IMG/VR virus record: IMGVR_UViG_3300008108_000037
Span: 4,002 to 68,001 of that record
Length of the DNA stretch: 64,000 bases
Reading direction: 5' to 3' (one strand)
Source of the DNA: a virus
Lineage: Duplodnaviria; Heunggongvirae; Uroviricota; Caudoviricetes
Shown here: piece by piece, positions 1-64,000 of the stretch
How positions within the stretch are numbered: position 1 is the first letter of the stretch
Layout: each line of letters opens with the position of its first letter
Translations under genes and position numbers: made by a program
Notes under the pieces: model-generated
What the model was told of the DNA's origin: nothing
Database searches by the model: none
The model's input: the letters and a program-made list of their open reading frames with translations, nothing else

Positions 1-111
1 CCTATGGATGTTTATTGGAGTGGTGCATCTCTCATAGTTGAAATGCAGAATGGACAACTCCGTAGATACTTCGGATTGGGTTCAGAAGATTTTGAAATCG
101 TTTACATATGA
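1..111 (+). CDS. hypothetical protein, 3' end (partial)
   Basis: Frame 1 open from the window edge to TGA 109-111 (PMDVYWSGASLIVEMQ...IVYI). Confidence 0.5.
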   Translation, partial: PMDVYWSGASLIVEMQNGQLRRYFGLGSEDFEIVYI

Positions 112-296
112 TACGTAGAGACTTTCCCAAAGACAATATCAGTCCAAGAAACCACGAGGGCAAAGTAATTGGAGGTGGCATGTACTTCATAATACACATT
201 ATAAGAATGCTATTACTTCTTGTAACCTTTCCTATTCGTGCATTTATATACATGCTCAATCCCTTCGCCTCTAAGAACGTCAGAATAAAAGATTAG
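108..296 (+). CDS. small hydrophobic hypothetical protein
   Basis: ORF track; ATGA overlap with upstream stop. Confidence 0.5.
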   Translation: MIRRDFPKDNISPRNHEGKVIGGGMYFIIHIIRMLLLLVTFPIRAFIYMLNPFASKNVRIKD

Positions 297-297
297 G

Positions 298-468
298 ATG
301 GACTTGACGCTAGCTTTAGTATCCGGTATATTAGGAGTTATTGTAATTAGAACAATAGCATTGGAGATCTTAGTATTGAAACTCAAAGGCAAAAACAAGC
401 TATTATGTAGAGAGAATCACAGATTAAGAATTAAACTCCAAGAGCATGAAAACAGTACAAAAGGGTGA
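298..468 (+). CDS. small membrane protein (56 aa)
   Basis: Read manually: MDLTLALVSGILGVIVIRTIALEIL...; starts 1 nt after upstream stop. Confidence 0.4.
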   Translation: MDLTLALVSGILGVIVIRTIALEILVLKLKGKNKLLCRENHRLRIKLQEHENSTKG

Positions 469-628
469 AGACATTAAAAGAGTAAAAGATGAAGAAGCGG
501 AATTATTCGTAAAATCCCGTGGCTATCAATACGTTCCTAAATCAGTTTGGAAAGAATTTAAAAATGGACCGAAACAATCTGAAGACTCAGAACTAAAAGA
601 TAAGAAGTCCAAAGGAAAGAAAGACTAA
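446..628 (+). CDS. basic hypothetical protein
   Basis: ORF track, Lys-rich. Confidence 0.55.
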   Translation: MKTVQKGEDIKRVKDEEAELFVKSRGYQYVPKSVWKEFKNGPKQSEDSELKDKKSKGKKD

Positions 629-902
629 TGAAAAACCAACATAAAGATCTTCAGTACCGAATGCCAACATTAGGTGCTGATGTAGCAGACGTCACGGAAT
701 GAGGATTCTAAGTAGTCTTGCTAGGGAGAACGGTTTAGTCGTGTGAATCGATTTTCCCAAAAAAGAGAAGGTCCAGCTTAAAAACTGGACCTTTTCCCTT
801 GTAGGGGCCATGGTTAGGACCCCGCCCGCGTACGTGCGTATTTGCATTTTTTTCTCTTGAGGATTATTCATAAATTTACCTATCACTAAAAAATCACACG
901 AT

Positions 903-1226
903 ATGCAATTAGAAATGGAAGACTACCACAAAGTAGCAGAAATGGAGTTCATTAAATATGGTAACTCTATGGTTTTTGGAACCCTTACACAAGAAAATAT
1001 CTCTCATATTGTTCAAGTTGGCGCTTCAGTCATGATGACTAGGGACAAATTTTTACAGGGAGGTAGCTTTGTACAATCGGTAGTAGATAACGATCTTCAG
1101 GGTGCAGTAAATAGAGCAGATGCTGTTATCCGCAGAGCACTTGTATTTATGGTATATCTAAACTCACACGTGAGGGCAGAGCTAGAAATAGAAAATATGA
1201 AATCACCATCTTTTGAAACAATCTAA
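903..1226 (+). CDS. early hypothetical protein
   Basis: ORF with upstream promoter at 841-880 and CACACGATATG leader. Confidence 0.8.
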   Translation: MQLEMEDYHKVAEMEFIKYGNSMVFGTLTQENISHIVQVGASVMMTRDKFLQGGSFVQSVVDNDLQGAVNRADAVIRRALVFMVYLNSHVRAELEIENMKSPSFETI

Positions 1227-1240
1227 AGGATAGATAGATT

Positions 1241-1375
1241 ATGGAAAACGAAAAATTTCAAAAGGTAGCAAAGGCAGTTTTTTTAATAGCCGCTTTTGCG
1301 TTTGGATTTTGGATTCTCTCATTTGGATTCAGACTCATTTGGGAAGCAGCTAAATCCATGTATCTGAACTGGTAA
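1241..1375 (+). CDS. small membrane protein (44 aa)
   Basis: Read manually: MENEKFQKVAKAVFLIAAFAFGFWILSFGF...; followed by terminator. Confidence 0.65.
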   Translation: MENEKFQKVAKAVFLIAAFAFGFWILSFGFRLIWEAAKSMYLNW

Positions 1376-1562
1376 AAATCTGTCCCGGATTTTTAGAGAT
1401 GCTCCAACGGAGCATCTTTTTTTGTGGGCATCCGCAGAAGTTGCTGCACGATGCTGCAATTTCCTGAGGCGCCCCTGCGTTACGAATCGGATCAACTTTC
1501 TTTTTTCTGCATTTTTTGTAACAAGAGTTTTTTCTTAATTTGCCCCATAAACACACGACACC

Positions 1563-2018
1563 ATGAATCTAATCTATCAACTCGGGGAAAACCTATTCAT
1601 CAAAGGAGATAAGGTTATCAGCTACGAAACGCACGTAGCATCTATTAAGGATAACATCATTTACGAGTTTGGAAAGTTCTCTAGAACAACTAGCAAACAC
1701 ATTTCAAGAGTAAATCACACGACAATGCAAACTAAAGTCTATTATGAAATGTTCTCCAATGCTGGAGAAAAGGCATGTCAATCACTCGTTGATGGGATCT
1801 CAAAGAAGATTCAGGGCAAAGAGAGAATGACTAAAGAAAGAATCAAAGAACTCTATGATGCTGGGAGAAAGAAGATCTCAGAGAAACATGGAGAAGTTTA
1901 TGACACTGAACCACGTGGGCACATCGCACACCAAATTAGCAAAGCTCTAAGAGACTCTGGTTATGGATTCTATCTTAACTCTTGGGGTGATGTTGAAGAT
2001 GGTCTATACGACAGCTAA
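1563..2018 (+). CDS. early hypothetical protein, apparent fusion of two cassettes (internal start 1725)
   Basis: ORF track; FSRTTSKH motif in N-half; internal CACACGACAATG leader in frame at 1725. Confidence 0.75.
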   Translation: MNLIYQLGENLFIKGDKVISYETHVASIKDNIIYEFGKFSRTTSKHISRVNHTTMQTKVYYEMFSNAGEKACQSLVDGISKKIQGKERMTKERIKELYDAGRKKISEKHGEVYDTEPRGHIAHQISKALRDSGYGFYLNSWGDVEDGLYDS

Positions 2019-2288
2019 ATAAGTCTTTCCAATCTTTAGATTGGTTTAGGTAAGGCCTGGGTTTCTACCCGGGCTTTTTTGTGTGGATGGGTTTTGGGAA
2101 AAGTTGCATATGCTGGCTTTTTTCGCTGGGGCGCCTCAACTGATTCACATCAGCGTGTGGTGTAATTCCAAAGGGGCCATAATCGGGACCCCGCCCGCGT
2201 AGGCACGTGCGAAGAGGGAATTTATGTGGACATTTTTTCTTATCGAGGATTTTTTCTAATTTTATCCTATTAAATAAAAAGGTACATT

Positions 2289-2675
2289 ATGAAGTTATGG
2301 TTTTACGGTTTAGCTGATTGTCACGGTGTGGAATCATTCGTACACGAGGTTAGTCCAATAGCCAGAGAGCTATTTTTTGCCCCAGAGGAATCTGAGGATG
2401 TGTTAGCTGGACAATATGCGATGTGCCTAAGAGCTCACGCAAATCCACAAAGGCATGCAGTAGCTTATCGTGTGAAAATGGAGGAGAGCAAATCGATCGA
2501 AGTACAAGAAATGTTAAAGAAGACTCAGTATGTTGAGGCATTGAGATTCATTAAAGAGAACATGGAAGAACTTCAATTGGGCACTCAATATACTACTAAA
2601 AAAGCAGCGGAGAAAAACTGGAATATGATACCAAATCCAGATTTGGATCCGTACCATGAAGATAATGATTCTTAA
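2289..2675 (+). CDS. early hypothetical protein
   Basis: ORF with own promoter. Confidence 0.8.
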   Translation: MKLWFYGLADCHGVESFVHEVSPIARELFFAPEESEDVLAGQYAMCLRAHANPQRHAVAYRVKMEESKSIEVQEMLKKTQYVEALRFIKENMEELQLGTQYTTKKAAEKNWNMIPNPDLDPYHEDNDS

Positions 2676-2886
2676 ATCTTTTATGGCTTGGATTTCGGGA
2701 GTGAAAGAAAAGCCGGTTGAACCCAAAGTCAAGAAAACCTTTCCTCCTCGAGATGCTAGTCTTTGCTCATTCAACGAATGGACAGAGATCACCCAATTCT
2801 CCTCGCTCTATGAACCCAATTTCAGGAACCAAGAAAGATTAGATCCCATCAAAAAAGAAGTGAGAGAAGCCAACAAGCATTTTTAA
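2656..2886 (+). CDS. hypothetical protein
   Basis: ORF track, overlaps upstream gene end. Confidence 0.55.
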   Translation: MKIMILKSFMAWISGVKEKPVEPKVKKTFPPRDASLCSFNEWTEITQFSSLYEPNFRNQERLDPIKKEVREANKHF

Positions 2887-2930
2887 CTTCAGCGGGGATT
2901 TATTAGATTTGCCTTATTTAACACACGACT

Positions 2931-3575
2931 ATGCACAACAAATCTCACAAACTCGATTCCGCTTCCTTCCGCACATTCATGTTTCAAGGTAAGGCATTCT
3001 TTACCCTGCACAACATCGAGAAGGACACCCACATCACATTCCGGATTCAAACACCCAAGCGTAAACGCGGCCAACCTGAAGAGACCCGTTACTTTGAGGT
3101 CTACGTCAAGGCTTTGAATGACAAGTACGCAGGCAACAAATATGTTGGACGCATTGACCGCAAGGAACGTTCCTTCAAACCATATGGTTATGTGGAGCGT
3201 GACCATGTTGGTATTCAAACTATTGAATGGTTGATTCGCAATTGGAGTCACTTGGAGGAATATGAGAAAGGAGAGAAGCTAGCAATCTATCACTTGGGCA
3301 CATGCTGTAAATGTGGATTACCTCTCACAGTCCCTGAAAGTATTCAAAATGGGATTGGACCACAATGCATGAAATATCGGGAGGGTAAATCCATTGACCT
3401 TCTTAAAGAGCTTGGCTTCTATAAGCCAGCAACCGAATATGCGGAGTTGGTCTATAATGCTCTTGAACTACGCCCGGATCTTTTCGATAAAATCTTTGTC
3501 CCTGATGTTATCCGTAGAGCTAACAAATGGTACAAGCTCATGGATAAACTGAGCAACGATATAGGTCTTTTCTAA
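2931..3575 (+). CDS. DUF6011-like Zn-finger protein
   Basis: CCKCGLPLTVPESIQNGIGPQC matches the CxxCGxxLTxPxSIxxGIGPxC pattern; ends DIGLF. Confidence 0.75.
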   Translation: MHNKSHKLDSASFRTFMFQGKAFFTLHNIEKDTHITFRIQTPKRKRGQPEETRYFEVYVKALNDKYAGNKYVGRIDRKERSFKPYGYVERDHVGIQTIEWLIRNWSHLEEYEKGEKLAIYHLGTCCKCGLPLTVPESIQNGIGPQCMKYREGKSIDLLKELGFYKPATEYAELVYNALELRPDLFDKIFVPDVIRRANKWYKLMDKLSNDIGLF

Positions 3576-3796
3576 AAGACAGTTTTCATAGGTACAACGA
3601 CCCTGGGTTTCTACCCGGGGTTTTTTGTGGAGTTAGGTAAAGTGAATTTTCTCGGACCGTCCGAGAATTCGGCGAGGCGCCCCGGCGAAGTTCAGGTGTT
3701 TTCAGGTGTTAACAGTCTTTACGGGTTGCATTTTTTTCCTCGAGGAAATTATTATAAATTGGACTTATTAAATTACTTACTAAACCCATTATCAAA

Positions 3797-4003
3797 ATGA
3801 CACACCAGTTTAACTTCTTTGAATCCCTAGATGGAAGGGAACTATTCCATTGGTTAGGTACACCATGTTTTATTTCAGATTACTACCAGAAAGAAAACGA
3901 TAATCTAGTTCAGATTACATCTTATGATGGTAGAGTATATGATGATGTCCCAGAGAGGGATTTGGAAAGTATGTCTCCTGAAGACATGGTAGGATTAGTT
4001 TAG
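3797..4003 (+). CDS. early hypothetical protein
   Basis: ORF between promoter and terminator. Confidence 0.75.
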   Translation: MTHQFNFFESLDGRELFHWLGTPCFISDYYQKENDNLVQITSYDGRVYDDVPERDLESMSPEDMVGLV

Positions 4004-4251
4004 ACTTTTTTCATAGGTTAGATCAAATACACCGGCCTGGGTTTCTACCCGGGCCTTTTTGTGTGGACCCATTTTGAACCAGGACTTTCACAGAGACTTC
4101 ACAGAGACTTCGCGGTGAGGCGCCCCTGCGGTTTTATTTGCATTCACACCCGGAACATAGCATAAGGTTTGGCGAGAAAAAAATTTTCAAAAACATTTTT
4201 TAATTTGGAGGTTTATTATTAATTTAGCCTCGTACTTAAAAAAACACGACT

Positions 4252-4518
4252 ATGTTACAAACTTCAACCCCGGGACCATCAATCCCACAAGCTTCAATCG
4301 AAGCTCTCAAAGAAAACCTTAAGAAGGGACCAGTTCGTTTCGCATTCCGTAAAAAGGATGGATCACTCAGATTAGCCTATGGAACTTTGGACATTAACAA
4401 AATTCCTTCCGCTAACCATCCAAAGGGTAATTCAGCTTCTCCTAAAATTCTTCCATTCTATGATTTGGAAAAATTCGCTTGGAGAAGCATTCAAATTGGT
4501 CAACTCGTTTTCAGTTAA
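4252..4518 (+). CDS. SH3 beta-barrel / WYL-like domain protein (DUF2693-like)
   Basis: LKKGPVRFAFRKKDGSLRLAYGTL...FYDLEKFAWRS pattern. Confidence 0.75.
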   Translation: MLQTSTPGPSIPQASIEALKENLKKGPVRFAFRKKDGSLRLAYGTLDINKIPSANHPKGNSASPKILPFYDLEKFAWRSIQIGQLVFS

Positions 4519-4741
4519 AAAGAGGAGTTAATAAATCAAGAGCCTGGGTTTCTACCCGGGCTTTTTTGTGGGGTAAGGTTTGGGAATTTTGCTAGCGTAT
4601 GTGAATCGAGACGAGGCGCCCCTACCGATACACATACGGATCAGGAACTGGGTCGAAACTTTTTTCCGAAACATTTTTGTCATTCGAGGATTTGTCATAC
4701 ATTAGCCTCATAAAACAATTTTTTAATCAAAAATCACACAC

Positions 4742-5176
4742 ATGAAATTAACTAAAGCGCAAGTTGAAGCTGTCGTTTCTGAAGTAAATGATCGTATCAA
4801 CAGAGCAACACAAAGCCAAATTCATCTTTTCAAAGGCAAGGATGAATGGGAAAAAATCAAGACAATAGTTAAAGAGTATCAAAATCTTGAGAAGAGCTTA
4901 GAGAAGGCCAAAGAAGCGGTAGAGAAGTTGGAAAGCGATTATGAGGACTTTGAAAGTGATGTTGAAGCAAGGATCCAAAGGTTTGAAAAGAAGTTCGGTG
5001 TGGATGTAGATTGGAAGTGGATTGAGGATAATGAGGAGCCCACTTTCAAAATGGAATTCAAAGATCTCACCCAGAAAATCGAAAGAACAGTTACCTTGCT
5101 GGGGATTGATAGTAAAGAAAAGATTACCAGTGATCTTCTAATTGAGAAGATGGTAGATAAGTTTTCAACTGTGTAG
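4742..5176 (+). CDS. coiled-coil early hypothetical protein
   Basis: ORF between promoter and terminator. Confidence 0.8.
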   Translation: MKLTKAQVEAVVSEVNDRINRATQSQIHLFKGKDEWEKIKTIVKEYQNLEKSLEKAKEAVEKLESDYEDFESDVEARIQRFEKKFGVDVDWKWIEDNEEPTFKMEFKDLTQKIERTVTLLGIDSKEKITSDLLIEKMVDKFSTV

Positions 5177-5382
5177 TAAATATAGATTTCAAAGATCCAA
5201 GGAGCCCAGATTTAGGTCTGGGTTTTTTGTGGGGTAAGGTTTGGTTTTTTCGGAGACGGCGTGAAGTAATACGATGAGGCGCCCCTACCCGCAATATTGG
5301 GATTCGATTCGTTAGATTTCTTTGAGGAAACATTTTATTTTTCCGTATAACTTTTATAGATTTACGGCATAAAATAAAACAT

Positions 5383-5613
5383 ATGCTTACTGAAGAACAA
5401 AGAGTAATCTTTAGAGAAATCTTAGATCTGAATTGGGAGTTTAGCCACACAGAAGAGAACTGGGGCGTTAAATGGGATATAGCCAGAAAACTCAATCAGA
5501 GAAAGAAAGATCTTAAAATGAGTATGGGTGAAGAAGCTTATGATCACTTCATGAACATGGGCAGGGAAATGTTCTCCCCGAGGAAAGAAGAAGTTGCCGA
5601 GGAGATTTCATAA
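5383..5613 (+). CDS. early hypothetical protein
   Basis: ORF with own promoter. Confidence 0.75.
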   Translation: MLTEEQRVIFREILDLNWEFSHTEENWGVKWDIARKLNQRKKDLKMSMGEEAYDHFMNMGREMFSPRKEEVAEEIS

Positions 5614-5670
5614 AAACATTTTTAATTTCAAGAGTAGTAAACTAAATTTGCAAACTAAAACGTAAACAAT

Positions 5671-5979
5671 ATGCCAAGGAGACCAAAGAAAGGAAAATCA
5701 TCAGATCTGTTGTTAAGAAAACTAATTGGTAAACTTGATCCGATCGAGACAACCCTCTTAAGAGAACGTATAGTTAGAATCTGTGAAATGAGCAAGCAGG
5801 ATATGTTAATGAATCCCGATAAGTATTCAAGGGGAATTATTGCTTCGCATTTGTTAGAAGCCTTTTATAATAAATGTTTAGCCCAGCTGAGTTATGAGAG
5901 CAGAGATTCTGCAGAGCGTGCACCATCCACTGTAACTGAGCCTGTGGTTGAAGAAAAAGAAGAGTTAGTGATTTCTTAG
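5671..5979 (+). CDS. early hypothetical protein
   Basis: ORF; TAAATTTG box upstream; terminator downstream. Confidence 0.75.
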   Translation: MPRRPKKGKSSDLLLRKLIGKLDPIETTLLRERIVRICEMSKQDMLMNPDKYSRGIIASHLLEAFYNKCLAQLSYESRDSAERAPSTVTEPVVEEKEELVIS

Positions 5980-6308
5980 TTTGTTTTTTGATTACAAGGG
6001 AAGCCGGGTTATTCCGGCTTTTTTTGTGGGGAGGGGTATCCCGGGAGACCCCGCACGCGTATGAGCGTGCGAAGTAGATATATAGTAACGACTCCTGAAT
6101 CCTTACCCTGACGAAAGCAAAAACCCGGACGTTTCTACGTTCGGGTTTTTTATTGTCCCAAACTTTTGATGTTACAACATCTGTCTGCGGGATGAGGCGC
6201 CCCTGCTAGTTAGATTGTTTTAAAACAACTTAACTATGGTTTTAATTTGGATAACATTTTTAATCCTTGAGGAATTTCGTTAATTTAGCCCTTCTAAAAT
6301 CAAAGATT

Positions 6309-6596
6309 ATGTTATTAGATGAAGAACCAGTGATAACGGAAGAAGAATTATCAGATGTCTCGATTGAAGATCTGCTTGGTTCATCATTAGTTGTCTATAA
6401 CGACGATGTAAACACTTTTGAATGGGTAATTGAGTGCCTTTGTAGCTATCTAAAGCATTCACGTGAACAAGCAGAACAATGTGCTTGGCTTATTCACACC
6501 AAAGGGAAATGCAAGGTTAAAAGCGGAACTAAAGAGGAATTAGAACCCTATAAAGATGCTCTCCTCGATTCTGGCTTGTCAGCAACGATCGAGTAG
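6309..6596 (+). CDS. clpS: ATP-dependent Clp protease adaptor ClpS (Bacteroidota type)
   Basis: LVVYNDDVNTFEWVIECL...QAEQCAWLIHTKGKCKVKSG signature; ATG 6309 preferred over TTG 6267. Confidence 0.9.
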   Translation: MLLDEEPVITEEELSDVSIEDLLGSSLVVYNDDVNTFEWVIECLCSYLKHSREQAEQCAWLIHTKGKCKVKSGTKEELEPYKDALLDSGLSATIE

Positions 6597-6648
6597 CATT
6601 TTTTTATCCAGAGGCAATTTAATAAATTTGCCTCATAAAATCAAATGT

Positions 6649-6831
6649 ATGGGAACAATTTTCAAAAATCTACTTCACAAAATCTCAGGCGATTCTAACC
6701 TCAACATTCCGTTGGTAGTTAGGGTTCGCAGGGTTCAAATGGAGCGCGAAGGCTTTAACACCGACCATATTAATTGGGAACATTACACCAAAGTATTGGA
6801 GGCCAAAGCTGAAGTGCTGAAACAACAATAA
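6649..6831 (+). CDS. early hypothetical protein
   Basis: ATG 6649 just after TAAATTTGCCTC promoter box. Confidence 0.7.
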   Translation: MGTIFKNLLHKISGDSNLNIPLVVRVRRVQMEREGFNTDHINWEHYTKVLEAKAEVLKQQ

Positions 6832-7067
6832 GTTTAAGTGGTTCTGGTTACATAAAGACCCTGGGTTTTACCCAGGGTTTTTTGTTGGGTAAAGTCTGGG
6901 TAAAACTGGATAAGCGCTGGGTAAAGTTGCTGCGGCGCCCCGGCAGAACCGCATGAACCTGATGTACCGGTTGTACCCGATGTACCGGATGTACCGGATG
7001 TTCAGTTCGCATTTTTTTATATCGGGGAGATTTCATAAATTGCCTTATAATTAAAAATACACACGAC

Positions 7068-7364
7068 ATGGAAAAATCAGTCACACTCAATTTCAGCCAC
7101 TTCATTTGTAAGGGCACTGCACAAATCACTCTTTGGGGTGGGGATCAAGGAACAATCACTATGGATTCATTCAGAATATCGGAAGGTTACACCGATGCGG
7201 ATCTTAAAGCTTGCCTGAACGATGGCGGGTTTGGTTGTGAATCTATTGATGGTGCGGTCATTGACATTTATGCAGTTTACAGTAACTATGAATCTCAAAC
7301 AACCCGTTGGTATGAAACAAGAGTTATTGGTAGAGTTAATGAAGAGTTGTTAATGGAAGCTTAG
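7068..7364 (+). CDS. early hypothetical protein
   Basis: ACACACGACATG leader; promoter and terminator. Confidence 0.8.
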   Translation: MEKSVTLNFSHFICKGTAQITLWGGDQGTITMDSFRISEGYTDADLKACLNDGGFGCESIDGAVIDIYAVYSNYESQTTRWYETRVIGRVNEELLMEA

Positions 7365-7507
7365 GTTTGGTTATGGTTAGTTGATGAGCTTGGACTTAGG
7401 TCCAAGCTTTTTTTGTGGGGTATTGAAGAAAGCCACACGCTAGCGTGCATCGGTTGCGGCGCCCCGACCGATAACAGCTACACGCTAGCTTTTGAATACA
7501 TATAGTT

Positions 7508-7690
7508 ATGAAACACATCCGAATCTTTGAAGAGTTTGAAAATGAAGGTGAATACATTCCTCCGATACAAATAGAGTGTAATAAATGTGGATGGAATTGG
7601 AACTCCACCGAAACCAATCCCAAAGACCTGTATATCTGTCACAAGTGTGGAGCGGATAATAAGGATTTTTACAAACCGGAAGAAGAGTAG
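7508..7690 (+). CDS. Zn-ribbon protein with capsid-targeting-like N-terminus
   Basis: MKHIRIFE; CxxC...CxxC; flanked by 14-bp direct repeats. Confidence 0.75.
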   Translation: MKHIRIFEEFENEGEYIPPIQIECNKCGWNWNSTETNPKDLYICHKCGADNKDFYKPEEE

Positions 7691-7802
7691 TTGCGGCGCC
7701 CCGGCGGTTGGATACAGGACAATGCCCTATACTTTTTTTCTTGCGGCATTTTTTCTTTTCGCCTTTTTATATTACTTTTATGTCATACTAAACAACACGA
7801 CT

Positions 7803-8177
7803 ATGACAGATCAAGAACAATTCGAGCATCTCAAGAAAGAGATAAAGAACCTCAACGGAAAAATCTTTATCTCATTCGTTCATCCAGGACTTTATGGTCC
7901 ACTCAGAAATCTCAACTTCATTTTAGAAAACCCAGATCCGGTAGAACTAAACAAGTATCTTAAGGAAGGCTGGCACAGAATAGTTGAAGATATTTGGAAA
8001 GAAACCCTAATGGCAACTCAACCTATGGTCATGCCTTGGGAAATGACTTTAACTGCTGAAAAAACCCCAAAGGTTTTCAAAACAATTAAAGATGCTGAAA
8101 CCCATATTAGGCATTTACTTAAGACCGGAATTAGTATGACTCAAGATCCTTTCTATTACAGATTAGGAATTCACTAA
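7803..8177 (+). CDS. early hypothetical protein
   Basis: ACACGACTATG leader at 7803 inside the longer ORF-track call. Confidence 0.8.
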   Translation: MTDQEQFEHLKKEIKNLNGKIFISFVHPGLYGPLRNLNFILENPDPVELNKYLKEGWHRIVEDIWKETLMATQPMVMPWEMTLTAEKTPKVFKTIKDAETHIRHLLKTGISMTQDPFYYRLGIH

Positions 8178-8460
8178 CCTCAAAACTTTAAACCCTTGGA
8201 AAAACATCCAAGGGTTTTTTGTGGGGTAAGGTTTGGGAAATTCGCTAGCGGATGTGAAACGGGATGGGGCGCCTCAGCAAGTATACATCAGATCTACACA
8301 TTTTCAGGAAGGGGTATCCGGGGAGACCCCGCCCGCGTACGTGCGCTGCGAGGCGCCTCGGCAAAGTCAACCTATGGTTTACCTATGGTCTATTCCTTTT
8401 TGAGGCATTTTTTTGTTTTACCCCAATTGATTATATTTGGGATAACTAATACATCTTTAT

Positions 8461-8652
8461 ATGACACAAGAAAAAGACCCATTAATTGGAAAAAGAATTA
8501 AACTAATTAGAATGGACGATCCTTTCCCGGTTGAACCAGGTTCCGAAGGAACTATAGAATCAATTGATGGGATGGGACAGATTTGGGTACATTGGGATAA
8601 TGGAAGAGGTTTAGCCATTATACCGGGTACGGATGAGTATGAAATAGTTTAA
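8461..8652 (+). CDS. DUF4314-like protein
   Basis: RIKLIRMDDPFPVEPGSEGTIESIDGMGQIWVHWDNGRGLAIIPGTD pattern. Confidence 0.8.
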   Translation: MTQEKDPLIGKRIKLIRMDDPFPVEPGSEGTIESIDGMGQIWVHWDNGRGLAIIPGTDEYEIV

Positions 8653-8925
8653 GTGTGTTGAAGTCTTTTGTTTAAAAGTTTAAACAAAAGATTAAACGAG
8701 CCTGCAGAGGCTCGTTTTTTTTTGTGGGGTAGTATTCCAAACCTCAAAAAATAGCTACACGCTAGGTTTTGAAGCTGAGGCGCCCCGACTGGAAAAAACC
8801 AAAAAACCCACTTTATCCAGAAAAGGCGCCCCTGCGGTATAGAGGCGGACAAAAACTTTTTTCGTGGGCATTTTTTTATTTCGCCTCTTTATAGTATATT
8901 TACACCATAATCAAATATCACACAC

Positions 8926-9237
8926 ATGACAACATCAATTAAAAAAGCAAGCAACTCAGCTCTCTCAAACGGAACATCTTTTCACGGACACGTTTTCAGG
9001 GCAACACCCCAACAACTCACTGACCTTTTTGGACCAGCCCATTATTCAGCTAATGATGGCGAGGACAAAAGCAATTTTGATTGGACAATGTTATTGGGCG
9101 AGGAAGTTCCGTTTACAATTTATGATTGGAAAGAATACCGCACATTAAAAATGAATGAAAAGGTGGAATGGCATATTGGGGCTAAAGACCCTTTTTTTGC
9201 AGGTTTGGCTTTATCTGAAGTAATCAAGCTTTTATAG
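8926..9237 (+). CDS. early hypothetical protein
   Basis: FTIYDWKEY/WHIG phage-type motif; cassette context. Confidence 0.8.
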   Translation: MTTSIKKASNSALSNGTSFHGHVFRATPQQLTDLFGPAHYSANDGEDKSNFDWTMLLGEEVPFTIYDWKEYRTLKMNEKVEWHIGAKDPFFAGLALSEVIKLL

Positions 9238-9435
9238 GAACAGAGGAATTTAGAAACCCGGATCTTTTTAAGGTCCGGGTTTTTTGTGGGCTAAGGTTTG
9301 GGAATTTTCTCGGACCGTCCTAAAATCTGGCGAGGCGCCCCGGCCGGTATGCAAACTTTTTGCATACTTTCCAAATTGCATTTTTTTCTTTCGGGGAGAT
9401 TTATTAATTTAGCCTCATAATCAAACACACACACT

Positions 9436-9840
9436 ATGTCACATTTTCAAGTTACCCTCGGACAACAAATTTCAGCTTTCATCAACGAAGGCAAGATCAT
9501 TGGAGATTACGAGCACTGCTCAGGCTTCTATGATTGGTTCTGTTCAGACCGCGCATTAGAGGCCAAAGCCAAATCACTAATGCCTAAGGTTATCAAATTC
9601 GTTAAGGCCAAAGGAATCGACCCTAACCGCCATTACGTGTGGTTCAAAAACAACTGTCCCATTAACGGACCTTTGTATGATGATTTCCGTATTGCCTCGC
9701 TAGAGACCGGAGATAATGTGTTCTGTGTTACACCCAAATCCGGACACACCGACAGAGCAGAAGTTTACGGCCAGGAGAATCTTTGGAACGGGCCAATCCA
9801 TCAGGCTAACACCTGGACAGAACTAATAAGAGCAATTTAA
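9436..9840 (+). CDS. early hypothetical protein
   Basis: YDWFC...FKNNCP...LYDDFRI; cassette context. Confidence 0.85.
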   Translation: MSHFQVTLGQQISAFINEGKIIGDYEHCSGFYDWFCSDRALEAKAKSLMPKVIKFVKAKGIDPNRHYVWFKNNCPINGPLYDDFRIASLETGDNVFCVTPKSGHTDRAEVYGQENLWNGPIHQANTWTELIRAI

Positions 9841-10038
9841 TTTTTCATAGATAGGTTGATGTTTTTAAAGGCCTGGGATTTTATCCCAGGTTTTTTTGTG
9901 GGGTAAGGTTTAGGAAATTTGCTAGCGTATGTGAATCGAGACGAGGCGCCCCAGCATGTATGCATGTGAGCTGCACACTTGCATTTTTTATTATCGGGGA
10001 AATTTTATAATTTTACCTCACACTTAAATCACACAAGC

Positions 10039-10224
10039 ATGCAAGCAAACTTAGAAATTGAAATCCCAGAGGATTTCATCACAGCAGGAAAAGAACTAGC
10101 TCTTTCAGATGCAAGGATCCAAGAGATCTTTGAAGGATGGTTACACCTTATAATTTATGAAAGGATTATTCCTGATTATCTAGAAGATATGATACAGGAT
10201 TTACCTGAGGAAGTGAAGGAGTAA
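10039..10224 (+). CDS. early hypothetical protein
   Basis: ATG 10039 after CACACAAGC leader. Confidence 0.7.
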   Translation: MQANLEIEIPEDFITAGKELALSDARIQEIFEGWLHLIIYERIIPDYLEDMIQDLPEEVKE

Positions 10225-10566
10225 GTATTTAAGATCCCGGGATTCACATCTCGGGATTTTTTGTGGGGTAAGGTTTGGAAAAAGCTAGCGTGTAGCTGAA
10301 AACTGTTGCGGCGCCCCAGCAAGTATGCATCAGGTTTGCATACTTAACTTCTCTTGCATTCGGGGGATACCCGGGAGACCCCGCGCTCGTGCGAGAGAAA
10401 AAAGAGTGAATCAACCAAAATCGATGATCGATCGATTCAAATCGTTGCGGCGCCCCTGCAGGTTAATCCATTTTTAGACATTATTATAACCTGAGGGTAT
10501 TTCGGGGTACATTTTTCTTTTTGCCCCGGATTTCATATATTTACATCATAATTAAAAACATACACC

Positions 10567-10746
10567 ATGAGCAAAAGGGATTTAATCGATCTAACCAAAC
10601 AATTTCTCCGTCAAGAGGGCATCACAGATGACTCTTACATCATTTCATTACAAGGACCTACCTTTATCTTCACTTCAGGAATAAAGTTAGCTACGGGCAT
10701 TAAAAAGAAGTTAAAAGAAGCTGGTGTGTTGGTTATGGGAGGATAA
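10567..10746 (+). CDS. early hypothetical protein (59 aa)
   Basis: Read manually: MSKRDLIDLTKQFLRQEGITDD...; promoter, ACACCATG leader and terminator. Confidence 0.7.
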   Translation: MSKRDLIDLTKQFLRQEGITDDSYIISLQGPTFIFTSGIKLATGIKKKLKEAGVLVMGG

Positions 10747-11078
10747 GTTTATCCTTCCGAAAAAGAAAAAACCTGGGAGACCAGGTTTTTTTGTGGGGTA
10801 AGGTTTGGGAAAGAATCAAAAAATGGATTATCATTCAGAGGCGCCCCGACTGGAAAAAACCAAAAATTGGGTTTTATCTAAATAAGGCGCCCCTGCGGTA
10901 AAAACCAAAAAAAACCAATTTTTCCAAATGAGGCGCCCCGGCGGTTTGCAAATCCAAGGATTTCTGGGGTTATAATGTTGGAAAAGTTAAAGTCGTGTTA
11001 GAACGAATAACAATTTCAATTGCATTTTTTTGTTTCGAGGAAAATCTCTAATTTAGCCTCATTAAAACATCACACACC

Positions 11079-11309
11079 ATGAAAAAATTCTTACAAACCA
11101 CAGCATCTTGGTCATTCCTCTTATTTGGAATCCTTACCATTTTAATTCTTTGCGCCGAACCACCCACTGGCCCAGCAGATGAACCTTATATTGAGCATGC
11201 AATGTTTGTCAAAACCTGGGGTGGGATAATTCTCGGAACCTGGATTGGCTTAATAGTCACTGCTGTGACCTGTGGATCCATTTTAAGGTTTAAATATGAA
11301 GATGACTAA
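11079..11309 (+). CDS. early membrane protein
   Basis: Two hydrophobic segments; cassette context. Confidence 0.75.
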   Translation: MKKFLQTTASWSFLLFGILTILILCAEPPTGPADEPYIEHAMFVKTWGGIILGTWIGLIVTAVTCGSILRFKYEDD

Positions 11310-11367
11310 AGCATTTTTTCCCTTCGGGGAAATTTATTAATTTAGCCTCGTACTTAAACAACATCCC

Positions 11368-11496
11368 ATGAAAGCACCCTTTAGATTAACCTGTAAAGGA
11401 GGCGTCTACGAAGCAGACACCTTCTTCTCCCTCGTCATAGAAGTTCTTAAACACCGATTTTGGCATTTAAGAACTCACGGTAAATGGATAGACTAA
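11368..11496 (+). CDS. early hypothetical protein (42 aa)
   Basis: Read manually: MKAPFRLTCKGGVYEADTFFSLVIEVLKHRFWHLRTHGKWID; own promoter and terminator. Confidence 0.7.
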   Translation: MKAPFRLTCKGGVYEADTFFSLVIEVLKHRFWHLRTHGKWID

Positions 11497-11748
11497 TTTC
11501 TTCCCCCCGTTTCTCAAACCAGACCTAGTGTCTGGTTTTTTTGTGGGGTGGGGAACCCGGGGAGACCCCGCACGCGTACGAGGGTTTTTGAGGCGCCCCA
11601 ACCAAGAGAGCTAAAAAACCAAATTGCATGCATGCATAGGAATAGGCGCCCCTGCCCGCTTGCACATCTTTCACACATCTTTTTTCCCCTGCATTTTTCT
11701 TTCTCGAGGAAAAGTCTTAATTTAGCCTCATCATTAAATAACCACACT

Positions 11749-11925
11749 ATGTTAAAAGAACAATTCAACCGAGTAATCGAAATCTACCAATCTCTAGATG
11801 GAATCGAACAAGCCGCCTTCTCCTTTTGGAGTTTATGTGTAGCTGCATTTTATGGTACACTGGTTTACATTTTGTATTTAATAGGAAAAGAAGGGATAGA
11901 AAAATTAAGGAGAAGTAGAAGTTAA
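11749..11925 (+). CDS. early membrane protein
   Basis: CACACTATG start at 11749; one TM. Confidence 0.7.
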   Translation: MLKEQFNRVIEIYQSLDGIEQAAFSFWSLCVAAFYGTLVYILYLIGKEGIEKLRRSRS

Positions 11926-12227
11926 TTCACACAAGTATTCATTCATTTTAAAAAAGTCCCAATGGGACTTTTTTTGTGGGGTAAGGTTTGGGAAAAGTGA
12001 AAAGTTAGGATTATCATTCCGAGGCGCCCCGACTGGAAAAAACCAAAAAACCAAGTTTAACTTGAAAAGGCGCCCCTGCTGGAAAAAACCAAAAAACCCA
12101 ATTTTTCAAAATGAGGCGCCCCTGCCCGCTAGCCATTCGCTAATGGCACTTGTAACATTTTCTCTCGGCATTTTTTCTTTTCGCCTCTTTACATTACTTT
12201 TACCCTATCAATCAAAAATCACACACA

Positions 12228-12446
12228 ATGAACACAGCACTTAAAATGATTCTCGCCGGAGTATCCACCGCCATCCTTCTTATTCTCATGCTTTGGAAGG
12301 GATTTGAAAACGCTCCCATTTTCGAAAGCGTAGCAGCTGAGATAACCTTCGCTTCCATTCTTTTCGTCGCCACCATGCTATTCACCCTTGGGGGTATTAG
12401 AGAGTTATACCATAACTCCTATGGGAAGCGACCCCAAAAATTTTAA
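12228..12446 (+). CDS. early membrane protein
   Basis: Two TMs; CACACACAATG leader. Confidence 0.75.
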   Translation: MNTALKMILAGVSTAILLILMLWKGFENAPIFESVAAEITFASILFVATMLFTLGGIRELYHNSYGKRPQKF

Positions 12447-12448
12447 CC

Positions 12449-12748
12449 ATGGATTGTCAGTTGTGTAAGTATAAGAGAGATGAACCCGGCACGCCTTATG
12501 TGCGTTGCCGGGCCATCAAAGAACATCCCGCTTTCCACAAGCTCTCCATAGATGAAAAGGGAGCGTTAGAGTTAGGCGTGTCAGCCACAGGAAGGTTTCC
12601 TTATCTCACCAAAGACAACAAACCACTGATTGAGATTCATAAAGGTCCAGACTGCTTCTGGCCCACATCATATGATCCGGCAGATATTGGAGATTGCCAC
12701 TTCATGAAGCTCCGCCCAGATGCTGTCTCTTGGGAGAGGATAAAATAA
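12449..12748 (+). CDS. Cys-rich hypothetical protein
   Basis: CxxC...C...FWPxxYDP...C phage-type motif. Confidence 0.75.
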   Translation: MDCQLCKYKRDEPGTPYVRCRAIKEHPAFHKLSIDEKGALELGVSATGRFPYLTKDNKPLIEIHKGPDCFWPTSYDPADIGDCHFMKLRPDAVSWERIK

Positions 12749-12814
12749 TCCTCAATAACATTTTTTTCTTTTGGAGGTGTTTATTAATTTACATGCACAC
12801 TAAAACACTTTCCC

Positions 12815-13042
12815 ATGTTAATTCATCTTCCCTCTGTCGCTTCTTTCATCGACACCTCAGACGCCTTAGTTTACGCCGCTTACCAAAACGGTAACGTGGA
12901 TCACGATTCCGCCACCTCTATAGCAGACTGTTCAGAGGTCTGGTTTTCTTTGCTCTCTCACCGAGACGCTGAGATAGTGGAGATCGTGGAAAGATATCTA
13001 CAGCTGAACATCAGCTTTCTAGTTAGAGGACTCGCAAATTAA
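12815..13042 (+). CDS. early hypothetical protein
   Basis: ORF with own promoter. Confidence 0.7.
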   Translation: MLIHLPSVASFIDTSDALVYAAYQNGNVDHDSATSIADCSEVWFSLLSHRDAEIVEIVERYLQLNISFLVRGLAN

Positions 13043-13224
13043 TGTCCAGTACAGCATAATCTTATGAACGGAATTTCTTACATTTGCCTCTCAATACAAA
13101 CAAAAGACTTTAAAGAATAGTTCATAGGTGTGTTAGTAAGTGTAACTCTCCCTTCGGGGAGAGTTTTTTTTGTGGGGTGAACCAGAAGGGTCAAAAACGG
13201 TGACCGCTTTTGACTGCGCGGCGA

Positions 13225-13519
13225 GGCGCCCCGGATAGAAAAACCCAAAAATTGGATTTTATCTAAATAAGGCGCCCCTGCTGGATTTTTTTAAATTTTT
13301 GGTTTTTCCAAAAAGGGCGCCCCTGCTGAAAAAACCCAAAAACCCTAGTTTTTCCAAATAAGGCGCCCCTGCCGCAAAACCTCTCTATTCTTTCTATCAG
13401 CGGTGCCCCTGCATGGAAGTTTAATTTGGATTTCTTGCATTATCCAAATAGGGCGCCCCTGCCGGGAAACCTTTTTTTGGCTTTTTTAGGTTTTTTGGAT
13501 TTAACCCCTGGGGCACCCC
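13225..13519 (+). repeat. tandem array of 7 GG(C/T)(G/A)CCCC(T)GC units with A/T-tract spacers
   Basis: Unit spacings 46,45,46,40,50,60 bp. Confidence 0.9.
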
Positions 13520-13554
13520 TGCCGGCTAACTCTTTCTAGAAATGCCATTTATGG

Positions 13555-13745
13555 GGATGGCCAGGGGGCTTAAAAGAGGGTGTTTTTTAGGGGGCCAAAA
13601 AAGGGGTGTTTTAAGGGGGGTAAAATAAGGGGGACGGTACCCCCTAGGCTCCCCCCGTTTTTAGGGGGGGTTTTGGGCCCATTTAGGACCCCTTTTTAAG
13701 GGGGGCCGTATATGCCTTGTTTTACTATATTTTGGGGGAGGGGTG
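13555..13745 (+). other. G-run/A-T-run tract with G-quadruplex potential
   Basis: G3-G7 runs starting 13564,13578,13590,13603,13615,13629,13664,13700. Confidence 0.75.
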
Positions 13746-13838
13746 CCTTGTGGATTGGAGAGATGAAATATAGAGCTGGGATTAGTCGTGGGGGTCCCTT
13801 CTTTCTTCTCGTTTTTCTTTTGCAGTAGAAATAGCTCC

Positions 13839-13972
13839 TACCAATGCGCGTACGCACACTTAATAACGGTCATACTATGACGCAATTTTATAATTTAAGT
13901 ACGACACGATTTTATAATTTTAATACGGCCACGCGCACGTATATTAGTAATACCAATGCGCGTACGCACACT
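13839..13972 (+). repeat. 22-bp perfect direct repeat TACCAATGCGCGTACGCACACT enclosing an AT-rich core
   Basis: 13839-13860 and 13951-13972; ATTTTATAATTT at 13885 and 13909 between them. Confidence 0.95.
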
Positions 13973-13999
13973 GGATATCCCTCCATTTGGAGGGACAGA

Positions 14000-14048
14000 G
14001 TGGGATTTCTTTATAAATCGACCGGGCCAGTGTGGGCTTTCTTTATAA
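14000..14048 (+). repeat. 17-bp direct repeat GTGGG(A/C)TTTCTTTATAA
   Basis: 14000-14016 and 14032-14048. Confidence 0.85.
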
Positions 14049-14125
14049 GTGGATAAGGATGGACCTTATATCAGGTGGTAGTTTCCCTAGGGGTTTGGAA
14101 TATATAGGGTAAATAATATTCGATT

Positions 14126-14473
14126 ATGAGACACCTACGTATCTTTGAATCCCACACTGAGCAGTTGCAAGAAGCAACCCCGCCCAAAACAGAGTCCAAG
14201 GAATCCATTCAGAACAAGAGAATGGCTAATTTCTTTAACAAGCTCTACAAGATGAATCTGCCTCTAGATGGCAATGGGAAAAACCCAGAGTACATCAAAG
14301 CTTTCACTCGTTACTGTGGAGAAAAGAAGATTACCACCCATATCTGTAAAAAGGGAGATGGCTTCTGTTCTGATCTTCAAGCTGGAGAAATCACCGTCAA
14401 AGATGCCCAGATGCGAGCAAAATTTGAGAGGAGTGTGAAAAACAATGCTCTTGCCCTCCTAATGAAACCTTAA
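14126..14473 (+). CDS. putative internal head protein
   Basis: MRHLRIFE N-terminus; GAATATATAG box upstream. Confidence 0.75.
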   Translation: MRHLRIFESHTEQLQEATPPKTESKESIQNKRMANFFNKLYKMNLPLDGNGKNPEYIKAFTRYCGEKKITTHICKKGDGFCSDLQAGEITVKDAQMRAKFERSVKNNALALLMKP

Positions 14474-14527
14474 GGGTGAACTAAGATTTTCTAAGAACCA
14501 GACCTAGCGTCTGGTTTTTTGTGAGGT

Positions 14528-15079
14528 TTACTCCGTGAAGTAAGTGTTTCTGAAGTATCTGAGAGGACGGGCAATCGAAGTGTCTCTTAGATGTATAACA
14601 GTCATATCCCTTTCAAATCTACGTTGGGTGATCCAACCTTTAATTCTTTGAATGTCTTTGTTGTACCATCCTCCCACATCGGGTGGTAATTCGAGATCTC
14701 CGTTAATCCTGAGGACTTGCTCCTCCACGCTCTCCACACGGCCTAAGACCTCTTGACAGAGAGCTATGACCTCTTCAGAGGGAAAGGAGGTTAAGCTTCC
14801 TTTGTGCCACATTCTGTCTGGATCTGTGTCAAACACGATGTGCTCTCTCAGCTCTTGTAGGGGTATTTCGAACTCCACTATCCATTCCCCATAGATGACT
14901 TTGTTGGGATCTAGAAAGGCACCCATTCCAGCTCCTTCTGCACTGGCTCCCTTTCTTTGGCTCTCATCCCAGCCGGATTTGAGGATAGTCTGGGCATCTT
15001 CCTCGGATCTTGTCCCGTGGTAGATCTTTAAACCTCTCCGAGAGAGCAGGAAGGCTTCAAATAGTTGGAGATGTCTCAT
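14528..15079 (-). CDS. putative ADP-ribosyltransferase-fold internal head protein
   Basis: MRHLQLFE N-terminus then LKIYHGT...ILKSGW...GAGMG..; YHGT motif typical of H-Y-E ARTs. Confidence 0.55.
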   Translation of the reverse strand: MRHLQLFEAFLLSRRGLKIYHGTRSEEDAQTILKSGWDESQRKGASAEGAGMGAFLDPNKVIYGEWIVEFEIPLQELREHIVFDTDPDRMWHKGSLTSFPSEEVIALCQEVLGRVESVEEQVLRINGDLELPPDVGGWYNKDIQRIKGWITQRRFERDMTVIHLRDTSIARPLRYFRNTYFTE

Positions 15080-15157
15080 ATGCTTTATATATTATAGATC
15101 ATGGAGATTGTTACCTTTCCTCCTCTTTGGGCTATAAGAGGTAAATAAAAGAATCTC

Positions 15158-15697
15158 ATGAAACAACTCTTTTTCAAGCTCCGCAATTGGCTCTATAAAG
15201 ACAGCCGACTCACTATCCGTAAAAAGGCTGACAGTATGCCTGATGGAGGATTGAATAATCCTTTCACTGTGAACATGCTTACCTTCAGTCCCCCTGCCAC
15301 TCAGACCAAAGTGCTCTCTAAGGCCCATGAGGAGACTTCCCTCTCTGGCACCTATGGTCTGAATCCCTGGGACATCTTTAATCCTTTTAAGACCAACACT
15401 AACATTGTGTGGCTGATGATGTACCAACAGGGATTGATTAAAGATGTCACTGCTGAGATCGTGCATCCCAAAATGGGCAGTAGCTTTGCTGTGACAGTCA
15501 ATAATCCTCAGGTGGGCACTCCCTATGCTGTGTTCTATAACTCTCCCATGGAGCTGGCCATTCCTTCTCCTCTAGTGGGTCATCGAGTGGATCTGAATGA
15601 AAACGGTAAAGCTTTCTGGATGAGTGAGAAAGGCATTCAAGTGGAGGTGCAACGTTTACAGGACTCTGATTGCAAGGAGTTCTTAGTTATCCTTTAA
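15158..15697 (+). CDS. hypothetical protein
   Basis: ORF track. Confidence 0.75.
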   Translation: MKQLFFKLRNWLYKDSRLTIRKKADSMPDGGLNNPFTVNMLTFSPPATQTKVLSKAHEETSLSGTYGLNPWDIFNPFKTNTNIVWLMMYQQGLIKDVTAEIVHPKMGSSFAVTVNNPQVGTPYAVFYNSPMELAIPSPLVGHRVDLNENGKAFWMSEKGIQVEVQRLQDSDCKEFLVIL

Positions 15698-15708
15698 AGA
15701 TATGTTCC

Positions 15709-16368
15709 ATGCAGATTAGTTACACTAAATCCGGCATTTTAGGAGGGGATGGTGTGGTTTTTTATAATCCACTCTATGATGGGGGAGGAACCACCATCGG
15801 ATATGATATGTGCAAGCATCCATCCATCCTAAAACACCTCTCCAATATAAACAACACTTTGGAGATATGCTCCGGTCCCGGATTTATTGGCTTCTATTTG
15901 TTATTTAACGGTCTAACAAAAAAATTATGGCTATCCGATAAATTTGACGGTGTGCTGCCGGATATTCTCAAAACAAATGCATTCAATCAGGTAGATGTGA
16001 AATTTATTCATTCAGATTGTTTTCAAAATTTTGAAAAGTCCTTAAAATTTGATTTGATAATCAGTAACCCTCCCCATGTCCAACATGATATGGAATGGAT
16101 TAGAGACAGAAAGACCGAGGAGGAAAAACACGCAAGTTATAGAATTAATCTTGATGAGGATCTAAAATTCCATCGGGAATTCTTTGAAAATGTCAAGAAT
16201 CATCTCAATCCCGGAGGCAAAGTAATATTGGTCGAAAACCAAACATACATAAGCTATGCAACCATTATGGATCTAGCAGGATCTGGATTTGAGTGTGAGG
16301 TTATAAATGGGGTATATGCCGAGAAGAATTTTTATTATATCGTCCTGACTCTAGGTACCAGAGATTAA
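15709..16368 (+). CDS. class I SAM-dependent methyltransferase (PrmC/HemK-like)
   Basis: LEICSGPGFIG motif I; FDLIISNPPH motif IV; ATG 15709. Confidence 0.85.
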   Translation: MQISYTKSGILGGDGVVFYNPLYDGGGTTIGYDMCKHPSILKHLSNINNTLEICSGPGFIGFYLLFNGLTKKLWLSDKFDGVLPDILKTNAFNQVDVKFIHSDCFQNFEKSLKFDLIISNPPHVQHDMEWIRDRKTEEEKHASYRINLDEDLKFHREFFENVKNHLNPGGKVILVENQTYISYATIMDLAGSGFECEVINGVYAEKNFYYIVLTLGTRD

Positions 16369-16490
16369 TAAAGAGCTTCCTTCTCAGCCCGGGCCTAGTG
16401 TCTGGGTTTTTTTATGTGCTAGGGGGCCTTGGGGCCTTGACGGCTCGGATGTCACGGGATCAGCATAGAGGAGGGATCGATATATAAATC

Positions 16491-17228
16491 ATGAGACACA
16501 AAGAAATTTCAGAGGCCATCTTTCTCATTAAACAATCTATTCACAATAAATCCCCACTCAGCTTAGTGAGAATAGGCGATGGTGAAATAAACATTTTAAA
16601 AGAAAGAGGTGGGTCAGATGACTGGAATCAAAAGGTAATCTCCCTCAATGAAACGTCCACGATCGAGGAAGCTTTTTCCATCAACAAACCATTCATAGAG
16701 AATGCAATAGCAAAAGCTGATATCCTTGGATTATTAGACCCCAAGTCTAAATACGTCTCTTTTAACTATGACGAGAATCTTTGGTCTATCTCCGATGAAT
16801 ACATTTTAAGGTTCAGAACCTCCATGCCAATGATTGTGGATCATCAGATATCTAGATCCAGAGAACTGGGATCAGTTCAGGGAATGAGAGATTTACTTTC
16901 AGGTAAAGCAATTCATATCATATCCCCTAATGTGGACAGATTAAAAGAGAGAAAAATAAGCGAACTTTTGGGATCTAAAGTTTCCTTTACGGATAATTCG
17001 ATGTCAATTAAGCACTATAACAGGCAACCAATCATTGACTCTTTTAAAAACATACGAGAGGATATAGTTCTTTTAGGTGTAGGACCTCATAAGGATTATT
17101 GTACAATTCTAAAAGAACATGGTAAAATAGCGATAGATCTTGGGGCGACATTGGATGCCTGGGCGGGATTAAAAACCCGGGGATGGTTCGAGAAGGGCAA
17201 TCTCCAAGAATATCTATTTATAGAGTAG
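16491..17228 (+). CDS. GT-D fold glycosyltransferase-like protein
   Basis: SLVRIGDGE, ADILGL, AIDLGAxxD motifs. Confidence 0.75.
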   Translation: MRHKEISEAIFLIKQSIHNKSPLSLVRIGDGEINILKERGGSDDWNQKVISLNETSTIEEAFSINKPFIENAIAKADILGLLDPKSKYVSFNYDENLWSISDEYILRFRTSMPMIVDHQISRSRELGSVQGMRDLLSGKAIHIISPNVDRLKERKISELLGSKVSFTDNSMSIKHYNRQPIIDSFKNIREDIVLLGVGPHKDYCTILKEHGKIAIDLGATLDAWAGLKTRGWFEKGNLQEYLFIE

Positions 17229-17307
17229 GATGCACAGAAAAATCTCAGAAATCAACACCGTGATGAGATTGATATATAAAACACACGGCATCATCTAACA
17301 CTAAATT

Positions 17308-17625
17308 ATGAATCATTCCTTGACTGATGCCGAATTTTTAATCGGAATTTTATTAGCTATTGCAATTATTGGGGGATCCCTCTATGGAGTCTCTAAACTC
17401 TTTGTCTATAAAACCCAAGACATTCTGGTCAGATTTATTCTACTGATCTTCACAGCCATGGTCTCACTGTACGTTGTGGATAAAGTGGTTGCTAGAAATT
17501 ATGAATTTCTTCCAGAGGAGCAAAATGCTCAATTGTTTGATTTGATCAAAACCCTGGTTTTAATGATTTTCAGTTACTATTTTGGAACTAGAGAGAACAG
17601 TAAGAATGATGGCGAGAATAAATAA
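17308..17625 (+). CDS. membrane protein (holin-like)
   Basis: Three hydrophobic segments ending ...SYYFGT. Confidence 0.7.
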   Translation: MNHSLTDAEFLIGILLAIAIIGGSLYGVSKLFVYKTQDILVRFILLIFTAMVSLYVVDKVVARNYEFLPEEQNAQLFDLIKTLVLMIFSYYFGTRENSKNDGENK

Positions 17626-17686
17626 CTATTTAGATTGAAACGTAATTAAAACCCTGATATATAAAGAAAAATAAATCATTTGCACA

Positions 17687-18910
17687 ATGAAAAGAATTAA
17701 ACTATTTGAAGCCTGGGTACATGCACAGGCTTTGAACGAAGCAGCCCCTTTTGGAAAGTTAGATCTTTCCCTGTTTGATCAAGCGATGGCAGCTCGAGAT
17801 TTTGTAAAGGAGGAGAAACTGAACGAGGATCAAAATATGAGATATGAAGCCCTTAAAGCCATCTTGAAAAACAATGGGGTTATTTTTTCGATCCCCGTTG
17901 AAGATGCCGCACTGATCCTCGCAAATTACTGGATTTTTGGAGCGCCCCAGATTGGCTCTATGCTACCCGAAGCGAAGAGGTGGTTCGCCAAAGATGTGAA
18001 CTCACCAATTAAGCTAAATCCCTCTCCTGCGGATCCCACTAAAATTCTTACCAAAGGTGTTTTCACCGAGGATGAAATAATCGATCCGGGTGATGAATCT
18101 GCATCCTCGGATTACAATGAGATTGCTTTGTATTGTAATAATGCCTCTTTGATTCTCGTTGCACAATATCTAAAAGACAAAATGGGGGATAACACTAAAG
18201 TAGGTACTCCCACTCTCGGAAGTCTTAGACTAAGCATAGACGAGGATGCTGGTTATGTAAATTGGAAAAGAGAAGCCAATGGTCTTGATTTCATATTTTA
18301 TGGAACATCCTCAACCACGCAGGCTCAATCTAAACAGACTGTAACCACTCTCACTTGGGAGGTTCCAGATACCGGAAAAACAATTGTTAAGCAATTACCT
18401 GGTACAATGTTTGCCACAGGCCAGGTTACTCTAACTGATGCTAAAGAATTGGATGCAGCCATTGCGGAATTAAAAGCTCTATTAGCTGATAAAAGTACCG
18501 TACTTGGATCAATTGAAATTGAATCCAGTGCATCTGGTGATCGCCCAACCGGAGATAATCAAAGCGGATATCCTGCTGGCACTACACCTGGAAAGTATTC
18601 TCTTGGCACACCATATGTCGTGAAGACAGGAGAGACCTCGGGAAATGCAAAATTAGCACTTGGCAGGGGAGAAACAATTAAAGCAAAGTTAGCTGGCTTA
18701 AGCAATGACATTAAGGTTAAAGCCGTTATTCAAGACGGAGGTGATAAAGCTCAATATGCTAAACTTATCGTCACGGCTAAAAAAGCAGGAGGAGCCAGTG
18801 AAGTTTACACCAAAGACGAATTAAAAAATCTGGTATTAAAAACTAAACAAACAAAAGACTTAGCTTCATCTAACACTCTTACTGTGTGGGAGGCTAGGCT
18901 TCGTTGGTAA
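17687..18910 (+). CDS. putative virion protein with C-terminal OmpA-like domain
   Basis: MKRIKLFE...LNE N-terminus; FATG...IEIESSAS...NAKLALGRGETI resembles OmpA_C. Confidence 0.7.
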   Translation: MKRIKLFEAWVHAQALNEAAPFGKLDLSLFDQAMAARDFVKEEKLNEDQNMRYEALKAILKNNGVIFSIPVEDAALILANYWIFGAPQIGSMLPEAKRWFAKDVNSPIKLNPSPADPTKILTKGVFTEDEIIDPGDESASSDYNEIALYCNNASLILVAQYLKDKMGDNTKVGTPTLGSLRLSIDEDAGYVNWKREANGLDFIFYGTSSTTQAQSKQTVTTLTWEVPDTGKTIVKQLPGTMFATGQVTLTDAKELDAAIAELKALLADKSTVLGSIEIESSASGDRPTGDNQSGYPAGTTPGKYSLGTPYVVKTGETSGNAKLALGRGETIKAKLAGLSNDIKVKAVIQDGGDKAQYAKLIVTAKKAGGASEVYTKDELKNLVLKTKQTKDLASSNTLTVWEARLRW

Positions 18911-18964
18911 TCTACATGAGCCTACGCCGGTCAATAGACGTACCTGGTTCATGCTCAACTTAAG

Positions 18965-19528
18965 CTAGAGAGAACTACTGTTCTGATAATACCCTAACTG
19001 GAAAACGATATATGCGATTTTATAGTTAGGGTATTTTATTATGTTTACAGAGATAGCTCCATATTTACAAAGTAACACATCGGAAACCTTGGAGTCTCCA
19101 AATTGCACAGTTCCTGTGTCTCCTACTCTTTCCTGTCTCGGAGCAACAATTCCACTAACATGATATTTAGATTGTAGCCATTTTCTAAGGGCATTCTCAG
19201 CAATGTGTTGGTAATTATCCTCTGCTGCAGAAAGGATAGGAACTGCAACAATCATTTCTTGTCCTTTAAAATCCTCCCATTCCTTTCCTCGATTGTGTCC
19301 CCAAGATTCTGTGGTTGAAACCCGGTTGTTCCATTTTTTGGCAGAATTATACCAAAACTCTGTCCAGATGAAAGGCTTTTGAGGCAAGGTTGCCCGATAG
19401 CTATTAATATGATCGAACACATATTTAGATAGTTGTTTATCTTCCGTGACACTTAATGGAGTTGCAGACTGAGCATATGATCTGACTGATAATAACACAA
19501 GAAGAGAAGAAACAATCAGGAATTTCAT
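18965..19528 (-). CDS. secreted CAP/SCP-domain protein
   Basis: Signal peptide; INSYRA...WGHNRG...WLQSKYH pattern. Confidence 0.65.
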   Translation of the reverse strand: MKFLIVSSLLVLLSVRSYAQSATPLSVTEDKQLSKYVFDHINSYRATLPQKPFIWTEFWYNSAKKWNNRVSTTESWGHNRGKEWEDFKGQEMIVAVPILSAAEDNYQHIAENALRKWLQSKYHVSGIVAPRQERVGDTGTVQFGDSKVSDVLLCKYGAISVNIIKYPNYKIAYIVFQLGYYQNSSSL

Positions 19529-19659
19529 AATTCAGGGAAGTTATTGTTAATATTTGCCTCAAATATAAGGATAAAAGCGGCCACAAAAAAATGCTGAGAG
19601 CGGTGGCAGTGAATCATTCTTGAAATCTTGATATATAAATAAAGATTAACTCGAACAAT

Positions 19660-19887
19660 ATGAAACACATTAAACTTTTTGAAAACTGGCAGGATATGGA
19701 GTCGGAAGAATCCTATTCTGATGAAATGGATCAAATGCCTGCTGATGCCGGGGATCCTCCGATAGATGCTATGACCCGTCAGGAGCTGCTAGATTATCTC
19801 GAATTGGAAGAAACCCAAGGAAGTTTAGAACTCACCGACGAACAATTAAGAGACGCAGTGAGAGAAAAAGCAAGCGCAGAATCCTAA
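19660..19887 (+). CDS. acidic putative internal head protein
   Basis: MKHIKLFE; GATATATAA box upstream. Confidence 0.75.
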   Translation: MKHIKLFENWQDMESEESYSDEMDQMPADAGDPPIDAMTRQELLDYLELEETQGSLELTDEQLRDAVREKASAES

Positions 19888-19909
19888 TTAAAAATATCGA
19901 TCCCAGCAT

Positions 19910-20263
19910 CTATTTGCTGGGATTTTTGTTTGTGTCCAAAACAAAATTGTCCAAAAAATATTTTTCGGCAAATGCCAGTTTCCAATCTCCAGTATGCCCA
20001 TCCTCGTCTAGTGCATAAAGTACTGCTTTTTTGATGTTATTCTTTTCCTGATCCTTGAGGTTTTGCACTAGGATTTCAAACGATTCGTTGGTTTCGTATC
20101 TGTCTTTTACGTACTGAGCTAATCTTTCTACTGGTGTCATGTTTATTATCTTTTTTGGAGCTTCCTCAATGATGGTTTCACATCCCCAGCATCTATATAA
20201 GCCATCCCGATAATATTCTCTCAGTCTAACTTCATGTGTGCATACTGATGTTTGTTCTGCCAT
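19910..20263 (-). CDS. hypothetical protein
   Basis: ORF track. Confidence 0.7.
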   Translation of the reverse strand: MAEQTSVCTHEVRLREYYRDGLYRCWGCETIIEEAPKKIINMTPVERLAQYVKDRYETNESFEILVQNLKDQEKNNIKKAVLYALDEDGHTGDWKLAFAEKYFLDNFVLDTNKNPSK

Positions 20264-20341
20264 TTTAATTTATTTTAGATTTAGTGAGGGAATTTGCAAT
20301 TGCATTAAGTTTGGTATTGTTAAATTCTCTACTCATGGATC

Positions 20342-20593
20342 TTATTTTTTTCTTGTCGGAGGTAAATAATAAATCTTCAACCAATCAAAGTGTCCGAGAG
20401 CATCTGTGAAGGGACCTCCGAAAACTGGATATTCATCTTTTAGATATTCTTCCTCTATTTCCTCCCAGGTTTCTTTATTTAGAATCTGCATGATTTCTCT
20501 AGTAAGAGTCCCCGCAGTTTTGGTGCCGTCATTATTCCATTTAATAATAGCATTTTCGATTTCCCGATAAAGTTTGATTTGATCTTCCTGCAT
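20342..20593 (-). CDS. hypothetical protein
   Basis: ORF track, coupled to neighbour. Confidence 0.65.
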   Translation of the reverse strand: MQEDQIKLYREIENAIIKWNNDGTKTAGTLTREIMQILNKETWEEIEEEYLKDEYPVFGGPFTDALGHFDWLKIYYLPPTRKK

Positions 20594-20928
20594 TAGAATT
20601 TTTTAAGTTCGTAATATAATTTAAGGAGTATCTTATAGAGCCATTGGGGATTGCGATAATAAAACGCATCTCCCCGTTTTCGGTGTGGATATGTCCAATG
20701 ATATCCTACCATTTGTTCGAAGAAAAATTTCCGTGCTCTCCATTTGAATTCATCCCACGGATTCAACATATAGATCTCACACTCCAGATCATCCTCCCAA
20801 GGATTAAGTGTCTGGAAGGCAAACAGAGTATTGCCCATGCGACATAAACCGGAAATATGAACGTCAAAGTGATTTGAGATCCAGACAAAATCTACTTCTT
20901 CATAGGGTATGGTTGCAATCTTTTTCAT
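20593..20928 (-). CDS. hypothetical protein
   Basis: Start MKKIATIP at 20928 preferred to avoid overlap. Confidence 0.65.
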   Translation of the reverse strand: MKKIATIPYEEVDFVWISNHFDVHISGLCRMGNTLFAFQTLNPWEDDLECEIYMLNPWDEFKWRARKFFFEQMVGYHWTYPHRKRGDAFYYRNPQWLYKILLKLYYELKKF

Positions 20929-20980
20929 ATTATTTAAATGATTATTTAAAAACGATGCCACGATGGGGCTCGCTTTTCGT

Positions 20981-21550
20981 TTATTTTTTCTTGTAAACGT
21001 AAACATGATCGTGGATTCCGTGCCAACTGGGAATGGAAGCACCAGTTTTTAAATGTTCAAATTGTTTTTCTAGGTATTTGAAAAAATCATCATTTCCTGT
21101 GCACCCGCCATAATCCTCCCCTACAAATACTAATAATTTTCCTCCACTCATTCTTTGAGCGACATTAAAAGCCATTGGATCATCATAGGGAGGCCATGCC
21201 ATAAAAACGTTTCGATCCCTATATTTAGATACTGCTTCCGCTGCTTCTAGCTGTTCGACTTTTAAACGGTATTCGCCTTCCCTACACCATTTATTAGAGA
21301 TGTTTGGATTGAGATCAGTTGCTATGATGTCTCCACCTTGCTCTTTTACCAGGGATTCAGTGTAACCAAAACCCGATCCCACGCTTACCAGGGGTGATAG
21401 ACTAATTAATAGATCTATTAAACTTTGTGTGGGTATGTGCCAAGAAATCCCATGTCTGAAATGATCCCTTTTGGCCCAGGACTCCCCTGAAGGCCATCCG
21501 TACTCAGAAATTAATTTTTTGTATTCAGGGTCTACTAAAAAATCCTCCAT
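20981..21550 (-). CDS. SAM-dependent methyltransferase-like protein
   Basis: VSVGSGFGY motif I; VFMAWPPY; VGEDYGGCTG. Confidence 0.75.
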   Translation of the reverse strand: MEDFLVDPEYKKLISEYGWPSGESWAKRDHFRHGISWHIPTQSLIDLLISLSPLVSVGSGFGYTESLVKEQGGDIIATDLNPNISNKWCREGEYRLKVEQLEAAEAVSKYRDRNVFMAWPPYDDPMAFNVAQRMSGGKLLVFVGEDYGGCTGNDDFFKYLEKQFEHLKTGASIPSWHGIHDHVYVYKKK

Positions 21551-21617
21551 ACTTTTTGAATTAGTAGGACAAATATAGGAAATATCCCCGATAAGATTTT
21601 GCTGTGGTGTGATCTAT

Positions 21618-21926
21618 TTAGTAATCCCAGGATGTACCCACGAGTTTTTGTGCTTCCTTCCTTCTGTTCTGTCTATACAGATCTGAGATGTTTATCCAGA
21701 ATTCTATCTCCTCCTCTCTTAATTGCAATGTGGATAAAACAGCTTCTTGTGTTTCCTCCAGCTCTTGTATTTTTTCTCTTTGAGTTTTAATTATGGAGTC
21801 TCTATATGCAATTTCCTTTTCCATCTCGTTGTATGCTGAGTTCTTATCGTCATTCAATTTATAGATCATCAGAACGATAAAAAGAACTATCAAAAATAAA
21901 ACAATCTTATGTAACGGGTATTTCAT
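21618..21926 (-). CDS. membrane-anchored coiled-coil protein
   Basis: N-terminal TM then coiled coil. Confidence 0.7.
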   Translation of the reverse strand: MKYPLHKIVLFLIVLFIVLMIYKLNDDKNSAYNEMEKEIAYRDSIIKTQREKIQELEETQEAVLSTLQLREEEIEFWINISDLYRQNRRKEAQKLVGTSWDY

Positions 21927-22657
21927 CAGAATCCAAAGGTATCATTAAATTTAATCACTGCCTTAGCAGTAGAAGGATCGTATCCTGCTGCTATCAAAAT
22001 TTCTTCTTTGTCAAATCCTTTTGGAATTCCATTTATGATCGAAACATCTTTTTTCACCATGTTTGCCAATGCCGAGAAAACATCATTTCCTTTCTCCTGT
22101 GAAATTTCTAGGAGATAGCTTTTCATCAAATCTAATCTAGCGTCATTTTTTGGATTGTGAATTGCCATTTTTTTACGATCGTCAAAGAATTTAAGTAATT
22201 TTTTAGTATCAGAAAGCATTTTATCAACCACGCTCTTTCTCACATCTAGTGATCTAGCTATTGAATAAGCTCCAATTTCTATGAAAGCTGCATTCCAGTC
22301 TTCTAGTGAATTAAAATTAAGAGGGTATCCTTTATTTACCAGTTCCTGACCATAGTAAATAATTCCCCTGCATGGGCTGATTCTAAAATGGTAATATCCA
22401 ATCGGAAAAAAAACTTCTCTGATTCCCTGTTTATAGCTTTTAGTGATCTCCCATCTGAATTCTTTTGGTGCGCCTGGATCAATTATATAACGTCTGCTGA
22501 CATCATAATATCGATCTTCTGGATATGCACGATGCAAATCCTTCACCAGGCTAACTATTCTCTGAAATTCTGGTAATTTCTCCAGTTCTTCTTTTTCTGG
22601 AGCAGTGCATCCACCCTCCTCCTCGAAAACACTATATTCAAAAAGATGTTTCATCAC
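21926..22657 (-). CDS. putative internal head protein
   Basis: MMKHLFE; GATATATAA box 2 nt upstream; ends DTFGF. Confidence 0.8.
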   Translation of the reverse strand: MMKHLFEYSVFEEEGGCTAPEKEELEKLPEFQRIVSLVKDLHRAYPEDRYYDVSRRYIIDPGAPKEFRWEITKSYKQGIREVFFPIGYYHFRISPCRGIIYYGQELVNKGYPLNFNSLEDWNAAFIEIGAYSIARSLDVRKSVVDKMLSDTKKLLKFFDDRKKMAIHNPKNDARLDLMKSYLLEISQEKGNDVFSALANMVKKDVSIINGIPKGFDKEEILIAAGYDPSTAKAVIKFNDTFGF

Positions 22658-22685
22658 TGTTATATATCACTTAAATATATACAAG

Positions 22686-23132
22686 ATGAAGCATCTCGAT
22701 ACCTTTAAAATATTTGAATCTAGACAGTCTCAAACCTTGTGGGGATTTTGGCTTCATAATTTTGAGGGAAGTTTAGTTGGACTTTTGGATAAGCCAACAG
22801 CAAAAATCATATCTAAGATTCTGGACGACCAATTAGATCCCAACGGGGATGACATGTACGGAATATCAGCCAATCCGATGGAAAGAAATGGTGGAGATAT
22901 TTGGTTTGACGAATCGGAGTTTATAATTCAACAAGGTGACAACAGCGATTTAACGGATTTTGCAACCACCCTGCATGCTAAAGATCTTTTTGACCATCCG
23001 AATCAATTCATCAGTTTAGAAGGAGATTATGAGATCAACGGACCCTGGCTAAATGCCATAGATGCTATTTTAAGGGCATATCCGGATATTAAATTTCCTT
23101 TCCCTAAATGGGAAACAGTTTATAAAAAATAA
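22686..23132 (+). CDS. putative internal head protein
   Basis: MKHLDTFKIFE start at 22686. Confidence 0.75.
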   Translation: MKHLDTFKIFESRQSQTLWGFWLHNFEGSLVGLLDKPTAKIISKILDDQLDPNGDDMYGISANPMERNGGDIWFDESEFIIQQGDNSDLTDFATTLHAKDLFDHPNQFISLEGDYEINGPWLNAIDAILRAYPDIKFPFPKWETVYKK

Positions 23133-23137
23133 TTCTT

Positions 23138-23932
23138 TTGGAGATATTAAAGCATTTCAATCCAGATTTTTTTGAACCATCTTGTGTGGAAAAATTAATA
23201 GCTGGGAGAAAGAATAAGTCATTTAATACAATTCCAGGTGAAAATTCTGGGAGGTGCACGTATACTTTTAACGAACTTGGATTCAGGGGTGATTCTATAA
23301 ACAAGAAAGGATTTAGAATAATGTCTATCGGATGTTCAGTAACCGAAGGATATGGAGTAAGCGATAATGAAACATGGTCACACTATTTGTCCAGAATGAT
23401 CCCGGGTGGGGTTGATCTGAATTTTGGGTTATCGTCTAGAAGCAACGATTACATTTCCAGATGTCTTCTGACTTATTATGATTTGATTAAACCTGATTTA
23501 GTAATAATTTTCTATACGTTCACGACAAGAAGAGAATATATTGATGAAACCAACTCTATTTCATCAACGATGGTTAGAAAAAGCAAAGATAGCTTTTGGT
23601 CGTCTTTCAAAAATCCAGAAAATGATATCATATTAAATTCCCATATTAATCTATCTAATGAACACCAGGATAAATATAACTGGTATAAAAATCACCTTCT
23701 GATTAAAAATTTTCTGGAAAATAAAGGATGCAATTGGATATGGAATGGAGATTTGCTAATTGAAAAAAACTATCAGGAATCGAATAGGATAGATGGTGGA
23801 TTTTTAAATGATCAAAATCAGTTTATGGATTATGCAGTAGATAATTTGCATCCTGGACCCAAAACAAATCTTAGATATGCTCAAAAACTTTTCTCATATA
23901 TAAAAAAAATCCAGCGGGGGAGCCTTATTTAG
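23138..23932 (+). CDS. SGNH/GDSL hydrolase-like protein
   Basis: IGCSVTEG block I, NFG block II, DNLHPG catalytic DxxH. Confidence 0.8.
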   Translation: MEILKHFNPDFFEPSCVEKLIAGRKNKSFNTIPGENSGRCTYTFNELGFRGDSINKKGFRIMSIGCSVTEGYGVSDNETWSHYLSRMIPGGVDLNFGLSSRSNDYISRCLLTYYDLIKPDLVIIFYTFTTRREYIDETNSISSTMVRKSKDSFWSSFKNPENDIILNSHINLSNEHQDKYNWYKNHLLIKNFLENKGCNWIWNGDLLIEKNYQESNRIDGGFLNDQNQFMDYAVDNLHPGPKTNLRYAQKLFSYIKKIQRGSLI

Positions 23933-23946
23933 ATATATAAAAAAGC

Positions 23947-24261
23947 ATGAAGCATTTAGAAATCTACGAATCTTATTCTGACGAAAGGACTATTATTCTG
24001 ACATCCCGACAGGGAAGAGAAATAAAGTTTTCTACAAGAGGTGGAAGGATTACAGATATTCACAACGATTCTGATGTTAGATTTCCTTATTCAGTAGGTC
24101 AAACAGCAAATGCTTCTATGAAAACCTGGGCTTGTAATAATGGATTCAAATGGAACGGAGAGGATCCCTGCCCGGAGGAAAAAATATATGGCATAAGAAA
24201 AAAAGACATTCCTCAAGGACACGAACTAAGAATGTTATTCCCTCATAAATTTAGAAATTAA
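23947..24261 (+). CDS. putative internal head protein
   Basis: MKHLEIYE; GATATATAA box upstream. Confidence 0.75.
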   Translation: MKHLEIYESYSDERTIILTSRQGREIKFSTRGGRITDIHNDSDVRFPYSVGQTANASMKTWACNNGFKWNGEDPCPEEKIYGIRKKDIPQGHELRMLFPHKFRN

Positions 24262-24262
24262 A

Positions 24263-25186
24263 ATGAAACACCTTAAACAGTTTACAAGATTTATTAACGA
24301 ACAGGAGGAAAAAAACCCAACACCTCCCCCACCCTCTGTTGGTTCAGGAATTGATACAACAGGACTGGGCGATATTTTTAAAGATGCTGCTAAGATTTTT
24401 AAGGATGCTGGATTTTTACCCGCTGACGCAGAAGGTGGAGGAATGACCTGGGGTGATAGACTACAAGCTACAGGGGAATACAAGGTTCCAAGTGCAGAGG
24501 AAGTGCAAAAAGGAGTTGATGCAGTTAATGCAGCTATGGATAGACATGGTATCACAGATAAAAATATGAGAGCTTCTATACAAGGAGTAATTGGTAAAGA
24601 ATCTGGTTGGGTACCTAAAAATGAGCATCCTTACACCAACACCTCCAATGATAGAATCAGAAAAATCTTTGGAAAAAGAGTTGCTTCATTAAGCGATGCT
24701 GAATTAAATATGATAAAAGCAGATCCAAATAAATTCTGGGACAGAGTTTATGGTCCAGATGACATAACAGGTGCTTCACAGAAAATGGGTAACACCAATC
24801 CTGGAGACGGAGCTAAATATTTAGGTAGAGGATTCAACGGAATCACATTTAAATCCGGATATGAGAAAATGCAAAAACTCTATAACCAGGACGGTAAACT
24901 CGGAAAATCAATTGATTTTGTGTCGAATCCTGATGCTTTAAATGATTTGGATGTTGCAGCGGAAGTTGCAGTACTTTATTTTGTTGACAATCTTAAAAAT
25001 CCAAAGGTAAAATCCATGTATGGATCAAATGATCCTAATGATTTTCCTGATAAAGACTCCGCTCTTAAAGCTGTATTTCACGTGAATGCAGGATTGGGCA
25101 ATAATTTATCCTCTCCGATTTTCCAAGAAACTTTAGCAAAGTCTGCAGATTTCAGAGACGACATGCTACAAAAAAATATGGTTTAA
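24263..25186 (+). CDS. GH19-like lysozyme/chitinase with capsid-targeting-like N-terminus
   Basis: GKESG, DGAKYLGRGFNGITFKSGY, NPDAL...AAEVAVLYF; MKHLKQFTRFINE. Confidence 0.8.
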   Translation: MKHLKQFTRFINEQEEKNPTPPPPSVGSGIDTTGLGDIFKDAAKIFKDAGFLPADAEGGGMTWGDRLQATGEYKVPSAEEVQKGVDAVNAAMDRHGITDKNMRASIQGVIGKESGWVPKNEHPYTNTSNDRIRKIFGKRVASLSDAELNMIKADPNKFWDRVYGPDDITGASQKMGNTNPGDGAKYLGRGFNGITFKSGYEKMQKLYNQDGKLGKSIDFVSNPDALNDLDVAAEVAVLYFVDNLKNPKVKSMYGSNDPNDFPDKDSALKAVFHVNAGLGNNLSSPIFQETLAKSADFRDDMLQKNMV

Positions 25187-25187
25187 A

Positions 25188-25718
25188 ATGGTAAACATTT
25201 CTGAGCATTTACAATATCATCTGGACCAAGGAGTCTGTATAGCAGAATCTATTTTTAGACCAGGAAGTGAATCCCACATTTCTCTTCTCTCTGAATCCAG
25301 AAATTTATACCTGTCGGGTAATTTAACAGTTGATCCAGTTACTGCTCTACTATTCGAGGCAACAGATCTAGGTATGATCGCAGAATTTGAAGGAGTAATG
25401 GTTCCTCTAGATATGCCTTTAGAGATTTTAGATGAGGCAGAATATAGAGGTAGAAATGTTAAATTGGGATATCCTAAAAGAGGTGGATCCAAGAAGTTTT
25501 ATGTTTATGTAAAAAACCAAAAGGGTAATGTCATAAGAGTAGAATTTGGAATTCCTGGGATGAAAGCTAAAGTTAGCGATCCTGAACGCAGAAGAAGTTT
25601 TGCAGCAAGGCATCAGTGTCACAAAAAGAAAGATAGAACTAAACCAGGATATTGGGCATGTAGAGCAAACAGATATGCTCATCTTTGGGGAGGTAAAACA
25701 TATCCAGGATATTGGTAA
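25188..25718 (+). CDS. conserved T4-like phage protein
   Basis: EAEYRGRNVKL...KKFYVYVKN...FG...RRSFAARHQC...YWAC pattern seen in large myoviruses. Confidence 0.75.
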   Translation: MVNISEHLQYHLDQGVCIAESIFRPGSESHISLLSESRNLYLSGNLTVDPVTALLFEATDLGMIAEFEGVMVPLDMPLEILDEAEYRGRNVKLGYPKRGGSKKFYVYVKNQKGNVIRVEFGIPGMKAKVSDPERRRSFAARHQCHKKKDRTKPGYWACRANRYAHLWGGKTYPGYW

Positions 25719-25975
25719 TGACTCCATACACAGAAAAAAAAGAACAGGATTTAATTATCAGAAGATTCTCCCATGATATAGATCCAACAGAATTATTATG
25801 GCATAGGGATCTTAAAAACCGAGAGATAAAAGTTATGGAAGGGAGAGGATGGAAAATTCAGATCGATAATCAGCTCCCGCAAGATATTGATTTAGTTACT
25901 ATCCCAAAAAAGGTTTGGCACCGTGTGATTAAGGGGGAAAGCGACCTTGTTATCCGAATTAAGGAATGGGATTAG
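25718..25975 (+). CDS. small cupin-like protein
   Basis: WHRD...IPKKVWHRVIKG; start overlaps upstream stop. Confidence 0.7.
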   Translation: MTPYTEKKEQDLIIRRFSHDIDPTELLWHRDLKNREIKVMEGRGWKIQIDNQLPQDIDLVTIPKKVWHRVIKGESDLVIRIKEWD

Positions 25976-25982
25976 CCACCAC

Positions 25983-26012
25983 GTTATCTTCCGATTAACT
26001 TACTATTAACTT
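25983..26012 (+). promoter_or_regulatory. Pho-box-like 11-bp-period direct repeats upstream of the TBDR
   Basis: GTTATCTT-ccg-ATTAACTT-act-ATTAACTT. Confidence 0.5.
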
Positions 26013-26022
26013 TCCGTGAAAT

Positions 26023-26044
26023 AAGTCCCAAAAGGGACTTTTTT
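26023..26044 (+). terminator. hairpin + T-tract
   Basis: AAGTCCC-AAAA-GGGACTT-TTTT. Confidence 0.7.
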
Positions 26045-26093
26045 AGTGTTTTTTTAATCCATAAGTGGGTAGATAGTTCGACAAAAGACCCAC

Positions 26094-28574
26094 ATGAAAA
26101 AATATCTCATATTATTTTTTATACTGCTTCCTTTTTTATCTTTTTCTCAAATTAAGTTATCAGGAAAGACCTATTCAAAATCCGAAAAATTATATTTCGT
26201 TCATATAGTAATTAAGGACGCATCACAGAAAGTGATTTCAACGACATCAGACCAAGATGGGAATTATAACATCTCGCTCTCTCAAGGAATATATGATATC
26301 TCAGCAACATATGTTGGATATAAAGATTTTAAAAAGCAAATAGATCTTAATACAGATTCTAATATGGATATCGTGATGGAAGAAAGCATCACAGGATTAA
26401 GCGAGGTTGTTGTCAGATCGGTTCCACAGAAAACAACAGAGATTTCTGTTATTAGAACTCTTAGAAATAGTAGCGTTGTTTCTGATGGAATTGCAATAGA
26501 TTTTATTAAAAAAACCCCAGACAGAAATGTTGGAGATGCACTCAAAAGAGTAAGCGGGGTAACAATACAAAATGATAGATTTGTTTTGGTTAGGGGGTTG
26601 GCAGACAGATACAATTCAGCTTTATTAAATAAAACTCCTTTACCATCAACCGAACCTGATAGGAGAGCATTTTCTTTTGATATTATTCCTACATCTCTTA
26701 TCGATAATATTATTGTTTCCAAATCTGCAGCAGCGAATCTTCCCGGAGATTGGTCTGGTGGACTAGTACAAATCACAACTAAAGAGATCTCTGATAACTT
26801 TCTCAACATCTCATTTGGTGGAAGTGCAGGATTAGTGTCCTCGTTTAAAAATTTTAATGCCGTTGATCCTGTCAATTTTCCATCGTCTTTTCCTTCAACA
26901 TATCGGTACAGAATAAGTGGAAATGGTGATAAAAGAGCATTCACGAAATTGATATCAAATCCATTAATGGAATCATTTACTTCAATCCCCAATTTAAATG
27001 GAGGGATGAGTGCTGGATTTAAATTGGATAAAATTAATGTTCTTCTAAGTTCTACAGTTCGTAACACATATTCTCTTAATTATATAGAAAGGACAGACTA
27101 CCAATCTTCAACTGAATTAGCTTACGATTACAGGGACACTATGTACTCTAAAAGATTTTCTGCAAATGGTCTCTTGAATCTTACCTATTTGGGGAAAAAC
27201 AGATACAGCTGGAAAACCCTATTTAATTATCAAAGCGATGATAGTTATCTTTCAAGAATTGGTCAAAACCTTGATAATGTTCAGGATGTTAGAAGCAATT
27301 CATCCAATCATATTAATAACATTGTAGTCAATTCTCAATTTGACGGAAAAATAAAAACCATAGATTTTAATCTTGGGTATAATTTTATCTTCAGAGAACA
27401 GCCAGATTACAGGGTAAACCCGATTACAAAATCTCTAGGTATAAATGAACCATATGCAACTGCTTGGAGAGACACTTACAGATTTTGGAGTGTTATGGAT
27501 GAGAATTCTTTCAATGGAAATTTAAATAAGGACTTTGGAAAAATCAGGGTTGGCGGAGGGTATCTCAAAAAAATAAGAGGATTCAATGCAAGGGTTTTTA
27601 GGTATCTTTCCACTGATATGCTAGACGAGATCACAAATAATACTGACAGATATAATGCAGAATTTGATCTTGGTAGTTTATATAGCATGTATGAGAATGA
27701 TTTTGGTAAATGGAAATTAAACACTGGATTAAGAGGGGAGTATAACACTTTTGATGTATTAACTGCAGATTTTAGTGGACAAAAGGTAAATGTAAATAGA
27801 GAGTATTTGGATATTTTGCCCTCTCTAAATCTTTCTTATAATCTTGAAAAAACAAAATATAGATTCTCGTTAAGTAAAACCCTTTCTAGACCGGAGTTTA
27901 GAGAGGTTGCTAATTTTGCTTATTATGATTTTATCAGAAATGCCCAACTTTTGGGAAATCCCAAATTAGAAAAATCTGACATTTATAATTTGGATATTAA
28001 ATATGAATTCTATCCAAAAACTGGAGAAAACTTTTTTGTATCATTTTTCGGAAAAAATTTTATAAGACCAATAGAACAGATAGTAGCTGATGGATCAGTA
28101 CCTTCTAATCTATTACTTACTTATACAAATCCAGAGAATGCTATACTCTATGGAATGGAGCTAGAGTTTAGAAAAAAAATAAACGAATGGTTTGATTTTT
28201 ACACAAATGCTTCAATTATGAATTCCGAGGTAGAAATAAATGGCAGAAAGAGACAATTGCAGGGACAATCTAATTATGTTTTAAACGGAGGAATAAATTT
28301 GAACAGAAAAAATAACACACTAAATTTAACTTACAATAGAGTAGGAGACAGAATTTCCGCTGTTGGATTTCAAGGATATCCAGATATCTTTGAAAACAGC
28401 AGAGATGTTCTAGATGTTACATTTCTACATAAAATAAAATCTGGAGAGATCAAAATATCAGTTAGTGATGTGTTCTCCCAACCCTCTGTATACTATCAAA
28501 AGATTTCAAACAGAAATCTTATAAAAACAAATAATGAAAGTATAGTTTCGATATCAATGAATATAAATCTATAA
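26094..28574 (+). CDS. TonB-dependent receptor (Bacteroidota type)
   Basis: Signal peptide, carboxypeptidase-regulatory-like N-domain, plug (DALKRVSGVT...VRGLADRYN), barrel, ends in aromatic/aliphatic strand. Confidence 0.92.
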   Translation: MKKYLILFFILLPFLSFSQIKLSGKTYSKSEKLYFVHIVIKDASQKVISTTSDQDGNYNISLSQGIYDISATYVGYKDFKKQIDLNTDSNMDIVMEESITGLSEVVVRSVPQKTTEISVIRTLRNSSVVSDGIAIDFIKKTPDRNVGDALKRVSGVTIQNDRFVLVRGLADRYNSALLNKTPLPSTEPDRRAFSFDIIPTSLIDNIIVSKSAAANLPGDWSGGLVQITTKEISDNFLNISFGGSAGLVSSFKNFNAVDPVNFPSSFPSTYRYRISGNGDKRAFTKLISNPLMESFTSIPNLNGGMSAGFKLDKINVLLSSTVRNTYSLNYIERTDYQSSTELAYDYRDTMYSKRFSANGLLNLTYLGKNRYSWKTLFNYQSDDSYLSRIGQNLDNVQDVRSNSSNHINNIVVNSQFDGKIKTIDFNLGYNFIFREQPDYRVNPITKSLGINEPYATAWRDTYRFWSVMDENSFNGNLNKDFGKIRVGGGYLKKIRGFNARVFRYLSTDMLDEITNNTDRYNAEFDLGSLYSMYENDFGKWKLNTGLRGEYNTFDVLTADFSGQKVNVNREYLDILPSLNLSYNLEKTKYRFSLSKTLSRPEFREVANFAYYDFIRNAQLLGNPKLEKSDIYNLDIKYEFYPKTGENFFVSFFGKNFIRPIEQIVADGSVPSNLLLTYTNPENAILYGMELEFRKKINEWFDFYTNASIMNSEVEINGRKRQLQGQSNYVLNGGINLNRKNNTLNLTYNRVGDRISAVGFQGYPDIFENSRDVLDVTFLHKIKSGEIKISVSDVFSQPSVYYQKISNRNLIKTNNESIVSISMNINL

Positions 28575-28576
28575 AA

Positions 28577-29779
28577 ATGAAAAATTTACTGTTGCTATTT
28601 TTAGCTTTTCTATCGTTTGGATGCTCAAAAGATTTGGGTGGAATAGACGACCCTATCAATGTTCCTCTTACAACTACTTTGAGCGGAACGTACAATGAAA
28701 CGATAACCTTAACATCCGATAAGGTGTGGACTCTAAAAGGTTATGTTTACATCACAAACGGATCTAGGTTAGTAATTCAACCAGGAACAACGATCATCTC
28801 AGATGTTGCAGAAAAAGGAGCACTTTGTATAGAAAGGGGTGCACAAATAATTGCGGACGGAACTCCATCAAAACCAATTGTATTTACATCAGGTAAACCG
28901 GAGGGGCAAAGAGCACCTGGTGACTGGGGAGGAATTGTTATACTAGGTATGGCAAGAACAAATCGTTCATCTGAACCAACTATAGAAGGAGGTATCGGAA
29001 GAGCTTATGGAGGAACTTTAGATAATGATAATAGTGGGATTCTTCGTTATGTAAGAATTGAATACGCAGGTATTGCAGCAATGCCAAATTCTGAAATTAA
29101 TGCATTAACATTAGGCGGTGTTGGCAGCGGAACAATCATTGAAAATGTTCAAACCATTTACGCCAATGATGATGCTTTTGAATTCTTCGGTGGAACTGTT
29201 TCACCTAAAAACCTATATGCATTTGCAACTGCGGATGATGATTATGATTTTGATTTTGGATACACAGGTACAGTAACAAACGGTGTTTCAAAAAGAGACC
29301 CACAATTTGTGGACAATGGCGATGCTGGGAACGGTGTTGAATGTGATAATGATGGCACGGGTTCTCCTGCTCAGCCCTTCACACACCCTAAATTAAATGG
29401 TATGATATTAATCGGACCGTTCGATGCAACTTCATTAGCAAATCATAATCTGGGTTTAAGGTGGAGAAGAGCAACACAATTTACAATGACAAACTCTAAA
29501 GTATTGGGCTATCAAAAAGGAGGATTCTCCATTGAAAGCAACGAAACTGCACAAGCATACAAAGACGGGGTTTCTAAATTCCAAAACAATGAAATTCAGT
29601 CTTTTGATCCACTTCAAAACTTTAGGTCAACCTCGACAGTATTTACCGCAGTCCAAATGAAAGAAAAAGCATTAGGTGAAGGTAATGTTGAAAAAAATTA
29701 CACAAAAGCGGAATTGGAAGCACTTTCCAAACCCGTGTGGAGCAACGGGTGGACCAGATTCCCATCGAAGGGAAATTAA
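28577..29779 (+). CDS. lipoprotein with parallel beta-helix fold, partner of the TBDR
   Basis: Lipobox FGC; GAPGDWGG, DNSGILRYVRIEYAG, INALTLGGVGSGT, DDAFEFFGG motifs. Confidence 0.85.
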   Translation: MKNLLLLFLAFLSFGCSKDLGGIDDPINVPLTTTLSGTYNETITLTSDKVWTLKGYVYITNGSRLVIQPGTTIISDVAEKGALCIERGAQIIADGTPSKPIVFTSGKPEGQRAPGDWGGIVILGMARTNRSSEPTIEGGIGRAYGGTLDNDNSGILRYVRIEYAGIAAMPNSEINALTLGGVGSGTIIENVQTIYANDDAFEFFGGTVSPKNLYAFATADDDYDFDFGYTGTVTNGVSKRDPQFVDNGDAGNGVECDNDGTGSPAQPFTHPKLNGMILIGPFDATSLANHNLGLRWRRATQFTMTNSKVLGYQKGGFSIESNETAQAYKDGVSKFQNNEIQSFDPLQNFRSTSTVFTAVQMKEKALGEGNVEKNYTKAELEALSKPVWSNGWTRFPSKGN

Positions 29780-29809
29780 TAAATATATAGACCATATAAA
29801 ATTTTCTAT

Positions 29810-29974
29810 ATGAAATGGAGGGATCTTAAAAACCTATCTCCTGAGGAGAGAAAAGAAATGAGAAGAGCAGTTGCAAAAACAACAAGTGATCAAATTTCTT
29901 ATCTAAAAAAAATTCAGGAAGCTAAAAAATTAGAGGAAGAAATCCAAGGATCCATCGAAGAGGAAGAGGAATAG
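29810..29974 (+). CDS. small charged protein (54 aa)
   Basis: Read manually: MKWRDLKNLSPEERKEMRRA... Confidence 0.55.
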   Translation: MKWRDLKNLSPEERKEMRRAVAKTTSDQISYLKKIQEAKKLEEEIQGSIEEEEE

Positions 29975-30006
29975 CGCGTATTCGCGAAGCTCGATATATA
30001 AGGGAT

Positions 30007-30213
30007 ATGAAAGACGAAAAGTTTATCAATCCCTTTTTAAGTGGGGAAAAAAATCCAAATTCAAAATTAACGGAAGCAGAGGTCCAGGAAATTAGAAAGA
30101 TTTACAAATCTGGATCAATCACTATGATTCAATTAGCTGAAAAATTCGGTGTTTCCCGAAGGAGCATTTCAGCAATTATCAATAAAGACAGATGGAAACA
30201 TCTTGAATCCTAA
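30007..30213 (+). CDS. stand-alone HTH DNA-binding protein (homing-endonuclease C-terminal type)
   Basis: GEKNPNSKLTEAEVQEIR...LAEKFGVSRRSISAII..W. Confidence 0.75.
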   Translation: MKDEKFINPFLSGEKNPNSKLTEAEVQEIRKIYKSGSITMIQLAEKFGVSRRSISAIINKDRWKHLES

Positions 30214-30224
30214 AAAACAAGTTT

Positions 30225-31907
30225 ATGTATATTCTAGGGATATCTGCTTTTTATCACGATTCTGCAGCTTGTCTATACAAGAACTCTACCTTATTGGGAG
30301 CTGCTGAGGAGGAAAGATTCACAGGAATTAAAGGCGACAGTTCGTTTCCTGCGAGAACAATAGAATGGCTTCTTAAATCTAATGGCCTAAAAATCTCTGA
30401 CATAGCAGTTGTTTGTTGGTACGAGAATCCAGATTTAAAAAGAAAAAGGGTTCTAGAAACATTTAAACGTAAACCACTTAAGAACGCGAAAAGAATTTTC
30501 AATTACATTCTTAACGATCAGAACTGGAACATAGAGAAAATTTTAAGAAGAGAAATAGGATTTAAAAAAAGAATCCATGTGGTGAATCACCATCTTTCTC
30601 ACGCTTGCTTGGCATATTTTACCTCACCTTTTGATGAATGTACAGTGGTAACAGTGGATGGTGTAGGAGAGAAAGAAACCCTTACGATTTCTAAAGCTTT
30701 TCATAATGTCATAAAGAAACTTAAATCTATTGAATATCCACATTCCCTAGGATTGTTTTATTCAGCATTCACAGCATTTCTTGGATTCAAGCCAAATGAA
30801 GGAGAATATAAGGTTATGGGACTTGCTGCTTACGGAGACCCCGCGTTTTATTATGATATAATAAAGAACATGATCTCTTTTAATGGGGGTCAACTTGAAG
30901 TTGATATGGATCTTTTTTCCTGGGATTATTCGGACAAAACAATGTTTAGCTGGAAGTTAATCGAATCCTTGGGAATAGATCCAAGAAACCCTGATGATAA
31001 ATCCATATCACCTCAATATAAGCACATAGCTGCTGCAGTTCAGGATGTTTATGAACAAACATTATTTGAGATCATAAATCACAGCTACGAGCTTAATATG
31101 AGCAATAATTTATGTCTAGGCGGGGGTTGCGCCTATAACGGTTTGGCAAACGCCAAAATTTCTAAACACACTCCTTATAAGAAGGTGTGGATTCCACTTT
31201 CTCCCTCCGACGGGGGATCTTCTATCGGAGCGTGTCTCCATTACATTAACGTGGTGAAGGGACAAAAAAGGAAAGGACCAATAGATCCGTATCAGGGTCC
31301 TTCGTTTAAGGGAACTGACACAATTAAAGTTTTAGAAAAATATAAAATTCTAATTTCTTTTGAGCACTTAGAAACCCCTCAAATAATAGAATCCGCAGCA
31401 AAGCTTCTGAATCATGGTAAAGTTATTGGATGGTTTCAGGGAAGAATGGAATTTGGATCAAGGGCTTTAGGAAATAGATCCATCCTAGCTTCTCCACTTG
31501 TCCCAGATATGCAAAATAGAATTAATTCGGTGATCAAGAAGAGGGAAATGTTTAGACCTTTTGCTCCTTCCGTAATATTGGAAGAGTCTAATAAATATTT
31601 TGAAATTGAGGACCCAATACCATATATGAATATGGTAGTAAAAGTTAAACCAGGACACACGCTTCCTGCAATAACCCACGTTGATGGAACGGCAAGGGTA
31701 CAGACAGTTGTTCAATTTGATAATCCTAGATTTTATAGACTTCTAAAGAGATTTGGGGACCTTTCTGGAGTACCAATTTTACTTAACACCTCCTTTAATT
31801 TTAAAGATCAAACGATAACTCTAAGCCCAGAGGATGCCGTGATAAGATTCCTGGATTCTGATATGGATCATCTGGTTATAGATAATTTTTTGATATCTAA
31901 AAAATAG
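30225..31907 (+). CDS. carbamoyltransferase (NodU/CmcH family)
   Basis: ILGISAFYHDSAA, EERF, HHLSHA, DGVGE, EYKVMGLAAYG, GGCAYN, EFGSRALGNRSIL, LNTSFN. Confidence 0.95.
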   Translation: MYILGISAFYHDSAACLYKNSTLLGAAEEERFTGIKGDSSFPARTIEWLLKSNGLKISDIAVVCWYENPDLKRKRVLETFKRKPLKNAKRIFNYILNDQNWNIEKILRREIGFKKRIHVVNHHLSHACLAYFTSPFDECTVVTVDGVGEKETLTISKAFHNVIKKLKSIEYPHSLGLFYSAFTAFLGFKPNEGEYKVMGLAAYGDPAFYYDIIKNMISFNGGQLEVDMDLFSWDYSDKTMFSWKLIESLGIDPRNPDDKSISPQYKHIAAAVQDVYEQTLFEIINHSYELNMSNNLCLGGGCAYNGLANAKISKHTPYKKVWIPLSPSDGGSSIGACLHYINVVKGQKRKGPIDPYQGPSFKGTDTIKVLEKYKILISFEHLETPQIIESAAKLLNHGKVIGWFQGRMEFGSRALGNRSILASPLVPDMQNRINSVIKKREMFRPFAPSVILEESNKYFEIEDPIPYMNMVVKVKPGHTLPAITHVDGTARVQTVVQFDNPRFYRLLKRFGDLSGVPILLNTSFNFKDQTITLSPEDAVIRFLDSDMDHLVIDNFLISKK

Positions 31908-31948
31908 AAACAATTTTTTAAAAATATACTAAATAATATATACAGATT

Positions 31949-32143
31949 ATGTTAATTATAGATTGTAGCAAATATAATTCGATAGATCAGGCTTTAAAAG
32001 TGCTGAAAAACAAGGTGTCTAAAACAAATCTTGTTAAGCAACTGAGGGACAGACAAACTTATACAAAGCCTTCCGTGGTTAGGAGAAAAGAAGTTCTTGA
32101 TGCTATTTATAAGGAAAGCAAGATGAACTCTTTCGATAAATAA
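31949..32143 (+). CDS. rpsU: 30S ribosomal protein bS21 (Bacteroidota type)
   Basis: MLII...IDQALK..K.K..KT.....LRDRQTYTKPSVVRR pattern. Confidence 0.88.
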   Translation: MLIIDCSKYNSIDQALKVLKNKVSKTNLVKQLRDRQTYTKPSVVRRKEVLDAIYKESKMNSFDK

Positions 32144-32169
32144 TTTTTTTGACCACTAAAAATTGAAAA

Positions 32170-32457
32170 ATGAGCAGCGCCTCTACCAAGGAAAGATGTG
32201 TAATGTGCTCCAAATTAACCGACTATGACATTACAACGCATATAGACCTGAGACATGGCTATGTGGAAGGGATGGGACAGCTTTGTTTCAGCTGTTATAC
32301 AGGATCATCTAGGAACTCCATATCAGTTGACGAAAGAACAATAATGGATACTCCAAATGATATGGAGCTTGGAAGTAAGATAAGAAGGGTTTTTTATGAG
32401 GCAAAGGGAGTACCTATGCCTAAAGATCCCAAATGGGAAAAAATATCCATCCGATAA
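32170..32457 (+). CDS. Zn-finger hypothetical protein
   Basis: CxxC...HIDLRHGYVEGMGQLCxxC. Confidence 0.7.
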   Translation: MSSASTKERCVMCSKLTDYDITTHIDLRHGYVEGMGQLCFSCYTGSSRNSISVDERTIMDTPNDMELGSKIRRVFYEAKGVPMPKDPKWEKISIR

Positions 32458-32465
32458 ATAGATCG

Positions 32466-33629
32466 ATGGTAGATAAAAATTTGTCTAAACAAAATTCTGG
32501 ATTCTTAAGTAAATTTGTCCGCGGACACTGGTTTATAAATGAATCAGGAACTGTGGATATAGAAGGGGATTTCGATTGTTCCAGCGGATTAACTGAGGAT
32601 CAATTAAAACTGCCTAAAATAAAGATCAGGAGAGTGAGCGGAGATTTTAACTGCTCTAATAATAGTCTGGAGTCCTTAGAAAATTGTCCTCAAGAGATTG
32701 GGGGATCTTTTAGGTGTTATTCTAATAAGATAAAAAACCTAAAGCATTCCCCAAAAAAAGTGGGATTAAATTTTGATTGTACTAGAAATCAGATAGATTC
32801 CCTACAAGGTTGCACTGAAATAATCTATGGTAACTTTTCGTGTGATTTTAATCTTCTTAGGGATTTATCAGGGTCTCCACTTTTGGTCGATGGGGATTTT
32901 AGAGTTTCCAATAATTTAATAGAATCTCTTGAAGGATGTCCACAGGAAATAAAGGGATCTTTTTATTGTGACGGAAACAATCTCGACACTCTAGAGTGTG
33001 GGCCACAAACAGTTGGAAAAATTTATGATTGTTCAGGAAATAATTTAAAAGATCTCTCGGGATCTCCTGATGAAATCAATGGAAAATTTATTTGCTCAAA
33101 TAACAAACTTGTTTCTCTCTCCGGTTCCCCTAGAAAAATCATAGGTGATTTTATATGTAGCAATAATTTCTTGGTTGACCTTGACGGATCACCTGAGATA
33201 TTAGGTTCCGGATTTAATTTTTCAAATAACCTTGTAAACTCCTTGTACGGTGTTCCTAAAATGAATTCTGAAATGGTTGTGTGTTCTGGAAATGTTGTTT
33301 CGGAAAGAACCCTTAATTCATTATTAAAAGAGGTTTGTTCTGGAATCCCTTTCCATGTTTCTCTTGCTCTTTTTTGGGAATCGATAGATTATAGGGACCA
33401 GGAGCATTTAAGTCTTTATCTGGATCATATTAAAGTTTCTGAATATATTTTTAAAAATTTTTCAGGAGATCCTGCAAGGATAACTAAAATATACGACCAC
33501 CTTCCAGTGCACATTAAAAGTAAAGTTATAAAAGAGATATCTAAAATGGGGAATAAAAACGGATCTTTTGAAAGATCTCTTGAAAACATTTCATCCCTAG
33601 TAGACTCTGGTTTATTTGATGATATATAA
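32466..33629 (+). CDS. leucine-rich-repeat-like protein
   Basis: About ten 22-aa repeats GDFxCSxNxLxSLxGxP; ends DSGLFDDI. Confidence 0.85.
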   Translation: MVDKNLSKQNSGFLSKFVRGHWFINESGTVDIEGDFDCSSGLTEDQLKLPKIKIRRVSGDFNCSNNSLESLENCPQEIGGSFRCYSNKIKNLKHSPKKVGLNFDCTRNQIDSLQGCTEIIYGNFSCDFNLLRDLSGSPLLVDGDFRVSNNLIESLEGCPQEIKGSFYCDGNNLDTLECGPQTVGKIYDCSGNNLKDLSGSPDEINGKFICSNNKLVSLSGSPRKIIGDFICSNNFLVDLDGSPEILGSGFNFSNNLVNSLYGVPKMNSEMVVCSGNVVSERTLNSLLKEVCSGIPFHVSLALFWESIDYRDQEHLSLYLDHIKVSEYIFKNFSGDPARITKIYDHLPVHIKSKVIKEISKMGNKNGSFERSLENISSLVDSGLFDDI

Positions 33630-33632
33630 TTC

Positions 33633-34226
33633 GTGAAGCATTTAAAAAATTTCTCCATTTTTGAGGGTGATAGCTCCGGATTCTCTAGGAAGACCCGGGA
33701 CATTTTTGACATCTGGAACAATTACAGATTACAGGGTCCGCTTTTGGTAAATCTCGATAGATCTTATTTTGATACCCTTGATTGGGTGAAAGAAGATATA
33801 GTAGATAAACCCGACGATCATGTTGTAATTTGGTCCGTTACTGCAGAGGATGATGACGGATTTTTCTGGGGGTCTGATCAAGCAGTTATTGATGATCACT
33901 ACGATGAAGACGTAGATTTTTCACAGGTTGAGGTTTTTGGTGACGATTTTTTTATCAATCAAATAAAAAATGCATTCGAAGAAAAGGGATTTGTATTTGA
34001 TTTAGACAAAAGAAATATTCTTAAAACCGATGCATCAGAAGAGGAGATAGGGGAAATTTTTCCAAGAAGCTTGGAGTACCTCGGAATGGGCAAGCAAGGA
34101 CAATTCATTATGGATGGTTATATTATCAATCCCGTCTATACCATTAGATTTGACATCCAGGGAGCGGATTTCAGTTATATCTACATTAAGAATGGGGATG
34201 GCAGCAGGTTCTGGTCAGTAATTTAA
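33633..34226 (+). CDS. putative internal head protein
   Basis: GTG start, MKHLKNFSIFE; GATATATAA box 3 nt upstream. Confidence 0.75.
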   Translation: MKHLKNFSIFEGDSSGFSRKTRDIFDIWNNYRLQGPLLVNLDRSYFDTLDWVKEDIVDKPDDHVVIWSVTAEDDDGFFWGSDQAVIDDHYDEDVDFSQVEVFGDDFFINQIKNAFEEKGFVFDLDKRNILKTDASEEEIGEIFPRSLEYLGMGKQGQFIMDGYIINPVYTIRFDIQGADFSYIYIKNGDGSRFWSVI

Positions 34227-34423
34227 GACCTTCTTTCCTCAATCATAGAGCTTATTTTTAGAATCAATTCCTCGTTTTCTACAATTTCCTCATTATCGTC
34301 ATAAACATCTATAGAGAAATATCCGCTATAAAAATCCTCTATCACCAGTGCTGTGTAGCACTTTCCATCATCCATCTCTACATTATAAGTCAGGTCGGTT
34401 TGCATTAATTGAACAAAGGCCAT
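34223..34423 (-). CDS. hypothetical protein
   Basis: ORF track. Confidence 0.6.
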   Translation of the reverse strand: MAFVQLMQTDLTYNVEMDDGKCYTALVIEDFYSGYFSIDVYDDNEEIVENEELILKISSMIEERRS

Positions 34424-34482
34424 AAAAAAACGATTAGTGTTTCTAATCGTTTTAGTCTTTCTTGTAAAGAAGTGTCCGGAAA

Positions 34483-34797
34483 TTATTTCTTAGCCTTCTT
34501 TGCTTTTGTAGGAGGTACTTCTGCCTTAGCCTTTTTAGCAGCGGGCTTCTTTGCAACTTCCTTTTTTGTGCTTCTGGAAGCTTTCTTAGCAGCTACAACT
34601 TCAACTATAACATCGGATTTTAGAATCTCCTGGGCTACAGCATCTTGTGTAATTTCTACCTTTACTTCTTCTACGACAGGAAGTTCTGGAGCTTTTTCTG
34701 CAGGAAGCTTTAGTGAATCGGCTTTTACCTTTTTAAATTGCTTTACTAAAAAGTAAACTCCGACAGCTACAGCAGCAAGTAATAATAATAATTTCAT
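34483..34797 (-). CDS. membrane-anchored protein with histone-H1-like Ala/Lys/Pro tail
   Basis: N-terminal TM; KPAAKKAKAEVPPTKAKKAKK. Confidence 0.75.
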   Translation of the reverse strand: MKLLLLLAAVAVGVYFLVKQFKKVKADSLKLPAEKAPELPVVEEVKVEITQDAVAQEILKSDVIVEVVAAKKASRSTKKEVAKKPAAKKAKAEVPPTKAKKAKK

Positions 34798-34893
34798 GTT
34801 TTTTAATTATTTCCTTTATATATCAGAAATTCCCTGCTTTTTTTGGGTACTTTTAAGTTTTTAGACTAAAATAAAAGAACCAAATAGTCTCAA

Positions 34894-35580
34894 ATGAAGC
34901 TAGATTATAAATTAATAAAGGGGAATCTTATCGAGGTTTATCCCAAAATATTTGCGGTTTCTATTAAAAATGACTATGATCGTGCCATGTTATTTTGCAG
35001 ATACCAGGAGTTTTATGAATCTCCCTTCAAAGAAATACGGGGAAAGCATTTCTCTCTAGAGTATTATATGTGGGTTTACACAAAGCAGAGAAAAAGTGAA
35101 CTGTTTACATATCCTAGGGATTGGTCAGGATACAACATTCCGTCAGGAATCGTGGAAAAAGCTTTGGATGTTTTTTACTACAGAAACACTCCCTCCCCCT
35201 ACGATACAATCATGAAAGACATCTATTTCCAATGTGAAAATCATCCCCTAAAATCCGGAAATCCTAGATCCAAGTGGTACTTGTTAGGTGCAGATAGTTA
35301 CAAATCCCAAACCATGGATCACGAGATTGCTCATGGGATGTATTATACAAATAAATCATATAAGAAATCAGTCAAAGAACTAATATCAACTATAAAATCC
35401 AAGGACTATACTTTTCTTTGCAAAAATCTAATCAAATTGGGATATGCAAATGATAAAAAAATACTGGATGATGAAATACAAGCATTTCTTTCAACTGGTC
35501 TTTATAAAACATTTGACACAAAGGAGATCAAAAAGTACTCCGATGATTTTGTAAACAATTTTAATGAATATAAAAAATAA
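34894..35580 (+). CDS. HExxH metallopeptidase-like protein
   Basis: MDHEIAHG motif. Confidence 0.65.
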   Translation: MKLDYKLIKGNLIEVYPKIFAVSIKNDYDRAMLFCRYQEFYESPFKEIRGKHFSLEYYMWVYTKQRKSELFTYPRDWSGYNIPSGIVEKALDVFYYRNTPSPYDTIMKDIYFQCENHPLKSGNPRSKWYLLGADSYKSQTMDHEIAHGMYYTNKSYKKSVKELISTIKSKDYTFLCKNLIKLGYANDKKILDDEIQAFLSTGLYKTFDTKEIKKYSDDFVNNFNEYKK

Positions 35581-35581
35581 A

Positions 35582-36265
35582 ATGCTACAAGAAAAATTTT
35601 ATACGCTGGGAGGCAATCTAATGTCTTTTGAAAATGTAGATTTTGACCAGACCCAATCAGATGTTGAATATAAATATGGTTGGGAAGCATGTATGTACTG
35701 GTGTGCTTTTAAGAACGAAGAACTTTCATTACATCCAGATTGCTCTGTGAAAGCTGGGGATGTATTTGTAGATCTTGGTGCCAACATAGGAATGTCATCT
35801 AGGTATGCGGAAAGAATCGGAGCCAAAGAAATCCATTGTTTCGAACCCGATCCGAGAGTTTTCGGATGTCTTGAAAAAAATAAAGGTGATAATTGGAAAA
35901 TCTACAACAAAGCAATTTCAGAGATTAGGGGAAAATTCGAAATAGGTTTATGGCCAGAAATAAAAGAATTTGTGGAAGTTGAATCAGTTAGTCTAAAAGA
36001 TGTTTTTTCGATATGTGGATTGGAGAAGATTGATTTTCTTAAGGTTGATGTTGAGGGATGCGAAAGATCCATGTTCAATAGAGTAACTGATGAAGAATTA
36101 AGAAAGATAGATCGGATTTTTGTCGAATGGCATAAAATCGATGGAATAACGGAAAATGCAAACGAGAAATTCAGAGATGCCTTTATGAATAGGTTTAATC
36201 AAGCAGGATATAATGCTTTTGTTTATCTCGGATACCAGGATTTAATTTATTTCTGGAGGATTTAG
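35582..36265 (+). CDS. FkbM-family methyltransferase
   Basis: VFVDLGANIG, CFEPD, IDFLKVDVEGCE. Confidence 0.9.
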   Translation: MLQEKFYTLGGNLMSFENVDFDQTQSDVEYKYGWEACMYWCAFKNEELSLHPDCSVKAGDVFVDLGANIGMSSRYAERIGAKEIHCFEPDPRVFGCLEKNKGDNWKIYNKAISEIRGKFEIGLWPEIKEFVEVESVSLKDVFSICGLEKIDFLKVDVEGCERSMFNRVTDEELRKIDRIFVEWHKIDGITENANEKFRDAFMNRFNQAGYNAFVYLGYQDLIYFWRI

Positions 36266-36315
36266 AACCATCAAAAATGTGAGATTTTCTGAATATATAA
36301 AAGAAAAACTCATAT

Positions 36316-36447
36316 ATGGCAAAGGGTAAAGGTTCTTCTGAAAAAAGAAACAAAGTAACGTTCGGAAAGAGAAAGGGCGGTAAGGCTCAAAAATCTTTTA
36401 ACAAAAGTGATCGCAAAGAAAGAAACTATAGGGGTCAAGGAAGATAA
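36316..36447 (+). CDS. small highly basic protein ending YRGQGR (43 aa)
   Basis: Read manually: MAKGKGSSEKRNKVTFGKRKGGKAQKSFNKSDRKERNYRGQGR; GAATATATAA box upstream. Confidence 0.75.
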   Translation: MAKGKGSSEKRNKVTFGKRKGGKAQKSFNKSDRKERNYRGQGR

Positions 36448-36456
36448 TTAAAATAT

Positions 36457-36843
36457 ATGGAAAAAATATTGTTTATAGTTAGAGGACTACCGGGTTCTGG
36501 TAAATCAACTTTTGCCTCTACACTTAGCGATGTTTATTTCGAAGCCGATCAATTTTTTATGCAAGAAGGATCTTACAAATTTGATCCTTCTAAATTAAGG
36601 GATGCACATGCATGGTGTCTTGCTCAGGTTGAATCTATGATGCAAAAATCTGAACCAAGAATCGCGGTATCTAATACTTTTACCCAAGAATGGGAGATGA
36701 ATTCATATTTCGAAGCTGCAAAAAAATATGGATATCAAGTTTTTTCAATTATAGTAGAAAATCGTCACGGTGGAAAAAATGCTCATGGAGTTCCAGACGA
36801 TAAAATTCAAATCATGAAAGATCGTTTTCAGATTTCACTATAA
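36457..36843 (+). CDS. AAA_33 / N4BP2-like P-loop kinase
   Basis: IVRGLPGSGKST; EAD.FF; VSNTFTQ.WE; HGVP. Confidence 0.88.
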   Translation: MEKILFIVRGLPGSGKSTFASTLSDVYFEADQFFMQEGSYKFDPSKLRDAHAWCLAQVESMMQKSEPRIAVSNTFTQEWEMNSYFEAAKKYGYQVFSIIVENRHGGKNAHGVPDDKIQIMKDRFQISL

Positions 36844-36893
36844 AAAATATTTAGCTGCATTAGATTTCTAGCACGATTGAGGATATATAAATC

Positions 36894-37024
36894 AGAAAAA
36901 ATCCTCATTCCGTGCGAAAGAATACACGACTTTCCACGTATACTTTTTGAGAGAGATCTCCGAAGCCACACGACCTTCGGGGCGCATTCTCCGTAAGCGA
37001 ATTACAGATTCGAGGGTTTTTTCT
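36894..37024 (+). ncRNA. structured RNA element, copy 1 (unassigned family)
   Basis: Closed by AGAAAAAATCCT/AGGGTTTTTTCT; shares 28-, 17- and 9-nt blocks with 44062-44173. Confidence 0.75.
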
Positions 37025-37042
37025 AGAATAAAACCAAAGACC

Positions 37043-37483
37043 ATGGGATTTCTAGAAAAGATTTTTAACCCAACCTCACAAACGCAGGTTCCAGACAAGC
37101 AGAACCGTTTCAACGCAATTCTACAGAGAATGATGGCCACGAGATGGTACATCACAGCATTAACACTTTTCACCTTTGTGATTATTGCTGGTGGTATTTT
37201 AGTGTCTATTGCTTCAGGTACAGAGGTCAATCAGGAGTGGAAAGAAATTCTCCTTCTAATGCTCGGCGCATTTATCGGATCTTACAACAGGGTTATTGAT
37301 TATTGGTTCAATAACGATCAGAGAGATCAAGTACTTATTCAGAAAGTTGACGAGGAAGATGATGATCCAGGAACAGAAAAGAAAACCTTTGCATTCCAGG
37401 AAGAGATAAAAAATAACGATCCTCTATCTTCTTCTGCTTCTCAATCAAAAAATGAATCATCTTATGAAGAAGAATCTATTTAA
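37043..37483 (+). CDS. two-TM membrane protein
   Basis: Start MGFLEK at 37043 downstream of the RNA element; EWKEILLLMLGAFIG. Confidence 0.8.
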   Translation: MGFLEKIFNPTSQTQVPDKQNRFNAILQRMMATRWYITALTLFTFVIIAGGILVSIASGTEVNQEWKEILLLMLGAFIGSYNRVIDYWFNNDQRDQVLIQKVDEEDDDPGTEKKTFAFQEEIKNNDPLSSSASQSKNESSYEEESI

Positions 37484-37970
37484 AATCCTGATTTCGGTTT
37501 TTTTACTGATGGTTTGCATTCCTGTATTTTCACAGGAAAAGAAGATTACTGTAGGTGATATAAAAAATAAAATATCGATAGGCAATCTCACAGGGTCTAG
37601 ACAATTGACCTTCGGATTTAAAAATATACTACTGGAATTTTTACAGGAAAAAGACTATCCAGTAGTTGAAGATGATGAGGCTTATGATATAAAAATAAGT
37701 CTAGATCTACTTTTCTTCGATGTTGAAACTACCAAATCTAACCTGTCTGTTTTTCATAGAGATAATGCAGAAACAGTATTAAGGGTTAAAGCTTATGCAT
37801 ATGATTCATCTGGCAAGAAAATTAAAGAGGTAGTTATCACAGAAAAATCATCAGAGATCTCAGTTTCAACCCTCGTAATAGACGAAGGTGGCGGTATAAA
37901 TCAACAATCTGTCTCTAATGTTATTAAAAAGGTTTGTGATTCCGCTATAAAACAATTATTAACAAAATGA
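37464..37970 (+). CDS. secreted CsgG/TolB-N-like alpha/beta protein
   Basis: Signal peptide; architecture parallels 45140-45859. Confidence 0.55.
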   Translation: MKKNLFKILISVFLLMVCIPVFSQEKKITVGDIKNKISIGNLTGSRQLTFGFKNILLEFLQEKDYPVVEDDEAYDIKISLDLLFFDVETTKSNLSVFHRDNAETVLRVKAYAYDSSGKKIKEVVITEKSSEISVSTLVIDEGGGINQQSVSNVIKKVCDSAIKQLLTK

Positions 37971-39616
37971 AAAAGCTAATTTTATTTTTTGGGATATTTT
38001 TAATATCTCTCACGACGTTTGGTCAATTAAGTGTTACGCAAACAATTACCCCTACTACAGGACTGAAGGTTGGTGACACATTAACTGTAAAATATACAGT
38101 AACAAGGGGAACTACAACCCCTCGTTATTTTTGGTTGAGATACTCATTTAACAATAAAGCTTTGGCTATGGTACCAAATAGTACTGTCTTTACACAGGGA
38201 TCATCAACACAAACGTTCTTTACTCTTTGGAATAATTATGCATTTACTCCATCCCAAACTGCGGCAGCAACTAGCTTGTATGCACAGTATCAAGCTACTC
38301 CTTGGGCTTACACTGCAAACAATGATTGGAATGTTGGGCAATTAACAGTTCAAAGAACTGATGCATCGATCAATGGCGACATTGCAACTCAAAAATATGT
38401 ATTAAAGGATCAAAACACGTATAACAATATACATAAACTGGATTTAGCATACGCCATTAATGATACGTCAGTAAACATTTCTCCAATCACAAAAAGCTCT
38501 ACTGATCTATCATTAACAAACGTAACTGGTAATACTTCCCAATTCAAGGTTAAAGTGTTATTTCCTCAGGGATATACGATCACAGATCATAATGTTCAAT
38601 TAATGAAATTAAAAAATGATGGAACGGGAGCAATTGATTGGTCTGTTCCGCCAATTGCCCAATTACCATTAGATGCTACAGGCGAAGCACTATTTACAAC
38701 TCAGGTTAAAGTTGGGGATTCTGTTGGGGTGTTTGTATCTCCCGCTTCTCAGAAAGCTTGGATGAATAATGTCATTACTGTATCTGATGCGTACAAAGCA
38801 TTCCTAGGACATTCTCAAACAGACATTAGTGGAAATCCAACCTATTTTACCTATCCTAACTTAGAAAAACTTGTTGGTAATGTATCAAAAAATGATGCAA
38901 TTTTTAATGAAACAGATTCCTATTATCTATTTGCATACGTGATGGGTCAAGACGTTTCAGCGAATGCTTTTATTCCAACACAAACCGCAACCTCCTGGAG
39001 ATGGAATAGTGGTTTATTAAACCAAAGCTGGTTGGATGGTAATATTAAGAACAAGGTAACTATTGATACCCCAATTAAAGAAGTGTATGCTGTATTTGCA
39101 TGGGGTGGAGATTTAGATTGGTCACATTCATCTTCGACTGCAGAAATTGTAAGCAGAATTAATGCAGGTCAATATACAAATTCAGTAAACTCGATTAATG
39201 CTAAAACGACGATGTCAACTCAATCCATGGCTTACAGAACAGAAGCATTGGAAACAGCTAAATTAAGTGTATCGTCATCCTTAGAAGCTGGCAAAGTTGT
39301 TTTAAAAGCAACATTAACTAAAGAAGAATTAGCAGGACTACAAGTTATTATGCAGTACGATAACACAAAACTAACTTTAGATAATGTAATATTTGATGCA
39401 GGAAGCACTATTACCAATTTCTCTACACACGACAATGGTAGATTAACTTTCGGTTCTATCGATCAGCTAAAGACTGCTAGAATTAAAACCGGAACACCAT
39501 ACAAATTGGTGTTTACTCCAAAAGTAAATCTACAAAATACCGCAGGATTATTCTATTTCGTGTTAGCAGATGCAGTAGATGCAAATGGTAACAAGGTCGA
39601 CCTGACTATAGAATAA
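37967..39616 (+). CDS. secreted cohesin-like/dockerin-like protein
   Basis: Signal peptide; LKVGDTLTV...F N-domain; TVSDAY..GNV..ND..FNETD; C-terminal AGLQVIMQYD cohesin-like. Confidence 0.65.
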   Translation: MKKLILFFGIFLISLTTFGQLSVTQTITPTTGLKVGDTLTVKYTVTRGTTTPRYFWLRYSFNNKALAMVPNSTVFTQGSSTQTFFTLWNNYAFTPSQTAAATSLYAQYQATPWAYTANNDWNVGQLTVQRTDASINGDIATQKYVLKDQNTYNNIHKLDLAYAINDTSVNISPITKSSTDLSLTNVTGNTSQFKVKVLFPQGYTITDHNVQLMKLKNDGTGAIDWSVPPIAQLPLDATGEALFTTQVKVGDSVGVFVSPASQKAWMNNVITVSDAYKAFLGHSQTDISGNPTYFTYPNLEKLVGNVSKNDAIFNETDSYYLFAYVMGQDVSANAFIPTQTATSWRWNSGLLNQSWLDGNIKNKVTIDTPIKEVYAVFAWGGDLDWSHSSSTAEIVSRINAGQYTNSVNSINAKTTMSTQSMAYRTEALETAKLSVSSSLEAGKVVLKATLTKEELAGLQVIMQYDNTKLTLDNVIFDAGSTITNFSTHDNGRLTFGSIDQLKTARIKTGTPYKLVFTPKVNLQNTAGLFYFVLADAVDANGNKVDLTIE

Positions 39617-39619
39617 TTT

Positions 39620-41926
39620 ATGAAAAAACTCGTATTCATATTTTTAATATTGTTGAATTCAGTCTTGGTTCTAGGGCAGCAAGTGAACTCCCCAGACCCA
39701 AAAACCTTTATTCAAGGCACAGTTTCTCAAGATGCTAGTGGATTCTCTCTTAGTGGATTTAATTCAACTGTAACCCTATTATGCGCTATCGGGTTACCAC
39801 AAGCACCAACAGGAACAACTTTTAGTTTAACTACAGTTTCGGGTCTTACCCCTGCAAGCGGTTATACTATGAACGGTAATAAAACTCGTTTGGCATTTAC
39901 TGGAACAATGGCTAATATTAATGCTGCCTTAGCAACATTAAAAATAAACACAACAGCAACTGCAGGTGCAATTAACATTTCAGTATCTGCAACAGTAAAC
40001 CCTACTGGTTATTTTTACAATCCAACAAACGGACACTTTTATAGACCTATATCAACCGGAGCAACTTATACAAATGCAAGAACATTATCATCTCAACAAA
40101 CATTCAAAGGTCAACAAGGATATTTGGTAACGATAACATCAGCAGATGAAGATGCTTTTATATTTGCTAATGTTCCACAAGCTAGTATTTGGTTTGCACT
40201 AACGGATGAAGCGGTTGAAGGTCAATGGAGAATTGATGCAGGACCGGAAGCAGGAACTTTAATAAAAACTGCAAACGGACAACTTAATGGAAACGTAGTA
40301 GGACAATATAATAACTGGGCCGGTGGTGAACCAAACAATTCTGGTAATGAAGATTATGCTGTAACTAAATGGGGTGGTGGAAATCAATGGAATGATTTAC
40401 CTAATAATTTTAGCTGTGCTTATGTAGTTGAATTTGGAACTTGGACTAATCCTGATGACCAAACTTTTACCGAATTCTATTCCAATAGTGTAACACATTC
40501 AAATGGTGAAACCTTAAGGTTACAATTTACCTTCGATTTTGGTAACAATATAGACGAGACCAAATTTAAAACCAAAATGTTTACATATACTGATTATGTG
40601 TCTGGACCTTACAATGAAGCGGTTACTGGAACTACCTATACATCTTTAAATGGATTAGGAAAAACAGATAAAACAAATGATATTGATCTAGTAAAAATAA
40701 ATTCCGGACAAAAGGCAACTATATCAACAGGACAGGCTGAATTTTCTTATGTTAACATATCAAACAACACTACAACATTATACATTGATCTGTCCAGATT
40801 TGGTGGAGTAGATCCGTCAACAATAAGTAATGTCAGTATTTTAGATGCATATAACGGTCCAGTAACATATCAGCAAACTTCAACATATTGGGCACATTAT
40901 ATAGTACCCTCAGCATTAACAAAAATCACTAACGGGACGTCTTCATTTAATTCAAGTATAAGAAATGCTGGAAATAATAACTGGGCATTTATGTCCAATA
41001 TATCATTTTCACAAAATCAAATTTTTAAAAATCATGCGATCTTGTTTCAATCTTATAATTCAAGCGAACTTCAGACTTTACTTTCGCAGATTGTAACAAT
41101 TTCAGATGTTTATTTAGCATTTAAAGAATTTTCAGACAGGGGTATATTTGGAAATTCAAATGGACAGTATTTTCAATCGGGTATTCAATTTCAAAATGCT
41201 GATGTTAATCATGATAATGTTTTTGACGAGACTGATTGCTTTAAGTTGCTTAAGTATTTGCAGGGAACAGAAAATCTTTGGGAAAGTGCAGCTCTTCCAT
41301 ATGTAATGAAAATAGTTCCAAAATCCACCTATGATGATATTAATAAGAATAACTGGAACACATTCGGGGCTTATGAATTTCTGAGATCCAAATATCCTAT
41401 CACTTTAAATGATGGTGTGTTAAATTCCCATGTATTAAATGTTACATGGAAAGGTGACGTAAATCTTTCGCACTCTCCTGCACAATCCGCGAGCGGATCT
41501 ATAGCAAACCAATCTCTTTCTTTTTCTTCTGTTGCAATGCAGAATGTCGTTAATAGCGAGTCACCCACAGCTTATATTGTTTCACAAATTTCTGGAGATG
41601 TCTTGGATGTAATTATAAAATTCAATTCAAAATCCAATCCTATAGTCGGTACACAATTTCAAGTTAATTACGATAACACTAGAATTAAATATGTTAGTAC
41701 AGATTTTAAAATAAAGGGGTCCCCATCAAATTTTGATGCTAACAGGGGATCTTTTATAAATCTTGGATCCTTAGTTACCAGCGGCGAACTTCTAGACCCG
41801 CTTGCAGAATACAGATTAACTTTTAAACTAAAAACAAACCTTTCAAATTCTCTAGGATTGATTTCTATAGCATCTAACGAAGCGGTAAATCAAACTGGGC
41901 AATCAATAAAAATAAGAATAGAATGA
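39620..41926 (+). CDS. secreted C-type lectin + dockerin + cohesin-like protein
   Basis: NGHFY...GYLVTITS..WFALTD..EGQW..WAGGEPNN..EDY..WND; ADVNHDNVFDETD; GTQFQVNYD. Confidence 0.8.
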   Translation: MKKLVFIFLILLNSVLVLGQQVNSPDPKTFIQGTVSQDASGFSLSGFNSTVTLLCAIGLPQAPTGTTFSLTTVSGLTPASGYTMNGNKTRLAFTGTMANINAALATLKINTTATAGAINISVSATVNPTGYFYNPTNGHFYRPISTGATYTNARTLSSQQTFKGQQGYLVTITSADEDAFIFANVPQASIWFALTDEAVEGQWRIDAGPEAGTLIKTANGQLNGNVVGQYNNWAGGEPNNSGNEDYAVTKWGGGNQWNDLPNNFSCAYVVEFGTWTNPDDQTFTEFYSNSVTHSNGETLRLQFTFDFGNNIDETKFKTKMFTYTDYVSGPYNEAVTGTTYTSLNGLGKTDKTNDIDLVKINSGQKATISTGQAEFSYVNISNNTTTLYIDLSRFGGVDPSTISNVSILDAYNGPVTYQQTSTYWAHYIVPSALTKITNGTSSFNSSIRNAGNNNWAFMSNISFSQNQIFKNHAILFQSYNSSELQTLLSQIVTISDVYLAFKEFSDRGIFGNSNGQYFQSGIQFQNADVNHDNVFDETDCFKLLKYLQGTENLWESAALPYVMKIVPKSTYDDINKNNWNTFGAYEFLRSKYPITLNDGVLNSHVLNVTWKGDVNLSHSPAQSASGSIANQSLSFSSVAMQNVVNSESPTAYIVSQISGDVLDVIIKFNSKSNPIVGTQFQVNYDNTRIKYVSTDFKIKGSPSNFDANRGSFINLGSLVTSGELLDPLAEYRLTFKLKTNLSNSLGLISIASNEAVNQTGQSIKIRIE

Positions 41927-42273
41927 CAAGGGTTTTACTAACTATATTAATTGTTTCATCTCTTTGGGGGTGTCGAAAAATGGAAATAGAGCCAATTCCT
42001 CCATCAAGGAATGAGGACATTTTTTCTACCAAACAAGCATCTGTCTCCGACGATGCCCCCATAAATTTCAATTTAAAAATCGAAGGAATTTACACGTTAA
42101 CTCTCTTTGATCCTGTGAGCCAGCAGGTAGTAACAAGAGAAAGAATTTTTGGAATTACAGGAAATAACACATTCAAATTATACACGAAGGCGTTACCAAC
42201 GAATCAAGTTTATTTATTGTTACAAGATGAAAACAATAATGAAATCGGAAAAACGCTTCTAGTGATAAAATAA
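41923..42273 (+). CDS. lipoprotein with T9SS-CTD-like Ig fold
   Basis: Lipobox WGC; YTLTLFD...VV......G.N...LYTKALP...Y.L. Confidence 0.55.
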   Translation: MTRVLLTILIVSSLWGCRKMEIEPIPPSRNEDIFSTKQASVSDDAPINFNLKIEGIYTLTLFDPVSQQVVTRERIFGITGNNTFKLYTKALPTNQVYLLLQDENNNEIGKTLLVIK

Positions 42274-42284
42274 AAAATAAAAAA

Positions 42285-42653
42285 ATGAAAAAAATAATTT
42301 TAGCAGCATTTATTTCATCCATTGTTATGGGATGTAACAAGATGGACATTGAAATGCCTTCACCTCCAGCCCCGGATCGATTAGCTATTGAATCTTCTGT
42401 TGGTATCAAATTGGAATCACCTTTTGTTACCTCAGAAGTATCAATGAACGTTAAGAGTGATATAACTCAAACTGTAAGTATTAGGATCTATGATATCTCA
42501 AATAGAGTTGTTTCCAAAGAGACTGTAAACGTAAAGGCTGGAGATAATATTTTAAAAGTTTATACCTCAGCTTTACCATCTTCAGCATATAGGATTGGCT
42601 TATATGATTCAAAAGGAAACGAGTTAGGTATTACCGATTTTAACAAGCTTTAA
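42285..42653 (+). CDS. lipoprotein with T9SS-CTD-like Ig fold
   Basis: Lipobox MGC; IRIYDISNRVV...VKAGDN.LKVYTSALPSSAYRI. Confidence 0.65.
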   Translation: MKKIILAAFISSIVMGCNKMDIEMPSPPAPDRLAIESSVGIKLESPFVTSEVSMNVKSDITQTVSIRIYDISNRVVSKETVNVKAGDNILKVYTSALPSSAYRIGLYDSKGNELGITDFNKL

Positions 42654-42688
42654 ATCTAGAAGGAGGGAGCAATTTATGACACGACAAA

Positions 42689-44044
42689 TTGATGAAAAAA
42701 TTAATAATATTTTTTTTATTGACAATAGCCCTCAAGGTAAATGGTCAAATCTTTACTCAGACTTATGTTGATAAATGTACAGGGGAAATAAAAACAGTAA
42801 CTACAACACCCATGGGAAATGGTATGGTTGTAGTTGCTTTTTATAATCAGATAAAAACATTTTCGAGCACTGACTTGACCAACGGAACGGTTCAGACGTG
42901 GCTTAATCAGGTTTATTCTGATTATAATTCGAGGCCCTGTCCTGTTATCAGTGTGGTCCAGCAAACGGTAACCCAAGCAGTTGCCCAACAAGCAGCTGCA
43001 GCCGCAGCTTCTGCAGCATCCTCTGCAGCAAGTGCATCAGCTAGTGCTGCAGCAAGTTCTTCTGCCAGTACTGCAGCAAGTTCTTCCGCTAGTAGTTCTG
43101 CAGCAACTTCATCGGCTAGCTCTCCACCACAGAGCAGCTCGTCGCAAAGCGGGGGTAGTTCCTCTTCAAATTCGTCGCAAAGCGGAGGTAGCTCATCATC
43201 TTCAGAATCAAAAAATGAAACTAAATCTGAGGGAACAAAATCGGAAAGTAAATCAGAGGAGAAGAAAGAAGAAAGTAAATCTGAATCTAACGAAGAGAAG
43301 AAGGAGGAAAAGAAAGAAGAATCCAAGGAGGAGAAAAAGGAGGAGGACAAGAAAGAAGATAAAAAAGACGATAAAAAGAAGAAGCAACAAAATACGAATC
43401 CAACTTTAATTGCATCAGATCTTGCGGTTACCCAGAGTGCAGATGGCAGATACACCGCGATGATTTCAACCGGCATAAGTAAGTCTTCTATGACGGGAAC
43501 GAGCTCGTGGGGTTTAACCTCTTTGATATGGGCAACTTTTGATCAGTTTGCTCTAAACGGGGGCTATACCAAAATGAATTTTGATAAGGGTAAACTAAAT
43601 AATATAAAATCATATTCGATGACCGCTGCTTATTTGCAGGGAAATTTTATGATCATGCAGGGACACACATACATTAGGCCACATCCTAAGATTGGAACAT
43701 ATGGATACAATGTGGGTGTTATCAGTTTACTGATAAAGAATGGAAACAGGTATGACTATTCTCTTTCGAGCTCTTTAGTTGGATTTTGGACCAAGCCATA
43801 TCAGATGAACAAGAGACTTTCTATCTCACCGCAGGTTTTTATAACATCTTCTCCCATAGCTTGGAACCCGTCAACAAACCAGACTGTAGTTAGCAAGGAT
43901 TTTGGTTATATGGGAGGTGCTTCGTATGACTATAAATTAACCAAGAGATTTGGAATGAATTTTAGTTACAGATTTGCTGGATCGACAAAAGAAGGATCCA
44001 AGATACTTCACAATTTCATGATAGGATCAAGAATTTTGTTATAG
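42689..44044 (+). CDS. secreted protein with Ser/Ala and Glu/Lys linkers and C-terminal beta-barrel-like domain
   Basis: Signal peptide; low-complexity middle; alternating amphipathic strands at C-terminus. Confidence 0.75.
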   Translation: MMKKLIIFFLLTIALKVNGQIFTQTYVDKCTGEIKTVTTTPMGNGMVVVAFYNQIKTFSSTDLTNGTVQTWLNQVYSDYNSRPCPVISVVQQTVTQAVAQQAAAAAASAASSAASASASAAASSSASTAASSSASSSAATSSASSPPQSSSSQSGGSSSSNSSQSGGSSSSSESKNETKSEGTKSESKSEEKKEESKSESNEEKKEEKKEESKEEKKEEDKKEDKKDDKKKKQQNTNPTLIASDLAVTQSADGRYTAMISTGISKSSMTGTSSWGLTSLIWATFDQFALNGGYTKMNFDKGKLNNIKSYSMTAAYLQGNFMIMQGHTYIRPHPKIGTYGYNVGVISLLIKNGNRYDYSLSSSLVGFWTKPYQMNKRLSISPQVFITSSPIAWNPSTNQTVVSKDFGYMGGASYDYKLTKRFGMNFSYRFAGSTKEGSKILHNFMIGSRILL

Positions 44045-44061
44045 AAAAAAGATATATAGAA

Positions 44062-44173
44062 GTGAAAAAATCCTCATTCCGTGCGAAAGAACACAAAAGC
44101 CTTTCCACGTATACTTTAATGGGAGAGTTAGAAAACTCTCAAAAAAGCGAATTTAAGATTCGGATTTTTTCAC
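44062..44173 (+). ncRNA. structured RNA element, copy 2 (unassigned family)
   Basis: Closed by GTGAAAAAATC/GATTTTTTCAC; compensatory changes relative to copy 1. Confidence 0.75.
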
Positions 44174-44244
44174 ATGAGAATAAAAAGAAGAACTGTATTA
44201 AATGTATATGTTTCTGATGACAAAAAAGAATATAATTTAAAATC

Positions 44245-44559
44245 ATGGCAGAAGAAATGCAAGAAACAGAAGGAACTTGGACTGGTCTGAAAAAAACAAT
44301 TGTGGGAACGTTAGCTACAGTTGTAACAGCCGGTGGTGCTTGGCTCGGAACTACTCTTTTCGGGGGAGGTAGTGACAATGCTGCTCCAGCTGCTGCTCCA
44401 GCTCCGATTATTAACATTACCAATTCTAACCAGCAAGCTCAGCAAGCTGCAGGAGGTAAAACAGTAATAATCAAAGAAAAAGCTTCCTCTGAAAAACCAG
44501 CAGAAAAGAAAGAGGAAAAGAAAAAAGACGAATGGACCAAAGAGGAGCCTAAATGGTAA
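44245..44559 (+). CDS. membrane-anchored protein
   Basis: One TM, Ala/Pro/Gln and Lys/Glu-rich tail. Confidence 0.75.
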   Translation: MAEEMQETEGTWTGLKKTIVGTLATVVTAGGAWLGTTLFGGGSDNAAPAAAPAPIINITNSNQQAQQAAGGKTVIIKEKASSEKPAEKKEEKKKDEWTKEEPKW

Positions 44560-44595
44560 ATCTCAATCCTTTTGCAGAATATAAAAACACACGAC

Positions 44596-44853
44596 ATGAA
44601 AAAATTCTTTTCACAGCTTTTTAGCGACGACAACAGTATTAACGAAAAATCCGTTGTTGGGTTCTTAGCTTTCGTAATGATGGCATTATTTGCTGTCGCC
44701 GACATTGTAACAGGTTACTTGGGTAAGGATTTAGTAATCAATGAGTTCATCTTTAACGCCTTCCTTTGGTTGGTACTTGGATCTTTTGGAATAGGATCCG
44801 TTGATAAGTACATCAATAAGAAGGGAAGTTCTAATGACGAAACTGTTGAGTAA
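44596..44853 (+). CDS. two-TM membrane protein (holin-like)
   Basis: ACACACGACATG start; INEKSVVGF...LGSFGIGSVDK. Confidence 0.75.
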   Translation: MKKFFSQLFSDDNSINEKSVVGFLAFVMMALFAVADIVTGYLGKDLVINEFIFNAFLWLVLGSFGIGSVDKYINKKGSSNDETVE

Positions 44854-44910
44854 GAGTCAAAAAAAAGAGTGTAGGTAAATCCTACACTCTTTAAAATATT
44901 ATAAAATAAA

Positions 44911-45129
44911 ATGAAAATCTTACAACAAGTAGAAAAATTTCTATTCACAACATTTGCTCTATCAGCTACAGCATTTGTTTTTTGTGCATTTTGTGTACAA
45001 CTGGCTTTTGTTTATATGCACTTTACCAAGACCGAAGAGGAGCAACTCAAAATCTCTAATGATATAACTTGGAAAATCGACGGAAGATGGGGTGATACAC
45101 CAGGTAATATTTGGTACGAAGGAAAATAA
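44911..45129 (+). CDS. small membrane protein
   Basis: One TM. Confidence 0.65.
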   Translation: MKILQQVEKFLFTTFALSATAFVFCAFCVQLAFVYMHFTKTEEEQLKISNDITWKIDGRWGDTPGNIWYEGK

Positions 45130-45139
45130 TCTCATATAC

Positions 45140-45859
45140 ATGAAAAAGATTTTATTCACCCTAATATTGGGACTGATCTCTGCTGCATCATATGCTCAGG
45201 TAGTAGGACAAACTAAGACTGAAGATTATAAGGCTTCCTTCGAAAAAAAGATTAACATAGATTCATTAATGGATTATGATGGTCCAACAATACCAATTCA
45301 GCTATTGAATCTTGGTATTAACGAGGAGGTTTATGCCATGTATCCGGAACTCAAGGATAAAAGAGTAGGTCTAGGAGTGACTAATATCGTAATTGAATTC
45401 TTCGAAGAAATGGGGAGATTCACTTTCACTGAGGATAAAACGGAAATTAAAAATAGAATGGTAAAGCAATTCCAAGCAAGCCAATCGGGATTTACTGAAA
45501 ACAAATTAGACGGAAGAGGAAAGATAAAACTTGCTAGATACTTTGTTTACATTGAAGTTTATGATTTTTCAGTTTCTGAAGATGAAACCGTTAATCTAAA
45601 AAATGGAGTTAAAAACACTATGGTTACTAGACTTGGTATGCAAGTTAAATTTGTTGATGCAGAGACTGGAGAATTTTTTACAGGATCTGGATTGGGAGAA
45701 GCTAAAACCGTAAGGGAATTAACATTGATGAATGATGAAAATTTCTCAGAGGTTAAGTTTAACCAATCGACCATAGGAACTTCTACAAAGAAAGCTTTGG
45801 AAATTGCTTCTAGTAGAATTTTAGTAAGAATGATAAAGAAGGGTATTTTCCAAAAATAA
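45140..45859 (+). CDS. CsgG/HfaB-family protein
   Basis: Signal peptide; GLGVTNIV...RF.F.E.K; VYDF..; RLG.QVKFVDAETGE...GSG.GE. Confidence 0.8.
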   Translation: MKKILFTLILGLISAASYAQVVGQTKTEDYKASFEKKINIDSLMDYDGPTIPIQLLNLGINEEVYAMYPELKDKRVGLGVTNIVIEFFEEMGRFTFTEDKTEIKNRMVKQFQASQSGFTENKLDGRGKIKLARYFVYIEVYDFSVSEDETVNLKNGVKNTMVTRLGMQVKFVDAETGEFFTGSGLGEAKTVRELTLMNDENFSEVKFNQSTIGTSTKKALEIASSRILVRMIKKGIFQK

Positions 45860-45918
45860 TCCTAAATTATTTTTCTTAAGACTATTCTTTAGTCACGACC
45901 TAAAGTAAAAGTATTAAG

Positions 45919-46563
45919 ATGAAAAATAAAATCTATGAGGGAATAATATTTACCCTCATATTACTAATCACACTGTCCGGAATTTCTGGATGTAAAAATT
46001 CTAAAGAACAGAAAATGCCTACAGTTGAGGCATCAATTCCTTCCAAGGATACAATTCCAGTCCATGATACAGTGTATGTTGAAACTGAGGTTGAGGTGCA
46101 AGTTCCTGTAGAAATAATCAAAGAAAGAATAGAATATAGAGAGGTAGAAGCTAAGGTCGACACTGCTGCTATACTTGCTATATTTTTACAGAAAAAAAGC
46201 GTTATTGACACGCTTAAGCTAGAATATGGATACATTTATTTAACCGATACCCTATCAGGAAATTCCATAGTTTCTAGAAAATTCATCCCTAAAATTAAAG
46301 TTCCTTCCAAGGAAAAAATAGTTTACGAAGAAAAAGAGCCAGAACCATCTTTTTATATTGGAATCAACTCTGGATTAGACAAACCAAATTATGTTTACAA
46401 CTTGGGAACTTCTCTATTTTATCAAACACCAAGATCTGGGATGTATCAAGTGGGTATTGGGGTTTGGAATCAAACCATAGATGGGATTAATGGTAAATTC
46501 GTTCCCTATATTACAGGGGGTTACTACTGGAGAATAAATTTAAAAGGTAGAAGGGAAAAATAA
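45919..46563 (+). CDS. lipoprotein (possible spanin/envelope protein)
   Basis: Hydrophobic N-terminus with SGC lipobox; DTIPVHDTVYV repeats; beta-rich C-terminus. Confidence 0.65.
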   Translation: MKNKIYEGIIFTLILLITLSGISGCKNSKEQKMPTVEASIPSKDTIPVHDTVYVETEVEVQVPVEIIKERIEYREVEAKVDTAAILAIFLQKKSVIDTLKLEYGYIYLTDTLSGNSIVSRKFIPKIKVPSKEKIVYEEKEPEPSFYIGINSGLDKPNYVYNLGTSLFYQTPRSGMYQVGIGVWNQTIDGINGKFVPYITGGYYWRINLKGRREK

Positions 46564-46610
46564 CCAATATTTTTCGAATCATTTTTTGTCTTCCTGGATA
46601 TAATCTGATA

Positions 46611-46886
46611 ATGAAGATTACAGCAAATCCAAGACTCTGCCTTCTTTATTTTGACTTTATCATTGGGGAATTTCAATATGATGTTGAAATAAAGCAATAT
46701 CTAGATTCCCCTAAAGAGGTTGAAATCCGGGTTAAAAATAATTTGGGGAATATTGTAGAAGATCCCAATTTAATAGGAATCATTAAGAATTATTCAATGC
46801 AAAAATATTCCATTGGATACGAAGATTCAAAAATTAATTCTGGATATTCATCCAGCCCTGATACTAGATTAGATCCTCCAATATAA
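46611..46886 (+). CDS. hypothetical protein
   Basis: ORF track. Confidence 0.6.
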   Translation: MKITANPRLCLLYFDFIIGEFQYDVEIKQYLDSPKEVEIRVKNNLGNIVEDPNLIGIIKNYSMQKYSIGYEDSKINSGYSSSPDTRLDPPI

Positions 46887-46895
46887 TATTTAAAA

Positions 46896-47447
46896 ATGGT
46901 CATCGAGAAAGAAAATTTTCTAACTGCTGAAGAATGTGACGAATTTATCCAAGAATCAAGTTCTCACTTTTTTAGAACTAGCACCCTAGGAAAAGAGATC
47001 GAAGGATATAGGGTTGCCGACGGAGCTTGGCTTTCAAACAGTCTTGATATAGTCAAAAAGCTCAAGGAAAAGGTAAACGAAGAATCAGGAATTCCAGTAC
47101 CAAACATGGAAGGAACTCACATAGTAAAGTATGAAGTAGGAGGGGAATATAAGGTCCACCATGATTTTTTCCATCCAAATGAATCCTATTTTCCGAATGA
47201 GATGAAAAGAGGTGGGCAGAGACTAAAGACTGCACTCGTATATTTAAACGATGAATTTACTGGGGGAGAGACAGAATTTCCAAAGATGTCGATAAAGGTT
47301 AAACCTAAAAAGGGCAAGCTTGTTTTATGGGATAACACAAATCCTGATGGGTCCCCAGACTATGAAAGTTTACATGCTGGACTTCCGGTAGAAACTGGAA
47401 CCAAATACATAGCAGTGGTTTGGATCAGAGAATCAACATTTTTCTAA
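46896..47447 (+). CDS. 2OG-Fe(II) oxygenase, prolyl-4-hydroxylase-like
   Basis: ENFLT.EEC; Y..G.EYK.HHD; TALVYLND..GGET.FP; LHAG.PV..G.K. Confidence 0.92.
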   Translation: MVIEKENFLTAEECDEFIQESSSHFFRTSTLGKEIEGYRVADGAWLSNSLDIVKKLKEKVNEESGIPVPNMEGTHIVKYEVGGEYKVHHDFFHPNESYFPNEMKRGGQRLKTALVYLNDEFTGGETEFPKMSIKVKPKKGKLVLWDNTNPDGSPDYESLHAGLPVETGTKYIAVVWIRESTFF

Positions 47448-47499
47448 GATAACATTTTTATTTTCAGTTTTCTGTAATTATTTTTGACAAAAAACAAAA

Positions 47500-47922
47500 G
47501 TGTCACACGATATCACTGCTTTTTCTAAGAATTCAGGAGAAAAACTCTCCTCCCTTTCGATTGGAGCATTCAATCAAGGTAAATCCTGGATTCTTTACGA
47601 GTCACTAGATTGTAATGAATGCAATTCTGGTGTTTCAGGATCAGGAACTTCTAAAACCTTTACTGAGGATAAAATTAGAATCTCGATTTCAAAATTTAGA
47701 TATCTTCTAGGTGAGCCAGAAAATGAGCTATATCATATAGTGAAAGATTCAAAGCCGTGCAGATCCGCAACTGGTTTATTGCACAGGGTTTTAAGATCCA
47801 TTGGAGCTAGACCTTCTGTGGCAGATGTAAAAATATCTTTAGATAGGGACTCCGCGGAAGATGTTGAGAGATTCCTCGAGGAAATTCAAAATTCTGGGGA
47901 GGTCTTAGTGGAATTTAATTAA
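47500..47922 (+). CDS. hypothetical protein
   Basis: GTG start after host-type promoter. Confidence 0.6.
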   Translation: MSHDITAFSKNSGEKLSSLSIGAFNQGKSWILYESLDCNECNSGVSGSGTSKTFTEDKIRISISKFRYLLGEPENELYHIVKDSKPCRSATGLLHRVLRSIGARPSVADVKISLDRDSAEDVERFLEEIQNSGEVLVEFN

Positions 47923-48016
47923 TTTCCGCATATCCTTAATTTTTTGGAACTTTTTGAGTGGTTTAGAGTATAAACTATGTATTTAATTAATGTTTAACTT
48001 TAAATTATTTAAAAAG

Positions 48017-48232
48017 ATGGCAAACAAAACAAGCCGCACAACTGGAAGCAGAAAGCCTGCTAATCCGACTGCAAAATCTGTTTATCAGATGACAATGGGT
48101 GGAAGAAAACTTAAAAAGTATGCTTCCATTCGCCAAGCTGGTGTATCAACCAACGTTGATCCAAGTAGCATCTCTAAAGCAACTAGAGGGGTACTTAACA
48201 CAGCTGGCGGATTCCGCTGGCAGACTGTTTAA
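48017..48232 (+). CDS. NUMOD1-type DNA-binding protein
   Basis: VYQMTMGG..LKKYASIRQA...ISK......TAGGFRW. Confidence 0.8.
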   Translation: MANKTSRTTGSRKPANPTAKSVYQMTMGGRKLKKYASIRQAGVSTNVDPSSISKATRGVLNTAGGFRWQTV

Positions 48233-48251
48233 TCGGATTATCGATTAATTT

Positions 48252-48284
48252 TGGACTCCTCTTAATTGGGGAGTCCATTTTTTT
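48252..48284 (+). terminator. intrinsic terminator
   Basis: TGGACTCCTC-TTAATT-GGGGAGTCCA-TTTTTTT. Confidence 0.75.
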
Positions 48285-48295
48285 ATCCCTTTTTT

Positions 48296-49000
48296 ATGGT
48301 TTACGACTTCTATGGAAAATTCTCTGAGATCTATCCAATTAATTTGGAAGATTTAAAGTCTCCAGAAAGAGACAAATGGGGATATTTTTGGGACATGGAA
48401 GATTATATGTTTAAGGATAAGAATGGCAGGGGATTACTATTGCAGGGTATACTTTTAAGCACACCAAAAGATTTTGATACCTTTACTAAAATCTTCGATC
48501 ATAATTTAAGAAAGACAACTTTTAATTCTTTATTAAAACTCACAGAATCTTTAATAGAGAATGTATATGAAATAGGCCCGCAAGATCTAGATTTTACAGA
48601 ATCTGCTGAATATGGCGCATTTAAATATTTTTGTGATGAATCTCATAAGGTTGGGGAACAAAGAAGGGAATACTTTGAAAGTCTCAACCTTTCCGTCAGA
48701 AGAGGTAAAATCTGGATCTCACTTAACCACTACTGGACGGATTTAATCAAAAAAGAAACAGAGGATTTTTGGGGTCCGGAAATAAGAGTTTTTAGACTTC
48801 CTGATCGTTATTTTGTTATGAACAGGAAAGATCTATGGGAGGAGACAATTATAGAGGGGATGGAGAAATTAGACGAGAATAAAATTTGGGAGGATTTTTC
48901 ATACAAATTTCCCACGCTTGTTAAGCACATAGACCCGGAAATTCGCCAAAAAATTGGGGTCAATTTTTTAACCAAGGCGACCGATTGGGGATTATTTTAA
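48296..49000 (+). CDS. hypothetical protein
   Basis: ORF; ends DWGLF. Confidence 0.7.
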   Translation: MVYDFYGKFSEIYPINLEDLKSPERDKWGYFWDMEDYMFKDKNGRGLLLQGILLSTPKDFDTFTKIFDHNLRKTTFNSLLKLTESLIENVYEIGPQDLDFTESAEYGAFKYFCDESHKVGEQRREYFESLNLSVRRGKIWISLNHYWTDLIKKETEDFWGPEIRVFRLPDRYFVMNRKDLWEETIIEGMEKLDENKIWEDFSYKFPTLVKHIDPEIRQKIGVNFLTKATDWGLF

Positions 49001-49160
49001 AATCCTTCAAAGATTTAAAATGCCACCGAAGTATTATTTCTACCAGTTTCATTTCGTGTCTATAATTAAAAAATGGAATATCCTGCCCAGTTAAAAAAGG
49101 ATCTCTACGAAAATTAAATAGATAGAGGTAGCACGATAACTAAATTTTATAAAAATGTAA

Positions 49161-49571
49161 ATGGAATCGGAAAAAAAAGAAAAAGAAATCAACAAAGAAG
49201 AAGCGAGCACAGAAACAACAAAAGGACCATTAACTGACCTAGAAGTAGCTAAAAAAATGCTTAATTTGAAACAGAGCGCAGACTCTCGGAATATAAAGTT
49301 CGATCTTTCTTTTGTCACATTAAAAGAATTAATGGAACAAAAAAAGTGCTTTTATACCGGGAGAGTTCTTGAACCTAAGGGAGATTTCTCCTTAAGCATT
49401 GATAGGATAGACAACAAACTAGGATACATTGAGGGTAATGTTGTTGCATGCACTGTTGATATAAACCGTAAGAAAACTGATATAACTATAGATGAGATTG
49501 AAATGATCCACAAGGCTATCCAAAAAGCAAAAAAAGGATCTTCAATCTCAAAGGAAGAAAAAACTGATTAA
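49161..49571 (+). CDS. His-Me finger (HNH-like) nuclease-fold protein
   Basis: CFYTG...SIDRIDNKLGYIEGNVVAC...N..K. Confidence 0.75.
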   Translation: MESEKKEKEINKEEASTETTKGPLTDLEVAKKMLNLKQSADSRNIKFDLSFVTLKELMEQKKCFYTGRVLEPKGDFSLSIDRIDNKLGYIEGNVVACTVDINRKKTDITIDEIEMIHKAIQKAKKGSSISKEEKTD

Positions 49572-49583
49572 ATCTAGGATTTT

Positions 49584-49958
49584 TTGATGAATACCTCGGA
49601 TATAAATCTTAAAAATGCTAAGCTTATATTGAAGTGGTGTTACGATAATCTGGGTAATTCTAAATATAGAAGTTTTTCTAAATTAAAGATTTCTATATCC
49701 AGAAGCATTAAAACACCAGGCCTTTATGAGGAGGATGGTGAGTGTAGCGTGATTTATGTCAATCCTGACAAGCATCGCAGTTTTAATGAGTTTATAGATA
49801 CCATAATACACGAATACACGCATTTTCTTCAGGGCCTAAGATACTATGATCAAATCATGGAAATAACAGGCTATGACAAGCATCCAATGGAGCATTCTTC
49901 GAACCTTTTAGCCATAATCCTCAAAAGAAAGTGCAGGAGGGAGGTTTTTTCCAATTAA
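49584..49958 (+). CDS. HExxH metallopeptidase-like protein
   Basis: TIIHEYTHFLQ...Y..HPME. Confidence 0.7.
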   Translation: MMNTSDINLKNAKLILKWCYDNLGNSKYRSFSKLKISISRSIKTPGLYEEDGECSVIYVNPDKHRSFNEFIDTIIHEYTHFLQGLRYYDQIMEITGYDKHPMEHSSNLLAIILKRKCRREVFSN

Positions 49959-49994
49959 TTTAGTTTCCTTACATTTACCTATTAAACCAATACT

Positions 49995-50396
49995 ATGGAC
50001 GGTAAACAATGGAAAAAAGAGGAGCTAGATTTTCTACTTTCCAATTATGAAAAAATGAGTTTTAAAGAGCTTTCTGAATCCCTGGGAAGAGGTATAGAAG
50101 GAGTAAGATCTAAGCTCCATCGGATGGGCATCCGGAAAGGAAAAAAACCGGATCAGAACAACAAAAACAATCTGATTAATAAATCTCCCATCGGTAAAGC
50201 TAGTCAACGACCAGATCCCAGAATAAAAGAGAGAACCAGATTAAAAAGGAGCTATCCGAATATAGAGAGGGATTTCAATAAAATGATTCCTGTTATAATA
50301 GACAATAGGACTAGAATCTATATAAAAAGCGGGGAGGATCCTGAAAAAGCTCGGGAAAAGTATATGGAAAGAATGCTACAAAATCCCCGTTTCTAG
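49995..50396 (+). CDS. HTH-containing hypothetical protein
   Basis: W..EE..FL...Y......EL...LGR....V..K. Confidence 0.7.
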   Translation: MDGKQWKKEELDFLLSNYEKMSFKELSESLGRGIEGVRSKLHRMGIRKGKKPDQNNKNNLINKSPIGKASQRPDPRIKERTRLKRSYPNIERDFNKMIPVIIDNRTRIYIKSGEDPEKAREKYMERMLQNPRF

Positions 50397-50439
50397 TGCA
50401 TTTTTAATATTTGTATCCATTTATTAAATTTGGGATAAT

Positions 50440-50772
50440 ATGAAAGCATTCCATATTTCGCCTAAGAAGAATCGTAAGAAAATACTGAACGAAGGATTAA
50501 AACCCACATTGGGTCCAAGATCTAAAAGATTTGGGGAGAGGGAGCCAAAACTCTTTTTGACACAGAATATAAAGGATTCAATTGACCTTATCAATATAAG
50601 ATTCTTTAATTCCCATCCAGATTTTATCGACGGGATTGATATCTGGGAGGTTAATATAATAGAGCCTTTCGATGTGAATAAAGACGAAAGGTTTCCACGA
50701 GGATTTTATATAAAAGAGGAGACTAAAGTGGAGAACATAAAGCTAAAAAAATCATTTAAGTGGGTAGAATAA
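50440..50772 (+). CDS. small ART/Tpt1-fold-like protein
   Basis: FH.SP....ILNEGLKP...LFLT...IWEV pattern. Confidence 0.5.
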   Translation: MKAFHISPKKNRKKILNEGLKPTLGPRSKRFGEREPKLFLTQNIKDSIDLINIRFFNSHPDFIDGIDIWEVNIIEPFDVNKDERFPRGFYIKEETKVENIKLKKSFKWVE

Positions 50773-50792
50773 ATAAAAAAACAATTTTAATT

Positions 50793-51023
50793 ATGAAGTG
50801 GTTAAAGCATGAAAATCGTAGGGTAAATTTAGAAAATGTGGTTTACTTCGAATCTGTGGATTTCAAAAGAAGGGAAGAAAACGGGGAGGTCAAGGCGATA
50901 TTTGCAATAAGATTCGTCTATTCAACACCTAGGGATGAGGTGAATTTTGAATTTTTTAAATTTGAAGAGCGGGAGAATTTTATAAAATCTATTGACGATA
51001 GTTTGTTTTCACAAATGGTATAA
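50793..51023 (+). CDS. hypothetical protein
   Basis: Start MKWLK at 50793. Confidence 0.65.
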   Translation: MKWLKHENRRVNLENVVYFESVDFKRREENGEVKAIFAIRFVYSTPRDEVNFEFFKFEERENFIKSIDDSLFSQMV

Positions 51024-51077
51024 GACAAGAGAAACTCCAGGTAACACTTTCGATATAAATACAAATAACGTGTTACC

Positions 51078-51446
51078 TTGGAAAAATCCGTGCATTATGA
51101 CGTGTATCCCAATTCTGTTTCAGAGCTTACTGAGAAGCTGCTAGAAGGTCTAGAAGAAGAGGGATTTTTTGAAAGAGAAGGTGCTGACTATAATATCACT
51201 TTCAAGAGGTTTGCAGATACAGTTTTTAGAAATTGGCTATCTGGTGAGGACCTAGAAAACATCTCAGAAAAAGAATTTTCACAAATTTTAAATCTTTCCA
51301 TAATCCAATCTGATTTAGAAAGTCTCAGAGGTAGAGGTGTTTTAGAGACTATAGAGAATGAAGAGGGAGAACCTATGTATTTTTTAACAGAAAAGGGAAA
51401 GGGTGAAATGGAAAAATTTATAGGAAAAAATAAATCAGTTCTATGA
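51078..51446 (+). CDS. hypothetical protein
   Basis: ORF track. Confidence 0.7.
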   Translation: MEKSVHYDVYPNSVSELTEKLLEGLEEEGFFEREGADYNITFKRFADTVFRNWLSGEDLENISEKEFSQILNLSIIQSDLESLRGRGVLETIENEEGEPMYFLTEKGKGEMEKFIGKNKSVL

Positions 51447-51679
51447 ACAATCTTTCGTGGTCTAAAGAATCAACCCCTAAGAAGACAATAGAAAAAGAAG
51501 AACCCCCCAAACCAAAGAAGAAGATTTCATATAAAAAAGAGATCGAGGATTTGGAAAAGGTAAAATCTAGGTTGAAGGAAAAGTATGAAGTTTTTGCAAT
51601 CAATAGGATTTCGAATGCTATATTAGAGGTAGAAACAGCAATTCAAAACCTTAAAAAACAAGAATATTATGATGCTTAA
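51443..51679 (+). CDS. coiled-coil hypothetical protein
   Basis: ATGA-coupled. Confidence 0.65.
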   Translation: MNNLSWSKESTPKKTIEKEEPPKPKKKISYKKEIEDLEKVKSRLKEKYEVFAINRISNAILEVETAIQNLKKQEYYDA

Positions 51680-51897
51680 TGTTGAAAGAAATAAAGGAGA
51701 GCGAAATAAAAGCAGCATCATTAAAATTTGTAAAAGAGAGGTTTGGATTTTCTAATTTAAAAGCAGGAGATGGATCTGATATAGATTTAAAATCGCACAG
51801 AATATCATTTGAGGCTGGTATGAAAATTTTATTAATCAATTCAGGCTTCGTAAAAGAGGGGAAGAAATATATCCTCAAAAAATCCCATCTTGTTTAA
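51679..51897 (+). CDS. hypothetical protein
   Basis: Coupled to neighbours. Confidence 0.65.
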   Translation: MLKEIKESEIKAASLKFVKERFGFSNLKAGDGSDIDLKSHRISFEAGMKILLINSGFVKEGKKYILKKSHLV

Positions 51898-52615
51898 AAG
51901 ATCTGTAAATATTATAATTCCTGCCAGAATGTCTAGCACTAGACTTCCAGGAAAACCTTTGGAAAGAATAGGAGATAAAACTATGATTCAAAGAGTTTAT
52001 GAAAATTGTAAAGATACAGATGCTTCTGATGTTTATGTTGCAACAGATTCCCAAGAAATATACGACCACGTTTCTAGATTTGGCAAATGTATTTTAACGC
52101 CAGAATTTGACAACGGAACTCTCAGAGTTTGTTATGCCTCAAAACATATGGAATCGCCTTCTGATTTCATAATAAATGTCCAGGGCGATGAGCCGTTCAT
52201 AAGTAAACATTTCCTTAATTCTTTTATCAGAGAAATAGCTTCATTACGGAGGAAATGTGTTTTAACTGGAGCTTCTAAATTACAAACAATTCATTTAAGA
52301 AATAGAAATTCAGTAAAATTAATACATGATAGTAACGACGCAATAATTTCGTTTACTAGAAGTCCTTTTTTTGGAAATTCCGAAAATTGTCTAAAACATG
52401 TTGGAATCTATGGGTTCATGTTTGATGATTTGTCAGAGATAGAAAAAATAAAACCAACAGAGGAATCTCTAAATTCTTCTTTAGAGCAAATTGCCTGGAT
52501 GGAAAATGGATTTTCACTGAGATATGTTATGTGTTATCAAGAATCAATTTGTATAGACACGCAGAGTGATTTGGATCTTGCTAGGAATGCTGTTTTATTA
52601 GACAAAATTCCTTAA
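51890..52615 (+). CDS. kdsB: CMP-Kdo synthetase-like cytidylyltransferase
   Basis: IIPARMSSTRLPGKPL, VATDS, GT.R, INVQGDEP, HVGIY, SLEQ..W.ENG, IDT..DL. Confidence 0.9.
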   Translation: MFKRSVNIIIPARMSSTRLPGKPLERIGDKTMIQRVYENCKDTDASDVYVATDSQEIYDHVSRFGKCILTPEFDNGTLRVCYASKHMESPSDFIINVQGDEPFISKHFLNSFIREIASLRRKCVLTGASKLQTIHLRNRNSVKLIHDSNDAIISFTRSPFFGNSENCLKHVGIYGFMFDDLSEIEKIKPTEESLNSSLEQIAWMENGFSLRYVMCYQESICIDTQSDLDLARNAVLLDKIP

Positions 52616-52634
52616 TTTTAAGATAAATATAGCC

Positions 52635-53111
52635 GTGAGAATTTATGTAGATCTTGATGGTACTGTTTGTGATTTAAAAAAGGCGGTAGAGGAGTTTAGA
52701 TCAAATAACGAAAGTAAAGAGGGAAGTCTAGTTTACAAATATCCCTGGTCATCCCCTGGATTTTTTTCTAATCTAGATCCAATAGAAAAATCAATAGAAT
52801 CTGTTTTCTATCTGTCAAGTAAATTTGATGTCTGGTTTCTCAGCCGTCCTTCCTTTAGAAACATAGAATCATATAGCGATAAAGCTTTGTGGGTAAGAAA
52901 AAATTTCGGTTACGACTTTCAAAAGAAACTTATACTTTGTCCGGACAAGAGTTTGTTAAAGGGAAGAATTCTTATCGATGATGAGGAAAACGCAAACCAA
53001 AGATCTTTTTCAGGAATTTGGATCAGAATTTTCTCAGGGGAATATCCAGACTGGGAATCAGTTATAACAAGGGTGGATGAAATAGGAGAAATTCCGATAA
53101 ATAGTCTATGA
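52635..53111 (+). CDS. 5'(3')-deoxyribonucleotidase (NT5C, HAD)
   Basis: YVDLDG; K..WV...; LIL..DKSL..G.ILIDD. Confidence 0.9.
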   Translation: MRIYVDLDGTVCDLKKAVEEFRSNNESKEGSLVYKYPWSSPGFFSNLDPIEKSIESVFYLSSKFDVWFLSRPSFRNIESYSDKALWVRKNFGYDFQKKLILCPDKSLLKGRILIDDEENANQRSFSGIWIRIFSGEYPDWESVITRVDEIGEIPINSL

Positions 53112-53120
53112 TATCTTCAT

Positions 53121-53420
53121 ATGGCTAGAATGATTCGGAGATTTAAGATTGAAAGAAATGATTTGGGCAGCGATGTAATATTAACCACCCAAGACGTTGA
53201 AATGGTGTATGAAATCATTAGGGGTATTTTATATGGTATAGAAAGGGATAGAAACAGCGTTGATCTTTTTGAAATACAGTCAGGGGAGGATGTTCAAATT
53301 TTTTCAATACCCAAAAGTAAATGGAGAAAAGCTTTAGAAAAGGCTATTTCTAAAATGATAGAGATTGAGGATTATGAAACATGCTCAGATATTAAAAAAG
53401 CTTTTGAAAGCTTGCCTTAA
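53121..53420 (+). CDS. hypothetical protein
   Basis: C-terminal UvrB/C-like EDYE.C..IK. Confidence 0.7.
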   Translation: MARMIRRFKIERNDLGSDVILTTQDVEMVYEIIRGILYGIERDRNSVDLFEIQSGEDVQIFSIPKSKWRKALEKAISKMIEIEDYETCSDIKKAFESLP

Positions 53421-53436
53421 TGGGAATATATAAGTT

Positions 53437-53691
53437 ATGAGACATCTAAAGATATACGAAAGCTTCGAACCCACATATGATACAAATTATAATCCAAAAG
53501 ATTATAAAATTTTAAATCCTGGGCAAATTGCACATTATCGTCAGGTTTTTAGATTAAGACCCGCTAGGGAGGTCGACTATGTCTGGAAAGTTCTAGATAC
53601 GATAGAAAAAAATAATGGTAGAGCATCTCTTAAACAATGGAACGTCATTCAAAGAACTTACAGTGGAGGAAATTATCCAGTTAATTACTAA
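53437..53691 (+). CDS. putative internal head protein
   Basis: MRHLKIYE; GAATATATAA box 3 nt upstream. Confidence 0.75.
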   Translation: MRHLKIYESFEPTYDTNYNPKDYKILNPGQIAHYRQVFRLRPAREVDYVWKVLDTIEKNNGRASLKQWNVIQRTYSGGNYPVNY

Positions 53692-54332
53692 TGAGACACC
53701 TTTTTGAATATATGGAATTTGATGAACTTAGTTCTAAAGCTAAAACATCAGCTCTGGATAACGTAAGGAATGAAAAGTACTCTGGTAGATATGGGGGTGA
53801 CGATGTTGCTTCTTGGGTAATCGATGATGATTCACTTTTTGAGCCACCTCATGAAGAAATGGAAAAACTTTTCGGAGATGATTATTACGAGGATAATGGG
53901 AATAGGTTCATGATCCAAAATCTAAGAAAGGACATCTATTTTATAGGGAAGCAAGATCCTAATTACTATTTACACTGTGAAAACGCAATTGACATCAGTA
54001 ATGATAATCTTTTTCTTAGATGGTTAGAAATACCTGCAGCATTCCGTCCTCATATTTACTATATGTTCAAAAGTTCCGGTAAAAGTAATACCACTATAGT
54101 ATTTGAAATAGAGGATTTAGACTCTATGATTGCTGAATACGGAGAAGAATCCGAGGATCTTCTAACCAATTACTGCAATAGAGCCGAAAGAAAGTTTAGT
54201 GACCACATGGATCGGGTTTTAACCCGTATTTCTAATGATATAGATGCTCAGTTCGAGGATGGTGGCATCATCGACACTATAGAAATCAACGATATTAAAT
54301 TCGAAGAAGACGGGTCAATAGCGGAGGATTAA
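53691..54332 (+). CDS. putative internal head protein
   Basis: MRHLFE; acidic. Confidence 0.75.
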   Translation: MRHLFEYMEFDELSSKAKTSALDNVRNEKYSGRYGGDDVASWVIDDDSLFEPPHEEMEKLFGDDYYEDNGNRFMIQNLRKDIYFIGKQDPNYYLHCENAIDISNDNLFLRWLEIPAAFRPHIYYMFKSSGKSNTTIVFEIEDLDSMIAEYGEESEDLLTNYCNRAERKFSDHMDRVLTRISNDIDAQFEDGGIIDTIEINDIKFEEDGSIAED

Positions 54333-54389
54333 TCTGCATTTCTTTTCATGGAGAAATTATTTTAAATTTGTCAGTATAAAAGGCAAATA

Positions 54390-55163
54390 GTGATTCAATT
54401 GGTATCTCCTAAAAAATTTAACCCTTTAAAAATAGTATCCGACGGAAAATATTCTGTGGTTTCAAAAAAGCATTACAAGGACAAAATTAATGTTAACGAA
54501 TATGCAATAGAATGTATAGATCATGCCTATCAATTATGCTGGGGATCTGGATACCTAAAATCAAACAAAAGAGACAAATCAACCAAATTCAAGAATGCAC
54601 TCAAAGGAAAATTGGGGGAATTTGCCCTTTATAAGCATTTGTTGTCTCTCGGTCACGAAGTTAAATATCCGGATCTTACTGTTCTTGGAAAGGGTAAATG
54701 GGACGACGGTGATCTTTTTATCATCACTAAAGACTCAGAAGGTAATGACGTAACCAAAAAGTTATCAGTAAAGACCACGTATCATTTTTCAGATCTTTTA
54801 CTTTTAAATAAGGATGAATGGGATATGGAAGGTGGATATATTTACACAGAGAAAGGAATTCCAGATTATACATACAAAGCTTTTTTTCTCTGCAGAATGA
54901 GACAAAACCTAGACAATCTTTTGAACATAAGCGGAGATGAAGATCCTGGGATCGATAAAATTTATAAATCCTTAGATGGTGTTCGATTTAGTATGGACAT
55001 AGCTGGGTATATTACCATAGATGATTTTAAAAGAATAATTCAAGATGGAATGTTTTTTAATGTCGGAGATTATGTAGGCAAAAAGAAATGGGAAGAAAGC
55101 TTTTATTACTGTCAATCTGGGGATTTGAGGGACATCAACGACATTAAAAAGAAAAGAAGCTAA
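54390..55163 (+). CDS. PD-(D/E)xK nuclease-like protein
   Basis: GKLGEFA...WDDGDL...SVKT pattern. Confidence 0.55.
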   Translation: MIQLVSPKKFNPLKIVSDGKYSVVSKKHYKDKINVNEYAIECIDHAYQLCWGSGYLKSNKRDKSTKFKNALKGKLGEFALYKHLLSLGHEVKYPDLTVLGKGKWDDGDLFIITKDSEGNDVTKKLSVKTTYHFSDLLLLNKDEWDMEGGYIYTEKGIPDYTYKAFFLCRMRQNLDNLLNISGDEDPGIDKIYKSLDGVRFSMDIAGYITIDDFKRIIQDGMFFNVGDYVGKKKWEESFYYCQSGDLRDINDIKKKRS

Positions 55164-55166
55164 AAG

Positions 55167-55865
55167 ATGATTGATGTAATTATATTGAGTTATGCTTATA
55201 ATGATGAGCTTTATTTTTATACCGATCGATGTATAAAATCCATTCTGGATTCCGAATCAAATTCAAGTGATCTTTTTAATATTATAGTTTTAGAATCGCA
55301 GAAAGATGTTTCGTGGGATCACCTTCCAAATACTAAAACTTATGATCCTCCTAAACCATATGGATACCACAAGTTTATGAATTATGGAAGAAAACTAGGA
55401 ACTTCCGAATATGTTTGTCTTTGTAATAATGATTTGTATTTTACTAAGGGATGGGCTTCTGAAATATTAAACGTTGCTCAACACGATCCGGATATTCTTT
55501 CGTTCTCTCCGATATGTACTATGACCCAGCCGAAATACGGAATAAATCCGCATACAGGAAATTTGATCGGATACGAGATAAGGAAACATATTTCGGGATG
55601 GTGTATTTTTCAAAAGAGAGAAATATACGAATCTATAGGAGATCTTGACGAAAGGTTTACCCATTGGTTTTCTGATAATGATTATTCTCTAACATTATAT
55701 TTTAAAAAAATTAAACACTGCTTGGTTACTTCTTCCGTTGTAATACATCATGATAAGGACATCGGAAAAACTGGACCCTATGTTTTATCTGACCCTGAAA
55801 TGTATGACATGACAAGCGGAAGTCATCAAATATTTCTAGAAAAGTGGGGTTCTAAGATTTCCTAG
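55167..55865 (+). CDS. glycosyltransferase family 2
   Basis: IDVIILSY; NYG; CLCNND; GDLDERFTHWFSDND. Confidence 0.88.
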   Translation: MIDVIILSYAYNDELYFYTDRCIKSILDSESNSSDLFNIIVLESQKDVSWDHLPNTKTYDPPKPYGYHKFMNYGRKLGTSEYVCLCNNDLYFTKGWASEILNVAQHDPDILSFSPICTMTQPKYGINPHTGNLIGYEIRKHISGWCIFQKREIYESIGDLDERFTHWFSDNDYSLTLYFKKIKHCLVTSSVVIHHDKDIGKTGPYVLSDPEMYDMTSGSHQIFLEKWGSKIS

Positions 55866-55882
55866 AGAATATATAAGTTACT

Positions 55883-56551
55883 ATGAAAAAAATGAAGAGA
55901 TATAAGAATTTCTTAAATGAAGGAAATTTTATAGAAGACTTTGTAAAAAGTGTAATTGGCGGAGATGAACAAAAAGAAAAAGTATTGAGGCCGGAAATAT
56001 TGAATTTTAATACCCAATCTTTTTTTAATTGGATGTCCGAAAAAATAAAAAGAGGCGACGATCAACCTCTGTATATTTTTAATTCTGTAAATTCATCAAA
56101 TCCTTTTTATGTGATGTCTGAGTTTCATGAAGAATCGAAAGCCTATGGATTCGAGGAAGACGAAAGCGGAAACATAATTGCGGGGGGTAAGAAATATTCC
56201 TACTGTATATTTAATTGCTCAAAGATTGATTCATTTTCTGCGGATTTTTTGATTTCTGACCTAAATAAAATACTTTCTAAAAATTCAGAGGAATTCAGGA
56301 ATACAATAATAGAGGTTACTAATTTCTCTTCACTTGACGACACGGAGAAAAAGCTTTTTAACACTTTTGTAGAATCTAGAAAAGTTGGGGATTATGAATT
56401 AAAACCGGGGGAATTTTTTATATTTTCCGACAACACCAATTCTAAAAAGGGAGGGAAGGACGAATCCTCTCATCTGGGATCTATATTCCCAAATACTAAA
56501 TTTTATATTATAGGTCATAAATTTTCCAGAACAGAAGAAAACTTGGATTGA
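55883..56551 (+). CDS. putative internal head protein
   Basis: MKKMKRYKNFLNE; GAATATATAA box upstream. Confidence 0.7.
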   Translation: MKKMKRYKNFLNEGNFIEDFVKSVIGGDEQKEKVLRPEILNFNTQSFFNWMSEKIKRGDDQPLYIFNSVNSSNPFYVMSEFHEESKAYGFEEDESGNIIAGGKKYSYCIFNCSKIDSFSADFLISDLNKILSKNSEEFRNTIIEVTNFSSLDDTEKKLFNTFVESRKVGDYELKPGEFFIFSDNTNSKKGGKDESSHLGSIFPNTKFYIIGHKFSRTEENLD

Positions 56552-56579
56552 ATTGATCATATAATATAAAAAATGATAG

Positions 56580-57056
56580 ATGCATTACAAGATTGTTTTC
56601 AAGGTTTCTCCTTTCCAAGATTTTGATAAGGGTTCATTAGTAACCTACAGAGACGAAAATCTTCTTGAATACATTAAAGAAACCCTTTATTCCAAATCAA
56701 ATTTCTTCTATGTTTCTGAGATAGATTGGAAGAGCTATACTTGTGAGGTATCAAATTACATAGATTCTATTAAAACATCTCCAGATCAGCTAATAGAAAT
56801 AGTTGCTTACCTAGAAAAAGTCAACAACGGGAAAATAAAAAAATCTAATACCAAATTAGAAAATATAATAATCCATCAAGATGAAATAGAATCCACGTAT
56901 ATACTGGAAGATCAAAAAATTTCAATTTCGCTGGAAAATTCTTTGATACCCGATGGGTATTTTGATCTGATTAATTCTGTTGTTTCTATCGACAGAAGAT
57001 ACAAAGAATACAAAATAGTTAGATTTAAGGAAAACATAATCTCTGATCTTTTTTGA
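56580..57056 (+). CDS. hypothetical protein
   Basis: ORF track. Confidence 0.7.
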   Translation: MHYKIVFKVSPFQDFDKGSLVTYRDENLLEYIKETLYSKSNFFYVSEIDWKSYTCEVSNYIDSIKTSPDQLIEIVAYLEKVNNGKIKKSNTKLENIIIHQDEIESTYILEDQKISISLENSLIPDGYFDLINSVVSIDRRYKEYKIVRFKENIISDLF

Positions 57057-57117
57057 GATAGATATAAAATAATGCACTTAAAAAATCACCAATTAAAATA
57101 AATATAACAGGAAAAAA

Positions 57118-57363
57118 ATGTCAGAACTTAATAGTCAAAATTTCGATCAAGCTATCTCATCATCAGAAAAATGCATGATAGACTTCTATGCAACCTGGTG
57201 TGGCCCATGTAAAGCAATGAACCCAGTGTTGGAAAGTGCAGAAACTGATTTAGGAGAGGGTAAAATTTACAAGGTTGATGTTGACAAAAATCGTGATCTT
57301 GTTGAGAAGTTTGGAAAGAGCGGGGTTATCCCGAAAGGGCTTATACTTGAATATCTGAATTAA
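57118..57363 (+). CDS. trxA: thioredoxin, internally shortened
   Basis: DFYATWCGPCK; lacks the usual GIRSIPT...G segment. Confidence 0.8.
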   Translation: MSELNSQNFDQAISSSEKCMIDFYATWCGPCKAMNPVLESAETDLGEGKIYKVDVDKNRDLVEKFGKSGVIPKGLILEYLN

Positions 57364-57368
57364 AAATA

Positions 57369-57677
57369 ATGTCGATTAAAAAATACAGAGAATTTATTAA
57401 TGAAAGTGCATCAGAGGAAATAGCTGGGGGAAAATCTTCAGGAATGAGCCTAATTGATATAGCTAAAAAACATTCTTATGATGATTCCAGTGATTCAACT
57501 TCACAAGAAAAGATAGATGACATGTATACCATACTCACTAAACAATTAGAGATAGGAATTTCTGTCGAGCTTGAGCATACAGGTAATGAAGATGTTGCGA
57601 TGGAAATCGCTATGGACCATCTAGAGGAAGATCCACGTTATTATGAAAAGCTTGGAAAAGCAGGTCTAATAGATTAG
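57369..57677 (+). CDS. DUF5661-like putative internal head protein
   Basis: MSIKKYREFINE; GISVELEHT...IAMDHL.EDP.YY.KL. Confidence 0.8.
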   Translation: MSIKKYREFINESASEEIAGGKSSGMSLIDIAKKHSYDDSSDSTSQEKIDDMYTILTKQLEIGISVELEHTGNEDVAMEIAMDHLEEDPRYYEKLGKAGLID

Positions 57678-57773
57678 AAATTCGAGGAAATTCTTCTAAA
57701 CATGCGAAATTTTATTACATTTGCGATATATAACAATCAAAGTTCTTTAAAATATTGGTAATTTGATTTCGAA

Positions 57774-57840
57774 GCGGCAGATTTGGATACTTCAAACTAT
57801 ACAAATAAGCAACGGATTAATTAGGCTTCATGCCCAATCT
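57774..57840 (+). ncRNA. Y-RNA-like hairpin 1 upstream of TROVE
   Basis: GCGGCAGATTTGG-ATACTTCAAACTA...CCAATCT; shares TACTTCAA(A)CTA with hairpin 2. Confidence 0.5.
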
Positions 57841-58034
57841 AAAACGAGCAAATCCCCTCTCGGCTGGGTAATGCTCCTCTGGACGTTAAACGACTGGAGT
57901 AACTAACCGGGTATTTCCTGTAGAAACGGGGGTGTCAGAGACCATAAGGCTGAAGATTCGCTTCCTTAAGGAGCAACCCCAAACTGGGAATTCTCGAAAC
58001 AAAAAACCAAATTTATTTAAGATTATAAACTATC

Positions 58035-58084
58035 CGACGCGGGACAGGGAGTTACTTCAACTACAAACCGAAACAACACTCCCT
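58035..58084 (+). ncRNA. Y-RNA-like hairpin 2 upstream of TROVE
   Basis: GCGGGAC-AGGGAGT-TACTTCAACTA...ACTCCCT; 7-bp perfect stem. Confidence 0.55.
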
Positions 58085-58133
58085 TTCAATATTCTCGGTA
58101 AGTTTCTAAAAGTCTTTATTATTAGACATGTGG

Positions 58134-58163
58134 AAGCTTATCGGAACCCGATAGGCTTTTTTT
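58134..58163 (+). terminator. intrinsic terminator 24 nt upstream of the TROVE start
   Basis: AAGCTTATCGG-AAC-CCGATAGGCTT-TTTTT. Confidence 0.85.
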
Positions 58164-58187
58164 ATTGGGAAAATTAAAAACAAACAT

Positions 58188-59828
58188 ATGTCTAAATTAA
58201 CAGAATACGCAGTAAAGTCAAGATCAGAAGTTAGAAAGCACGAGGAAAAAGTTGTCGAAAATTTCATGGGTGGAAATTCTTACACAATTTCTCCGCTCCA
58301 AACCCTTAAAATAGTGGCAGCAAGTTCTATCTTTGGAGAGCCCCAATATTACAGAGACGGAATTAAGGAGGAGAAGAAAATTAAGAATCATGACTCTCTT
58401 TTGGAATACTCCATATTTTCTGAATTAATCAAAGATAAAAGGACCGCTGCGGACGTTTTTACAGACGCTATTGATAAGGCCTTAGATTATGACTTCAAAG
58501 GAACTTTGGACTTAGCTACGGAGCTAAGAACCACCTTTTACATGAGGTTAAATCCCGCTGTTATTTTTGTAAGAGCATCTATGCATCCAAATAGGATTGA
58601 ATTCAATGAGAATAATCCAGGATACATGAAAAAGGTGGGTAAAGCCATTGCATTAAGACCTGACGATCTAACAAATCAATTTGAATATTTCATGTTCTTA
58701 AATAAGTCCAAGAATAAGCTTAGCTCCCTGGTTAAAAGAACATGGGCAGAAAAACTTGCTGAATATTCAAGATATCAGCTCAACAAATACAAGGGGAAAA
58801 TGCTGATCGACCTGGTAAGGATTTCCCATGCGTGGAGCAACGATATTGACGAGTTAATGAAGACTGGTTCTCTGAAGATCGAAGAGAACGAGAGAACCTG
58901 GGAGAATTTAAAATCCGAGGGTAAATCCTGGAAAGAGATTTTAGAAACTATTGAAATTCCGCACATGGCTCTTTTAAGAAATTTAAGAGGAATTTTCATA
59001 GAGATCGAGGATATCGAGGTGGCTAAGAAAGTGACAGAGAAACTTAAGTCTGGGGTTTTAAATGGGAAACAATTTCCATTCAGGTATTGGTCTGCGTATC
59101 AGGCGATAAAAGATACCGAGACAATAAATCATTCGGGAATTTTGACTGATGCTTTAGAAGAGTGTATGGACATAGCAGTTGATAATATGCCAAAACTAAA
59201 AGGGAAAACCATTTCTCTTTCGGATAACTCCGGATCATCCTGGGGAACCTGCAATTCAGAATATGGAAAAGTGCATGTTGCTGAGATAGCAAATCTTTCA
59301 TCCCTGATCACAGGAAAGAATTCAGACGAGGGTGAAATTGGATTATTCGGTGACGGTCTTTTAGTTGAACCTGTTTCAAAAAGGGACGGTCTTCTTTCTC
59401 AACTTAAAAAAATGAATGCTGTTGAAAAGGAGCACGGAAAACTGGGTGGTGGGACCGAAAATGGTATTTGGCTATTTTTTGATAGAGCTATCAAAAACAA
59501 AATCCACTATGATAATATTTTCATCTATTCAGACATGCAAGCAGGTCATGGTGGTTTATATGGGGTAAATCCTGATGACTATAAGGATTTTATTCATGGG
59601 AAGGGCGGATATGGAAGATATATCGACGTTCTAGCTCTAGCTCAGAAGTACCGAAAGGAAGTTAATCCGAAAGTAAATCTTTTCTCAGTCCAAGTGGCTG
59701 GATATGATAACTCAGTTCTACCTGAAAATCTTTATAGAGGAGCAATCTTAGCTGGATGGACAGGTAAAGAACCGATCTTTGCTAAGGCTTTAATTGACAC
59801 GTGGGATTCGATAGAAAACAATCAATAA
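58188..59828 (+). CDS. Ro60/TROVE-domain RNA-binding protein with vWA domain
   Basis: NFMGG.SY; LR....MRLNP; RPDD; LIDLVRISH; MALLRNLRG; QFPFRY; MIDAS-like DNSGS; SDMQ. Confidence 0.92.
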   Translation: MSKLTEYAVKSRSEVRKHEEKVVENFMGGNSYTISPLQTLKIVAASSIFGEPQYYRDGIKEEKKIKNHDSLLEYSIFSELIKDKRTAADVFTDAIDKALDYDFKGTLDLATELRTTFYMRLNPAVIFVRASMHPNRIEFNENNPGYMKKVGKAIALRPDDLTNQFEYFMFLNKSKNKLSSLVKRTWAEKLAEYSRYQLNKYKGKMLIDLVRISHAWSNDIDELMKTGSLKIEENERTWENLKSEGKSWKEILETIEIPHMALLRNLRGIFIEIEDIEVAKKVTEKLKSGVLNGKQFPFRYWSAYQAIKDTETINHSGILTDALEECMDIAVDNMPKLKGKTISLSDNSGSSWGTCNSEYGKVHVAEIANLSSLITGKNSDEGEIGLFGDGLLVEPVSKRDGLLSQLKKMNAVEKEHGKLGGGTENGIWLFFDRAIKNKIHYDNIFIYSDMQAGHGGLYGVNPDDYKDFIHGKGGYGRYIDVLALAQKYRKEVNPKVNLFSVQVAGYDNSVLPENLYRGAILAGWTGKEPIFAKALIDTWDSIENNQ

Positions 59829-59831
59829 TTT

Positions 59832-59858
59832 AAAGGGATCTTCTGATCCCTTTTCTTT
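59832..59858 (+). terminator. terminator after TROVE
   Basis: AAAGGGATC-TTCT-GATCCCTTT-TCTTT. Confidence 0.75.
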
Positions 59859-59911
59859 GATATATAATAAAACTCCTGAATATCCTTCAGGTAAGAAAAA
59901 TATATACCAAT

Positions 59912-60160
59912 ATGGAAATTAAAAGGTTCAAAGCATTTTTGAATGAAATGAAAAAGGGTTACGGTCAAGATTATTCCCTGGAAGATGTTACAAAGGGAGA
60001 AATCGTTGCTTACAGAGGCACAAGATATTTTGTGATAGATTCTAACGAATACATGCTAGAACTTTCCAAAGATAAAGATGCCGTTCCTGGAGACAGAAAA
60101 AACATGCTCGCAAACAAAAGTATGTTTAGAGAATATGGAGCCATTCCAGATCAAAATTGA
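59912..60160 (+). CDS. putative internal head protein
   Basis: MEIKRFKAFLNE. Confidence 0.75.
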   Translation: MEIKRFKAFLNEMKKGYGQDYSLEDVTKGEIVAYRGTRYFVIDSNEYMLELSKDKDAVPGDRKNMLANKSMFREYGAIPDQN

Positions 60161-60181
60161 TATATAAATAAAAATAAGACG

Positions 60182-60511
60182 ATGAGACATTTAAAATATT
60201 TTAGACCCCTAAACGAAGAAATGGGCCAAGACGAAGTCATTTATGCAGATTCTTGGACCCCAACCCAACATCCAGAAGGTGATTATGATGTTAAGTGGAC
60301 ATCAGAGGTAGGGGAAGAAAAACAAGCGGTATTTTCCGACGTTGGGGGTCCAATTATGGACGACGGGGAATCCGGATATTCAGTTTTTGAAACAATTCCG
60401 GGAACATCCTCAGATGGAAACGAATATTTAGGTGAGGTGGTTTATAAAGAACTTGGCGGAGATGGATCACATGAATTCCAGATAGTTTCTATCATGATCA
60501 AAAACAAGTAA
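60182..60511 (+). CDS. putative internal head protein
   Basis: MRHLKYFRPLNE; GATATATAA box upstream. Confidence 0.75.
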   Translation: MRHLKYFRPLNEEMGQDEVIYADSWTPTQHPEGDYDVKWTSEVGEEKQAVFSDVGGPIMDDGESGYSVFETIPGTSSDGNEYLGEVVYKELGGDGSHEFQIVSIMIKNK

Positions 60512-60558
60512 TTTCTTTCGCATTTTTTAGAACCGGGGTTTTATTGTAAATTTACAAA

Positions 60559-61077
60559 ATGAAACTACCGGTTTTATTTTTGTTCCTAATAAGTGTCACT
60601 AGTTCACTTAGATCACAGACAGTTCTGGTTCATGATCCTGTATCAAACATGAAGATCCTCCAAGCCTGTGAAATTCTTAGAGAGAATGAGGGAGAGATAT
60701 ACGAGTCTATAGTTCAGCATTCCAATCTACAAAAATATAAAGATCCGGATAATTCCTTTAATAGTACCTGTAGTTATGATGTTTCTAGTGGATCCCTTTG
60801 GATATTAATCGGTGAGGGATCTCTTTATGATCGGAGCGTATATAGATTGGCAGGAACAATTTATCACGAATCCCTCCACTTGCTACTCAAATTACAAAGA
60901 CAGAGAGAAGGTAGGATCGTAAATTTTTCAGATTTATCCGCACAGGAAAGGAAACAAGAAGAGATTTTTATCTATAAAAAAACAAAAGAACTATTGAAAA
61001 AAATTGGAACTCCTTTATGGGAAATCCAGGAGTATGATCAATGGTTAGAAGGGGCAAAAAACAAAAACTATTTTTAA
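60559..61077 (+). CDS. secreted HExxH protein
   Basis: Signal peptide; IYHESLH. Confidence 0.7.
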   Translation: MKLPVLFLFLISVTSSLRSQTVLVHDPVSNMKILQACEILRENEGEIYESIVQHSNLQKYKDPDNSFNSTCSYDVSSGSLWILIGEGSLYDRSVYRLAGTIYHESLHLLLKLQRQREGRIVNFSDLSAQERKQEEIFIYKKTKELLKKIGTPLWEIQEYDQWLEGAKNKNYF

Positions 61078-61107
61078 GATAGATAGCTCCAATATAAGAT
61101 ATTATGA

Positions 61108-61434
61108 ATGGCTCTTGTTATTTACACAAAACTTCGCGAATTACAAATCCAAGAAAAAGAAATTTATGAGTTTGGCAACTGGCTCAGAAGCTTTGCCAAT
61201 GAAACAACCTGGGGAGAGGACGATGAATATGATAGCTCCTACGACGAAGATGCAGAATTACCTGTAAACGACCAAGGTGATGTTATGGAATATCCGTGGG
61301 ACGATTTTAGTTACATTGTGGTTCCTGATTCTAATGATGAAGCAGAAGAAGCTTTAGAAATTGCTCAGATGCTAGGGGTTACTCTTAGATTCGACGTGCA
61401 TGATTTGGGACGTGTATTTTTTGTCGTAAGATAA
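61108..61434 (+). CDS. acidic hypothetical protein
   Basis: ORF track. Confidence 0.7.
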   Translation: MALVIYTKLRELQIQEKEIYEFGNWLRSFANETTWGEDDEYDSSYDEDAELPVNDQGDVMEYPWDDFSYIVVPDSNDEAEEALEIAQMLGVTLRFDVHDLGRVFFVVR

Positions 61435-61482
61435 AAAAACGGGAGTAGTTCTTTTAGATATATAAAAAAAAGAAGATCCAAG

Positions 61483-62034
61483 ATGGCCCTCCAAATTAAC
61501 AAAGAAATAGAAACCATAAATAAAGGTGCACTGTCTACTTCCTATGCTAGGATAGAAGTATATCACATAGATAAGCATATTGGCGTTATGAGGGTTAGCA
61601 TCGCTCTTTATGTCGATAAGGACGATGCAGATAAAAACAAATTTGTATATCATGAGGATTTTTTAGATCCCCTGAACAGGTCTTCCCAATCTGGTCCAAT
61701 TCCAACATTAATAAATGTTGATGGAAATTCTATAAATTATCCCACAATATTCGATCTTCCACTTTCAGTAGATGAAACAGTGACTGAAGACGAATACCAA
61801 ACACAGGATCTCGTTAGAACTGTCAAATATTATGATTTTGACGAGGATGGCAATGTGATAGAAAAAACTAGAGAAGAAACATACCAGGACAGGGTTAAGA
61901 CTGGAACAAAATCTGTAACAAAGTCCAAAATAGATCTCTCTGTGATAGGCTCTAATCCATATGAGTGGGCATACAGTAAATTGAAGCCGAAATTGGAGGA
62001 GGTTTTCGGCGAAGGAAATGTAATTGATCTCTAA
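61483..62034 (+). CDS. putative structural protein
   Basis: GATATATAA box upstream; ...YE.AY..LK...F...D ending common in tail-associated proteins. Confidence 0.65.
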   Translation: MALQINKEIETINKGALSTSYARIEVYHIDKHIGVMRVSIALYVDKDDADKNKFVYHEDFLDPLNRSSQSGPIPTLINVDGNSINYPTIFDLPLSVDETVTEDEYQTQDLVRTVKYYDFDEDGNVIEKTREETYQDRVKTGTKSVTKSKIDLSVIGSNPYEWAYSKLKPKLEEVFGEGNVIDL

Positions 62035-62037
62035 GAT

Positions 62038-62505
62038 ATGAGTGTAGTTTCGATCGGTACAACGAACATTAATATGGGTAATCAAGGATTTGAGGGGGGC
62101 ACAGCCCAACTTTCAAATATCTTCGTAGGTACCAGCAATAACAGTTTAGACAATCTTTGGGACAATAAGAGATATCCAAGAGGATCTGGACAATCTAATT
62201 TTGGGTATTTTTACAATAAGAAATTTAGATGCATCAGAGTCTATTCTAATGATACGGGTAAAGGTACAGTTTCCATAACATATCCGATCACTTTAAGTGG
62301 TCAAGGTGCTGGACTTGATTACGGATTTAGTTATTCCGATTATGCTTATATAACTGTGACAGCAACCCAAACATATCCTTATGTTTTTCAATACTGGCAA
62401 ACACGAACCCCTACATCGGGAACGGTTTTAAGCTATAGTTCATCGGTGAATTTGGCCAGCACAGACTGGACAGGTAACTATACTGTTACTGCGGTGTTCG
62501 CCTAA
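62038..62505 (+). CDS. putative tail-associated protein with InlB-B-repeat-like domain
   Basis: ITVTAT..YPYVFQYW...GT.LS.......TVTAVF. Confidence 0.6.
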   Translation: MSVVSIGTTNINMGNQGFEGGTAQLSNIFVGTSNNSLDNLWDNKRYPRGSGQSNFGYFYNKKFRCIRVYSNDTGKGTVSITYPITLSGQGAGLDYGFSYSDYAYITVTATQTYPYVFQYWQTRTPTSGTVLSYSSSVNLASTDWTGNYTVTAVFA

Positions 62506-62540
62506 CATTATTATAATTTCTTTTTCTGCAAAATTAATAA

Positions 62541-63116
62541 TTAAATCAGGGATTGGCCTTCTGTATAATATTTTGAACCTATTGGGAATTCAACTTCACT
62601 GTTCAATTTAAAAGTGTTTTTAACGAAATTTATACCATTGCTGAAATATAAATTTTCATAGGAAATCGATGGAATTTTTTTTAGATCAATCCAATTTTTG
62701 AATTCCTCTTTATTATTTTTCAGTGATGTTCCATAGTAAGATATTATTTCTTCCTCAGTAATGATCTTTTTTACCATATCTCCATTGTATCTGTGATGCC
62801 ATAAATTTGTTTTTTCTGCAAACAGGTATGATCTAGATTGTTCGTACCAATTTTCTCTATATAAACACATCACCACGTCGCTTATATCCAGAAGTGTTGA
62901 AAAATCTACATTATTTCTCCATAATTCCTTAATGAAATAGCTTTTATTCGGATCGATCCATGACGTATCCTTATAATTTACATCCTTCGTGAAATCATTA
63001 TTGTCGGGATTATACGGCTCGTGGGCAATTATAAATTTATTTTTTAATGATAATCTAAACCACTCTGTTAGTGTTTGTCCCCCGGATCTACCCTCGGCAA
63101 TTACAGTTAAAACCAT
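62541..63116 (-). CDS. sulfotransferase-like protein
   Basis: GRSGGQTL PAPS-loop; HEPYN; LYRE...Q..S; YE.L. Confidence 0.7.
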   Translation of the reverse strand: MVLTVIAEGRSGGQTLTEWFRLSLKNKFIIAHEPYNPDNNDFTKDVNYKDTSWIDPNKSYFIKELWRNNVDFSTLLDISDVVMCLYRENWYEQSRSYLFAEKTNLWHHRYNGDMVKKIITEEEIISYYGTSLKNNKEEFKNWIDLKKIPSISYENLYFSNGINFVKNTFKLNSEVEFPIGSKYYTEGQSLI

Positions 63117-63127
63117 ATCAGAATATT

Positions 63128-63580
63128 TTAATTAGAAACACTAAAGTTATTTGATGTGAAAATTCTTTGCGCATGTGTATTCCAATCCTCACATTCACAT
63201 TTTATTGACGAATAGGACCCTAACATCTGAGAGCATGTCTCGTTGACAAACCAGATCGGAGCTAATTTTGGTCTTTTGATCCTGTTAGTAACATACAGGT
63301 TATACAGAAATGCGATTTCATTATCAAGTTTATTAAACCAAACATAGCCCAGCGGAGATTTGTTTGAAAATAAAATAAAAAGTGTATGACCCTCTTTTAG
63401 TCTATTAAAAACGTCTTCTAATTTGAACATCTTATCCCACGAGTATTCCTGTTTAAAATAGTTGATTAGAATCTCCATATGATTTATATGAATGTCTTCA
63501 ATTTGATTTTCGATTCTTACCACACCCAATTTTTTTTGATCTATAAAATCTTCCCTGTTTATATTAAAGTTAATCATCAT
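63128..63580 (-). CDS. GNAT-like acetyltransferase
   Basis: LGYVWF...LYNLYV...WN..A..IF...F. Confidence 0.65.
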   Translation of the reverse strand: MMINFNINREDFIDQKKLGVVRIENQIEDIHINHMEILINYFKQEYSWDKMFKLEDVFNRLKEGHTLFILFSNKSPLGYVWFNKLDNEIAFLYNLYVTNRIKRPKLAPIWFVNETCSQMLGSYSSIKCECEDWNTHAQRIFTSNNFSVSN

Positions 63581-63999
63581 ATTAGTTTTCTTTCTTTGTT
63601 TATAAATTCTTGCATATTATGCCAAACATCGTCTTTTAAACCAATTTTATTTAATTCATTAATAAAATCTTGATGATCCGGATGATCCTTGTCCCAAATT
63701 TTATGTAGTTGAAATTCAGTATCACTAAATGTTCCCCAATTTGTAATTTTTCCAAAAAATACATTTAATTTATTTCCAAAGATGGAGTGCATCAAATCAT
63801 AGAATTTCTTCATTTCTTTATAGTTTGATGTTTGCACTACAAACGAGGTTTTTACAGATTTTAATGTTGGTATAGTAGATATGAATTTTAAATTATCAAT
63901 TAATTCTTCCCAATTACCTCCCACCCTTACCTTGTTTTCGTAAGTATCTTTAGTAGCCGCATCTATGCTGATTTCACACGTTTTTACATATTTGTGAAC
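63577..63999 (-). CDS. radical SAM protein, 3' end (partial)
   Basis: Frame open to the window edge: EISIDAATKDTYE..R.GGNW..L..NL...FVVQ..NY.EM. Confidence 0.75.
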   Translation of the reverse strand, partial: VHKYVKTCEISIDAATKDTYENKVRVGGNWEELIDNLKFISTIPTLKSVKTSFVVQTSNYKEMKKFYDLMHSIFGNKLNVFFGKITNWGTFSDTEFQLHKIWDKDHPDHQDFINELNKIGLKDDVWHNMQEFINKERKLI

Positions 64000-64000
64000 T

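What the first reader, a model, noticed from the sequence alone, without database searches (positions are those of the whole stretch)
13200..14100. 0.9-kb multi-layered non-coding boundary: candidate origin, terminus or injection-stop signal
Seen in order: the 7-unit motif array, a G-run tract, a 22-bp perfect direct repeat (13839/13951) enclosing an AT-rich core with ATTTTATAATTT twice, a CCCTCC/GGAGGG hairpin (13979-13994) and a 17-bp repeat (14000/14032). It lies exactly where early cassettes stop and late-type genes begin. Known: iterons plus an AT-rich unwinding element define origins, and phage T5 has a repeat/palindrome-rich injection-stop signal at the end of its first-transferred pre-early region. 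Inference: this element is an origin, a terminal-repeat junction/pac site or a two-step DNA-transfer stop.
Basis: partly seen in the sequence, partly recalled or inferred. Interest (0 to 1): 0.8.

Follow-up and report, generated by a model that had tools for sequence, protein, structure and literature searches.

The report
Conserved border element of phage early block
This gene-free 0.9 kb is a real, single-copy DNA signal, shared by a group of uncultured giant freshwater phages, that closes their 20-kb block of early genes; it most likely marks the inner edge of a long terminal repeat, where the packaged chromosome ends, but no test here shows that.

Summary
The stretch is also conserved. The same order of parts follows the last early terminator in at least four other phage species (L137, G002, G003, G004):
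- 5-9 species-specific GC boxes
- a G-run/A-run tract with the G runs on the + strand
- an invariant core
- two 21-nt boxes around 24-nt TTATAAT units
- a hairpin
- short tandem repeats

The genes downstream differ between species. The element occurs once in 132 kb and once in 245 kb. A second conserved non-coding element closes the left side of the early block.

The genomes are transcribed almost entirely in one direction. GC skew does not change at the site. I found no DnaA-box cluster, no Rfam match and no RNA covariation.

Early-block proteins occur in about 1.4-2.8 times as many assemblies as flanking genes. That hints at double copy number but does not prove it. Read coverage could not be obtained.

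Best reading (0.4): the inner border of a long terminal repeat or first-entering segment, working like T5 Repeat Region 3. Rivals are a transcription-primed origin, a regulatory insulator, or an injection stop alone.

Other first readers in this scan noted the GGCGCCCC gradient and the G-run tract on this same DNA.

The parts
13144..13178 (+). Terminator hairpin of the last early cassette, followed by the TTTTTTTTGTGGGGT tail found after every early terminator
   Evidence: The same tail is present in relatives L137, G002 and G003.
13225..13522 (+). Array of 7 GC-box units (GGCGCCCC(T)GC) separated by phased A/T-tract spacers. It is the same box that sits about 47 nt after each early terminator, but here no early promoter follows.
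   Evidence: Relatives have 5-9 units of a diverged box at the same place: L137 GGGGGAACCCTCAC, G002 GG[TC]GCCCTCATC, G003/G004 GGGGTGCCCCCAC.
13553..13703 (+). G-run/A-run tract with a period of about 12-13 nt. It includes the small hairpins G5ACGGTAC5 and C6GTTTTTAG7. The G runs lie on the + strand.
   Evidence: The strand bias is kept in all five species (6-13 G4+ runs against 2-5 C4+ runs). The tract's length varies between species.
13704..13826 (+). Invariant block: AAGGGGGGCCGTATA, AAATATAGA, GGGGGTCCC, then a 27-nt polypyrimidine run ending in GTTTTTCTTTTGCAG
   Evidence: Alignments of 5 to 18 sequences. RNAalifold finds no covariation. The block is retained in deletion variant L119.
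13836..13860 (+). Box 1: CTACCAATGCGCGTACGCACA, holding the palindrome GCGTACGC
   Evidence: The core ATGCGCGTACGC is invariant in all 16 sequences.
13866..13882 (+). Optional palindrome/hairpin (GTCAT-ACT-ATGAC). L137 has TTGCCAT-ACT-ATGGCAA, the G003 group has CGTCAT-ATTC-ATGACG, and several relatives lack it.
   Evidence: There is one clade-level compensatory change.
13876..13947 (+). Three 24-nt tandem units beginning TACG. Two carry TTATAAT(TTAAG), which resembles the -7 box of this phage's early promoters. The third carries CGCGCACGTATA.
   Evidence: Relatives show a different number of these units: L187 has one more than the rest.
13948..13972 (+). Box 2, a direct repeat of box 1
13979..13994 (+). 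Hairpin CCCTCC-ATTT-GGAGGG. Relatives have TATCC-ATTC-GGATA at the same place.
   Evidence: The stem sequence differs between clades while pairing is kept. Some variants break the outer pairs.
13992..14055 (+). 32-nt tandem unit (GGGAYWGWGTGGGMTTTCTTTATAA...), with 1 or 2 copies in the population. Relatives carry other short tandem repeats here: CAGATCCCCTTATT about 6 times, GGATCACA 4 times.
14097..14128 (+). Late-type promoter GGAATATATAGGG and the start of the first late gene (its product begins MRHLRIFE)
   Evidence: The consensus (T)GATATATAA(A/G) lies upstream of many MKHL..FE genes.

Best explanation
The stretch is the conserved right-hand border of the roughly 20-kb early (host-takeover) gene block of a clade of uncultured freshwater jumbo phages. 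Their hosts are probably Bacteroidota. It acts as DNA, not as a gene or a folded RNA.

Most likely the early block together with its two border elements forms a long direct terminal repeat, and is the segment that enters the cell first. On that reading 13200-13826 (GC-box array, G-run tract, invariant block) is the inner edge of the repeat. That is where the packaging machinery sets the right end of the chromosome, and where DNA entry or early transcription stops during infection.

The box / TTATAAT / box module (13836-13972) would then be a separate accessory control module at the start of the unique region.

Shown here: the anatomy, single copy, conservation of order and of core sequence across species, a partner element at the left border, near-unidirectional genomes, and over-representation of early-block genes in assemblies.

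Inferred, not shown: that the block is duplicated at the genome ends, where any cut falls, and any pause in DNA entry.
For: 1. Conservation. The same order of layers follows the last early terminator in L137, G002, G003 and G004 and in about 13 distinct metagenome sequences. The next gene differs between species: late gene, early-type gene, or a minus-strand gene.

2. Single copy. The element occurs once in 132 kb and once in 245 kb. The GC box occurs only in the early block and its two borders.

3. Left partner. The left border is a second conserved non-coding element: 600 nt at 67% identity between this lineage and G003, with CGCCCCGTA three times, AAGTGG four times, and 4-6 GC boxes.

4. 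Unidirectional genome. About 90% of G002 genes are on the + strand, and the early block reads the same way. CBB is a jumbo phage with the same layout: a 22,456-bp terminal repeat holding 51 small ORFs, host-type promoters in the repeat, a T4-like late motif, and only 34 of 554 ORFs on the minus strand (PMC5259590).

5. Parallel in T5. T5 has a 1.2-1.7-kb untranslated region full of repeats and palindromes at the right end of its terminal repeat. It is conserved while neighbouring ORFs are not (bioRxiv 10.1101/866236).

6. Copy-number proxy. Exact early-block proteins are indexed in 111-143 assembly blocks, against 46, 88 and 91 for flanking genes. Clusters at 90% identity sit on a median of about 57 contigs, against about 29 on the right flank and 35 on the left.

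7. Contig starts. Six of 15 relatives' contigs start 8-134 nt upstream of GTTTTTCTTTT, just after the G tract.
Against:
- The contig-count excess is modest and confounded. Cassette sharing between phages, detection thresholds and fragmentation could each contribute.
- All 20 contigs of this species cross the site without a break. This is expected under a terminal repeat, but it is uninformative.
- The contig starts in relatives are spread over about 130 nt. Poor sequencing through G runs could explain them.
- One natural variant (L119) lacks 13825-14059, so that module is not essential.
- The major capsid protein is closest to Lak, Tenacibaculum and Flavobacterium jumbo phages. It is only marginally similar to XacN1 and not to the Rak2-like group. 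I found no report of genome ends for those closer relatives, so the parallel with CBB is by analogy, not shown kinship.
- The early block has no T5 A1/A2-like proteins and the border has no DnaA boxes.
Confidence: 0.4

Rival explanations
1. A replication origin primed by transcription. Promoter-like TTATAAT units, or a CTTTCTA(G/T)A element ahead of the G tract, would drive an RNA. That RNA would form a stable R-loop or G-quadruplex over the G-rich non-template strand and the polypurine/polypyrimidine run. The AT-rich 24-nt units between the two boxes would then unwind. The GC-box array would play the part of iterons. This would work like the T7 primary origin, T4 oriF/oriG, ColE1 or mitochondrial CSBII.
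For: - The site is single-copy and conserved in a large non-coding gap.
- Direct-repeat arrays lie next to an AT-rich repeat flanked by palindromes.
- The strongest G4 propensity of the record lies here, with strand bias conserved in five species.
- A 27-nt polypyrimidine run is invariant.
- Loss of the box module in one strain is tolerable if origins are redundant, as in T4.
Against: - GC skew shows no inflection here, and cumulative skew rises monotonically over 245 kb.
- There is no DnaA-box cluster.
- No initiator gene was recognised next to it.
- The same GC box precedes every early promoter and also forms the left border, which iterons of an origin would not be expected to do.
- The early genes read head-on into the site.
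- The TTATAAT units lack the upstream half of the early promoter.
Confidence: 0.2
2. A transcriptional insulator and switch with no role in DNA ends or replication. The GC-box array and G tract would stop or absorb read-through from the early block. The two palindromic boxes would be operators for a phage DNA-binding protein. That protein would control TTATAAT promoters that make a short non-coding transcript or feed the first downstream gene.
For: - The element sits exactly between host-type early cassettes and late-promoter genes.
- The boxes are invariant 21-nt direct repeats with a dyad core, about 100-112 nt apart.
- The TTATAAT(TTAG) units resemble the -7 box of this phage's early promoters; ATTTTATAATTT is the -7 box of the promoter at 10002.
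- A hairpin with a covarying stem follows box 2.
- The module is dispensable in L119.
Against: - The downstream gene is not conserved, and in G002 it points the other way, so there is no constant regulated target.
- There is no Rfam match and no covariation for a structured RNA.
- This reading does not explain the partner element at the left border, or why early-block genes are over-represented in assemblies.
Confidence: 0.2
3. An injection-stop signal only. The genome would have short or no terminal repeats and start at the left border. DNA entry would pause at the G-run/GC-box region until early proteins are made, as in T5 two-step transfer.
For: - About 6-7% of a roughly 300-kb unidirectional genome lies left of the site. 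All of that part is early genes reading inward.
- The site is a conserved, repeat- and palindrome-rich untranslated region, like the T5 iss region.
- The G tract could form unusual DNA structures.
Against: - There are no homologues of T5 A1/A2 and no DnaA boxes.
- The mechanism of the T5 stop is itself unknown, so the resemblance rests on layout only.
- Nothing here measures DNA entry.
Confidence: 0.12
4. A by-product with no function of its own: spacer units of the cassette array piled up by unequal crossing-over at the end of the block.
For: - The array units are the same 45-46-nt spacer unit seen in clusters of 2 and 3 further left.
- Copy numbers of short repeats vary between strains.
Against: - The order of layers and about 270 nt of core sequence are kept across species whose neighbouring proteins are only 50-75% identical.
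- The core has no copy elsewhere in the genome.
Confidence: 0.05

Closest known systems
[quoted passage not shown]
   Same: Both are gene-free stretches of about 1-1.7 kb at the downstream end of the first-expressed gene block. Both are packed with direct repeats (nine DRD copies in T5), inverted repeats and palindromes. Both are conserved among relatives while adjacent ORFs are not. The T5 region straddles the end of the terminal repeat.
   Different: There is no sequence similarity and no paired DnaA boxes. The early block has no A1, A2 or dmp homologues. Here there is a strand-biased G-run tract, and a GC box that also precedes every early promoter. Terminal-repeat status and two-step entry are unproven here.
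Long direct terminal repeats of jumbo phages: vB_PcaM_CBB (22,456 bp, 51 ORFs; PMC5259590) and XacN1 (66 kb; PMC5852040)
   Same: The early block is about 20-22 kb and holds about 48 small ORFs with host-type promoters. The genome is almost entirely transcribed in one direction. The late motif is T4-like. The genome is about 300 kb.
   Different: The CBB repeat was called from doubled read depth and PFGE, and no such data exist here. Capsid similarity to this group is marginal (XacN1 24.5% over 44% of the protein). The papers I read do not describe border elements like this one.
T7 ends: short-repeat arrays SRL and SRR beside the 160-bp terminal repeat, and the primary origin made of two tandem promoters plus an AT-rich region just after the early genes (own knowledge, not checked here)
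   Same: Arrays of short direct repeats lie next to a terminal repeat. Tandem promoter-like units with AT-rich DNA sit right after the early region of a unidirectional genome.
   Different: The scale, the sequences and the polymerase system differ. T7 has no G-run tract. The resemblance comes from memory and was not tested.
PeSL-type early cassettes of T4-like phages
   Same: The array units are the spacer units of a promoter-gene-terminator cassette array.
   Different: The border element is single-copy, non-coding and conserved, and it lies outside the cassettes. PeSL elements do not include such a terminal structure.

Membership tests
T5-type iss / Repeat Region 3 | Large untranslated, repeat- and palindrome-rich region at the downstream end of the pre-early gene block, conserved while neighbouring ORFs vary | tested here: met
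   description of T5
T5-type iss / Repeat Region 3 | Eight DnaA boxes in pairs within inverted repeats | tested here: not met
   0-2 boxes (at most 1 mismatch) per 1.2 kb in five species, and none conserved. The record's background is 0.5 per kb.
T5-type iss / Repeat Region 3 | A1/A2 (and dmp) genes in the first-transferred block | tested here: not met
   A PHROGs scan of ten early proteins returned only families of unknown function and one weak 'ATP-dependent protease' match (ClpS-like protein); none annotated as T5 A1, A2 or dmp. Not every early ORF was scanned.
T5-type iss / Repeat Region 3 | DNA entry stops at the site until early proteins are made | not testable with these tools
   Needs infection experiments
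Inner boundary of a long direct terminal repeat (CBB / XacN1 / SPO1 / T5 kind) | Twofold read depth over the block, with read ends piling up at its borders | not testable with these tools
The proxy gives 111-143 assembly blocks for early proteins against 46-91 for flanks and median contig counts of 57 against 29 and 35. This is suggestive only.
Inner boundary of a long direct terminal repeat (CBB / XacN1 / SPO1 / T5 kind) | The block holds the early or host-takeover genes with host-type promoters, in a non-permuted, largely unidirectional genome | tested here: inconclusive
   Early cassettes and near-unidirectional coding are shown. Non-permutation is not shown.
Iteron-type origin (lambda or plasmid kind) | Direct repeats for an initiator next to an AT-rich unwinding region, with the initiator gene at or beside the site | tested here: inconclusive
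   Repeats and AT-rich units are present. However, the same box is spread over 20 kb and both borders, and no initiator was recognised nearby.
Bidirectional chromosomal-type origin | GC-skew inflection and a DnaA-box cluster | tested here: not met
Known structured RNA family | Match to an Rfam model, or covariation supporting a fold | tested here: not met
   No match reached its gathering score. RNAalifold covariation terms were -0.03 and +0.79 kcal/mol, with no or few compensatory pairs.

The most novel reading that the evidence does not exclude
The strand-biased G-run/A-run tract would be an active DNA-structure device, either a G-quadruplex or an R-loop former, placed at the end of the first-entering segment. 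Together with a phage protein bound to the GC boxes it would physically halt DNA entry or transcription. Alternatively it would cap the chromosome end in a telomere-like way, since the G-rich strand runs 5' to 3' towards the putative right terminus. That would be a mechanism not described for any phage.
Probability: 0.12. Interest if true: 0.85.

Novelty: new variant of a known kind. Interest (0 to 1): 0.55.

Why it matters
Large virulent phages must control which DNA enters first, which genes fire first and where the chromosome is cut. The signals for this are known in only a few model phages, and even the T5 stop signal remains unexplained after fifty years.

This element gives an independent natural example in an uncultured clade of giant phages. 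Its sub-parts are clearly separable: a species-specific GC box that evolves in concert across some 30 sites, a conserved G tract, and invariant boxes. Natural deletion and copy-number variants already exist.

If the terminal-repeat reading holds, it also fixes the true ends and orientation of these genomes. That matters for judging the completeness of metagenome-assembled giant phages.

Tried and rejected
Searches for relatives or matches:
- Near-identity search of 12000-15500 against deposited phages: no match.
- Distant search of the core against the same collection: no match.
- Relatives through the 115-aa neighbour: none.
- Paired-GGCGCCCC pattern in IMG/VR: only chance hits in GC-rich phages and a streptococcal surface protein, L077.
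- The relative found through the 232-aa gene (L110/G001) is not syntenic and has no GGCGCCCC.
- The L119 deletion junction was not found in IMG/VR.

Terminase and genome ends of relatives:
- Terminase Pfam models PF03237 and PF17289 found nothing in G000-G003, so terminase typing was dropped.
- The PTm1 record starts inside its structural genes, so it says nothing about ends.
- The MA9V-1 paper says nothing on termini.

RNA readings:
- Rfam at a permissive threshold gave only sub-threshold noise.
- RNAalifold on the core and on the invariant block found no covariation.

Other:
- Comparison of the left and right borders found only the shared GC box and 9-11-nt chance-level words.
- ORFs 13844-14056 (+) and 13696-13857 (-) were rejected as genes. 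The 32-nt indel and 1-3-nt indels between species break their frames.

Full report
**Setting**

The window is bases 4002-68001 of a 132-kb IMG/VR phage record that CheckV rates as 40% complete, which implies a genome of about 300 kb.

Upstream of the finding lies a row of small + strand genes. Each has the same anatomy:
- a terminator hairpin followed by TTTTTTGTGGGGTAAGGTTTGGG;
- about 47 nt later, a GC box, (G)A-GGCGCCCC-NGC;
- 40-100 nt further on, a promoter of the form (T)GCATTTTTTT, then 19 nt, then TAATTTAG(CC), followed by CACACAC-ATG.

The -7 box resembles the Bacteroidota TAnnTTTG type. That resemblance is from my own knowledge of the consensus.

Downstream genes carry (T)GATATATAA(A/G) just before the start codon, and many of their products begin MKHL..FE. 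The finding therefore sits exactly between host-type early cassettes and late-type genes.

**The observation**

All the layers are present.

GC box:
- With at most one mismatch it occurs 25 times in the window against 0.13 expected.
- It occurs 27 times in the 132-kb record, all within the first 17.5 kb and 26 on the + strand.
- After the last early terminator (13144-13165) come seven units with A/T-tract spacers, and no early promoter follows.

G-run tract (13553-13795):
- It holds ten runs of at least five G or C in one 500-nt bin, against at most three in any other bin.
- It is the G4Hunter maximum of the record, about five standard deviations above the mean.

Other parts:
- The 22-nt repeat contains the palindrome GCGTACGC, which occurs nowhere else in the 132 kb.
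- Between its two copies lie three 24-nt tandem units. Two of them carry ATTTTATAATTT, which is also the -7 element of the early promoter at 10002.
- The '17-bp repeat' is a 32-nt tandem unit.

**Population variants**

Twenty independent contigs cross the stretch without a break. They come from JGI, ENA and NCBI assemblies of the same phage species, at about 99.9% identity. Thirteen distinct versions exist:
- 13200-13825 is nearly invariant, apart from 1-nt changes in homopolymer runs.
- The 32-nt unit is present once or twice.
- Two contigs replace 14010-14122.
- One contig (L119) lacks 13825-14059, which removes both boxes, the AT-rich units, the hairpin and the 32-nt units. L119 carries four other clean short deletions at 99.9% identity and contains no N. 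The deletion is probably real, but I found its junction nowhere else.

**Relatives**

Homologues of the 407-aa protein at 17687-18910 form a graded series.

The contig of a 75%-identical homologue (L137) shows the same order of layers after its last early terminator:
- five GC boxes of a different sequence (GGGGGAACCCTCAC) with A/T-tract spacers;
- a G-run/A-run tract;
- a core about 80% identical to the window;
- two boxes around TTATAAT units;
- a hairpin;
- a different short tandem repeat.

A pattern built from the two boxes found three IMG/VR records with the same architecture:
- G002, 245 kb and 86% complete
- G003, 111 kb
- G004, 40 kb

A pattern from the invariant block found 15 metagenome contigs.

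Alignments of 5 to 18 sequences show these invariant blocks:
- AAGGGGGGCCGTATA
- AAATATAGA
- GGGGGTCCC, then a polypyrimidine run ending in GTTTTTCTTTTGCAG
- CTACC(A/T)ATGCGCGTACGC, twice
- TTATAAT, twice
- CGCGCA

The GC boxes differ by species but are clearly one diverging motif, GG(Y)GCCC(Y)(Y)(R)(Y). They are uniform within each genome.

The gene after the element differs between species: a late gene in the window and G004, an early-type gene in L137 and G003, and a minus-strand gene in G002. The element is thus tied to the end of the early block, not to a downstream gene.

**The other border**

Walking left through longer contigs shows that the early block starts about 20 kb upstream. It begins at another 1.2-kb non-coding stretch with 5-6 same-strand GC boxes and G/C runs. 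Beyond that lie larger genes in mixed orientation.

G003 has the same layout: a left cluster, a 22-kb early block, then the right array and core.

The left border is itself conserved between the two lineages, with 600 nt at 67% identity. It contains CGCCCCGTA three times plus an inverted copy, and AAGTGG four times.

The two borders share only the GC box.

**Tests of the three proposed functions**

Origin:
- GC skew is positive throughout and does not change at the site.
- In G002 the cumulative skew rises monotonically over 245 kb, and about 90% of coding is on the + strand.
- There is no conserved DnaA-box cluster.
- No initiator was recognised nearby.
- The supposed iterons are spread over the whole early block and both borders.
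- Features that would suit a transcription-primed origin remain: a G-rich non-template strand, a polypurine/polypyrimidine run, and AT-rich repeats between palindromes.

RNA gene:
- There is no Rfam match.
- There is no covariation.
- Only the two small hairpins show clade-level compensatory changes, and some variants break them.

Terminal repeat:
- Direct read data could not be had.
- As a proxy I counted assemblies carrying exact proteins. Four early-block proteins are indexed in 130, 143, 111 and 129 blocks. Genes just outside are indexed in 91 (left), 46 and 88 (right).
- Clusters at 90% identity sit on a median of about 57 contigs for the block, against 29 for the right flank and 35 for the left.
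- The excess lies in short contigs. Doubled depth would produce that pattern, but cassette sharing between phages could produce it too.
- Six of the 15 relatives' contigs begin 8-134 nt upstream of GTTTTTCTTTT, two of them at the same base. This could reflect an end, or poor sequencing through the G runs.

**Comparison with known systems**

T5 has a 1.2-1.7-kb untranslated region full of repeats and palindromes at the right end of its terminal repeat. It holds the injection stop signal and is conserved where neighbouring ORFs are not. The layout matches. The defining DnaA-box pairs and the A1/A2 genes are absent here.

The jumbo phage CBB has a 22,456-bp terminal repeat with 51 ORFs, called from doubled read depth. 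It has host-type promoters in the repeat, a T4-like late motif and only 34 of 554 ORFs on the minus strand. XacN1 has 66-kb repeats. The organisation here is strikingly similar.

However, the capsid protein of this clade is nearest to an uncultured 462-kb phage (44%), the Lak phages (39%), and Tenacibaculum, Flavobacterium, Chryseobacterium and Sphingomonas PAU jumbo phages (26-32%). XacN1 appears only as a partial 24.5% match. The parallel is therefore an analogy.

No deposited phage genome holds the core.

**Verdict**

This is a conserved, single-copy, multi-part cis element that closes the early block, and it has a partner at the other end.

I rank the readings as follows:
- Inner edge of a long terminal repeat or first-entering segment, working like T5 Repeat Region 3: 0.4. 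Within this reading the box/TTATAAT module is a separable, dispensable control module.
- Transcription-primed origin: 0.2
- Pure transcriptional insulator or switch: 0.2
- Injection stop without a long repeat: 0.12
- Functionless pile-up of spacer units: 0.05

Read depth over the two borders would settle the main question.

Noticed in passing
L132:800-2030; L136:10560-11800; G003 about 102.4-103.8 kb (reverse strand): The left border of the early block is a second conserved non-coding element of about 1.2 kb. It has TCGCCCCGTA three times plus an inverted copy, AAGTGG four times, G/C-run hairpins and 4-6 same-strand GC boxes. Several contigs of this species end or carry a scaffold gap within it.
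   Followed up: partly
L143, L149-L152, L154, L155, L157, L162, L165 (IMG/VR contigs, GC about 54%): An unrelated, GC-richer phage group carries two GCGCGTACGC boxes exactly 113 nt apart around a conserved spacer (GGCCGCATGGCTGGCCGTTAAGAATCGGCCC...). It may be an analogous two-box element.
   Followed up: no
window 1-13200 (early promoters): Early promoters have a fixed form: CATTTTT, then 19 nt, then TAATTTAG. The -7 box resembles the Bacteroidota TAnnTTTG type. Together with capsid relatives that infect Bacteroidota, this points to a Bacteroidota host.
   Followed up: partly
L119 (JGI 3300008113 Ga0114346_1010744) against window 5685-5751, 6147-6200, 8722-8788, 13825-14059, 17713-17800: One strain differs from the window by five clean deletions of 54-235 nt at 99.9% identity elsewhere. 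Three of them fall in early-block spacers.
   Followed up: partly
window 58188-59828: A 546-aa Ro60-related RNA-binding protein is 49% identical over its full length to gp540 of Bacillus phage G.
   Followed up: no
L124/L125 (ENA GROS21 scaffolds) against window 14010-16400: A sub-lineage replaces the right end of the element and the 115-aa gene start with a 122-aa form. It also carries a 263-aa gene where the window has the methyltransferase-like 232-aa gene.
   Followed up: no
window 13523-13552 and the same position in relatives: A short conserved CTTTCTA(G/T)A(A/T) element lies between the last GC box and the first G run. It reads TATAAT in G004 and could be a promoter reading into the G tract.
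   Followed up: no
G002:C1:1-244850: About 90% of the coding sequence of this 245-kb relative is on one strand, and GC skew is positive in almost every 10-kb bin. The GC box occurs only in the first 750 bases.
   Followed up: yes

Follow-up and report, generated by a model that had tools for sequence, protein, structure and literature searches.

In the add adenine riboswitch of Vibrio vulnificus, which turns translation ON, the 3′ strand of P1 alternates with a helix of the expression platform. In fourU thermometers and in the leaders of T4 genes 25 and 38, a hairpin shapes the initiation region, and the PeSL cassettes of T4-type phages are short, numerous, early modules comprising a promoter and a stem-loop. 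The host phylum of the phages considered here makes no use of Shine-Dalgarno pairing, and initiation is tuned by leader structure. To our knowledge, very little is known about gene-expression control in giant Bacteroidota phages, or about RNA-switch control of translation in a phylum that ignores the Shine-Dalgarno sequence. In Flavobacterium, initiation is tuned by leader structure together with upstream A residues (PMC6847099). The put RNA of phage HK022 is a double hairpin of about 65 nt, which acts in cis behind early promoters (PMC8632103).

Two structured RNA elements, copies A and B, were analyzed in a window of 64,000 nt (the whole stretch of DNA studied here) from a 132-kb phage record, and their predicted folds share features with each of these systems. 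Like ON riboswitches, they have a 5′ domain closed by P1, whose 3′ strand has an exclusive partner over the initiation region, with near-equal energies of the two states. Unlike in these switches, the variability of the peripheral helices far exceeds that of known aptamers, with P3 and P4 differing greatly between sub-clades, which is unusual for ligand binding, and the sequestered part is an A-rich start region without a Shine-Dalgarno sequence, or the early codons, captured via a U-run. Like putL/putR of HK022 and nutL/nutR of lambda, they are two related, probably cis-acting RNAs per genome, each behind a presumed promoter and heading a long operon. However, put has no closing stem, whereas the elements, at 108–141 nt, are stem-closed junctions linked to a start codon and do not have the size or the double hairpin of put. 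As with PeSL, repeated promoter-plus-structure modules flank gene cassettes, and in the window clade a gene has been relocated beside one of them, but the copies here number exactly two and are of the late type, and their long-range pairing and covariation indicate an RNA role. The pairing of a U-run with a purine-rich initiation sequence and the setting of start-codon access by mRNA folding recall fourU-type thermometers; here, in contrast, a large conserved domain supplies a third strand, S1, as a competitor for the U-run. The coordinates of all features are given in Table 1.

Table 1. Positions of the structured RNA elements, associated boxes, and neighboring genes in the window
Feature	Position	Strand	Remark
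Late-type gene-start box GATATATAA before copy A	36882..36890	+	Presumed promoter, presumed start G36895
Copy A, structured RNA	36895-37023	+	R1 covariance model 151.5 bits, E 4e-34
Copy A helices	P1 36895-36906 with 37012-37023; P2 36911-36938; P3 36949-36991; P4 36999-37011	+
S2: P1 3′ strand (GAGGG + U6 + C) plus CUAGAA	37012..37028	+	Strand common to two mutually exclusive helices
146-aa membrane protein, first gene after A	37043..37483	+	Start codon 37043-37045
S3: codons 3-7 of 146-aa gene (UUCUAGAAAAGA)	37050..37061	+	Pairs with S2
Six-gene block between copies	37452..44044	+	Secreted, lipoprotein, outer-membrane-like proteins
Late-type box before copy B	44051..44059	+	Same box type as GATATATA
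Copy B, structured RNA	44064-44171	+	R1 covariance model 99.5 bits, E 2e-21
Copy B helices	P1 44064-44073 with 44162-44171; P2 44080-44109; P3 44123-44140; P4 44149-44161	+
Second box GAATATAA	44228..44235	+	9 nt before 104-aa gene start
104-aa single-pass membrane protein, first gene after B	44245..44559	+

BLAST, pattern search, nhmmer, and the R1 covariance model found copies A and B and no third copy in the 132-kb record. The 27-nt core of a 28-mer shared by the copies occurs at exactly two sites (36896 and 44065), where shuffled sequences lead one to expect none, a shared 17-mer also occurs at two sites (36930 and 44101), and AAGCGAATT is common to both copies; in the window clade, the 5′ half is identical between A and B. 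All shared blocks from which the first-pass annotation had deduced a duplicated element were located, confirming the duplication, and both copies follow a GATATATA box (at 36882 and 44051), as it had claimed. The sequence GTATAC, which it had listed as conserved, is conserved in the window's own clade only and not as a family-wide trait. On the reverse strand, R1 gave only weak matches (E of at least 0.017), as expected from the symmetry of the A-run and the U-run. A coding role was considered for copy B, in which a 51-codon frame opens, and was rejected because this frame is broken in relatives by run-length changes and insertions; likewise rejected was an upstream frame located behind S2 of copy B, which the closest relatives do not conserve.

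The block between the copies encodes a 172-aa signal-peptide protein, secreted proteins of 549 aa and 768 aa with lectin and cohesin hints, two small lipoproteins, and a 451-aa outer-membrane-like protein, and its gene order is conserved in relatives. Pfam and PHROG searches yielded no function for the genes that directly follow A and B, and the 146-aa protein had no match. The neighboring membrane and secreted proteins hint at no metabolite as ligand.

Both copies were predicted to fold into a long closing stem around three hairpins (z = −4.6 and −5.3 against dinucleotide shuffles), and none of 200 such shuffles was as stable. In P1, the A-run and UCCUC pair with GAGGG and the U-run, the first RNA base being itself paired, and the apical loop of P3 in copy A carries CACGA. 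Across the family, the closing stem encloses two to three internal hairpins. The predicted fold reproduced P2 (GUG-C-GAAAG/CUUUC-CAC) and both variants of P3 (CCGAAG/CUUCGG and GAGAGUU/AACUCUC) as they had been drawn before. For P4, the 5-bp helix was recovered, but its pairing, GAAUU/GAUUC, is one base off the earlier CGAAU/AUUCG since that G is taken by P1, and the helix is conserved in the window clade only. The U-tract, previously described as a tail after P4, is instead the 3′ strand of P1.

To collect relatives, an exact 19-mer and a pattern of box plus S1 were searched in viral contigs, and R1 was built from the window clade and then used for realignment. The pattern scan and the R1 model gave 31 matches, corresponding to 30 distinct sequences, in contigs of related giant phages. 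The box-plus-S1 pattern alone had 77 distinct matches, under half of which carried the family signature, the remainder being unrelated, and the exact 19-mer had no match in the viral contigs. A gapped junction-motif pattern, CATTCCGTG...CACGTATAC, was discarded since its 10 viral-contig matches were all in coding or unrelated sequence and thus attributable to chance. No deposited phage genome matched the locus in a Megablast search. Five records contain exactly two copies each, including a 245-kb record rated 86% complete, and both places are conserved in relatives, with A preceding the 172-aa gene and B following the outer-membrane-like gene. The junction CAU(U/A)C shows little or no variation in the family, A and B of each genome carrying the same variant, CAUAC or CAUUC, and some copies have an extra hairpin inserted in the P2 loop. 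More distant relatives with the same gene block (43–55% protein identity) had no such element, so that the family could not be extended to them; in its place they have short leaders of the ordinary kind or, behind the outer-membrane-like gene, a simple hairpin terminator.

The comparison with Rfam that the first-pass annotation had proposed was made with Rfam 15, which does not contain this element: the whole window gave no match at gathering thresholds, and at E ≤ 10 both copies gave only chance-level matches to snoRNAs, miRNAs, and sRNAs, far below threshold. A link to Y RNAs was also considered, and the non-coding sequence in front of the phage Ro60-like gene, inspected by eye, bears no resemblance to the element. 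The element is a previously undescribed RNA family of a narrow clade of giant freshwater phages.

Covariation, which the earlier annotation had expected, was seen once the relatives had been collected into an alignment. In this alignment (A7), the fitting of which to the R1 model inflates pairing counts, 88.9% of the paired cells were pairs, compared with 84.1% in shuffles (0/500) and 37–68% with the partner strand slid. Ten pairs were changed on both sides (1/500 shuffles), and the covariation score was 0.185, against 0.120 for shuffled and at most 0.061 for slid alignments; most P1 columns are invariant, and the narrowness of the clade means that independent events are few. P1 and P2 are conserved with covariation across the family, compensatory changes are present in P2 and P3, and in the A copies the P3 stems covary and the CACGA loop is kept. 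The lengths of the A-run and the U-run vary in step (5/5, 6/6, 7/7). Position 8 of P1 is U:G in 16 of the 30 sequences, which would read C:A on the opposite strand. With plain MAFFT alignments as input, RNAalifold gave no structure, because the 3′ strand is shifted out of register by the variable middle, a problem that was solved by the R1 realignment.

Besides S1, the strand S2 has a second complement at the start of the next gene. This alternative pairing was found in all four A sub-clades, so that at site A mutually exclusive helices overlap the folded domain, as they do in riboswitches. In the locus of copy A, the S2:S3 pairing puts the start codon inside a hairpin loop, and the duplex (−15.9 kcal/mol) takes rank 1 of 149 in a comparison with gene starts of the same genome. 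The P1 and S2:S3 states of copy A have energies of −45.8 and −45.7 kcal/mol, and the difference between the two states ranged only from −4.8 to +4.4 kcal/mol. S2 and S3 covary beyond the U-run among the four sub-clades (CUAGAA/UUCUAG, CCUA/UAGG, CCAAU/AUUGG, and CCA/UGG), and in 12 of the 13 A sequences the cognate pairing ranked 0–2 when compared with 149 decoy gene starts. The spacing between S2 and S3 varies from 3 to 26 nt. In the window clade, one gene has been relocated from behind B to behind A, homologues of the 146-aa gene sitting after site B in other clades; the S2 complement lies within codons 3–7 of this newly placed gene, the homologues of which have a different N-terminus elsewhere. 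The palindrome TTCTAGAA of this clade could be a rearrangement scar and not an adaptation.

At site B, the competing helix occurs in some sub-clades only, several others ranking 85–132 of 149, and P1 is clearly favored in energy in most B copies. A helix of the S2:S3 type was rejected for the L040, L032, L034, L051, L102, and L087 types, in which it was no better than the decoys. The cis-regulatory role proposed earlier fits this evidence, and the modeled competing helix at the start codon adds support to it; the proposed co-regulation of both operons is supported by half, this helix being consistently present at A and patchy at B.

We give about even weight to a model in which the elements are paralogous, clade-specific, cis-acting 5′ leaders that gate translation at site A in response to a presumed trigger. 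Transcription from the late-type GATATATA box, which we infer to be a promoter, would begin at or next to the first G. The window has 14 copies of the box on the + strand and 2 on the − strand, most of them 4–29 nt upstream of a start codon, so that only those of A and B lead a long structured leader into a gene; the sequence behind the box at 57725, about 450 nt long and non-coding, is unrelated. The 5′ end of the RNA, S1 (G, A-run, UCCUC), would pair with the distal S2 (GAGGG or GGA, U-run, C) and thereby close a multi-branched domain of 110–140 nt holding the conserved hairpin P2 and the variable P3 and P4. At site A, the second partner of S2 would be S3, which overlaps the downstream gene's start codon or follows it closely: with P1 formed, the A-rich start region would be free and translation presumably allowed, and with S2 paired to S3 it would be buried. 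Since the two states are near-equal in energy, some factor would decide between them, possibly a protein or small molecule that stabilizes or disrupts the folded domain, with the CAU(U/A)C junction and the conserved loop CACGA as candidate contact sites. At site B, the domain follows the end of the bracketed gene block and may mainly cap transcript ends. A bolder version seems doubtful, namely that of a new ligand- or protein-responsive sensor RNA class, confined to giant bS21-encoding Bacteroidota phages, which would time translation of the envelope/membrane-protein locus late in infection via a Shine-Dalgarno-free platform, with the 5′ A-run mimicking the A-rich start and competing for the U-run anti-start strand.

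A constitutive leader without any switching has a minor yet appreciable chance of being correct. Its paired 5′ nucleotides would shield late transcripts from end-dependent decay, with B capping the 3′ end of the upstream block, or a put-like modification of the polymerase would cause read-through of the long operons. The occurrence of two copies per genome, both placed immediately after a start box that heads a long gene group, is consistent with this, as are the paired first base, the location of B behind the bracketed block (its box begins 6 nt past the stop codon of the 451-aa gene), the greater stability of P1 in most B copies, and the cis action of HK022 put behind its promoters. Such a leader leaves the covarying, near-isoenergetic helix at site A unexplained, and a stem-closed junction with no double hairpin argues against the put-like variant. 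This variant would also have nothing obvious to read through, as terminator-like sites within the block are not more frequent than in shuffles (4 found vs. 5.2 expected).

The gating model also has to be weighed against a stand-alone small RNA gene, comprising the box, an RNA of 110–130 nt, and release at the U-run, with a role in trans, for example as a protein decoy or sponge through the CACGA loops or the CAUUCC junction. This appears improbable, although the first base of the element lies 4–5 nt from the box in every family member, a U-run ends the closing stem, and the elements show a roughly 10-fold enrichment of CACGA (21 found vs. 2.1 expected). Behind the B-type copies there is a further, separate box, GAATATAA, an 8-mer identical in every B-type sequence and always 8–12 nt upstream of the AUG. 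This box, which may act as a second promoter or in initiation, is also present in front of three other genes of this genome, so that the gene downstream of B may have its own start signal. A-type copies, by contrast, lack a second box, and S2 in these copies pairs with the start region.

Termination at the U-run would be needed for such an RNA, yet a terminator scan of 36000–46000 found none at either element. The U-run is the 3′ strand of a 4–5-bp closure of a multiloop of ~100 nt, with no local G+C-rich hairpin; canonical terminators do exist in this phage, such as that at 44864–44892. A 154-nt RNA-library contig identical to the window spans 36961–37114, crossing the U-run of copy A into coding sequence, at a depth of 2–3x that leaves a DNA origin possible, and contigs do not reveal where RNAs end; RNA runs X2–X4 gave short, diverged, or no pieces, and the 5′ halves of both elements were covered by no RNA-library contig, which is not evidence of absence. 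The junction sequence had no complementary target in the 132-kb record. The location of the U-run inside P1, the lack of a canonical terminator, and the contig crossing the U-run speak against the attenuator with a U-tract terminator put forward in the first-pass annotation, and weaken its released-sRNA reading.

It is very improbable that the elements are a DNA-level repeat, that is, a promoter cassette duplicated, homogenized by gene conversion, and used as a recombination substrate for T4-type-like gene shuffling, with incidental folds, because, although the copies are direct repeats around a gene block, share one junction variant per genome, and in the window clade have identical 5′ halves and a gene moved from B to A, the S1/S2 complementarity is kept over 100–130 nt of variable sequence with matched run lengths, P2 and P3 have compensatory changes, the G:U pairs are strand-specific, and the variable S2–S3 spacing is ill-suited to a dimeric DNA operator.

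The family provides a compact, testable case, with three short strands (S1, S2, and S3) for which natural compensatory variants exist and with two fixed positions per genome; its conserved loop motif is a possible lead to a binding partner. If the elements merely act as stabilizing leaders, they would still form a new family of the Rfam type that helps in the annotation of these phages. If the switch at site A is real, it would show how a start region without a Shine-Dalgarno sequence can be gated, and would suggest that the phage times the expression of its block of genes for secreted and outer-membrane proteins.

On checking the sequence, the two copies of the structured RNA element, A and B, were found as the first-pass annotation had described them, with the same 28 nt at their 5′ ends and with a 17-nt block and AAGCGAATT also shared; each is preceded by a GATATATA box, and the element starts 5 nt after the box. 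Each copy folds so that a long closing stem (P1) encloses three hairpins (P2, P3, and P4), much more stably than shuffled sequence (z = −4.6 and −5.3). In the whole 132-kb virus record containing the window (completeness rating about 40%), only copies A and B were detected by BLAST, pattern search, nhmmer, and covariance model. A scan of the whole window against Rfam 15 at gathering thresholds gave no match, and the copies gave no meaningful match at E ≤ 10, in agreement with the initial view that it is not recognisable as a known riboswitch or ribozyme.

Positions of the element and associated features (window coordinates unless a contig is named)
Feature	Position	Remarks
Copy A	36895–37023	+ strand
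Copy B	44064–44171	+ strand
GATATATA(A) boxes, 16 sites	6077–61457	+ strand strongly favoured
GAATATAA boxes before four start codons	28559, 35566, 44228, 44577	8–11 nt upstream
Metatranscriptome contigs	36961–37114, 44222–44366, 44468–44631, 44813–44964	
146-aa gene	37043–37483	
Homologues of 146-aa gene	L017:7149–7784, L020:7345–7914, L048:12836–13402	
Ribosomal protein bS21	31949–32143	Pfam Ribosomal_S21, E 4e−13
CACGA upstream of box A	36872–36876	
ACACGAC before 93-aa gene	44585–44598	
Hairpin 3′ of 93-aa gene	44864–44892	12 bp
Noncoding stretch before Ro60-like gene	57735–58170	
Hairpin terminators at copy-B place	L023:6660–6720, L025:6617–6680	more distant relatives

Related contigs were reached through protein similarity to the outer-membrane-like gene that ends the block between the copies; the four closest carry a homologous element directly after that gene, and the upstream flanks of the relatives hold a second one before the 172-aa gene. 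Further members came from a search of viral and metagenome collections with the box plus S1, the 5′ strand of P1. When a covariance model (R1) was built from the four contigs of the window clade, it gave 31 full-length hits, of which 30 are distinct sequences, and exactly two copies in each of five records, one of them 245 kb long with a completeness rating of 86%. Both positions are fixed: a small AAA-domain gene and the 172-aa gene flank site A, and site B lies 6 nt past the stop of the outer-membrane-like gene, ahead of a 104-aa membrane protein. The gene for a 146-aa two-pass membrane protein stands behind B in other clades and directly behind A in the window clade, where its N-terminus is rebuilt (MGFLEKI vs. 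M..NQQ..GFKDLL). The element was not found in more distant phages retaining the gene block; two such relatives have a plain G+C-rich hairpin terminator, then a convergent gene, at the place of copy B. Within each of four genomes (A/B pairs L045/L043, L056/L042, L050/L040, and L055/L044), both copies carry one junction variant (CAUAC in two genomes, CAUUC in the rest), a sequence pattern that suggests gene conversion between them or their co-evolution with a shared partner.

The covariation claimed for the element is present among its relatives: ten pairs had both partners changed (1/500 in shuffles), and the covariation score was 0.185 versus 0.120 shuffled and at most 0.061 with slid partners, in a model-based alignment that is fitted to the structure and spans a narrow clade. 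In the same alignment, standard pairs filled 88.9% of cells versus 84.1% in shuffles (0/500 reaching the observed value) and 37–68% with slid partners. Independently of it, the lengths of the S1 A-run and the U-run of S2, the 3′ strand of P1, shift in step (most members have 6/6, two lineages have 5/5, and one has 7/7); a G within the A-run of one A copy can still pair with U. The P2 helix is kept despite sequence change (GUG..CAC, UUCG..CGAA, GGUA6..U7ACC), and the + strand is supported by P1 position 8, which is U:G in 16/30 sequences. P3 and P4 vary across the family, some B copies having no P3 and an extra hairpin within the P2 loop, and the reported conservation of GTATAC holds within the window clade only. 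The P3 apical loop of A copies keeps (A)CACGA on differing stems (CCGAAG/CUUCGG, UUGGG/CCCAA, AGGG/CCCU, CGGG/CCCG), with 21 CACGA occurrences in a total of 3.8 kb of elements versus about 2 expected at the genome rate. We consider it very likely that this is a genuine structured RNA, both conserved and strand-specific. CACGA also occurs just upstream of box A, and the loop-enriched ACACGAC lies directly 5′ of the start codon of a 93-aa membrane-protein gene.

Of the 16 GATATATA boxes in the window, 14 are on the + strand and two on the − strand, and most stand 4–29 nt upstream of a start codon. Like the T4 late box, it may be a late-type promoter; several GATATATA(A) boxes stand just 4–7 nt before the start codon, and the late mRNAs would in that case be leaderless or nearly so. 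Among these boxes, only those of copies A and B head a long structured leader running into a gene (160 and 190 nt). Since the box-to-first-G spacing is constant (4–5 nt) across all relatives, the probable RNA 5′ end is the first base of the closing stem. The box at 57725 is followed by roughly 450 nt of unrelated noncoding sequence ahead of the Ro60-like gene, with no resemblance to the element by eye and no Rfam match at gathering thresholds. The encoded bS21, the genes without Shine–Dalgarno sequences, and an estimated genome near 330 kb fit a group described by Chen et al. (2022; PMC9723584), the giant phages of freshwater Bacteroidetes that encode bS21; their paper does not mention such an RNA motif.

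With downstream sequence added, S2 of many A copies pairs in the minimum-energy fold with S3, a strand at the next gene's start, in place of S1. Covariation with S3 is seen in the bases that follow the U-run in the four A sub-clades (CUAGAA/UUCUAG, CCUA/UAGG, CCAAU/AUUGG, CCA/UGG); S3 itself stops at the A of the AUG or else lies within codons 3–7 with the AUG in the loop. Ranked among 149 decoy gene starts from the same genome, the cognate duplex took ranks 0–2 in 12/13 A sequences and 12 in the remaining one; in the A copies, forcing P1 versus blocking S1 gave energy differences of −4.8 to +4.4 kcal/mol. The different gene behind A in the window clade holds 12 bases complementary to S2 in its first codons, which may be adaptive or a scar left by recombination. 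For site A the favoured mechanism is a translational gate, in which the start region would be free when P1 forms and buried when S2:S3 forms. Such a gate is plausible in a phylum whose initiation depends on leader structure and upstream adenines (PMC6847099). The invariant junction is a candidate site of recognition, as are the CACGA loops.

At site B, P1 is usually the more stable state, and the S2:S3 duplex ranked 7–14 of 149 in the window type and one other type and no better than the 149 gene-start decoys in the remaining types. A GAATATAA box, invariant in every B copy 8–12 nt upstream of the 104-aa gene's AUG, could be a variant promoter or initiation signal. The leading rival to the gate is a constitutive leader, stabilizing or put-like (cf. 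PMC8632103), followed by a small RNA released from the element. One freshwater metatranscriptome contained four short contigs at ≥99% identity (0–1 mismatch; one with a single-base gap) and nothing else at that identity across 35.5–46.5 kb. The first spans the copy A U-run into the coding region, a weak hint of read-through, as the depth is 2–3× and RNA ends and strand are not visible from contigs. A third rival is a repeated promoter cassette acting at the DNA level. The proposed attenuator with a canonical terminator at the U-tract is not supported, a terminator scan of 36000–46000 having given nothing at either element. Just 3′ of the 93-aa gene, a strong hairpin between A- and T-runs resembles a canonical two-way terminator, so ordinary terminators appear to be in use in this phage.

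Neither a published description nor an Rfam family for the element was found in the literature or Rfam. The element is a new family of an already known kind, the structured cis-regulatory leader, and is limited to a narrow clade of giant phages.

Follow-up and report, generated by a model that had tools for sequence, protein, structure and literature searches.

Why would a phage carry an unbroken run of genes whose products bear envelope-targeting signals? The question is raised by positions 37043-46563 of the window (the whole 64,000-nt stretch of DNA analysed here), where twelve co-oriented ORFs, g01-g12, lie on the + strand (Table 1). The window comes from a large lake phage of Bacteroidota, deposited as an IMG/VR virus record. 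A signal peptide, lipobox or membrane segment was present in all twelve genes, and a single hydrophobicity threshold was passed by ten of them, versus 11 of the window's 94 other genes (Fisher p = 5.9e-7), which bears out the preliminary description of twelve consecutive envelope-type genes. Type-I signal peptides were predicted for g02, g03, g04, g07 and g11, in each of which Gln occupies position +1 of the predicted mature protein (FS↓Q, FG↓Q, LG↓Q, NG↓Q and YA↓Q, respectively), a pattern known as the Bacteroidetes Q-rule. Cys lipoboxes were found in g05, g06 and g12, while the small products of g01, g08, g09 and g10 each contain a single membrane segment or two.

Table 1. Coordinates of the genes, domains and leader elements of the locus (window positions).
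Feature	Position	Strand	Description
g01	37043..37483	+	146-aa inner-membrane protein; hydrophobic segment 39-57, probably a second; acidic tail
g02	37452..37970	+	172 aa, secreted; CsgG/LpoB-type core fold
g03	37967..39616	+	549 aa, secreted, scaffold-like; no T9SS sorting domain
g03 dockerin-like segment	about 38753-38953	+	family-level profile evidence
g03 C-terminal cohesin-like domain	about 39239-39613	+	family-level profile evidence
g04	39620..41926	+	768 aa, secreted; lectin, dockerin-like and cohesin-like parts
g04 C-type lectin domain	about 40028-40510	+	EPN and WND motifs; Pfam Lectin_C
g04 dockerin-like segment	41072-41299	+	profile comparison
g04 C-terminal cohesin-like domain	about 41537-41923	+	paralogous to g03
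g05	41923..42273	+	116-aa lipoprotein; lipobox (LWGC), then T9SS sorting-domain-like beta-sandwich
g06	42285..42653	+	122-aa lipoprotein; same build as g05 (lipobox VMGC)
g07	42689..44044	+	signal peptide, Cys N-domain, linker, C-terminal barrel (alignment, AF2 model)
g07 N-domain	42746-42964	+	~70 aa, two invariant Cys
g07 linker	42965-43381	+	~140 aa, low-complexity, Ala/Ser then Lys/Glu
g07 barrel	43382-44041	+	12-stranded outer-membrane beta-barrel
g08	44245..44559	+	104-aa bitopic inner-membrane protein (alignment)
g09	44572..44853	+	93 aa, two membrane segments, holin-like topology
g10	44911..45129	+	72 aa, single membrane segment
g11	45140..45859	+	239 aa, secreted, CsgG family; most conserved gene of the module
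g12	45919..46563	+	214 aa; lipoprotein or, alternatively, envelope protein with an N-terminal anchor; lipobox ISGC
leader copy 1	36882..36946	+	~100 nt upstream of g01; repeat families D4, D16 (alignment)
leader copy 2	44051..44117	+	~130 nt upstream of g08; repeat families D4, D16 (alignment)

In a synteny survey across phages, g01-g11 co-occurred in ~100 related loci, whereas the flanking genes were not conserved; the block is therefore more than a chance association. Uncultured freshwater phages of a large clade keep the module in varying gene order. Its invariant core consists of g08 (usually with g01 or g09), g11 and g07, and the companions of this core are g02, g03 (cohesin and dockerin) and g04 (dockerin and an EPN-type C-type lectin). 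The same module was found as gp013-gp019 of the cultured Flavobacterium myovirus vB_FspM_immuto (NC_055915), which, together with the virus record, supports the view that these genes are phage-borne. The immuto version shares the lectin, the cohesin with a sorting domain, g08, g11 (55% identity), g07 and a g02-like gene. Unlike that of the window, it is compact (seven genes, lacking g01, g05, g06, g09, g10 and g12) and surrounded by replication genes, not by tail genes. For five of its genes the annotation reads only hypothetical protein, and a literature search on gp013-gp019 found no study. The module has not been described previously, and the related phages sharing it number in the thousands.

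Of the two largest products, g03 is paralogous to the C-terminal half of g04 (E 1e-12). Both had been described as cohesin/dockerin-type proteins, an assignment that holds at the family level: Pfam Cohesin was found in 15 of 20 members of the g03 family alignment (best E 1.4e-11), the family profile matched cohesin and T9SS-CTD structures in the PDB, and the dockerin profile matched dockerin structures, the segments being dockerin-like Ca-loop repeats; the Cohesin and Dockerin scores of the window's own proteins lie under the Pfam cut-off. The lectin was recovered directly, since g04 scored 26.3 bits against Lectin_C (cut-off 22.6) and the EPN...WND motifs are kept in 58/58 related lectin proteins; g04 and the immuto lectin protein are 37% identical. 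Cellulosomal and non-cellulosomal cohesin-dockerin assemblies likewise combine Pfam-recognised Cohesin domains with dockerin-like Ca-loop repeats. The present proteins differ from them in belonging to a phage of a Gram-negative host, in carrying both modules in one chain, where mutual binding is putative, and in the anchoring of the relatives by a T9SS sorting domain and not by SLH or sortase. Unlike in cellulosomes, the cargo is a lectin rather than a glycoside hydrolase.

The route of these proteins to the cell surface is partly legible in the relatives. Por_Secre_tail was detected in 11 of 20 g03-family members, which are deep-branching relatives (best E 1.1e-11), and their g03-type proteins matched the sorting-domain structures 8glj and 5jvk. 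The C-terminus of these relatives is thus that of T9SS type-A CTD cargo of Bacteroidota, so that export there needs the host T9SS, besides host Sec, Lol and BAM, and the system cannot be called self-contained, as had been suggested. In the window's clade, by contrast, neither g03 nor g04 has the domain, and the fold is carried by the stand-alone lipoproteins g05 and g06 directly downstream. These two are paralogues (32% identity, E 5e-17), and their family aligned with true sorting domains in hhalign (probability 96.6%, E 6.9e-10), in agreement with their earlier designation as T9SS-CTD-like lipoproteins; g06 itself reached 18.3 bits against Por_Secre_tail, below the 27-bit cut-off, and the PNP motif is missing from both. 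As g05/g06 are confined to clades from which the fused sorting domain has disappeared, they resemble a fission product and not a purpose-built decoy. Since g03 and g04 lack the domain, their crossing of the outer membrane is uncertain, and both could act in the periplasm. de Jonge et al. 2019 (PMC6949934) briefly mentioned T9SS sorting-domain ORFs on gut phage contigs.

An outer-membrane component is provided by g07, whose description as a linker-tethered beta-barrel was substantiated by modelling. The AF2 model of the barrel (pLDDT 92.9) matched FapF, NanC and autotransporters in Foldseek, with VIA Z of 21.9 to the autotransporter NalP, 20.6 to KdgM and 19.6 to the amyloid exporter FapF. The order of parts is that of type Va autotransporters (NalP, EspP, BrkA). 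Nevertheless, g07 matches no Pfam Autotransporter, and its "passenger" is only the short N-domain borne on the low-complexity linker. No known family was found for this N-domain, which, unlike that of FapF, is not a coiled coil.

The CsgG relationship is clearest for g11. CsgG tops the Foldseek matches of the AF2 model (pLDDT 71; E 5e-7), with a VIA Z of 12.3 over 171 aa, i.e. nearly all of the protein, compared with 8-10 for LptE/PelC, and a profile search reached proteins above the Pfam CsgG (PF03783) threshold. The homologues fall into 6416 clusters, many of them named CsgG by JGI. In contrast to CsgG, the curli channel of type VIII secretion (relatives HfaB, LpoB and PelC), g11 is phage-specific: its family is near-absent in cellular genomes (8 MAG contigs among 185,579 species). 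It also has no lipobox, being cleaved after a predicted type-I signal peptide, and no clear amphipathic membrane hairpins of the CsgG channel; its long hairpin bears an invariant acidic belt and not a lipid-facing face. A CsgG-like pore formed by g11 is therefore doubtful, and the export of surface polymers, earlier attributed to this protein type, is for g11 at most putative. The second proposed CsgG/HfaB-like protein, g02, is moderately supported: it had no direct match in Pfam or among PDB sequences, but it aligned with the g11 family in hhalign (probability 57%, E 1e-4, with motifs in common), and its ESM Atlas model resembles, with a TM of 0.72, a Bacteroidota cluster composed entirely (100%) of PF03783 CsgG.

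Among the small membrane proteins, g08 was present in 96-99 loci, nearly always just 5' of g01/g09-g11. It has an acidic N-terminus, a Gly/Thr-rich membrane segment, a conserved "PVINI.N..QQ", a Lys/Glu tail and an invariant C-terminal Trp. Orthologues of g01, which matched nothing in Pfam or PHROG, occur in 76 loci, mostly between g08 and g11, and those of g10 in 25, mostly upstream of g02; g09 had no PHROG match. The lipoprotein assignment of g12 fits the window, where the lipobox is present, but not the whole family, as the Cys is not conserved in the alignment and many orthologues have an N-terminal anchor only. Its ESM Atlas neighbours include DUF6808.

We propose, with a probability of roughly 0.4, that this conserved module of a large freshwater Bacteroidota phage clade refits the infected cell's envelope by installing a putative glycan-binding complex on its outer membrane. 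Host Sec would carry the module proteins across the inner membrane, the g07 barrel would be inserted by host BAM, and the lipoproteins would be sorted by Lol. The cohesin scaffold would then reach the cell surface, in the relatives presumably via the host T9SS, and cohesin-dockerin contacts would tether the lectin to it, giving the cell a Ca-dependent coat for mannose/GlcNAc-type glycans. g07 and g11 may form a phage-encoded anchor or translocation unit in the outer membrane, with g11 periplasmic or outer-membrane-associated and the g07 Cys domain hanging on its long flexible linker. The coat might serve either adhesion and aggregation or the masking of surface glycans.

The preliminary description overlooked the module's frequent linkage to endolysin and holin-like genes. 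Because of this linkage a role in lysis has to be taken seriously as a rival, although we consider it unlikely. In this alternative, g08, g01/g09, g11, g07 and g12 would form an envelope-spanning complex that breaches or detaches the outer membrane late in infection, standing in functionally for spanins (we know of none defined for these phages), with the lectin and cohesin genes as co-located cargo. Of the 48 loci with complete flanks, 40 have an endolysin homologue (phrog_181, E 5e-68 to 7e-70) no more than 10 kb from g11, and the two genes share a strand in 54 of 69. g12 adjoins the endolysin gene in many relatives, and one clade has the order TM-plus-coiled-coil protein, g09, g12, endolysin, g02, g03, g08, g11, g07. 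The core would also suit such a task: the tail of its inner-membrane protein lies in the periplasm, and its outer-membrane protein has conserved Cys and a linker about as long as the periplasm is wide. However, the window's own endolysin is 12 kb off, beyond transporter and metabolic genes, and that of immuto is 8 kb from the module. A beta-barrel could not fuse membranes spanin-style, no holin or spanin family was matched, and the lectin and cohesin genes, unexpected in a lysis cassette, are conserved equally with the core.

Somewhat less probable still is superinfection exclusion or receptor control, in which the products would block or remodel host surface structures used by phages, for instance surface glycans or gliding adhesins exported by the T9SS; g05/g06 might occupy the T9SS, or the lectin might mask glycan receptors and so save progeny from loss on debris. 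Receptor-blocking phage lipoproteins such as T5 Llp and phi80 Cor are an established precedent, g05/g06 are lipid-anchored sorting-domain-like folds, and the sugar-binding motif of the lectin is strictly conserved; yet the fission-like distribution of g05/g06, their lack of PNP and the absence of any tie between exclusion and the invariant g11 and g07 speak against it. Curli- or Fap-like secretion, in which g11 and/or g07 would export a fibre subunit in unfolded form, with g08, rich in Q/N, as a candidate, is improbable, even though the best structural matches include both known amyloid channels, CsgG (g11) and FapF (g07). Unlike in the curli system, no CsgA, CsgB, CsgE or CsgF partner, nor a Fap one, was found among ten products scanned. 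Besides the missing lipobox and hairpins of g11, the g07 barrel scores at least as high against autotransporter and KdgM barrels as against FapF, and g08 is membrane-anchored and lacks imperfect repeats. Least of all do we expect tail fibres or decoration proteins merely resembling envelope proteins. Lectin and Ig-like or cohesin-like folds are indeed common on virions, but the cleavable Q-rule signal peptides, already cited earlier against tail fibres, are joined by lipoboxes, the integral outer-membrane barrel of g07 and the sorting domain of the relatives, and no tail or head genes adjoin the module in the window or in immuto.

We also observed a conserved 65-nt leader element with exactly two copies in the window, 5' of g01 and g08; its presence ahead of both gene blocks likewise speaks for a single module. 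It matched no Rfam family, and its 24-nt core has two exact occurrences in the 64 kb (0 expected). The leader also precedes g08 in the four closest related loci.

The module consisted of twelve co-oriented ORFs, g01-g12, located in a 132-kb IMG/VR virus record whose CheckV completeness is ~ 40%; the record is therefore a fragment of a jumbo-phage genome. The module has typical phage genes around it, namely an endolysin, a carbamoyltransferase, a methyltransferase, a kinase-like ATPase, a 2OG-Fe(II) oxygenase, an HNH/Srd-like protein and a Ro60-like RNA-binding protein. Type-I signal peptides were found at the start of g02, g03, g04, g07 and g11, with Gln following each predicted cut, a pattern called the Bacteroidetes Q-rule. 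Lipoboxes were present in g05, g06 and g12, and the small proteins g01, g08, g09 and g10 had one or two membrane segments each. A single hydrophobicity cut-off was passed by 10 of the 12 module genes vs 11 of the 94 other genes in the window (p = 5.9e-7). When the window's proteins were scanned directly against Pfam and PHROG, almost no matches emerged, and family alignments were needed to place them.

A 65-nt element occurred in exactly two copies in the 64 kb, upstream of g01 and of g08. It comprises a core, AAATCCTCATTCCGTGCGAAAGAA, then CTTTCCACGTATACTTT; directly after both copies come a CGAAT...ATTCG hairpin and a T-run. The element also preceded g08 in the four closest loci, and an Rfam scan of the region, including the element, matched no family. 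The two copies mark what are, on sequence grounds, two predicted transcription units (a g01 block and a g08 block) with a putative common leader.

Positions of the module, its leader copies and other features in the window, in the parent phage record (G000) and in related phage loci
Feature	Record	Position	Strand	Remark
Module g01-g12	window	37043-46563	+	
65-nt element, copy 1	window	36882-36946		upstream of g01
65-nt element, copy 2	window	44051-44117		upstream of g08
g08	window	44245-44559	+	
Endolysin	window	24263-25186		12 kb upstream of module
826-aa protein and 400-aa lipoprotein	window	26094-29779		between endolysin and module
Secreted ORF	window	18965-19528	-	signal peptide ..YAQ↓S
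Secreted ORF	window	60559-61077	+	signal peptide ..RSQ↓T
NUC1/endonuclease G-like nuclease	G000:C1	130278-130892		outside the window
gp012, NUC1/endonuclease G-like nuclease	immuto (L125)	6936-7514		adjoins module
gp013	immuto			lectin
gp014, gp015	immuto			g03 family, sorting domain at end
gp016	immuto			g08
gp017	immuto			g11, 55% identical
gp018	immuto			g07
gp019	immuto			g02-like
Two extra secreted genes	L083	14348-15558		after g02-type gene

The AF2 model of g11, built from 16 sequences (pLDDT 71), placed CsgG structures at the top of the Foldseek results (E 5e-7). In VIA-align, 171 aa were aligned with CsgG (Z 12.3, rmsd 3.8), and the generic LptE/PelC fold scored lower (Z 8-10). The direct Pfam scan of g11 gave no hit, and PDB sequence-profile searches with g11 and with g02 returned nothing meaningful. 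A g11 profile of 44 sequences found only 337 clusters among 1.8 billion representatives; the matches included proteins at E 1e-15 to 1e-18 that themselves scored 32-46 bits on PF03783 (cut-off 20.8), and also cellular proteins in which it was the matching region that passed the Pfam CsgG threshold. Given these structural and profile matches, g11 is a true CsgG-family (PF03783) homologue. In several cellular relatives (P0202, P0210, P0212, P0236, P0249) a caspase (Peptidase_C14) or Ser/Thr kinase domain is joined to the g11-type domain. Pore formation is therefore not the sole use of the CsgG-type domain, which serves widely as a periplasmic module.

Compared with the curli channel CsgG (type VIII secretion), g11 shares the alpha/beta fold but lacks the N-terminal lipobox. 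No Cys is conserved at the signal-peptide ends of g11 and the orthologous proteins, which read AQ↓V, AQ↓T or GQ↓T. The membrane barrel of CsgG is built by two amphipathic hairpins; in g11 a long hairpin is predicted at residues 134-173, and its outward face bears the invariant E147, D148 and E149, with only the tip hydrophobic. A curli-type pore was considered for g11 and downgraded, as the hairpin columns show an invariant acidic face and not a lipid-facing pattern. Because of the missing lipobox and the acidic exposed face, we did not file g11 as a curli-type channel. The second CsgG-like protein, g02, gave no BLAST match to g11 and no significant hhalign result against one single PF03783 protein; profile comparison indicated a weak relation to g11 (prob 57%, E 1e-4). 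The ESM Atlas model of the exact g02 protein reached TM 0.72 to a Bacteroidota cluster that is 100% PF03783. We also observed one uncultured-phage protein in BFVD auto-named CsgG.

The barrel protein g07 begins with a signal peptide and a ~ 70-aa domain with two invariant Cys, followed by a ~ 140-aa linker, first Ala/Ser-rich and then Lys/Glu-rich, and a C-terminal domain modelled by AF2 as a 12-stranded barrel (pLDDT 92.9). The best structural matches of the barrel were the NalP translocator (Z 21.9), KdgM (20.6), FapF (19.6), EspP (19.0) and AIDA-I (18.7). Its order of parts and 12-stranded C-terminal barrel are those of a type Va autotransporter, but its membership by sequence is doubtful: among 35 orthologues of the barrel, Pfam gave no Autotransporter hit and a weak OMP_b-brl hit in three only. 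For the N-domain, neither the PDB sequence-profile search nor Pfam produced a meaningful match. The highly conserved bitopic protein g08 and its 22 orthologues always end in Trp (PKW, APW, SPW) after a Lys/Glu-rich tail, and this end resembles a docking peptide that a partner would bind. The g12 lipobox was seen in the window, and orthologues of g12 often have an N-terminal anchor only.

The secreted proteins g03 and g04 have their C-terminal 300 aa in common (E 1e-12). Pfam Cohesin was detected in 15 of 20 members of the g03 family (best E 1.4e-11), and the family profile matched the solved cohesins 4ums and 6kg8 as well as solved sorting domains. In the window, g04 scored 21.2 bits on Cohesin (cut-off 24.1) and g03 gave no direct score; both align throughout. 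A dockerin is a duplicated Ca-binding loop-helix, and the profile of the dockerin-like segment matched 25 PDB sequences, of which the top seven and most others bear dockerins (best 8ajy, E 1.4e-4). Pfam Dockerin_1 was found in only two of the 20 g03-family members and was below the cut-off in g04; the first loop of the dockerin-like segments is degenerate, as is the g03 loop. The C-type lectin domain of g04 passed the Lectin_C cut-off (26.3 vs 22.6 bits), and its Ca/sugar-binding motifs EPN and WND (GEPNN...WNDLP) were kept in all 58 of the 58 related lectin proteins.

Por_Secre_tail, the T9SS sorting domain of type-A cargo, was detected in 11 of the 20 g03-family members. In the window, the cohesin domain is the last domain of both g03 and g04, and a C-terminal Por_Secre_tail occurs in the relatives only. 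The paralogous lipoproteins g05 and g06 scored below the Pfam cut-off for the sorting domain and lack the PNP motif. An alignment (A6) that combines g05/g06 and a third family of lipoproteins, taken from another clade, matched the sorting domains of the deep-branching g03 proteins (A7) over 72 columns (hhalign prob 96.6%, E 6.9e-10). Such lipoproteins were found only in clades whose g03-type protein has no fused domain, and they are encoded directly downstream of the g03-type gene. They are best read, from these alignments and gene positions, as the product of gene fission of the sorting domain, an evolutionary oddity that is testable. The preliminary description had proposed a self-contained system. 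Its parts list was right, the CsgG family assignment of g11, the g07 barrel, the cohesin and lectin parts and the sorting-domain-like lipoproteins all being supported. "Self-contained" was wrong, since the cohesin protein of the relatives, to judge from its fused sorting domain, clearly depends on the host T9SS, and Sec, Lol and BAM are required in every clade.

In scans of viral contigs, g04 relatives turned up at 35 loci and g11 relatives on 288 stretches, with contigs of up to 434 kb, and ~ 115 loci were compared by tblastn and clustering of all ORFs. Across them g01-g11 recurred jointly, whereas the genes flanking the module in the window were confined to its three or four closest loci. 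Gene order is shuffled between clades around an invariant core: the g03-type gene, g08, g01 or g09, g11, g07, and then the lectin protein and a g02-type protein. Homology does not explain the alternation of g01 and g09 between g08 and g11, because BLAST of g01 against g09 gave no match. The nearest clade (L002-L036) has g10-g02-g03-g04-g05-g06 followed by g08-g01-g09-g11 and finally g07; the window differs from it in that g01 and g10 are exchanged and g07 lies ahead of g08. This rearranged order may stem from recombination between the two leader copies. Two extra secreted genes were observed in deep-branching relatives (L083, with equivalents in L081, L090, L098, L109 and L114), one for a 150-aa product in which an HExxH motif (HESYH) occurs, the other for a 247-aa protein with an aromatic last residue that looks like another outer-membrane barrel.

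The g11 family comprises 6416 clusters at 90% identity, many of them named CsgG by JGI. Among 185,579 species genomes it was found on eight MAG contigs only, labelled Sediminibacterium, Flavobacterium and other taxa, and it is therefore essentially phage-specific. Megablast of the region and tblastn of the g07 barrel gave no match among GenBank phages. A compact version of the module was located among the replication genes of the 160-kb genome of the cultured Flavobacterium phage vB_FspM_immuto (NC_055915), with local BLAST linking g07 to gp018 via the N-domain. As a cultured phage-host pair carries the module, bench testing is possible.

Our preferred reading, at a probability of about 0.4, is that the module equips the outer membrane with a glycan-binding cohesin-dockerin-lectin assembly, where g07 and g11 would form the phage's own outer-membrane unit. 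The chief rival is that the module is a lysis accessory, which we consider unlikely. In 40 of the 48 related loci whose flanks are complete, an endolysin homologue (phrog_181) was located < 10 kb from g11, in most cases on the same strand, and in one clade g09 and g12 lie directly beside the endolysin, followed by the rest of the module. The window's endolysin is farther off, at 12 kb, and in immuto replication genes surround the module. The small membrane proteins of the module matched no holin or spanin family. Superinfection exclusion or receptor control appears a little less likely still. Host-surface-altering phage genes are known mostly as single lipoproteins or porin-like morons; the present block, seven to twelve genes long, unites four secretion or display principles, namely the CsgG family, an autotransporter-type barrel, cohesin-dockerin and the T9SS sorting domain.

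That the module is a true amyloid exporter is improbable. The kinship of g11 with CsgG speaks for such a role; in contrast to the curli system, Pfam matched none of the partner genes csgA/B (curlin), csgE or csgF in the ten module products scanned. Least probable is that the proteins are virion parts: signal peptides, lipoboxes and the g07 outer-membrane barrel speak against it, and a virion role is very unlikely.

A bolder reading, which we regard as doubtful, is a widespread phage-borne surface-display machine that would coat the infected Bacteroidota cell with a Ca-dependent lectin. An outer-membrane unit of the phage's own, composed of a non-lipidated CsgG homologue and an autotransporter-like barrel on a long stalk, would work together with a cohesin-dockerin scaffold. 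This scaffold would commandeer the host T9SS or bypass it after fission of the sorting domain into lipoproteins, and the lectin coat would alter the adhesion of infected cells to particles, to one another or to phages. If true, such a coat would affect how freshwater Bacteroidota attach to particles and aggregate and how phages are transmitted among them; it would also be a natural case of cohesin-dockerin display in a Gram-negative envelope. Conservation of the block extends over a very abundant group of lake phages. All parts come from known families; what is new is that a phage combines them and that the sorting domain is split. A literature search covering CsgG in jumbo phages, phage T9SS cargo, phage cohesin, dockerin or lectin and phage immuto found no study of the module, and ORFs with T9SS sorting domains on gut phage contigs were noted in passing (PMC6949934).

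We also observed secreted proteins of the phage outside the module. Between the endolysin and the module, an 826-aa protein and a 400-aa lipoprotein both have signal sequences, and two more ORFs of the window begin with Bacteroidota-type signal peptides. Next to the module, in immuto as well as at no fewer than nine related loci, lies the gene of a secreted NUC1/endonuclease G-like nuclease that bears a signal peptide; this nuclease is also encoded elsewhere in the phage's own record.

What the first reader, a model, noticed from the sequence alone, without database searches (positions are those of the whole stretch)
57716..59828. Phage Ro60/TROVE with upstream Y-RNA-like elements and an attenuator-like terminator
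Seen: overlapping host-type (TACATTTG, 57716) and late (GATATATAA, 57725) boxes, then a 450-nt non-coding stretch. It contains two related hairpins, each GCGG(C/GAC)AG-stem-TACTTCAA(A)CTA-...-stem. A strong terminator lies 24 nt before the TROVE start. Known: bacterial Ro60 genes are typically flanked by Y RNAs and act in RNA decay/repair. Recalled: GTTACTTC is typical of tRNA-like Yrl elements. Inference: a phage Ro60-Y RNA ribonucleoprotein whose gene is expressed by read-through, possibly autoregulated, and possibly countering RNA-cleaving defences.
Basis: partly seen in the sequence, partly recalled or inferred. Interest (0 to 1): 0.75.

Follow-up and report, generated by a model that had tools for sequence, protein, structure and literature searches.

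The report
Phage Ro60 gene with Y-like RNAs
A large uncultured lake phage encodes a homologue of the RNA-binding ring protein Ro60 and, just upstream on the same strand, one long and one short folded RNA sharing a conserved "handle"; this is a known kind of system, but the RNA family is in no RNA catalogue and also occurs inside phage tRNA gene arrays.

Summary

The protein is a full-length Ro60 homologue by fold and has an intact MIDAS motif.

The two RNA modules share a handle: closing stem, (A/C/U)GCGG, second stem, UUACUUCA loop, then AAUAUUC back to the closing stem. A covariance model of this handle finds 98 copies in 66 related loci. All are on the TROVE strand and upstream of TROVE, with strong covariation.

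The same handle forms the stem of the YrlA-type RNA of Bacillus phage G, where it carries a tRNA-like domain. Here the long RNA carries a different ~170-nt domain and the short RNA carries none. Rfam YrlA and tRNA models find nothing in this locus.

A second copy in this genome exactly fills the spacer between tRNA-Tyr and tRNA-Gln. Other phages show the same arrangement, so these are discrete, trans-acting RNAs.

In the window's own clade, the short RNA's 3' strand can pair with the terminator's 5' arm. This gives the attenuator idea partial support.

This scan already reported the same family on other DNA (e1-1856671, e1-1930381, e1-5367296, e1-5367306, e1-5322275). Verdict: a new variant of a known kind.

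The parts
57716..57733 (+). Promoter-like region: TACATTTG (fits the Bacteroidota -7 type TAnnTTTG, from my own knowledge) overlapping GATATATAA, a recurrent phage box
   Evidence: Sequence. TTTGC(G)ATATATAA is conserved in all 7 close relatives. GATATATAA occurs 14 times against 1.5 expected. Transcription from here is inferred.
57739..57759 (+). Conserved leader AAAGUUCUUUAAAAUAUUGGU. UAUUGGU can pair with ACCAAAU at about 58008-58014 and so extend the closing helix of the long RNA
   Evidence: Invariant block in A1. Exact GTTCTTTAA is unique in the window. The same element lies about 20 nt before the first handle in distant relatives. The pairing appears in the MFE fold.
57767..57999 (+). 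Long Y-like RNA. P1 is UUUCGA (57767-57772) with UCGAAA (57994-57999). AGCGG is at 57773-57777. CAG/CUG is at 57778-57780 with 57984-57986. A hairpin carries the AUACUUCAA loop (57781-57806). A structured body of about 170 nt occupies 57807-57983. GGAAUUC is at 57987-57993
   Evidence: RNAalifold on 7 relatives gives 49 pairs, 25 with compensatory changes. 90.1% of cells are paired against 76.9% in shuffles, the covariation score is 0.454 against 0.215, and slid controls reach at most 0.11. The same architecture occurs in 22 more distant loci. There is no Rfam hit.
58028..58105 (+). Short Y-like RNA (bare handle). P1 is CCGA (58034-58037) with UCGG (58095-58098), plus ACU/AGU. CGCGG is at 58038-58042. 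P2 is 58043-58052 with 58078-58087. The loop starts UACUUCAA at 58053. AAUAUUC is at 58088-58094
   Evidence: Model R1 scores it 76.2 bits, E 2.6e-17. Across 94 distinct copies, 90.7% of cells are paired against 70% in shuffles, and the covariation score is 0.618 against 0.229.
58095..58144 (+). Candidate anti-terminator: UCGGUAAGUUUCU (58095-58107) can pair with GGAAGCUUAUCGG (58132-58144), the 5' arm of the terminator
   Evidence: This pairing appears in the MFE fold of the whole region. Its duplex energy is -10.6 kcal/mol against a mean of -3.2 for other 16-mers of the region. It ranks first in the window and in 7 of its close relatives, but not in the wider family.
58132..58163 (+). Intrinsic terminator: a 13-bp stem, a 3-nt loop and a T7 run that ends 24 nt before the ATG
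   Evidence: The hairpin is conserved with compensatory changes in relatives. 49 of 64 distinct loci have a strong hairpin plus T-run ending 20-37 nt (median 26) before the TROVE start.
58188..59828 (+). Ro60 (TROVE + vWA) homologue, 546 aa
   Evidence: Pfam TROVE, E 1.2e-9. The AlphaFold model (pLDDT 79) matches phage phiLo Ro60 (9KOP, 9L5Y), Xenopus Ro60 (1YVP), D. radiodurans Rsr (2NVO) and human Ro60 over its full length, E 5e-15 to 3e-10. The MIDAS motif D346-N-S348-G-S350 is invariant in 26 homologues. It is 49% identical to Bacillus phage G gp540.
59832..59867 (+). Terminator closing the unit (59832-59853 plus a T-rich tail), followed directly by the next GATATATAA box (59859-59867)

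Best explanation
The locus is one transcription unit of a large phage. It runs promoter, long Y-like RNA, short Y-like RNA, intrinsic terminator, Ro60 gene, terminator.

Both RNAs are closed by the same handle. On its 5' strand sits (C/U)GA-N-GCGG, a variant of the CGAA-type motif through which Ro60 proteins recognise Y RNAs. I infer that the phage Ro60 ring binds this handle. The RNA bodies would then gate or tether the protein to other factors such as a host 3'-5' exoribonuclease, as shown for Deinococcus Rsr and for Thermus phage phiLo Ro60. Those bodies are the UUACUUCA loop on both RNAs and the ~170-nt domain of the long RNA.

Most transcripts probably stop at the terminator and yield the RNAs. 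Ro60 mRNA arises by read-through. A further handle RNA in the phage's tRNA array would be released by tRNA end-processing.

Shown here: the protein fold, the RNA structures and their covariation, their strict linkage to TROVE genes and tRNA arrays, and homology of the handle to that of phage G's YrlA.

Inferred: binding, processing, read-through, and the biological target.
For: - The protein is a Ro60 homologue over its full length with an intact MIDAS motif.
- Model R1 gives 98 hits in 66 related loci (356 kb, both strands searched). All are on the TROVE strand and upstream of the gene, and covariation is strong.
- R1 also finds 5 tandem copies upstream of phage G gp540, and 3-4 copies upstream of a TROVE gene only 29% identical to this one.
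- In the whole 497-kb phage G genome, R1 hits lie only beside TROVE and once in the tRNA/tmRNA region.
- Phage G's YrlA (Rfam hit at L009:820-906) is enclosed by exactly this handle: ACCUGA-AGCGG-P2-UUACUUCGA ... tRNA-like domain ... P2'-AAUAAUC-UCAGGU.
- The Rfam YrlA consensus stem (cggCga|AUGCu ... AaAcUuG|ucGccg) has the same layout as UCCGA|AGCGG ... AAUAUUC|UCGGA.
- Chen et al. 2014 define GNCGAAN0-1G as the likely Rsr-binding motif, and report Y RNAs upstream of rsr that are processed from one precursor (PMC4201824).
- Thermus phage phiLo has two Yrl RNAs upstream of its Ro60. They bind the protein and host PNPase in vitro (PMC12135203).
- The second copy in this genome (G000:C1:127380-127464, 67.8 bits) fills the spacer between tRNA-Tyr and tRNA-Gln. 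At least 8 other viral contigs have copies abutting tRNA genes.
- Ten such contigs were checked further. The four that are at least 31% complete by CheckV also encode a TROVE homologue elsewhere.
- 0 of 100 bacterial or archaeal loci carrying the seed pattern are true hits, against 30 of 100 viral loci.
Against: - There are no expression, processing or binding data for any member of this RNA family.
- Rfam YrlA, Y_RNA and tRNA models give nothing here even at E<=10, and ARAGORN finds no tRNA-like gene in the window. Calling these 'Y RNAs' therefore rests on the handle and on linkage.
- The handle matches the published motif only in part. The leading G is absent, and C is replaced by U in many copies.
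- phiLo's experimentally bound Yrl RNAs do not match R1.
- No promoter for Ro60 lies downstream of the terminator, so Ro60 expression depends on an unmeasured read-through.
- RtcB is absent from the available 40% of the genome.
Confidence: 0.75

Rival explanations
1. The upstream structures are only a cis-acting leader of the Ro60 mRNA, an attenuator or autoregulatory operator, and not trans-acting RNAs.
For: The RNAs and the gene share one promoter. A conserved terminator sits 20-37 nt before the ATG in 49 of 64 loci. In the window's clade the short unit's 3' strand is the best partner in the region for the terminator's 5' arm.
Against: The same handle RNA occurs far from any TROVE gene, inside tRNA arrays. 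It lies 65 kb away in this genome and abuts tRNA genes in at least 8 other contigs. It also occurs downstream of TROVE in L257 and in 5 tandem copies in phage G. The anti-terminator complementarity is absent from most of the family (median rank 0.41). A cis role can coexist with a trans role.
Confidence: 0.1
2. The handle RNAs work with a partner other than Ro60, for instance as decoys or substrates for tRNA-processing, tRNA-modifying or anticodon-nuclease enzymes. Their proximity to TROVE would then reflect only a shared RNA-metabolism island.
For: Many copies sit in tRNA arrays. TROVE genes in many phages lie next to tRNA clusters. No binding data exist.
Against: Placement directly upstream on the same strand holds across TROVE proteins from 23% to 95% identical. 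The handle has the layout and CGAA-like motif of the Ro60-binding stem of YrlA. Of the ten tRNA-array contigs checked further, the four that are at least 31% complete encode TROVE.
Confidence: 0.12
3. The two modules are a chance resemblance or an inert duplicated sequence.
For: The 8-mer TACWTCAA alone is not enriched in the window.
Against: Full-module scores have E 1e-17 or better. There are 272 compensatory cells across 94 distinct copies, against 88 in shuffles. Conservation reaches phage G.
Confidence: 0.01

Closest known systems
Bacillus phage G gp540 (TROVE) and its YrlA-type RNA (Chen et al. 2014, PMC4201824; Rfam RF02553)
   Same: The protein is 49% identical over its full length. 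The RNA handle is the same: P1, AGCGG, P2, UUACUUC..., AAUAAUC, P1'. There are several handle RNAs upstream of the gene and one in the tRNA region.
   Different: Phage G's YrlA carries T- and D-arm-like elements inside the handle. The window's long RNA instead carries a different ~170-nt domain that no tRNA or YrlA model recognises. Phage G has 5 tandem bare handles and the window has one.
Bacterial Rsr (Ro60) with YrlA/YrlB (Salmonella, M. smegmatis) and D. radiodurans Rsr-Yrn1-PNPase
   Same: A Ro60 ring protein is encoded next to one long and one short ncRNA on the same strand. The closing stem has an internal loop carrying a CGAA-type motif on the 5' strand.
   Different: There is no tRNA mimicry, and no rtcBA neighbours were found. 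The handle sequence differs (GA-N-GCGG and a UUACUUCA loop). In the sample tested the family is confined to phages.
Thermus phage phiLo Ro60 with Yrl1/Yrl2 (PMC12135203; PDB 9KOP, 9L5Y)
   Same: It is the best structural match to the protein. A non-coding stretch of about 460 nt with two Y-like RNAs lies directly upstream of the gene.
   Different: The phiLo Yrl RNAs do not match model R1. For phiLo, binding to Ro60 and to host PNPase is shown experimentally; here it is not.
Intrinsic-terminator attenuators (alternative 2:3 versus 3:4 pairing)
   Same: There is a hairpin plus U-run between leader and gene, and a competing helix that uses the terminator's 5' arm.
   Different: There is no leader peptide and no known ligand. 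The sensor would be the closing stem of an RNA that is itself a likely protein-binding site. The feature is clade-specific.

Membership tests
Ro60 / TROVE protein family | TROVE domain detectable by profile | tested here: met
   PF05731 at E 1.2e-9 and 38.4 bits, against a cut-off of 23. The match is partial (residues 230-312).
Ro60 / TROVE protein family | HEAT-repeat ring followed by a vWA domain | tested here: met
   The model (pLDDT 79.3) aligns over 512-609 alignment columns (gaps included) to 9KOP, 9L5Y, 1YVP, 2NVO and 9NEN, with probability 1.00.
Ro60 / TROVE protein family | MIDAS motif DxSxS in the vWA domain | tested here: met
   D346, S348, S350, T423 and D449 are invariant in 26 homologues.
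Ro60 / TROVE protein family | Binds Y RNA or misfolded RNA | not testable with these tools
   Needs EMSA or RIP.
Y RNA (functional class: ncRNA partner of Ro60) | Encoded next to Ro60, with 5' and 3' ends forming a closing stem around an internal loop | tested here: met
Y RNA (functional class: ncRNA partner of Ro60) | CGAA-type motif (GNCGAAN0-1G) on the 5' strand | tested here: inconclusive
   The handle has (C/U)GA(A/C/U)GCGG. The window's copies read UUCGAAG and UCCGACG. The leading G is missing, and C and the second A vary.
Y RNA (functional class: ncRNA partner of Ro60) | Physically bound by Ro60 | not testable with these tools
   No RNA-protein prediction or experiment was available.
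YrlA (Rfam RF02553) | Covariance-model match | tested here: not met
   No hit at E<=10 on 57000-60500 or on 57740-58120. The positive control worked: YrlA was found upstream of TROVE in phages Neville, Quantum, CcrColossus and G.
YrlA (Rfam RF02553) | tRNA-like T and D arms | tested here: not met
   ARAGORN finds 0 genes in the window. No tRNA or YrlA hit was found here or in the long RNAs of 15 relatives' loci.
YrlA (Rfam RF02553) | Ro-binding stem module | tested here: met
   The layout matches the consensus stem, and the handle is identical to that of phage G's YrlA.
Intrinsic terminator / attenuator | GC-rich hairpin plus U-run | tested here: met
   13 bp plus T7. Conserved in position in 49 of 64 loci.
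Intrinsic terminator / attenuator | Conserved mutually exclusive anti-terminator | tested here: inconclusive
   It is the top-ranked partner in the window and 7 close relatives, and near the top in L034 and L076. In the family as a whole the median rank is 0.41.

The most novel reading that the evidence does not exclude
The handle RNAs form a phage-only class of Ro60 partner RNAs that phages mass-produce by embedding them in tRNA arrays, where RNase P and 3'-end processing would cut them out. In this clade, the closing stem of the short RNA also senses Ro60 occupancy. Ro60 binding to the 5' strand would free or lock the 3' strand, which competes for the terminator's 5' arm. The protein would thereby set its own read-through level. 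The ~170-nt body of the long RNA would be a new effector-recruiting domain replacing the tRNA mimic.
Probability: 0.2. Interest if true: 0.75.

Novelty: new variant of a known kind. Interest (0 to 1): 0.5.

Why it matters
Ro60-Y RNA particles are conserved from bacteria to humans, yet their function is understood in only a few species. This family offers several things:

- **Natural variants.** There are hundreds of them, all with one sharply defined handle. That handle appears bare, carrying a tRNA mimic (phage G), or carrying a new 170-200-nt domain. This is well suited to separating what binds Ro60 from what recruits effectors.
- **A processing route.** Placement inside tRNA arrays predicts how the RNAs are released and hints at a role in tRNA or RNA turnover during infection.
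- **A cultured model.** Bacillus phage G carries the same handle and infects B. megaterium, so these ideas can be tested at the bench.
- **An annotation gap.** The family is absent from Rfam, so these loci are currently annotated as empty intergenic DNA.

Tried and rejected
- **Rfam and ARAGORN on the locus.** Rfam cmscan at E<=10 gave only noise: mir-454, STnc410 and GadY. ARAGORN found no tRNA or tmRNA in the window.
- **phmmer of the protein against PDB sequences.** Nothing at E<=0.01. A fold search was needed instead.
- **Pairing of GAAG with the loop CUUC (a pseudoknot).** Rejected. The variable third base of GA-N-G does not covary with the variable base of AC-W-UC (inspection).
It is possible in the window, but both strands are nearly invariant. 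In phage G the second G would face an A, so this stays undecided.
- **Sequence-only search with the window's long RNA (nhmmer).** It found only the close clade, about 73% or more protein identity. The wider family had to be found by handle geometry.
- **phiLo Yrl RNAs.** Unrelated to R1.
- **Seed pattern in bacterial genomes.** There were 120 or more matches, but the 100 tested were all chance.
- **RtcB.** Not found in the 132-kb record, which is about 40% complete.
- **Supplementary tables of Chen et al. 2014.** Not held, so I could not see what they listed for phage G.
- **GTTCTTTAA as a general promoter motif.** Rejected. The exact match is unique to this locus.
Full report
**What is in the sequence.** The stretch 57716-59867 reads as one unit.
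- TACATTTG (57716) overlaps GATATATAA (57725).
- A 454-nt stretch without a conserved ORF follows.
- An intrinsic terminator comes next: stem 58132-58160 and T-run to 58163, ending 24 nt before the ATG.
- The 546-codon ORF 58188-59828 follows, then a second terminator at 59832-59853 and the next GATATATAA at 59859.

GATATATAA occurs 14 times in the window against 1.5 expected, so it is a recurrent phage signal. Its timing class is not established. No promoter-like element lies between the first terminator and the ATG, so the ORF must be reached by read-through.

**The protein.**
- Pfam finds a partial TROVE match (E 1.2e-9). Sequence search of the PDB finds nothing.
- An AlphaFold model built on 26 homologues (pLDDT 79) matches Ro60 structures over its whole length. 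These are Thermus phage phiLo Ro60 (9KOP, 9L5Y), Xenopus Ro60 with RNA (1YVP), D. radiodurans Rsr (2NVO) and human Ro60.
- The vWA MIDAS residues (DNSGS at 346-350, T423, D449) are invariant.
- The family is large: more than 3900 homologues at E<=1e-5, mostly from freshwater metagenomes and large contigs.
- The closest cultured relative is Bacillus phage G gp540, 49% identical.
- The window lies in a 132-kb viral record that is about 40% complete.

**The RNAs.** Alignment with six IMG/VR relatives (79-83% protein identity) shows invariant blocks alternating with variable, compensating ones across the whole upstream region.

The long module (57767-57999) is closed by UUUCGA/UCGAAA and has 49 predicted pairs, 25 with compensatory changes. 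90% of cells are paired against 77% in shuffles, and slid controls stay near background.

The short module (58028-58105) has the same base. The shared handle is:
- P1, ending ...YGA;
- (A/C/U)GCGG;
- P2;
- a loop starting UUACUUCA;
- P2';
- AAUAUUC;
- P1' (UCR...).

Single-sequence folds of about 70 independent copies give this same architecture.

A covariance model (R1) finds 98 copies in 66 related loci. All are on the TROVE strand and upstream of the gene. 272 cells show compensatory change against 88 in shuffles, and the covariation score is 0.62 against 0.23. In the 64-kb window R1 hits only this locus.

**Link to known Y RNAs.** As a positive control, Rfam's YrlA model finds sub-threshold but clear hits directly upstream of TROVE in phages Neville, Quantum and CcrColossus. 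It also finds one at L009:820-906 in phage G. It finds nothing in the window or in 15 relatives.

Reading the phage G hit in context shows that its tRNA-like T and D arms sit inside exactly the R1 handle: ACCUGA-AGCGG-UAAAAGCAG-UUACUUCGA ... CUGUUUUA-AAUAAUC-UCAGGU. Phage G also has five tandem bare handles upstream of gp540.

The Rfam YrlA consensus stem has the same layout. That layout is a helix ending CGA, a 5-nt 5' loop A(U)GC, an A-rich 7-nt 3' loop, and a helix starting UCG. It contains the GNCGAAN0-1G motif that Chen et al. 2014 proposed as the Rsr contact.

So the handle is best read as the Ro60-binding module. The window's two RNAs are a long and a short Y-like RNA without tRNA mimicry.

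**The long RNA's body.** In 22 more distant loci, P1 and P2 enclose a roughly 190-nt insert with conserved blocks and covarying helices. The blocks are AGUACUGCUAYAGA, CAGUAGCUCGGUUYAAUUCAC, GACUAGAAAU and GAUUACCUC..UAAGGAGGGACCAC.

The window's clade has a diverged version, with a UAGAAA-loop hairpin and GAUUC-hairpin(CUUAAGG)-CAAC. No known family matches it. One block loosely recalls a D arm, but that is only an impression.

**Trans-acting copies.**
- R1 finds a second copy in this genome, 65 kb from the gene. It fills the 83-nt spacer between tRNA-Tyr and tRNA-Gln in a run of six closely spaced tRNA genes, with its closing stem reaching both tRNA ends. RNase P and tRNA 3'-end processing would release it precisely.
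- A seed-pattern scan of IMG/VR followed by R1 confirmed 45 copies on 30 of 100 loci. Of these 30 loci, 16 or 17 have a TROVE gene (23-82% identical) next to the copies, in all but one case directly downstream on the same strand. At least 8 have copies abutting tRNA genes, for example Val|R1|Asn, Gly|R1|Glu and Tyr|R1-R1|Cys.
- Ten such contigs were searched for TROVE. The four that are at least 31% complete encode it elsewhere; the six without a match are 3-38% complete.
- None of 100 bacterial or archaeal loci carrying the seed pattern is a true hit.

These data rule out a purely cis-acting leader for the family.

**The terminator and the attenuator idea.** A strong hairpin plus T-run ends 20-37 nt before the ATG in 49 of 64 distinct loci. 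In the rest, an ORF separates the RNAs from the gene.

In the window's MFE fold, the 3' strand of the short RNA's closing stem plus its flank (UCGGUAAGUUUCU) pairs with the terminator's 5' arm. This duplex is the best in the region for the window and seven close relatives, even though their terminators differ. It also ranks high in two unrelated loci. Across the whole family it is not better than background.

I therefore treat Ro60-responsive attenuation as plausible for this clade (about 0.35), not as a family property. Its sign is open. Ro60 is reported to contact mainly the 5' strand and to open the Y RNA stem, which would free the anti-terminator strand.

**What it most likely does.** By analogy with Deinococcus Rsr-Y RNA-PNPase and phiLo Ro60-Yrl-PNPase, I propose that the phage makes its own Ro60 RNPs to redirect host RNA decay or surveillance during infection. 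The link to tRNA arrays points to tRNA or other structured RNA as the substrate. This step is inference only.

**Prior notes of this scan.** The same protein family with two upstream Y-like units lacking a tRNA part was already reported on other genomes, with phage G as the closest known (e1-1856671, e1-1930381, e1-5367296, e1-5367306, e1-5322275). I saw these notes only after my own analysis, and they agree with it. A different handle (ACAGCAA), paired with DUF2828 Ro60-like proteins, is reported elsewhere and is not this one.

**Verdict.** This is a new variant of a known kind, of moderate interest.

Noticed in passing
G000:C1:127380-127464 (outside the window; L097:1501-1585): A second handle RNA (67.8 bits) exactly fills the spacer between tRNA-Tyr and tRNA-Gln in a run of six closely spaced tRNA genes (Cys, Asn, Glu, Lys, Tyr, Gln).
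   Followed up: yes
window 57118-57677: The two genes just upstream encode a small thioredoxin (81 aa, PF00085 at E 5e-19) and a DUF5661 protein (102 aa).
   Followed up: no
window, 14 sites (e.g. 16479, 17271, 36882, 59859, 60159, 61457): GATATATAA is about tenfold over-represented and lies mostly on the + strand before ORFs. It is a candidate phage promoter box. Its timing class is unknown.
   Followed up: partly
L102 (phage G 411272-414343): The phage G tRNA region holds a tmRNA gene (tag AKLNITNNELQVA), a tRNA with anticodon UUA (which would read the ochre stop codon), and a sixth handle RNA 140 nt after tRNA-Gly.
   Followed up: partly
L319/L320 and L311 (IMG/VR contigs): Handle RNAs and tRNA genes interleave directly upstream of TROVE (R1|tRNA-Gly|R1|TROVE). 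Two tandem R1 units also sit between tRNA-Tyr and tRNA-Cys. Mixed RNA operons therefore seem common in this phage group.
   Followed up: partly
L257 (IMGVR_UViG_3300045988_154534): Here three handle RNAs lie downstream of the TROVE gene (51% identical) instead of upstream, followed by a tRNA-Leu.
   Followed up: no
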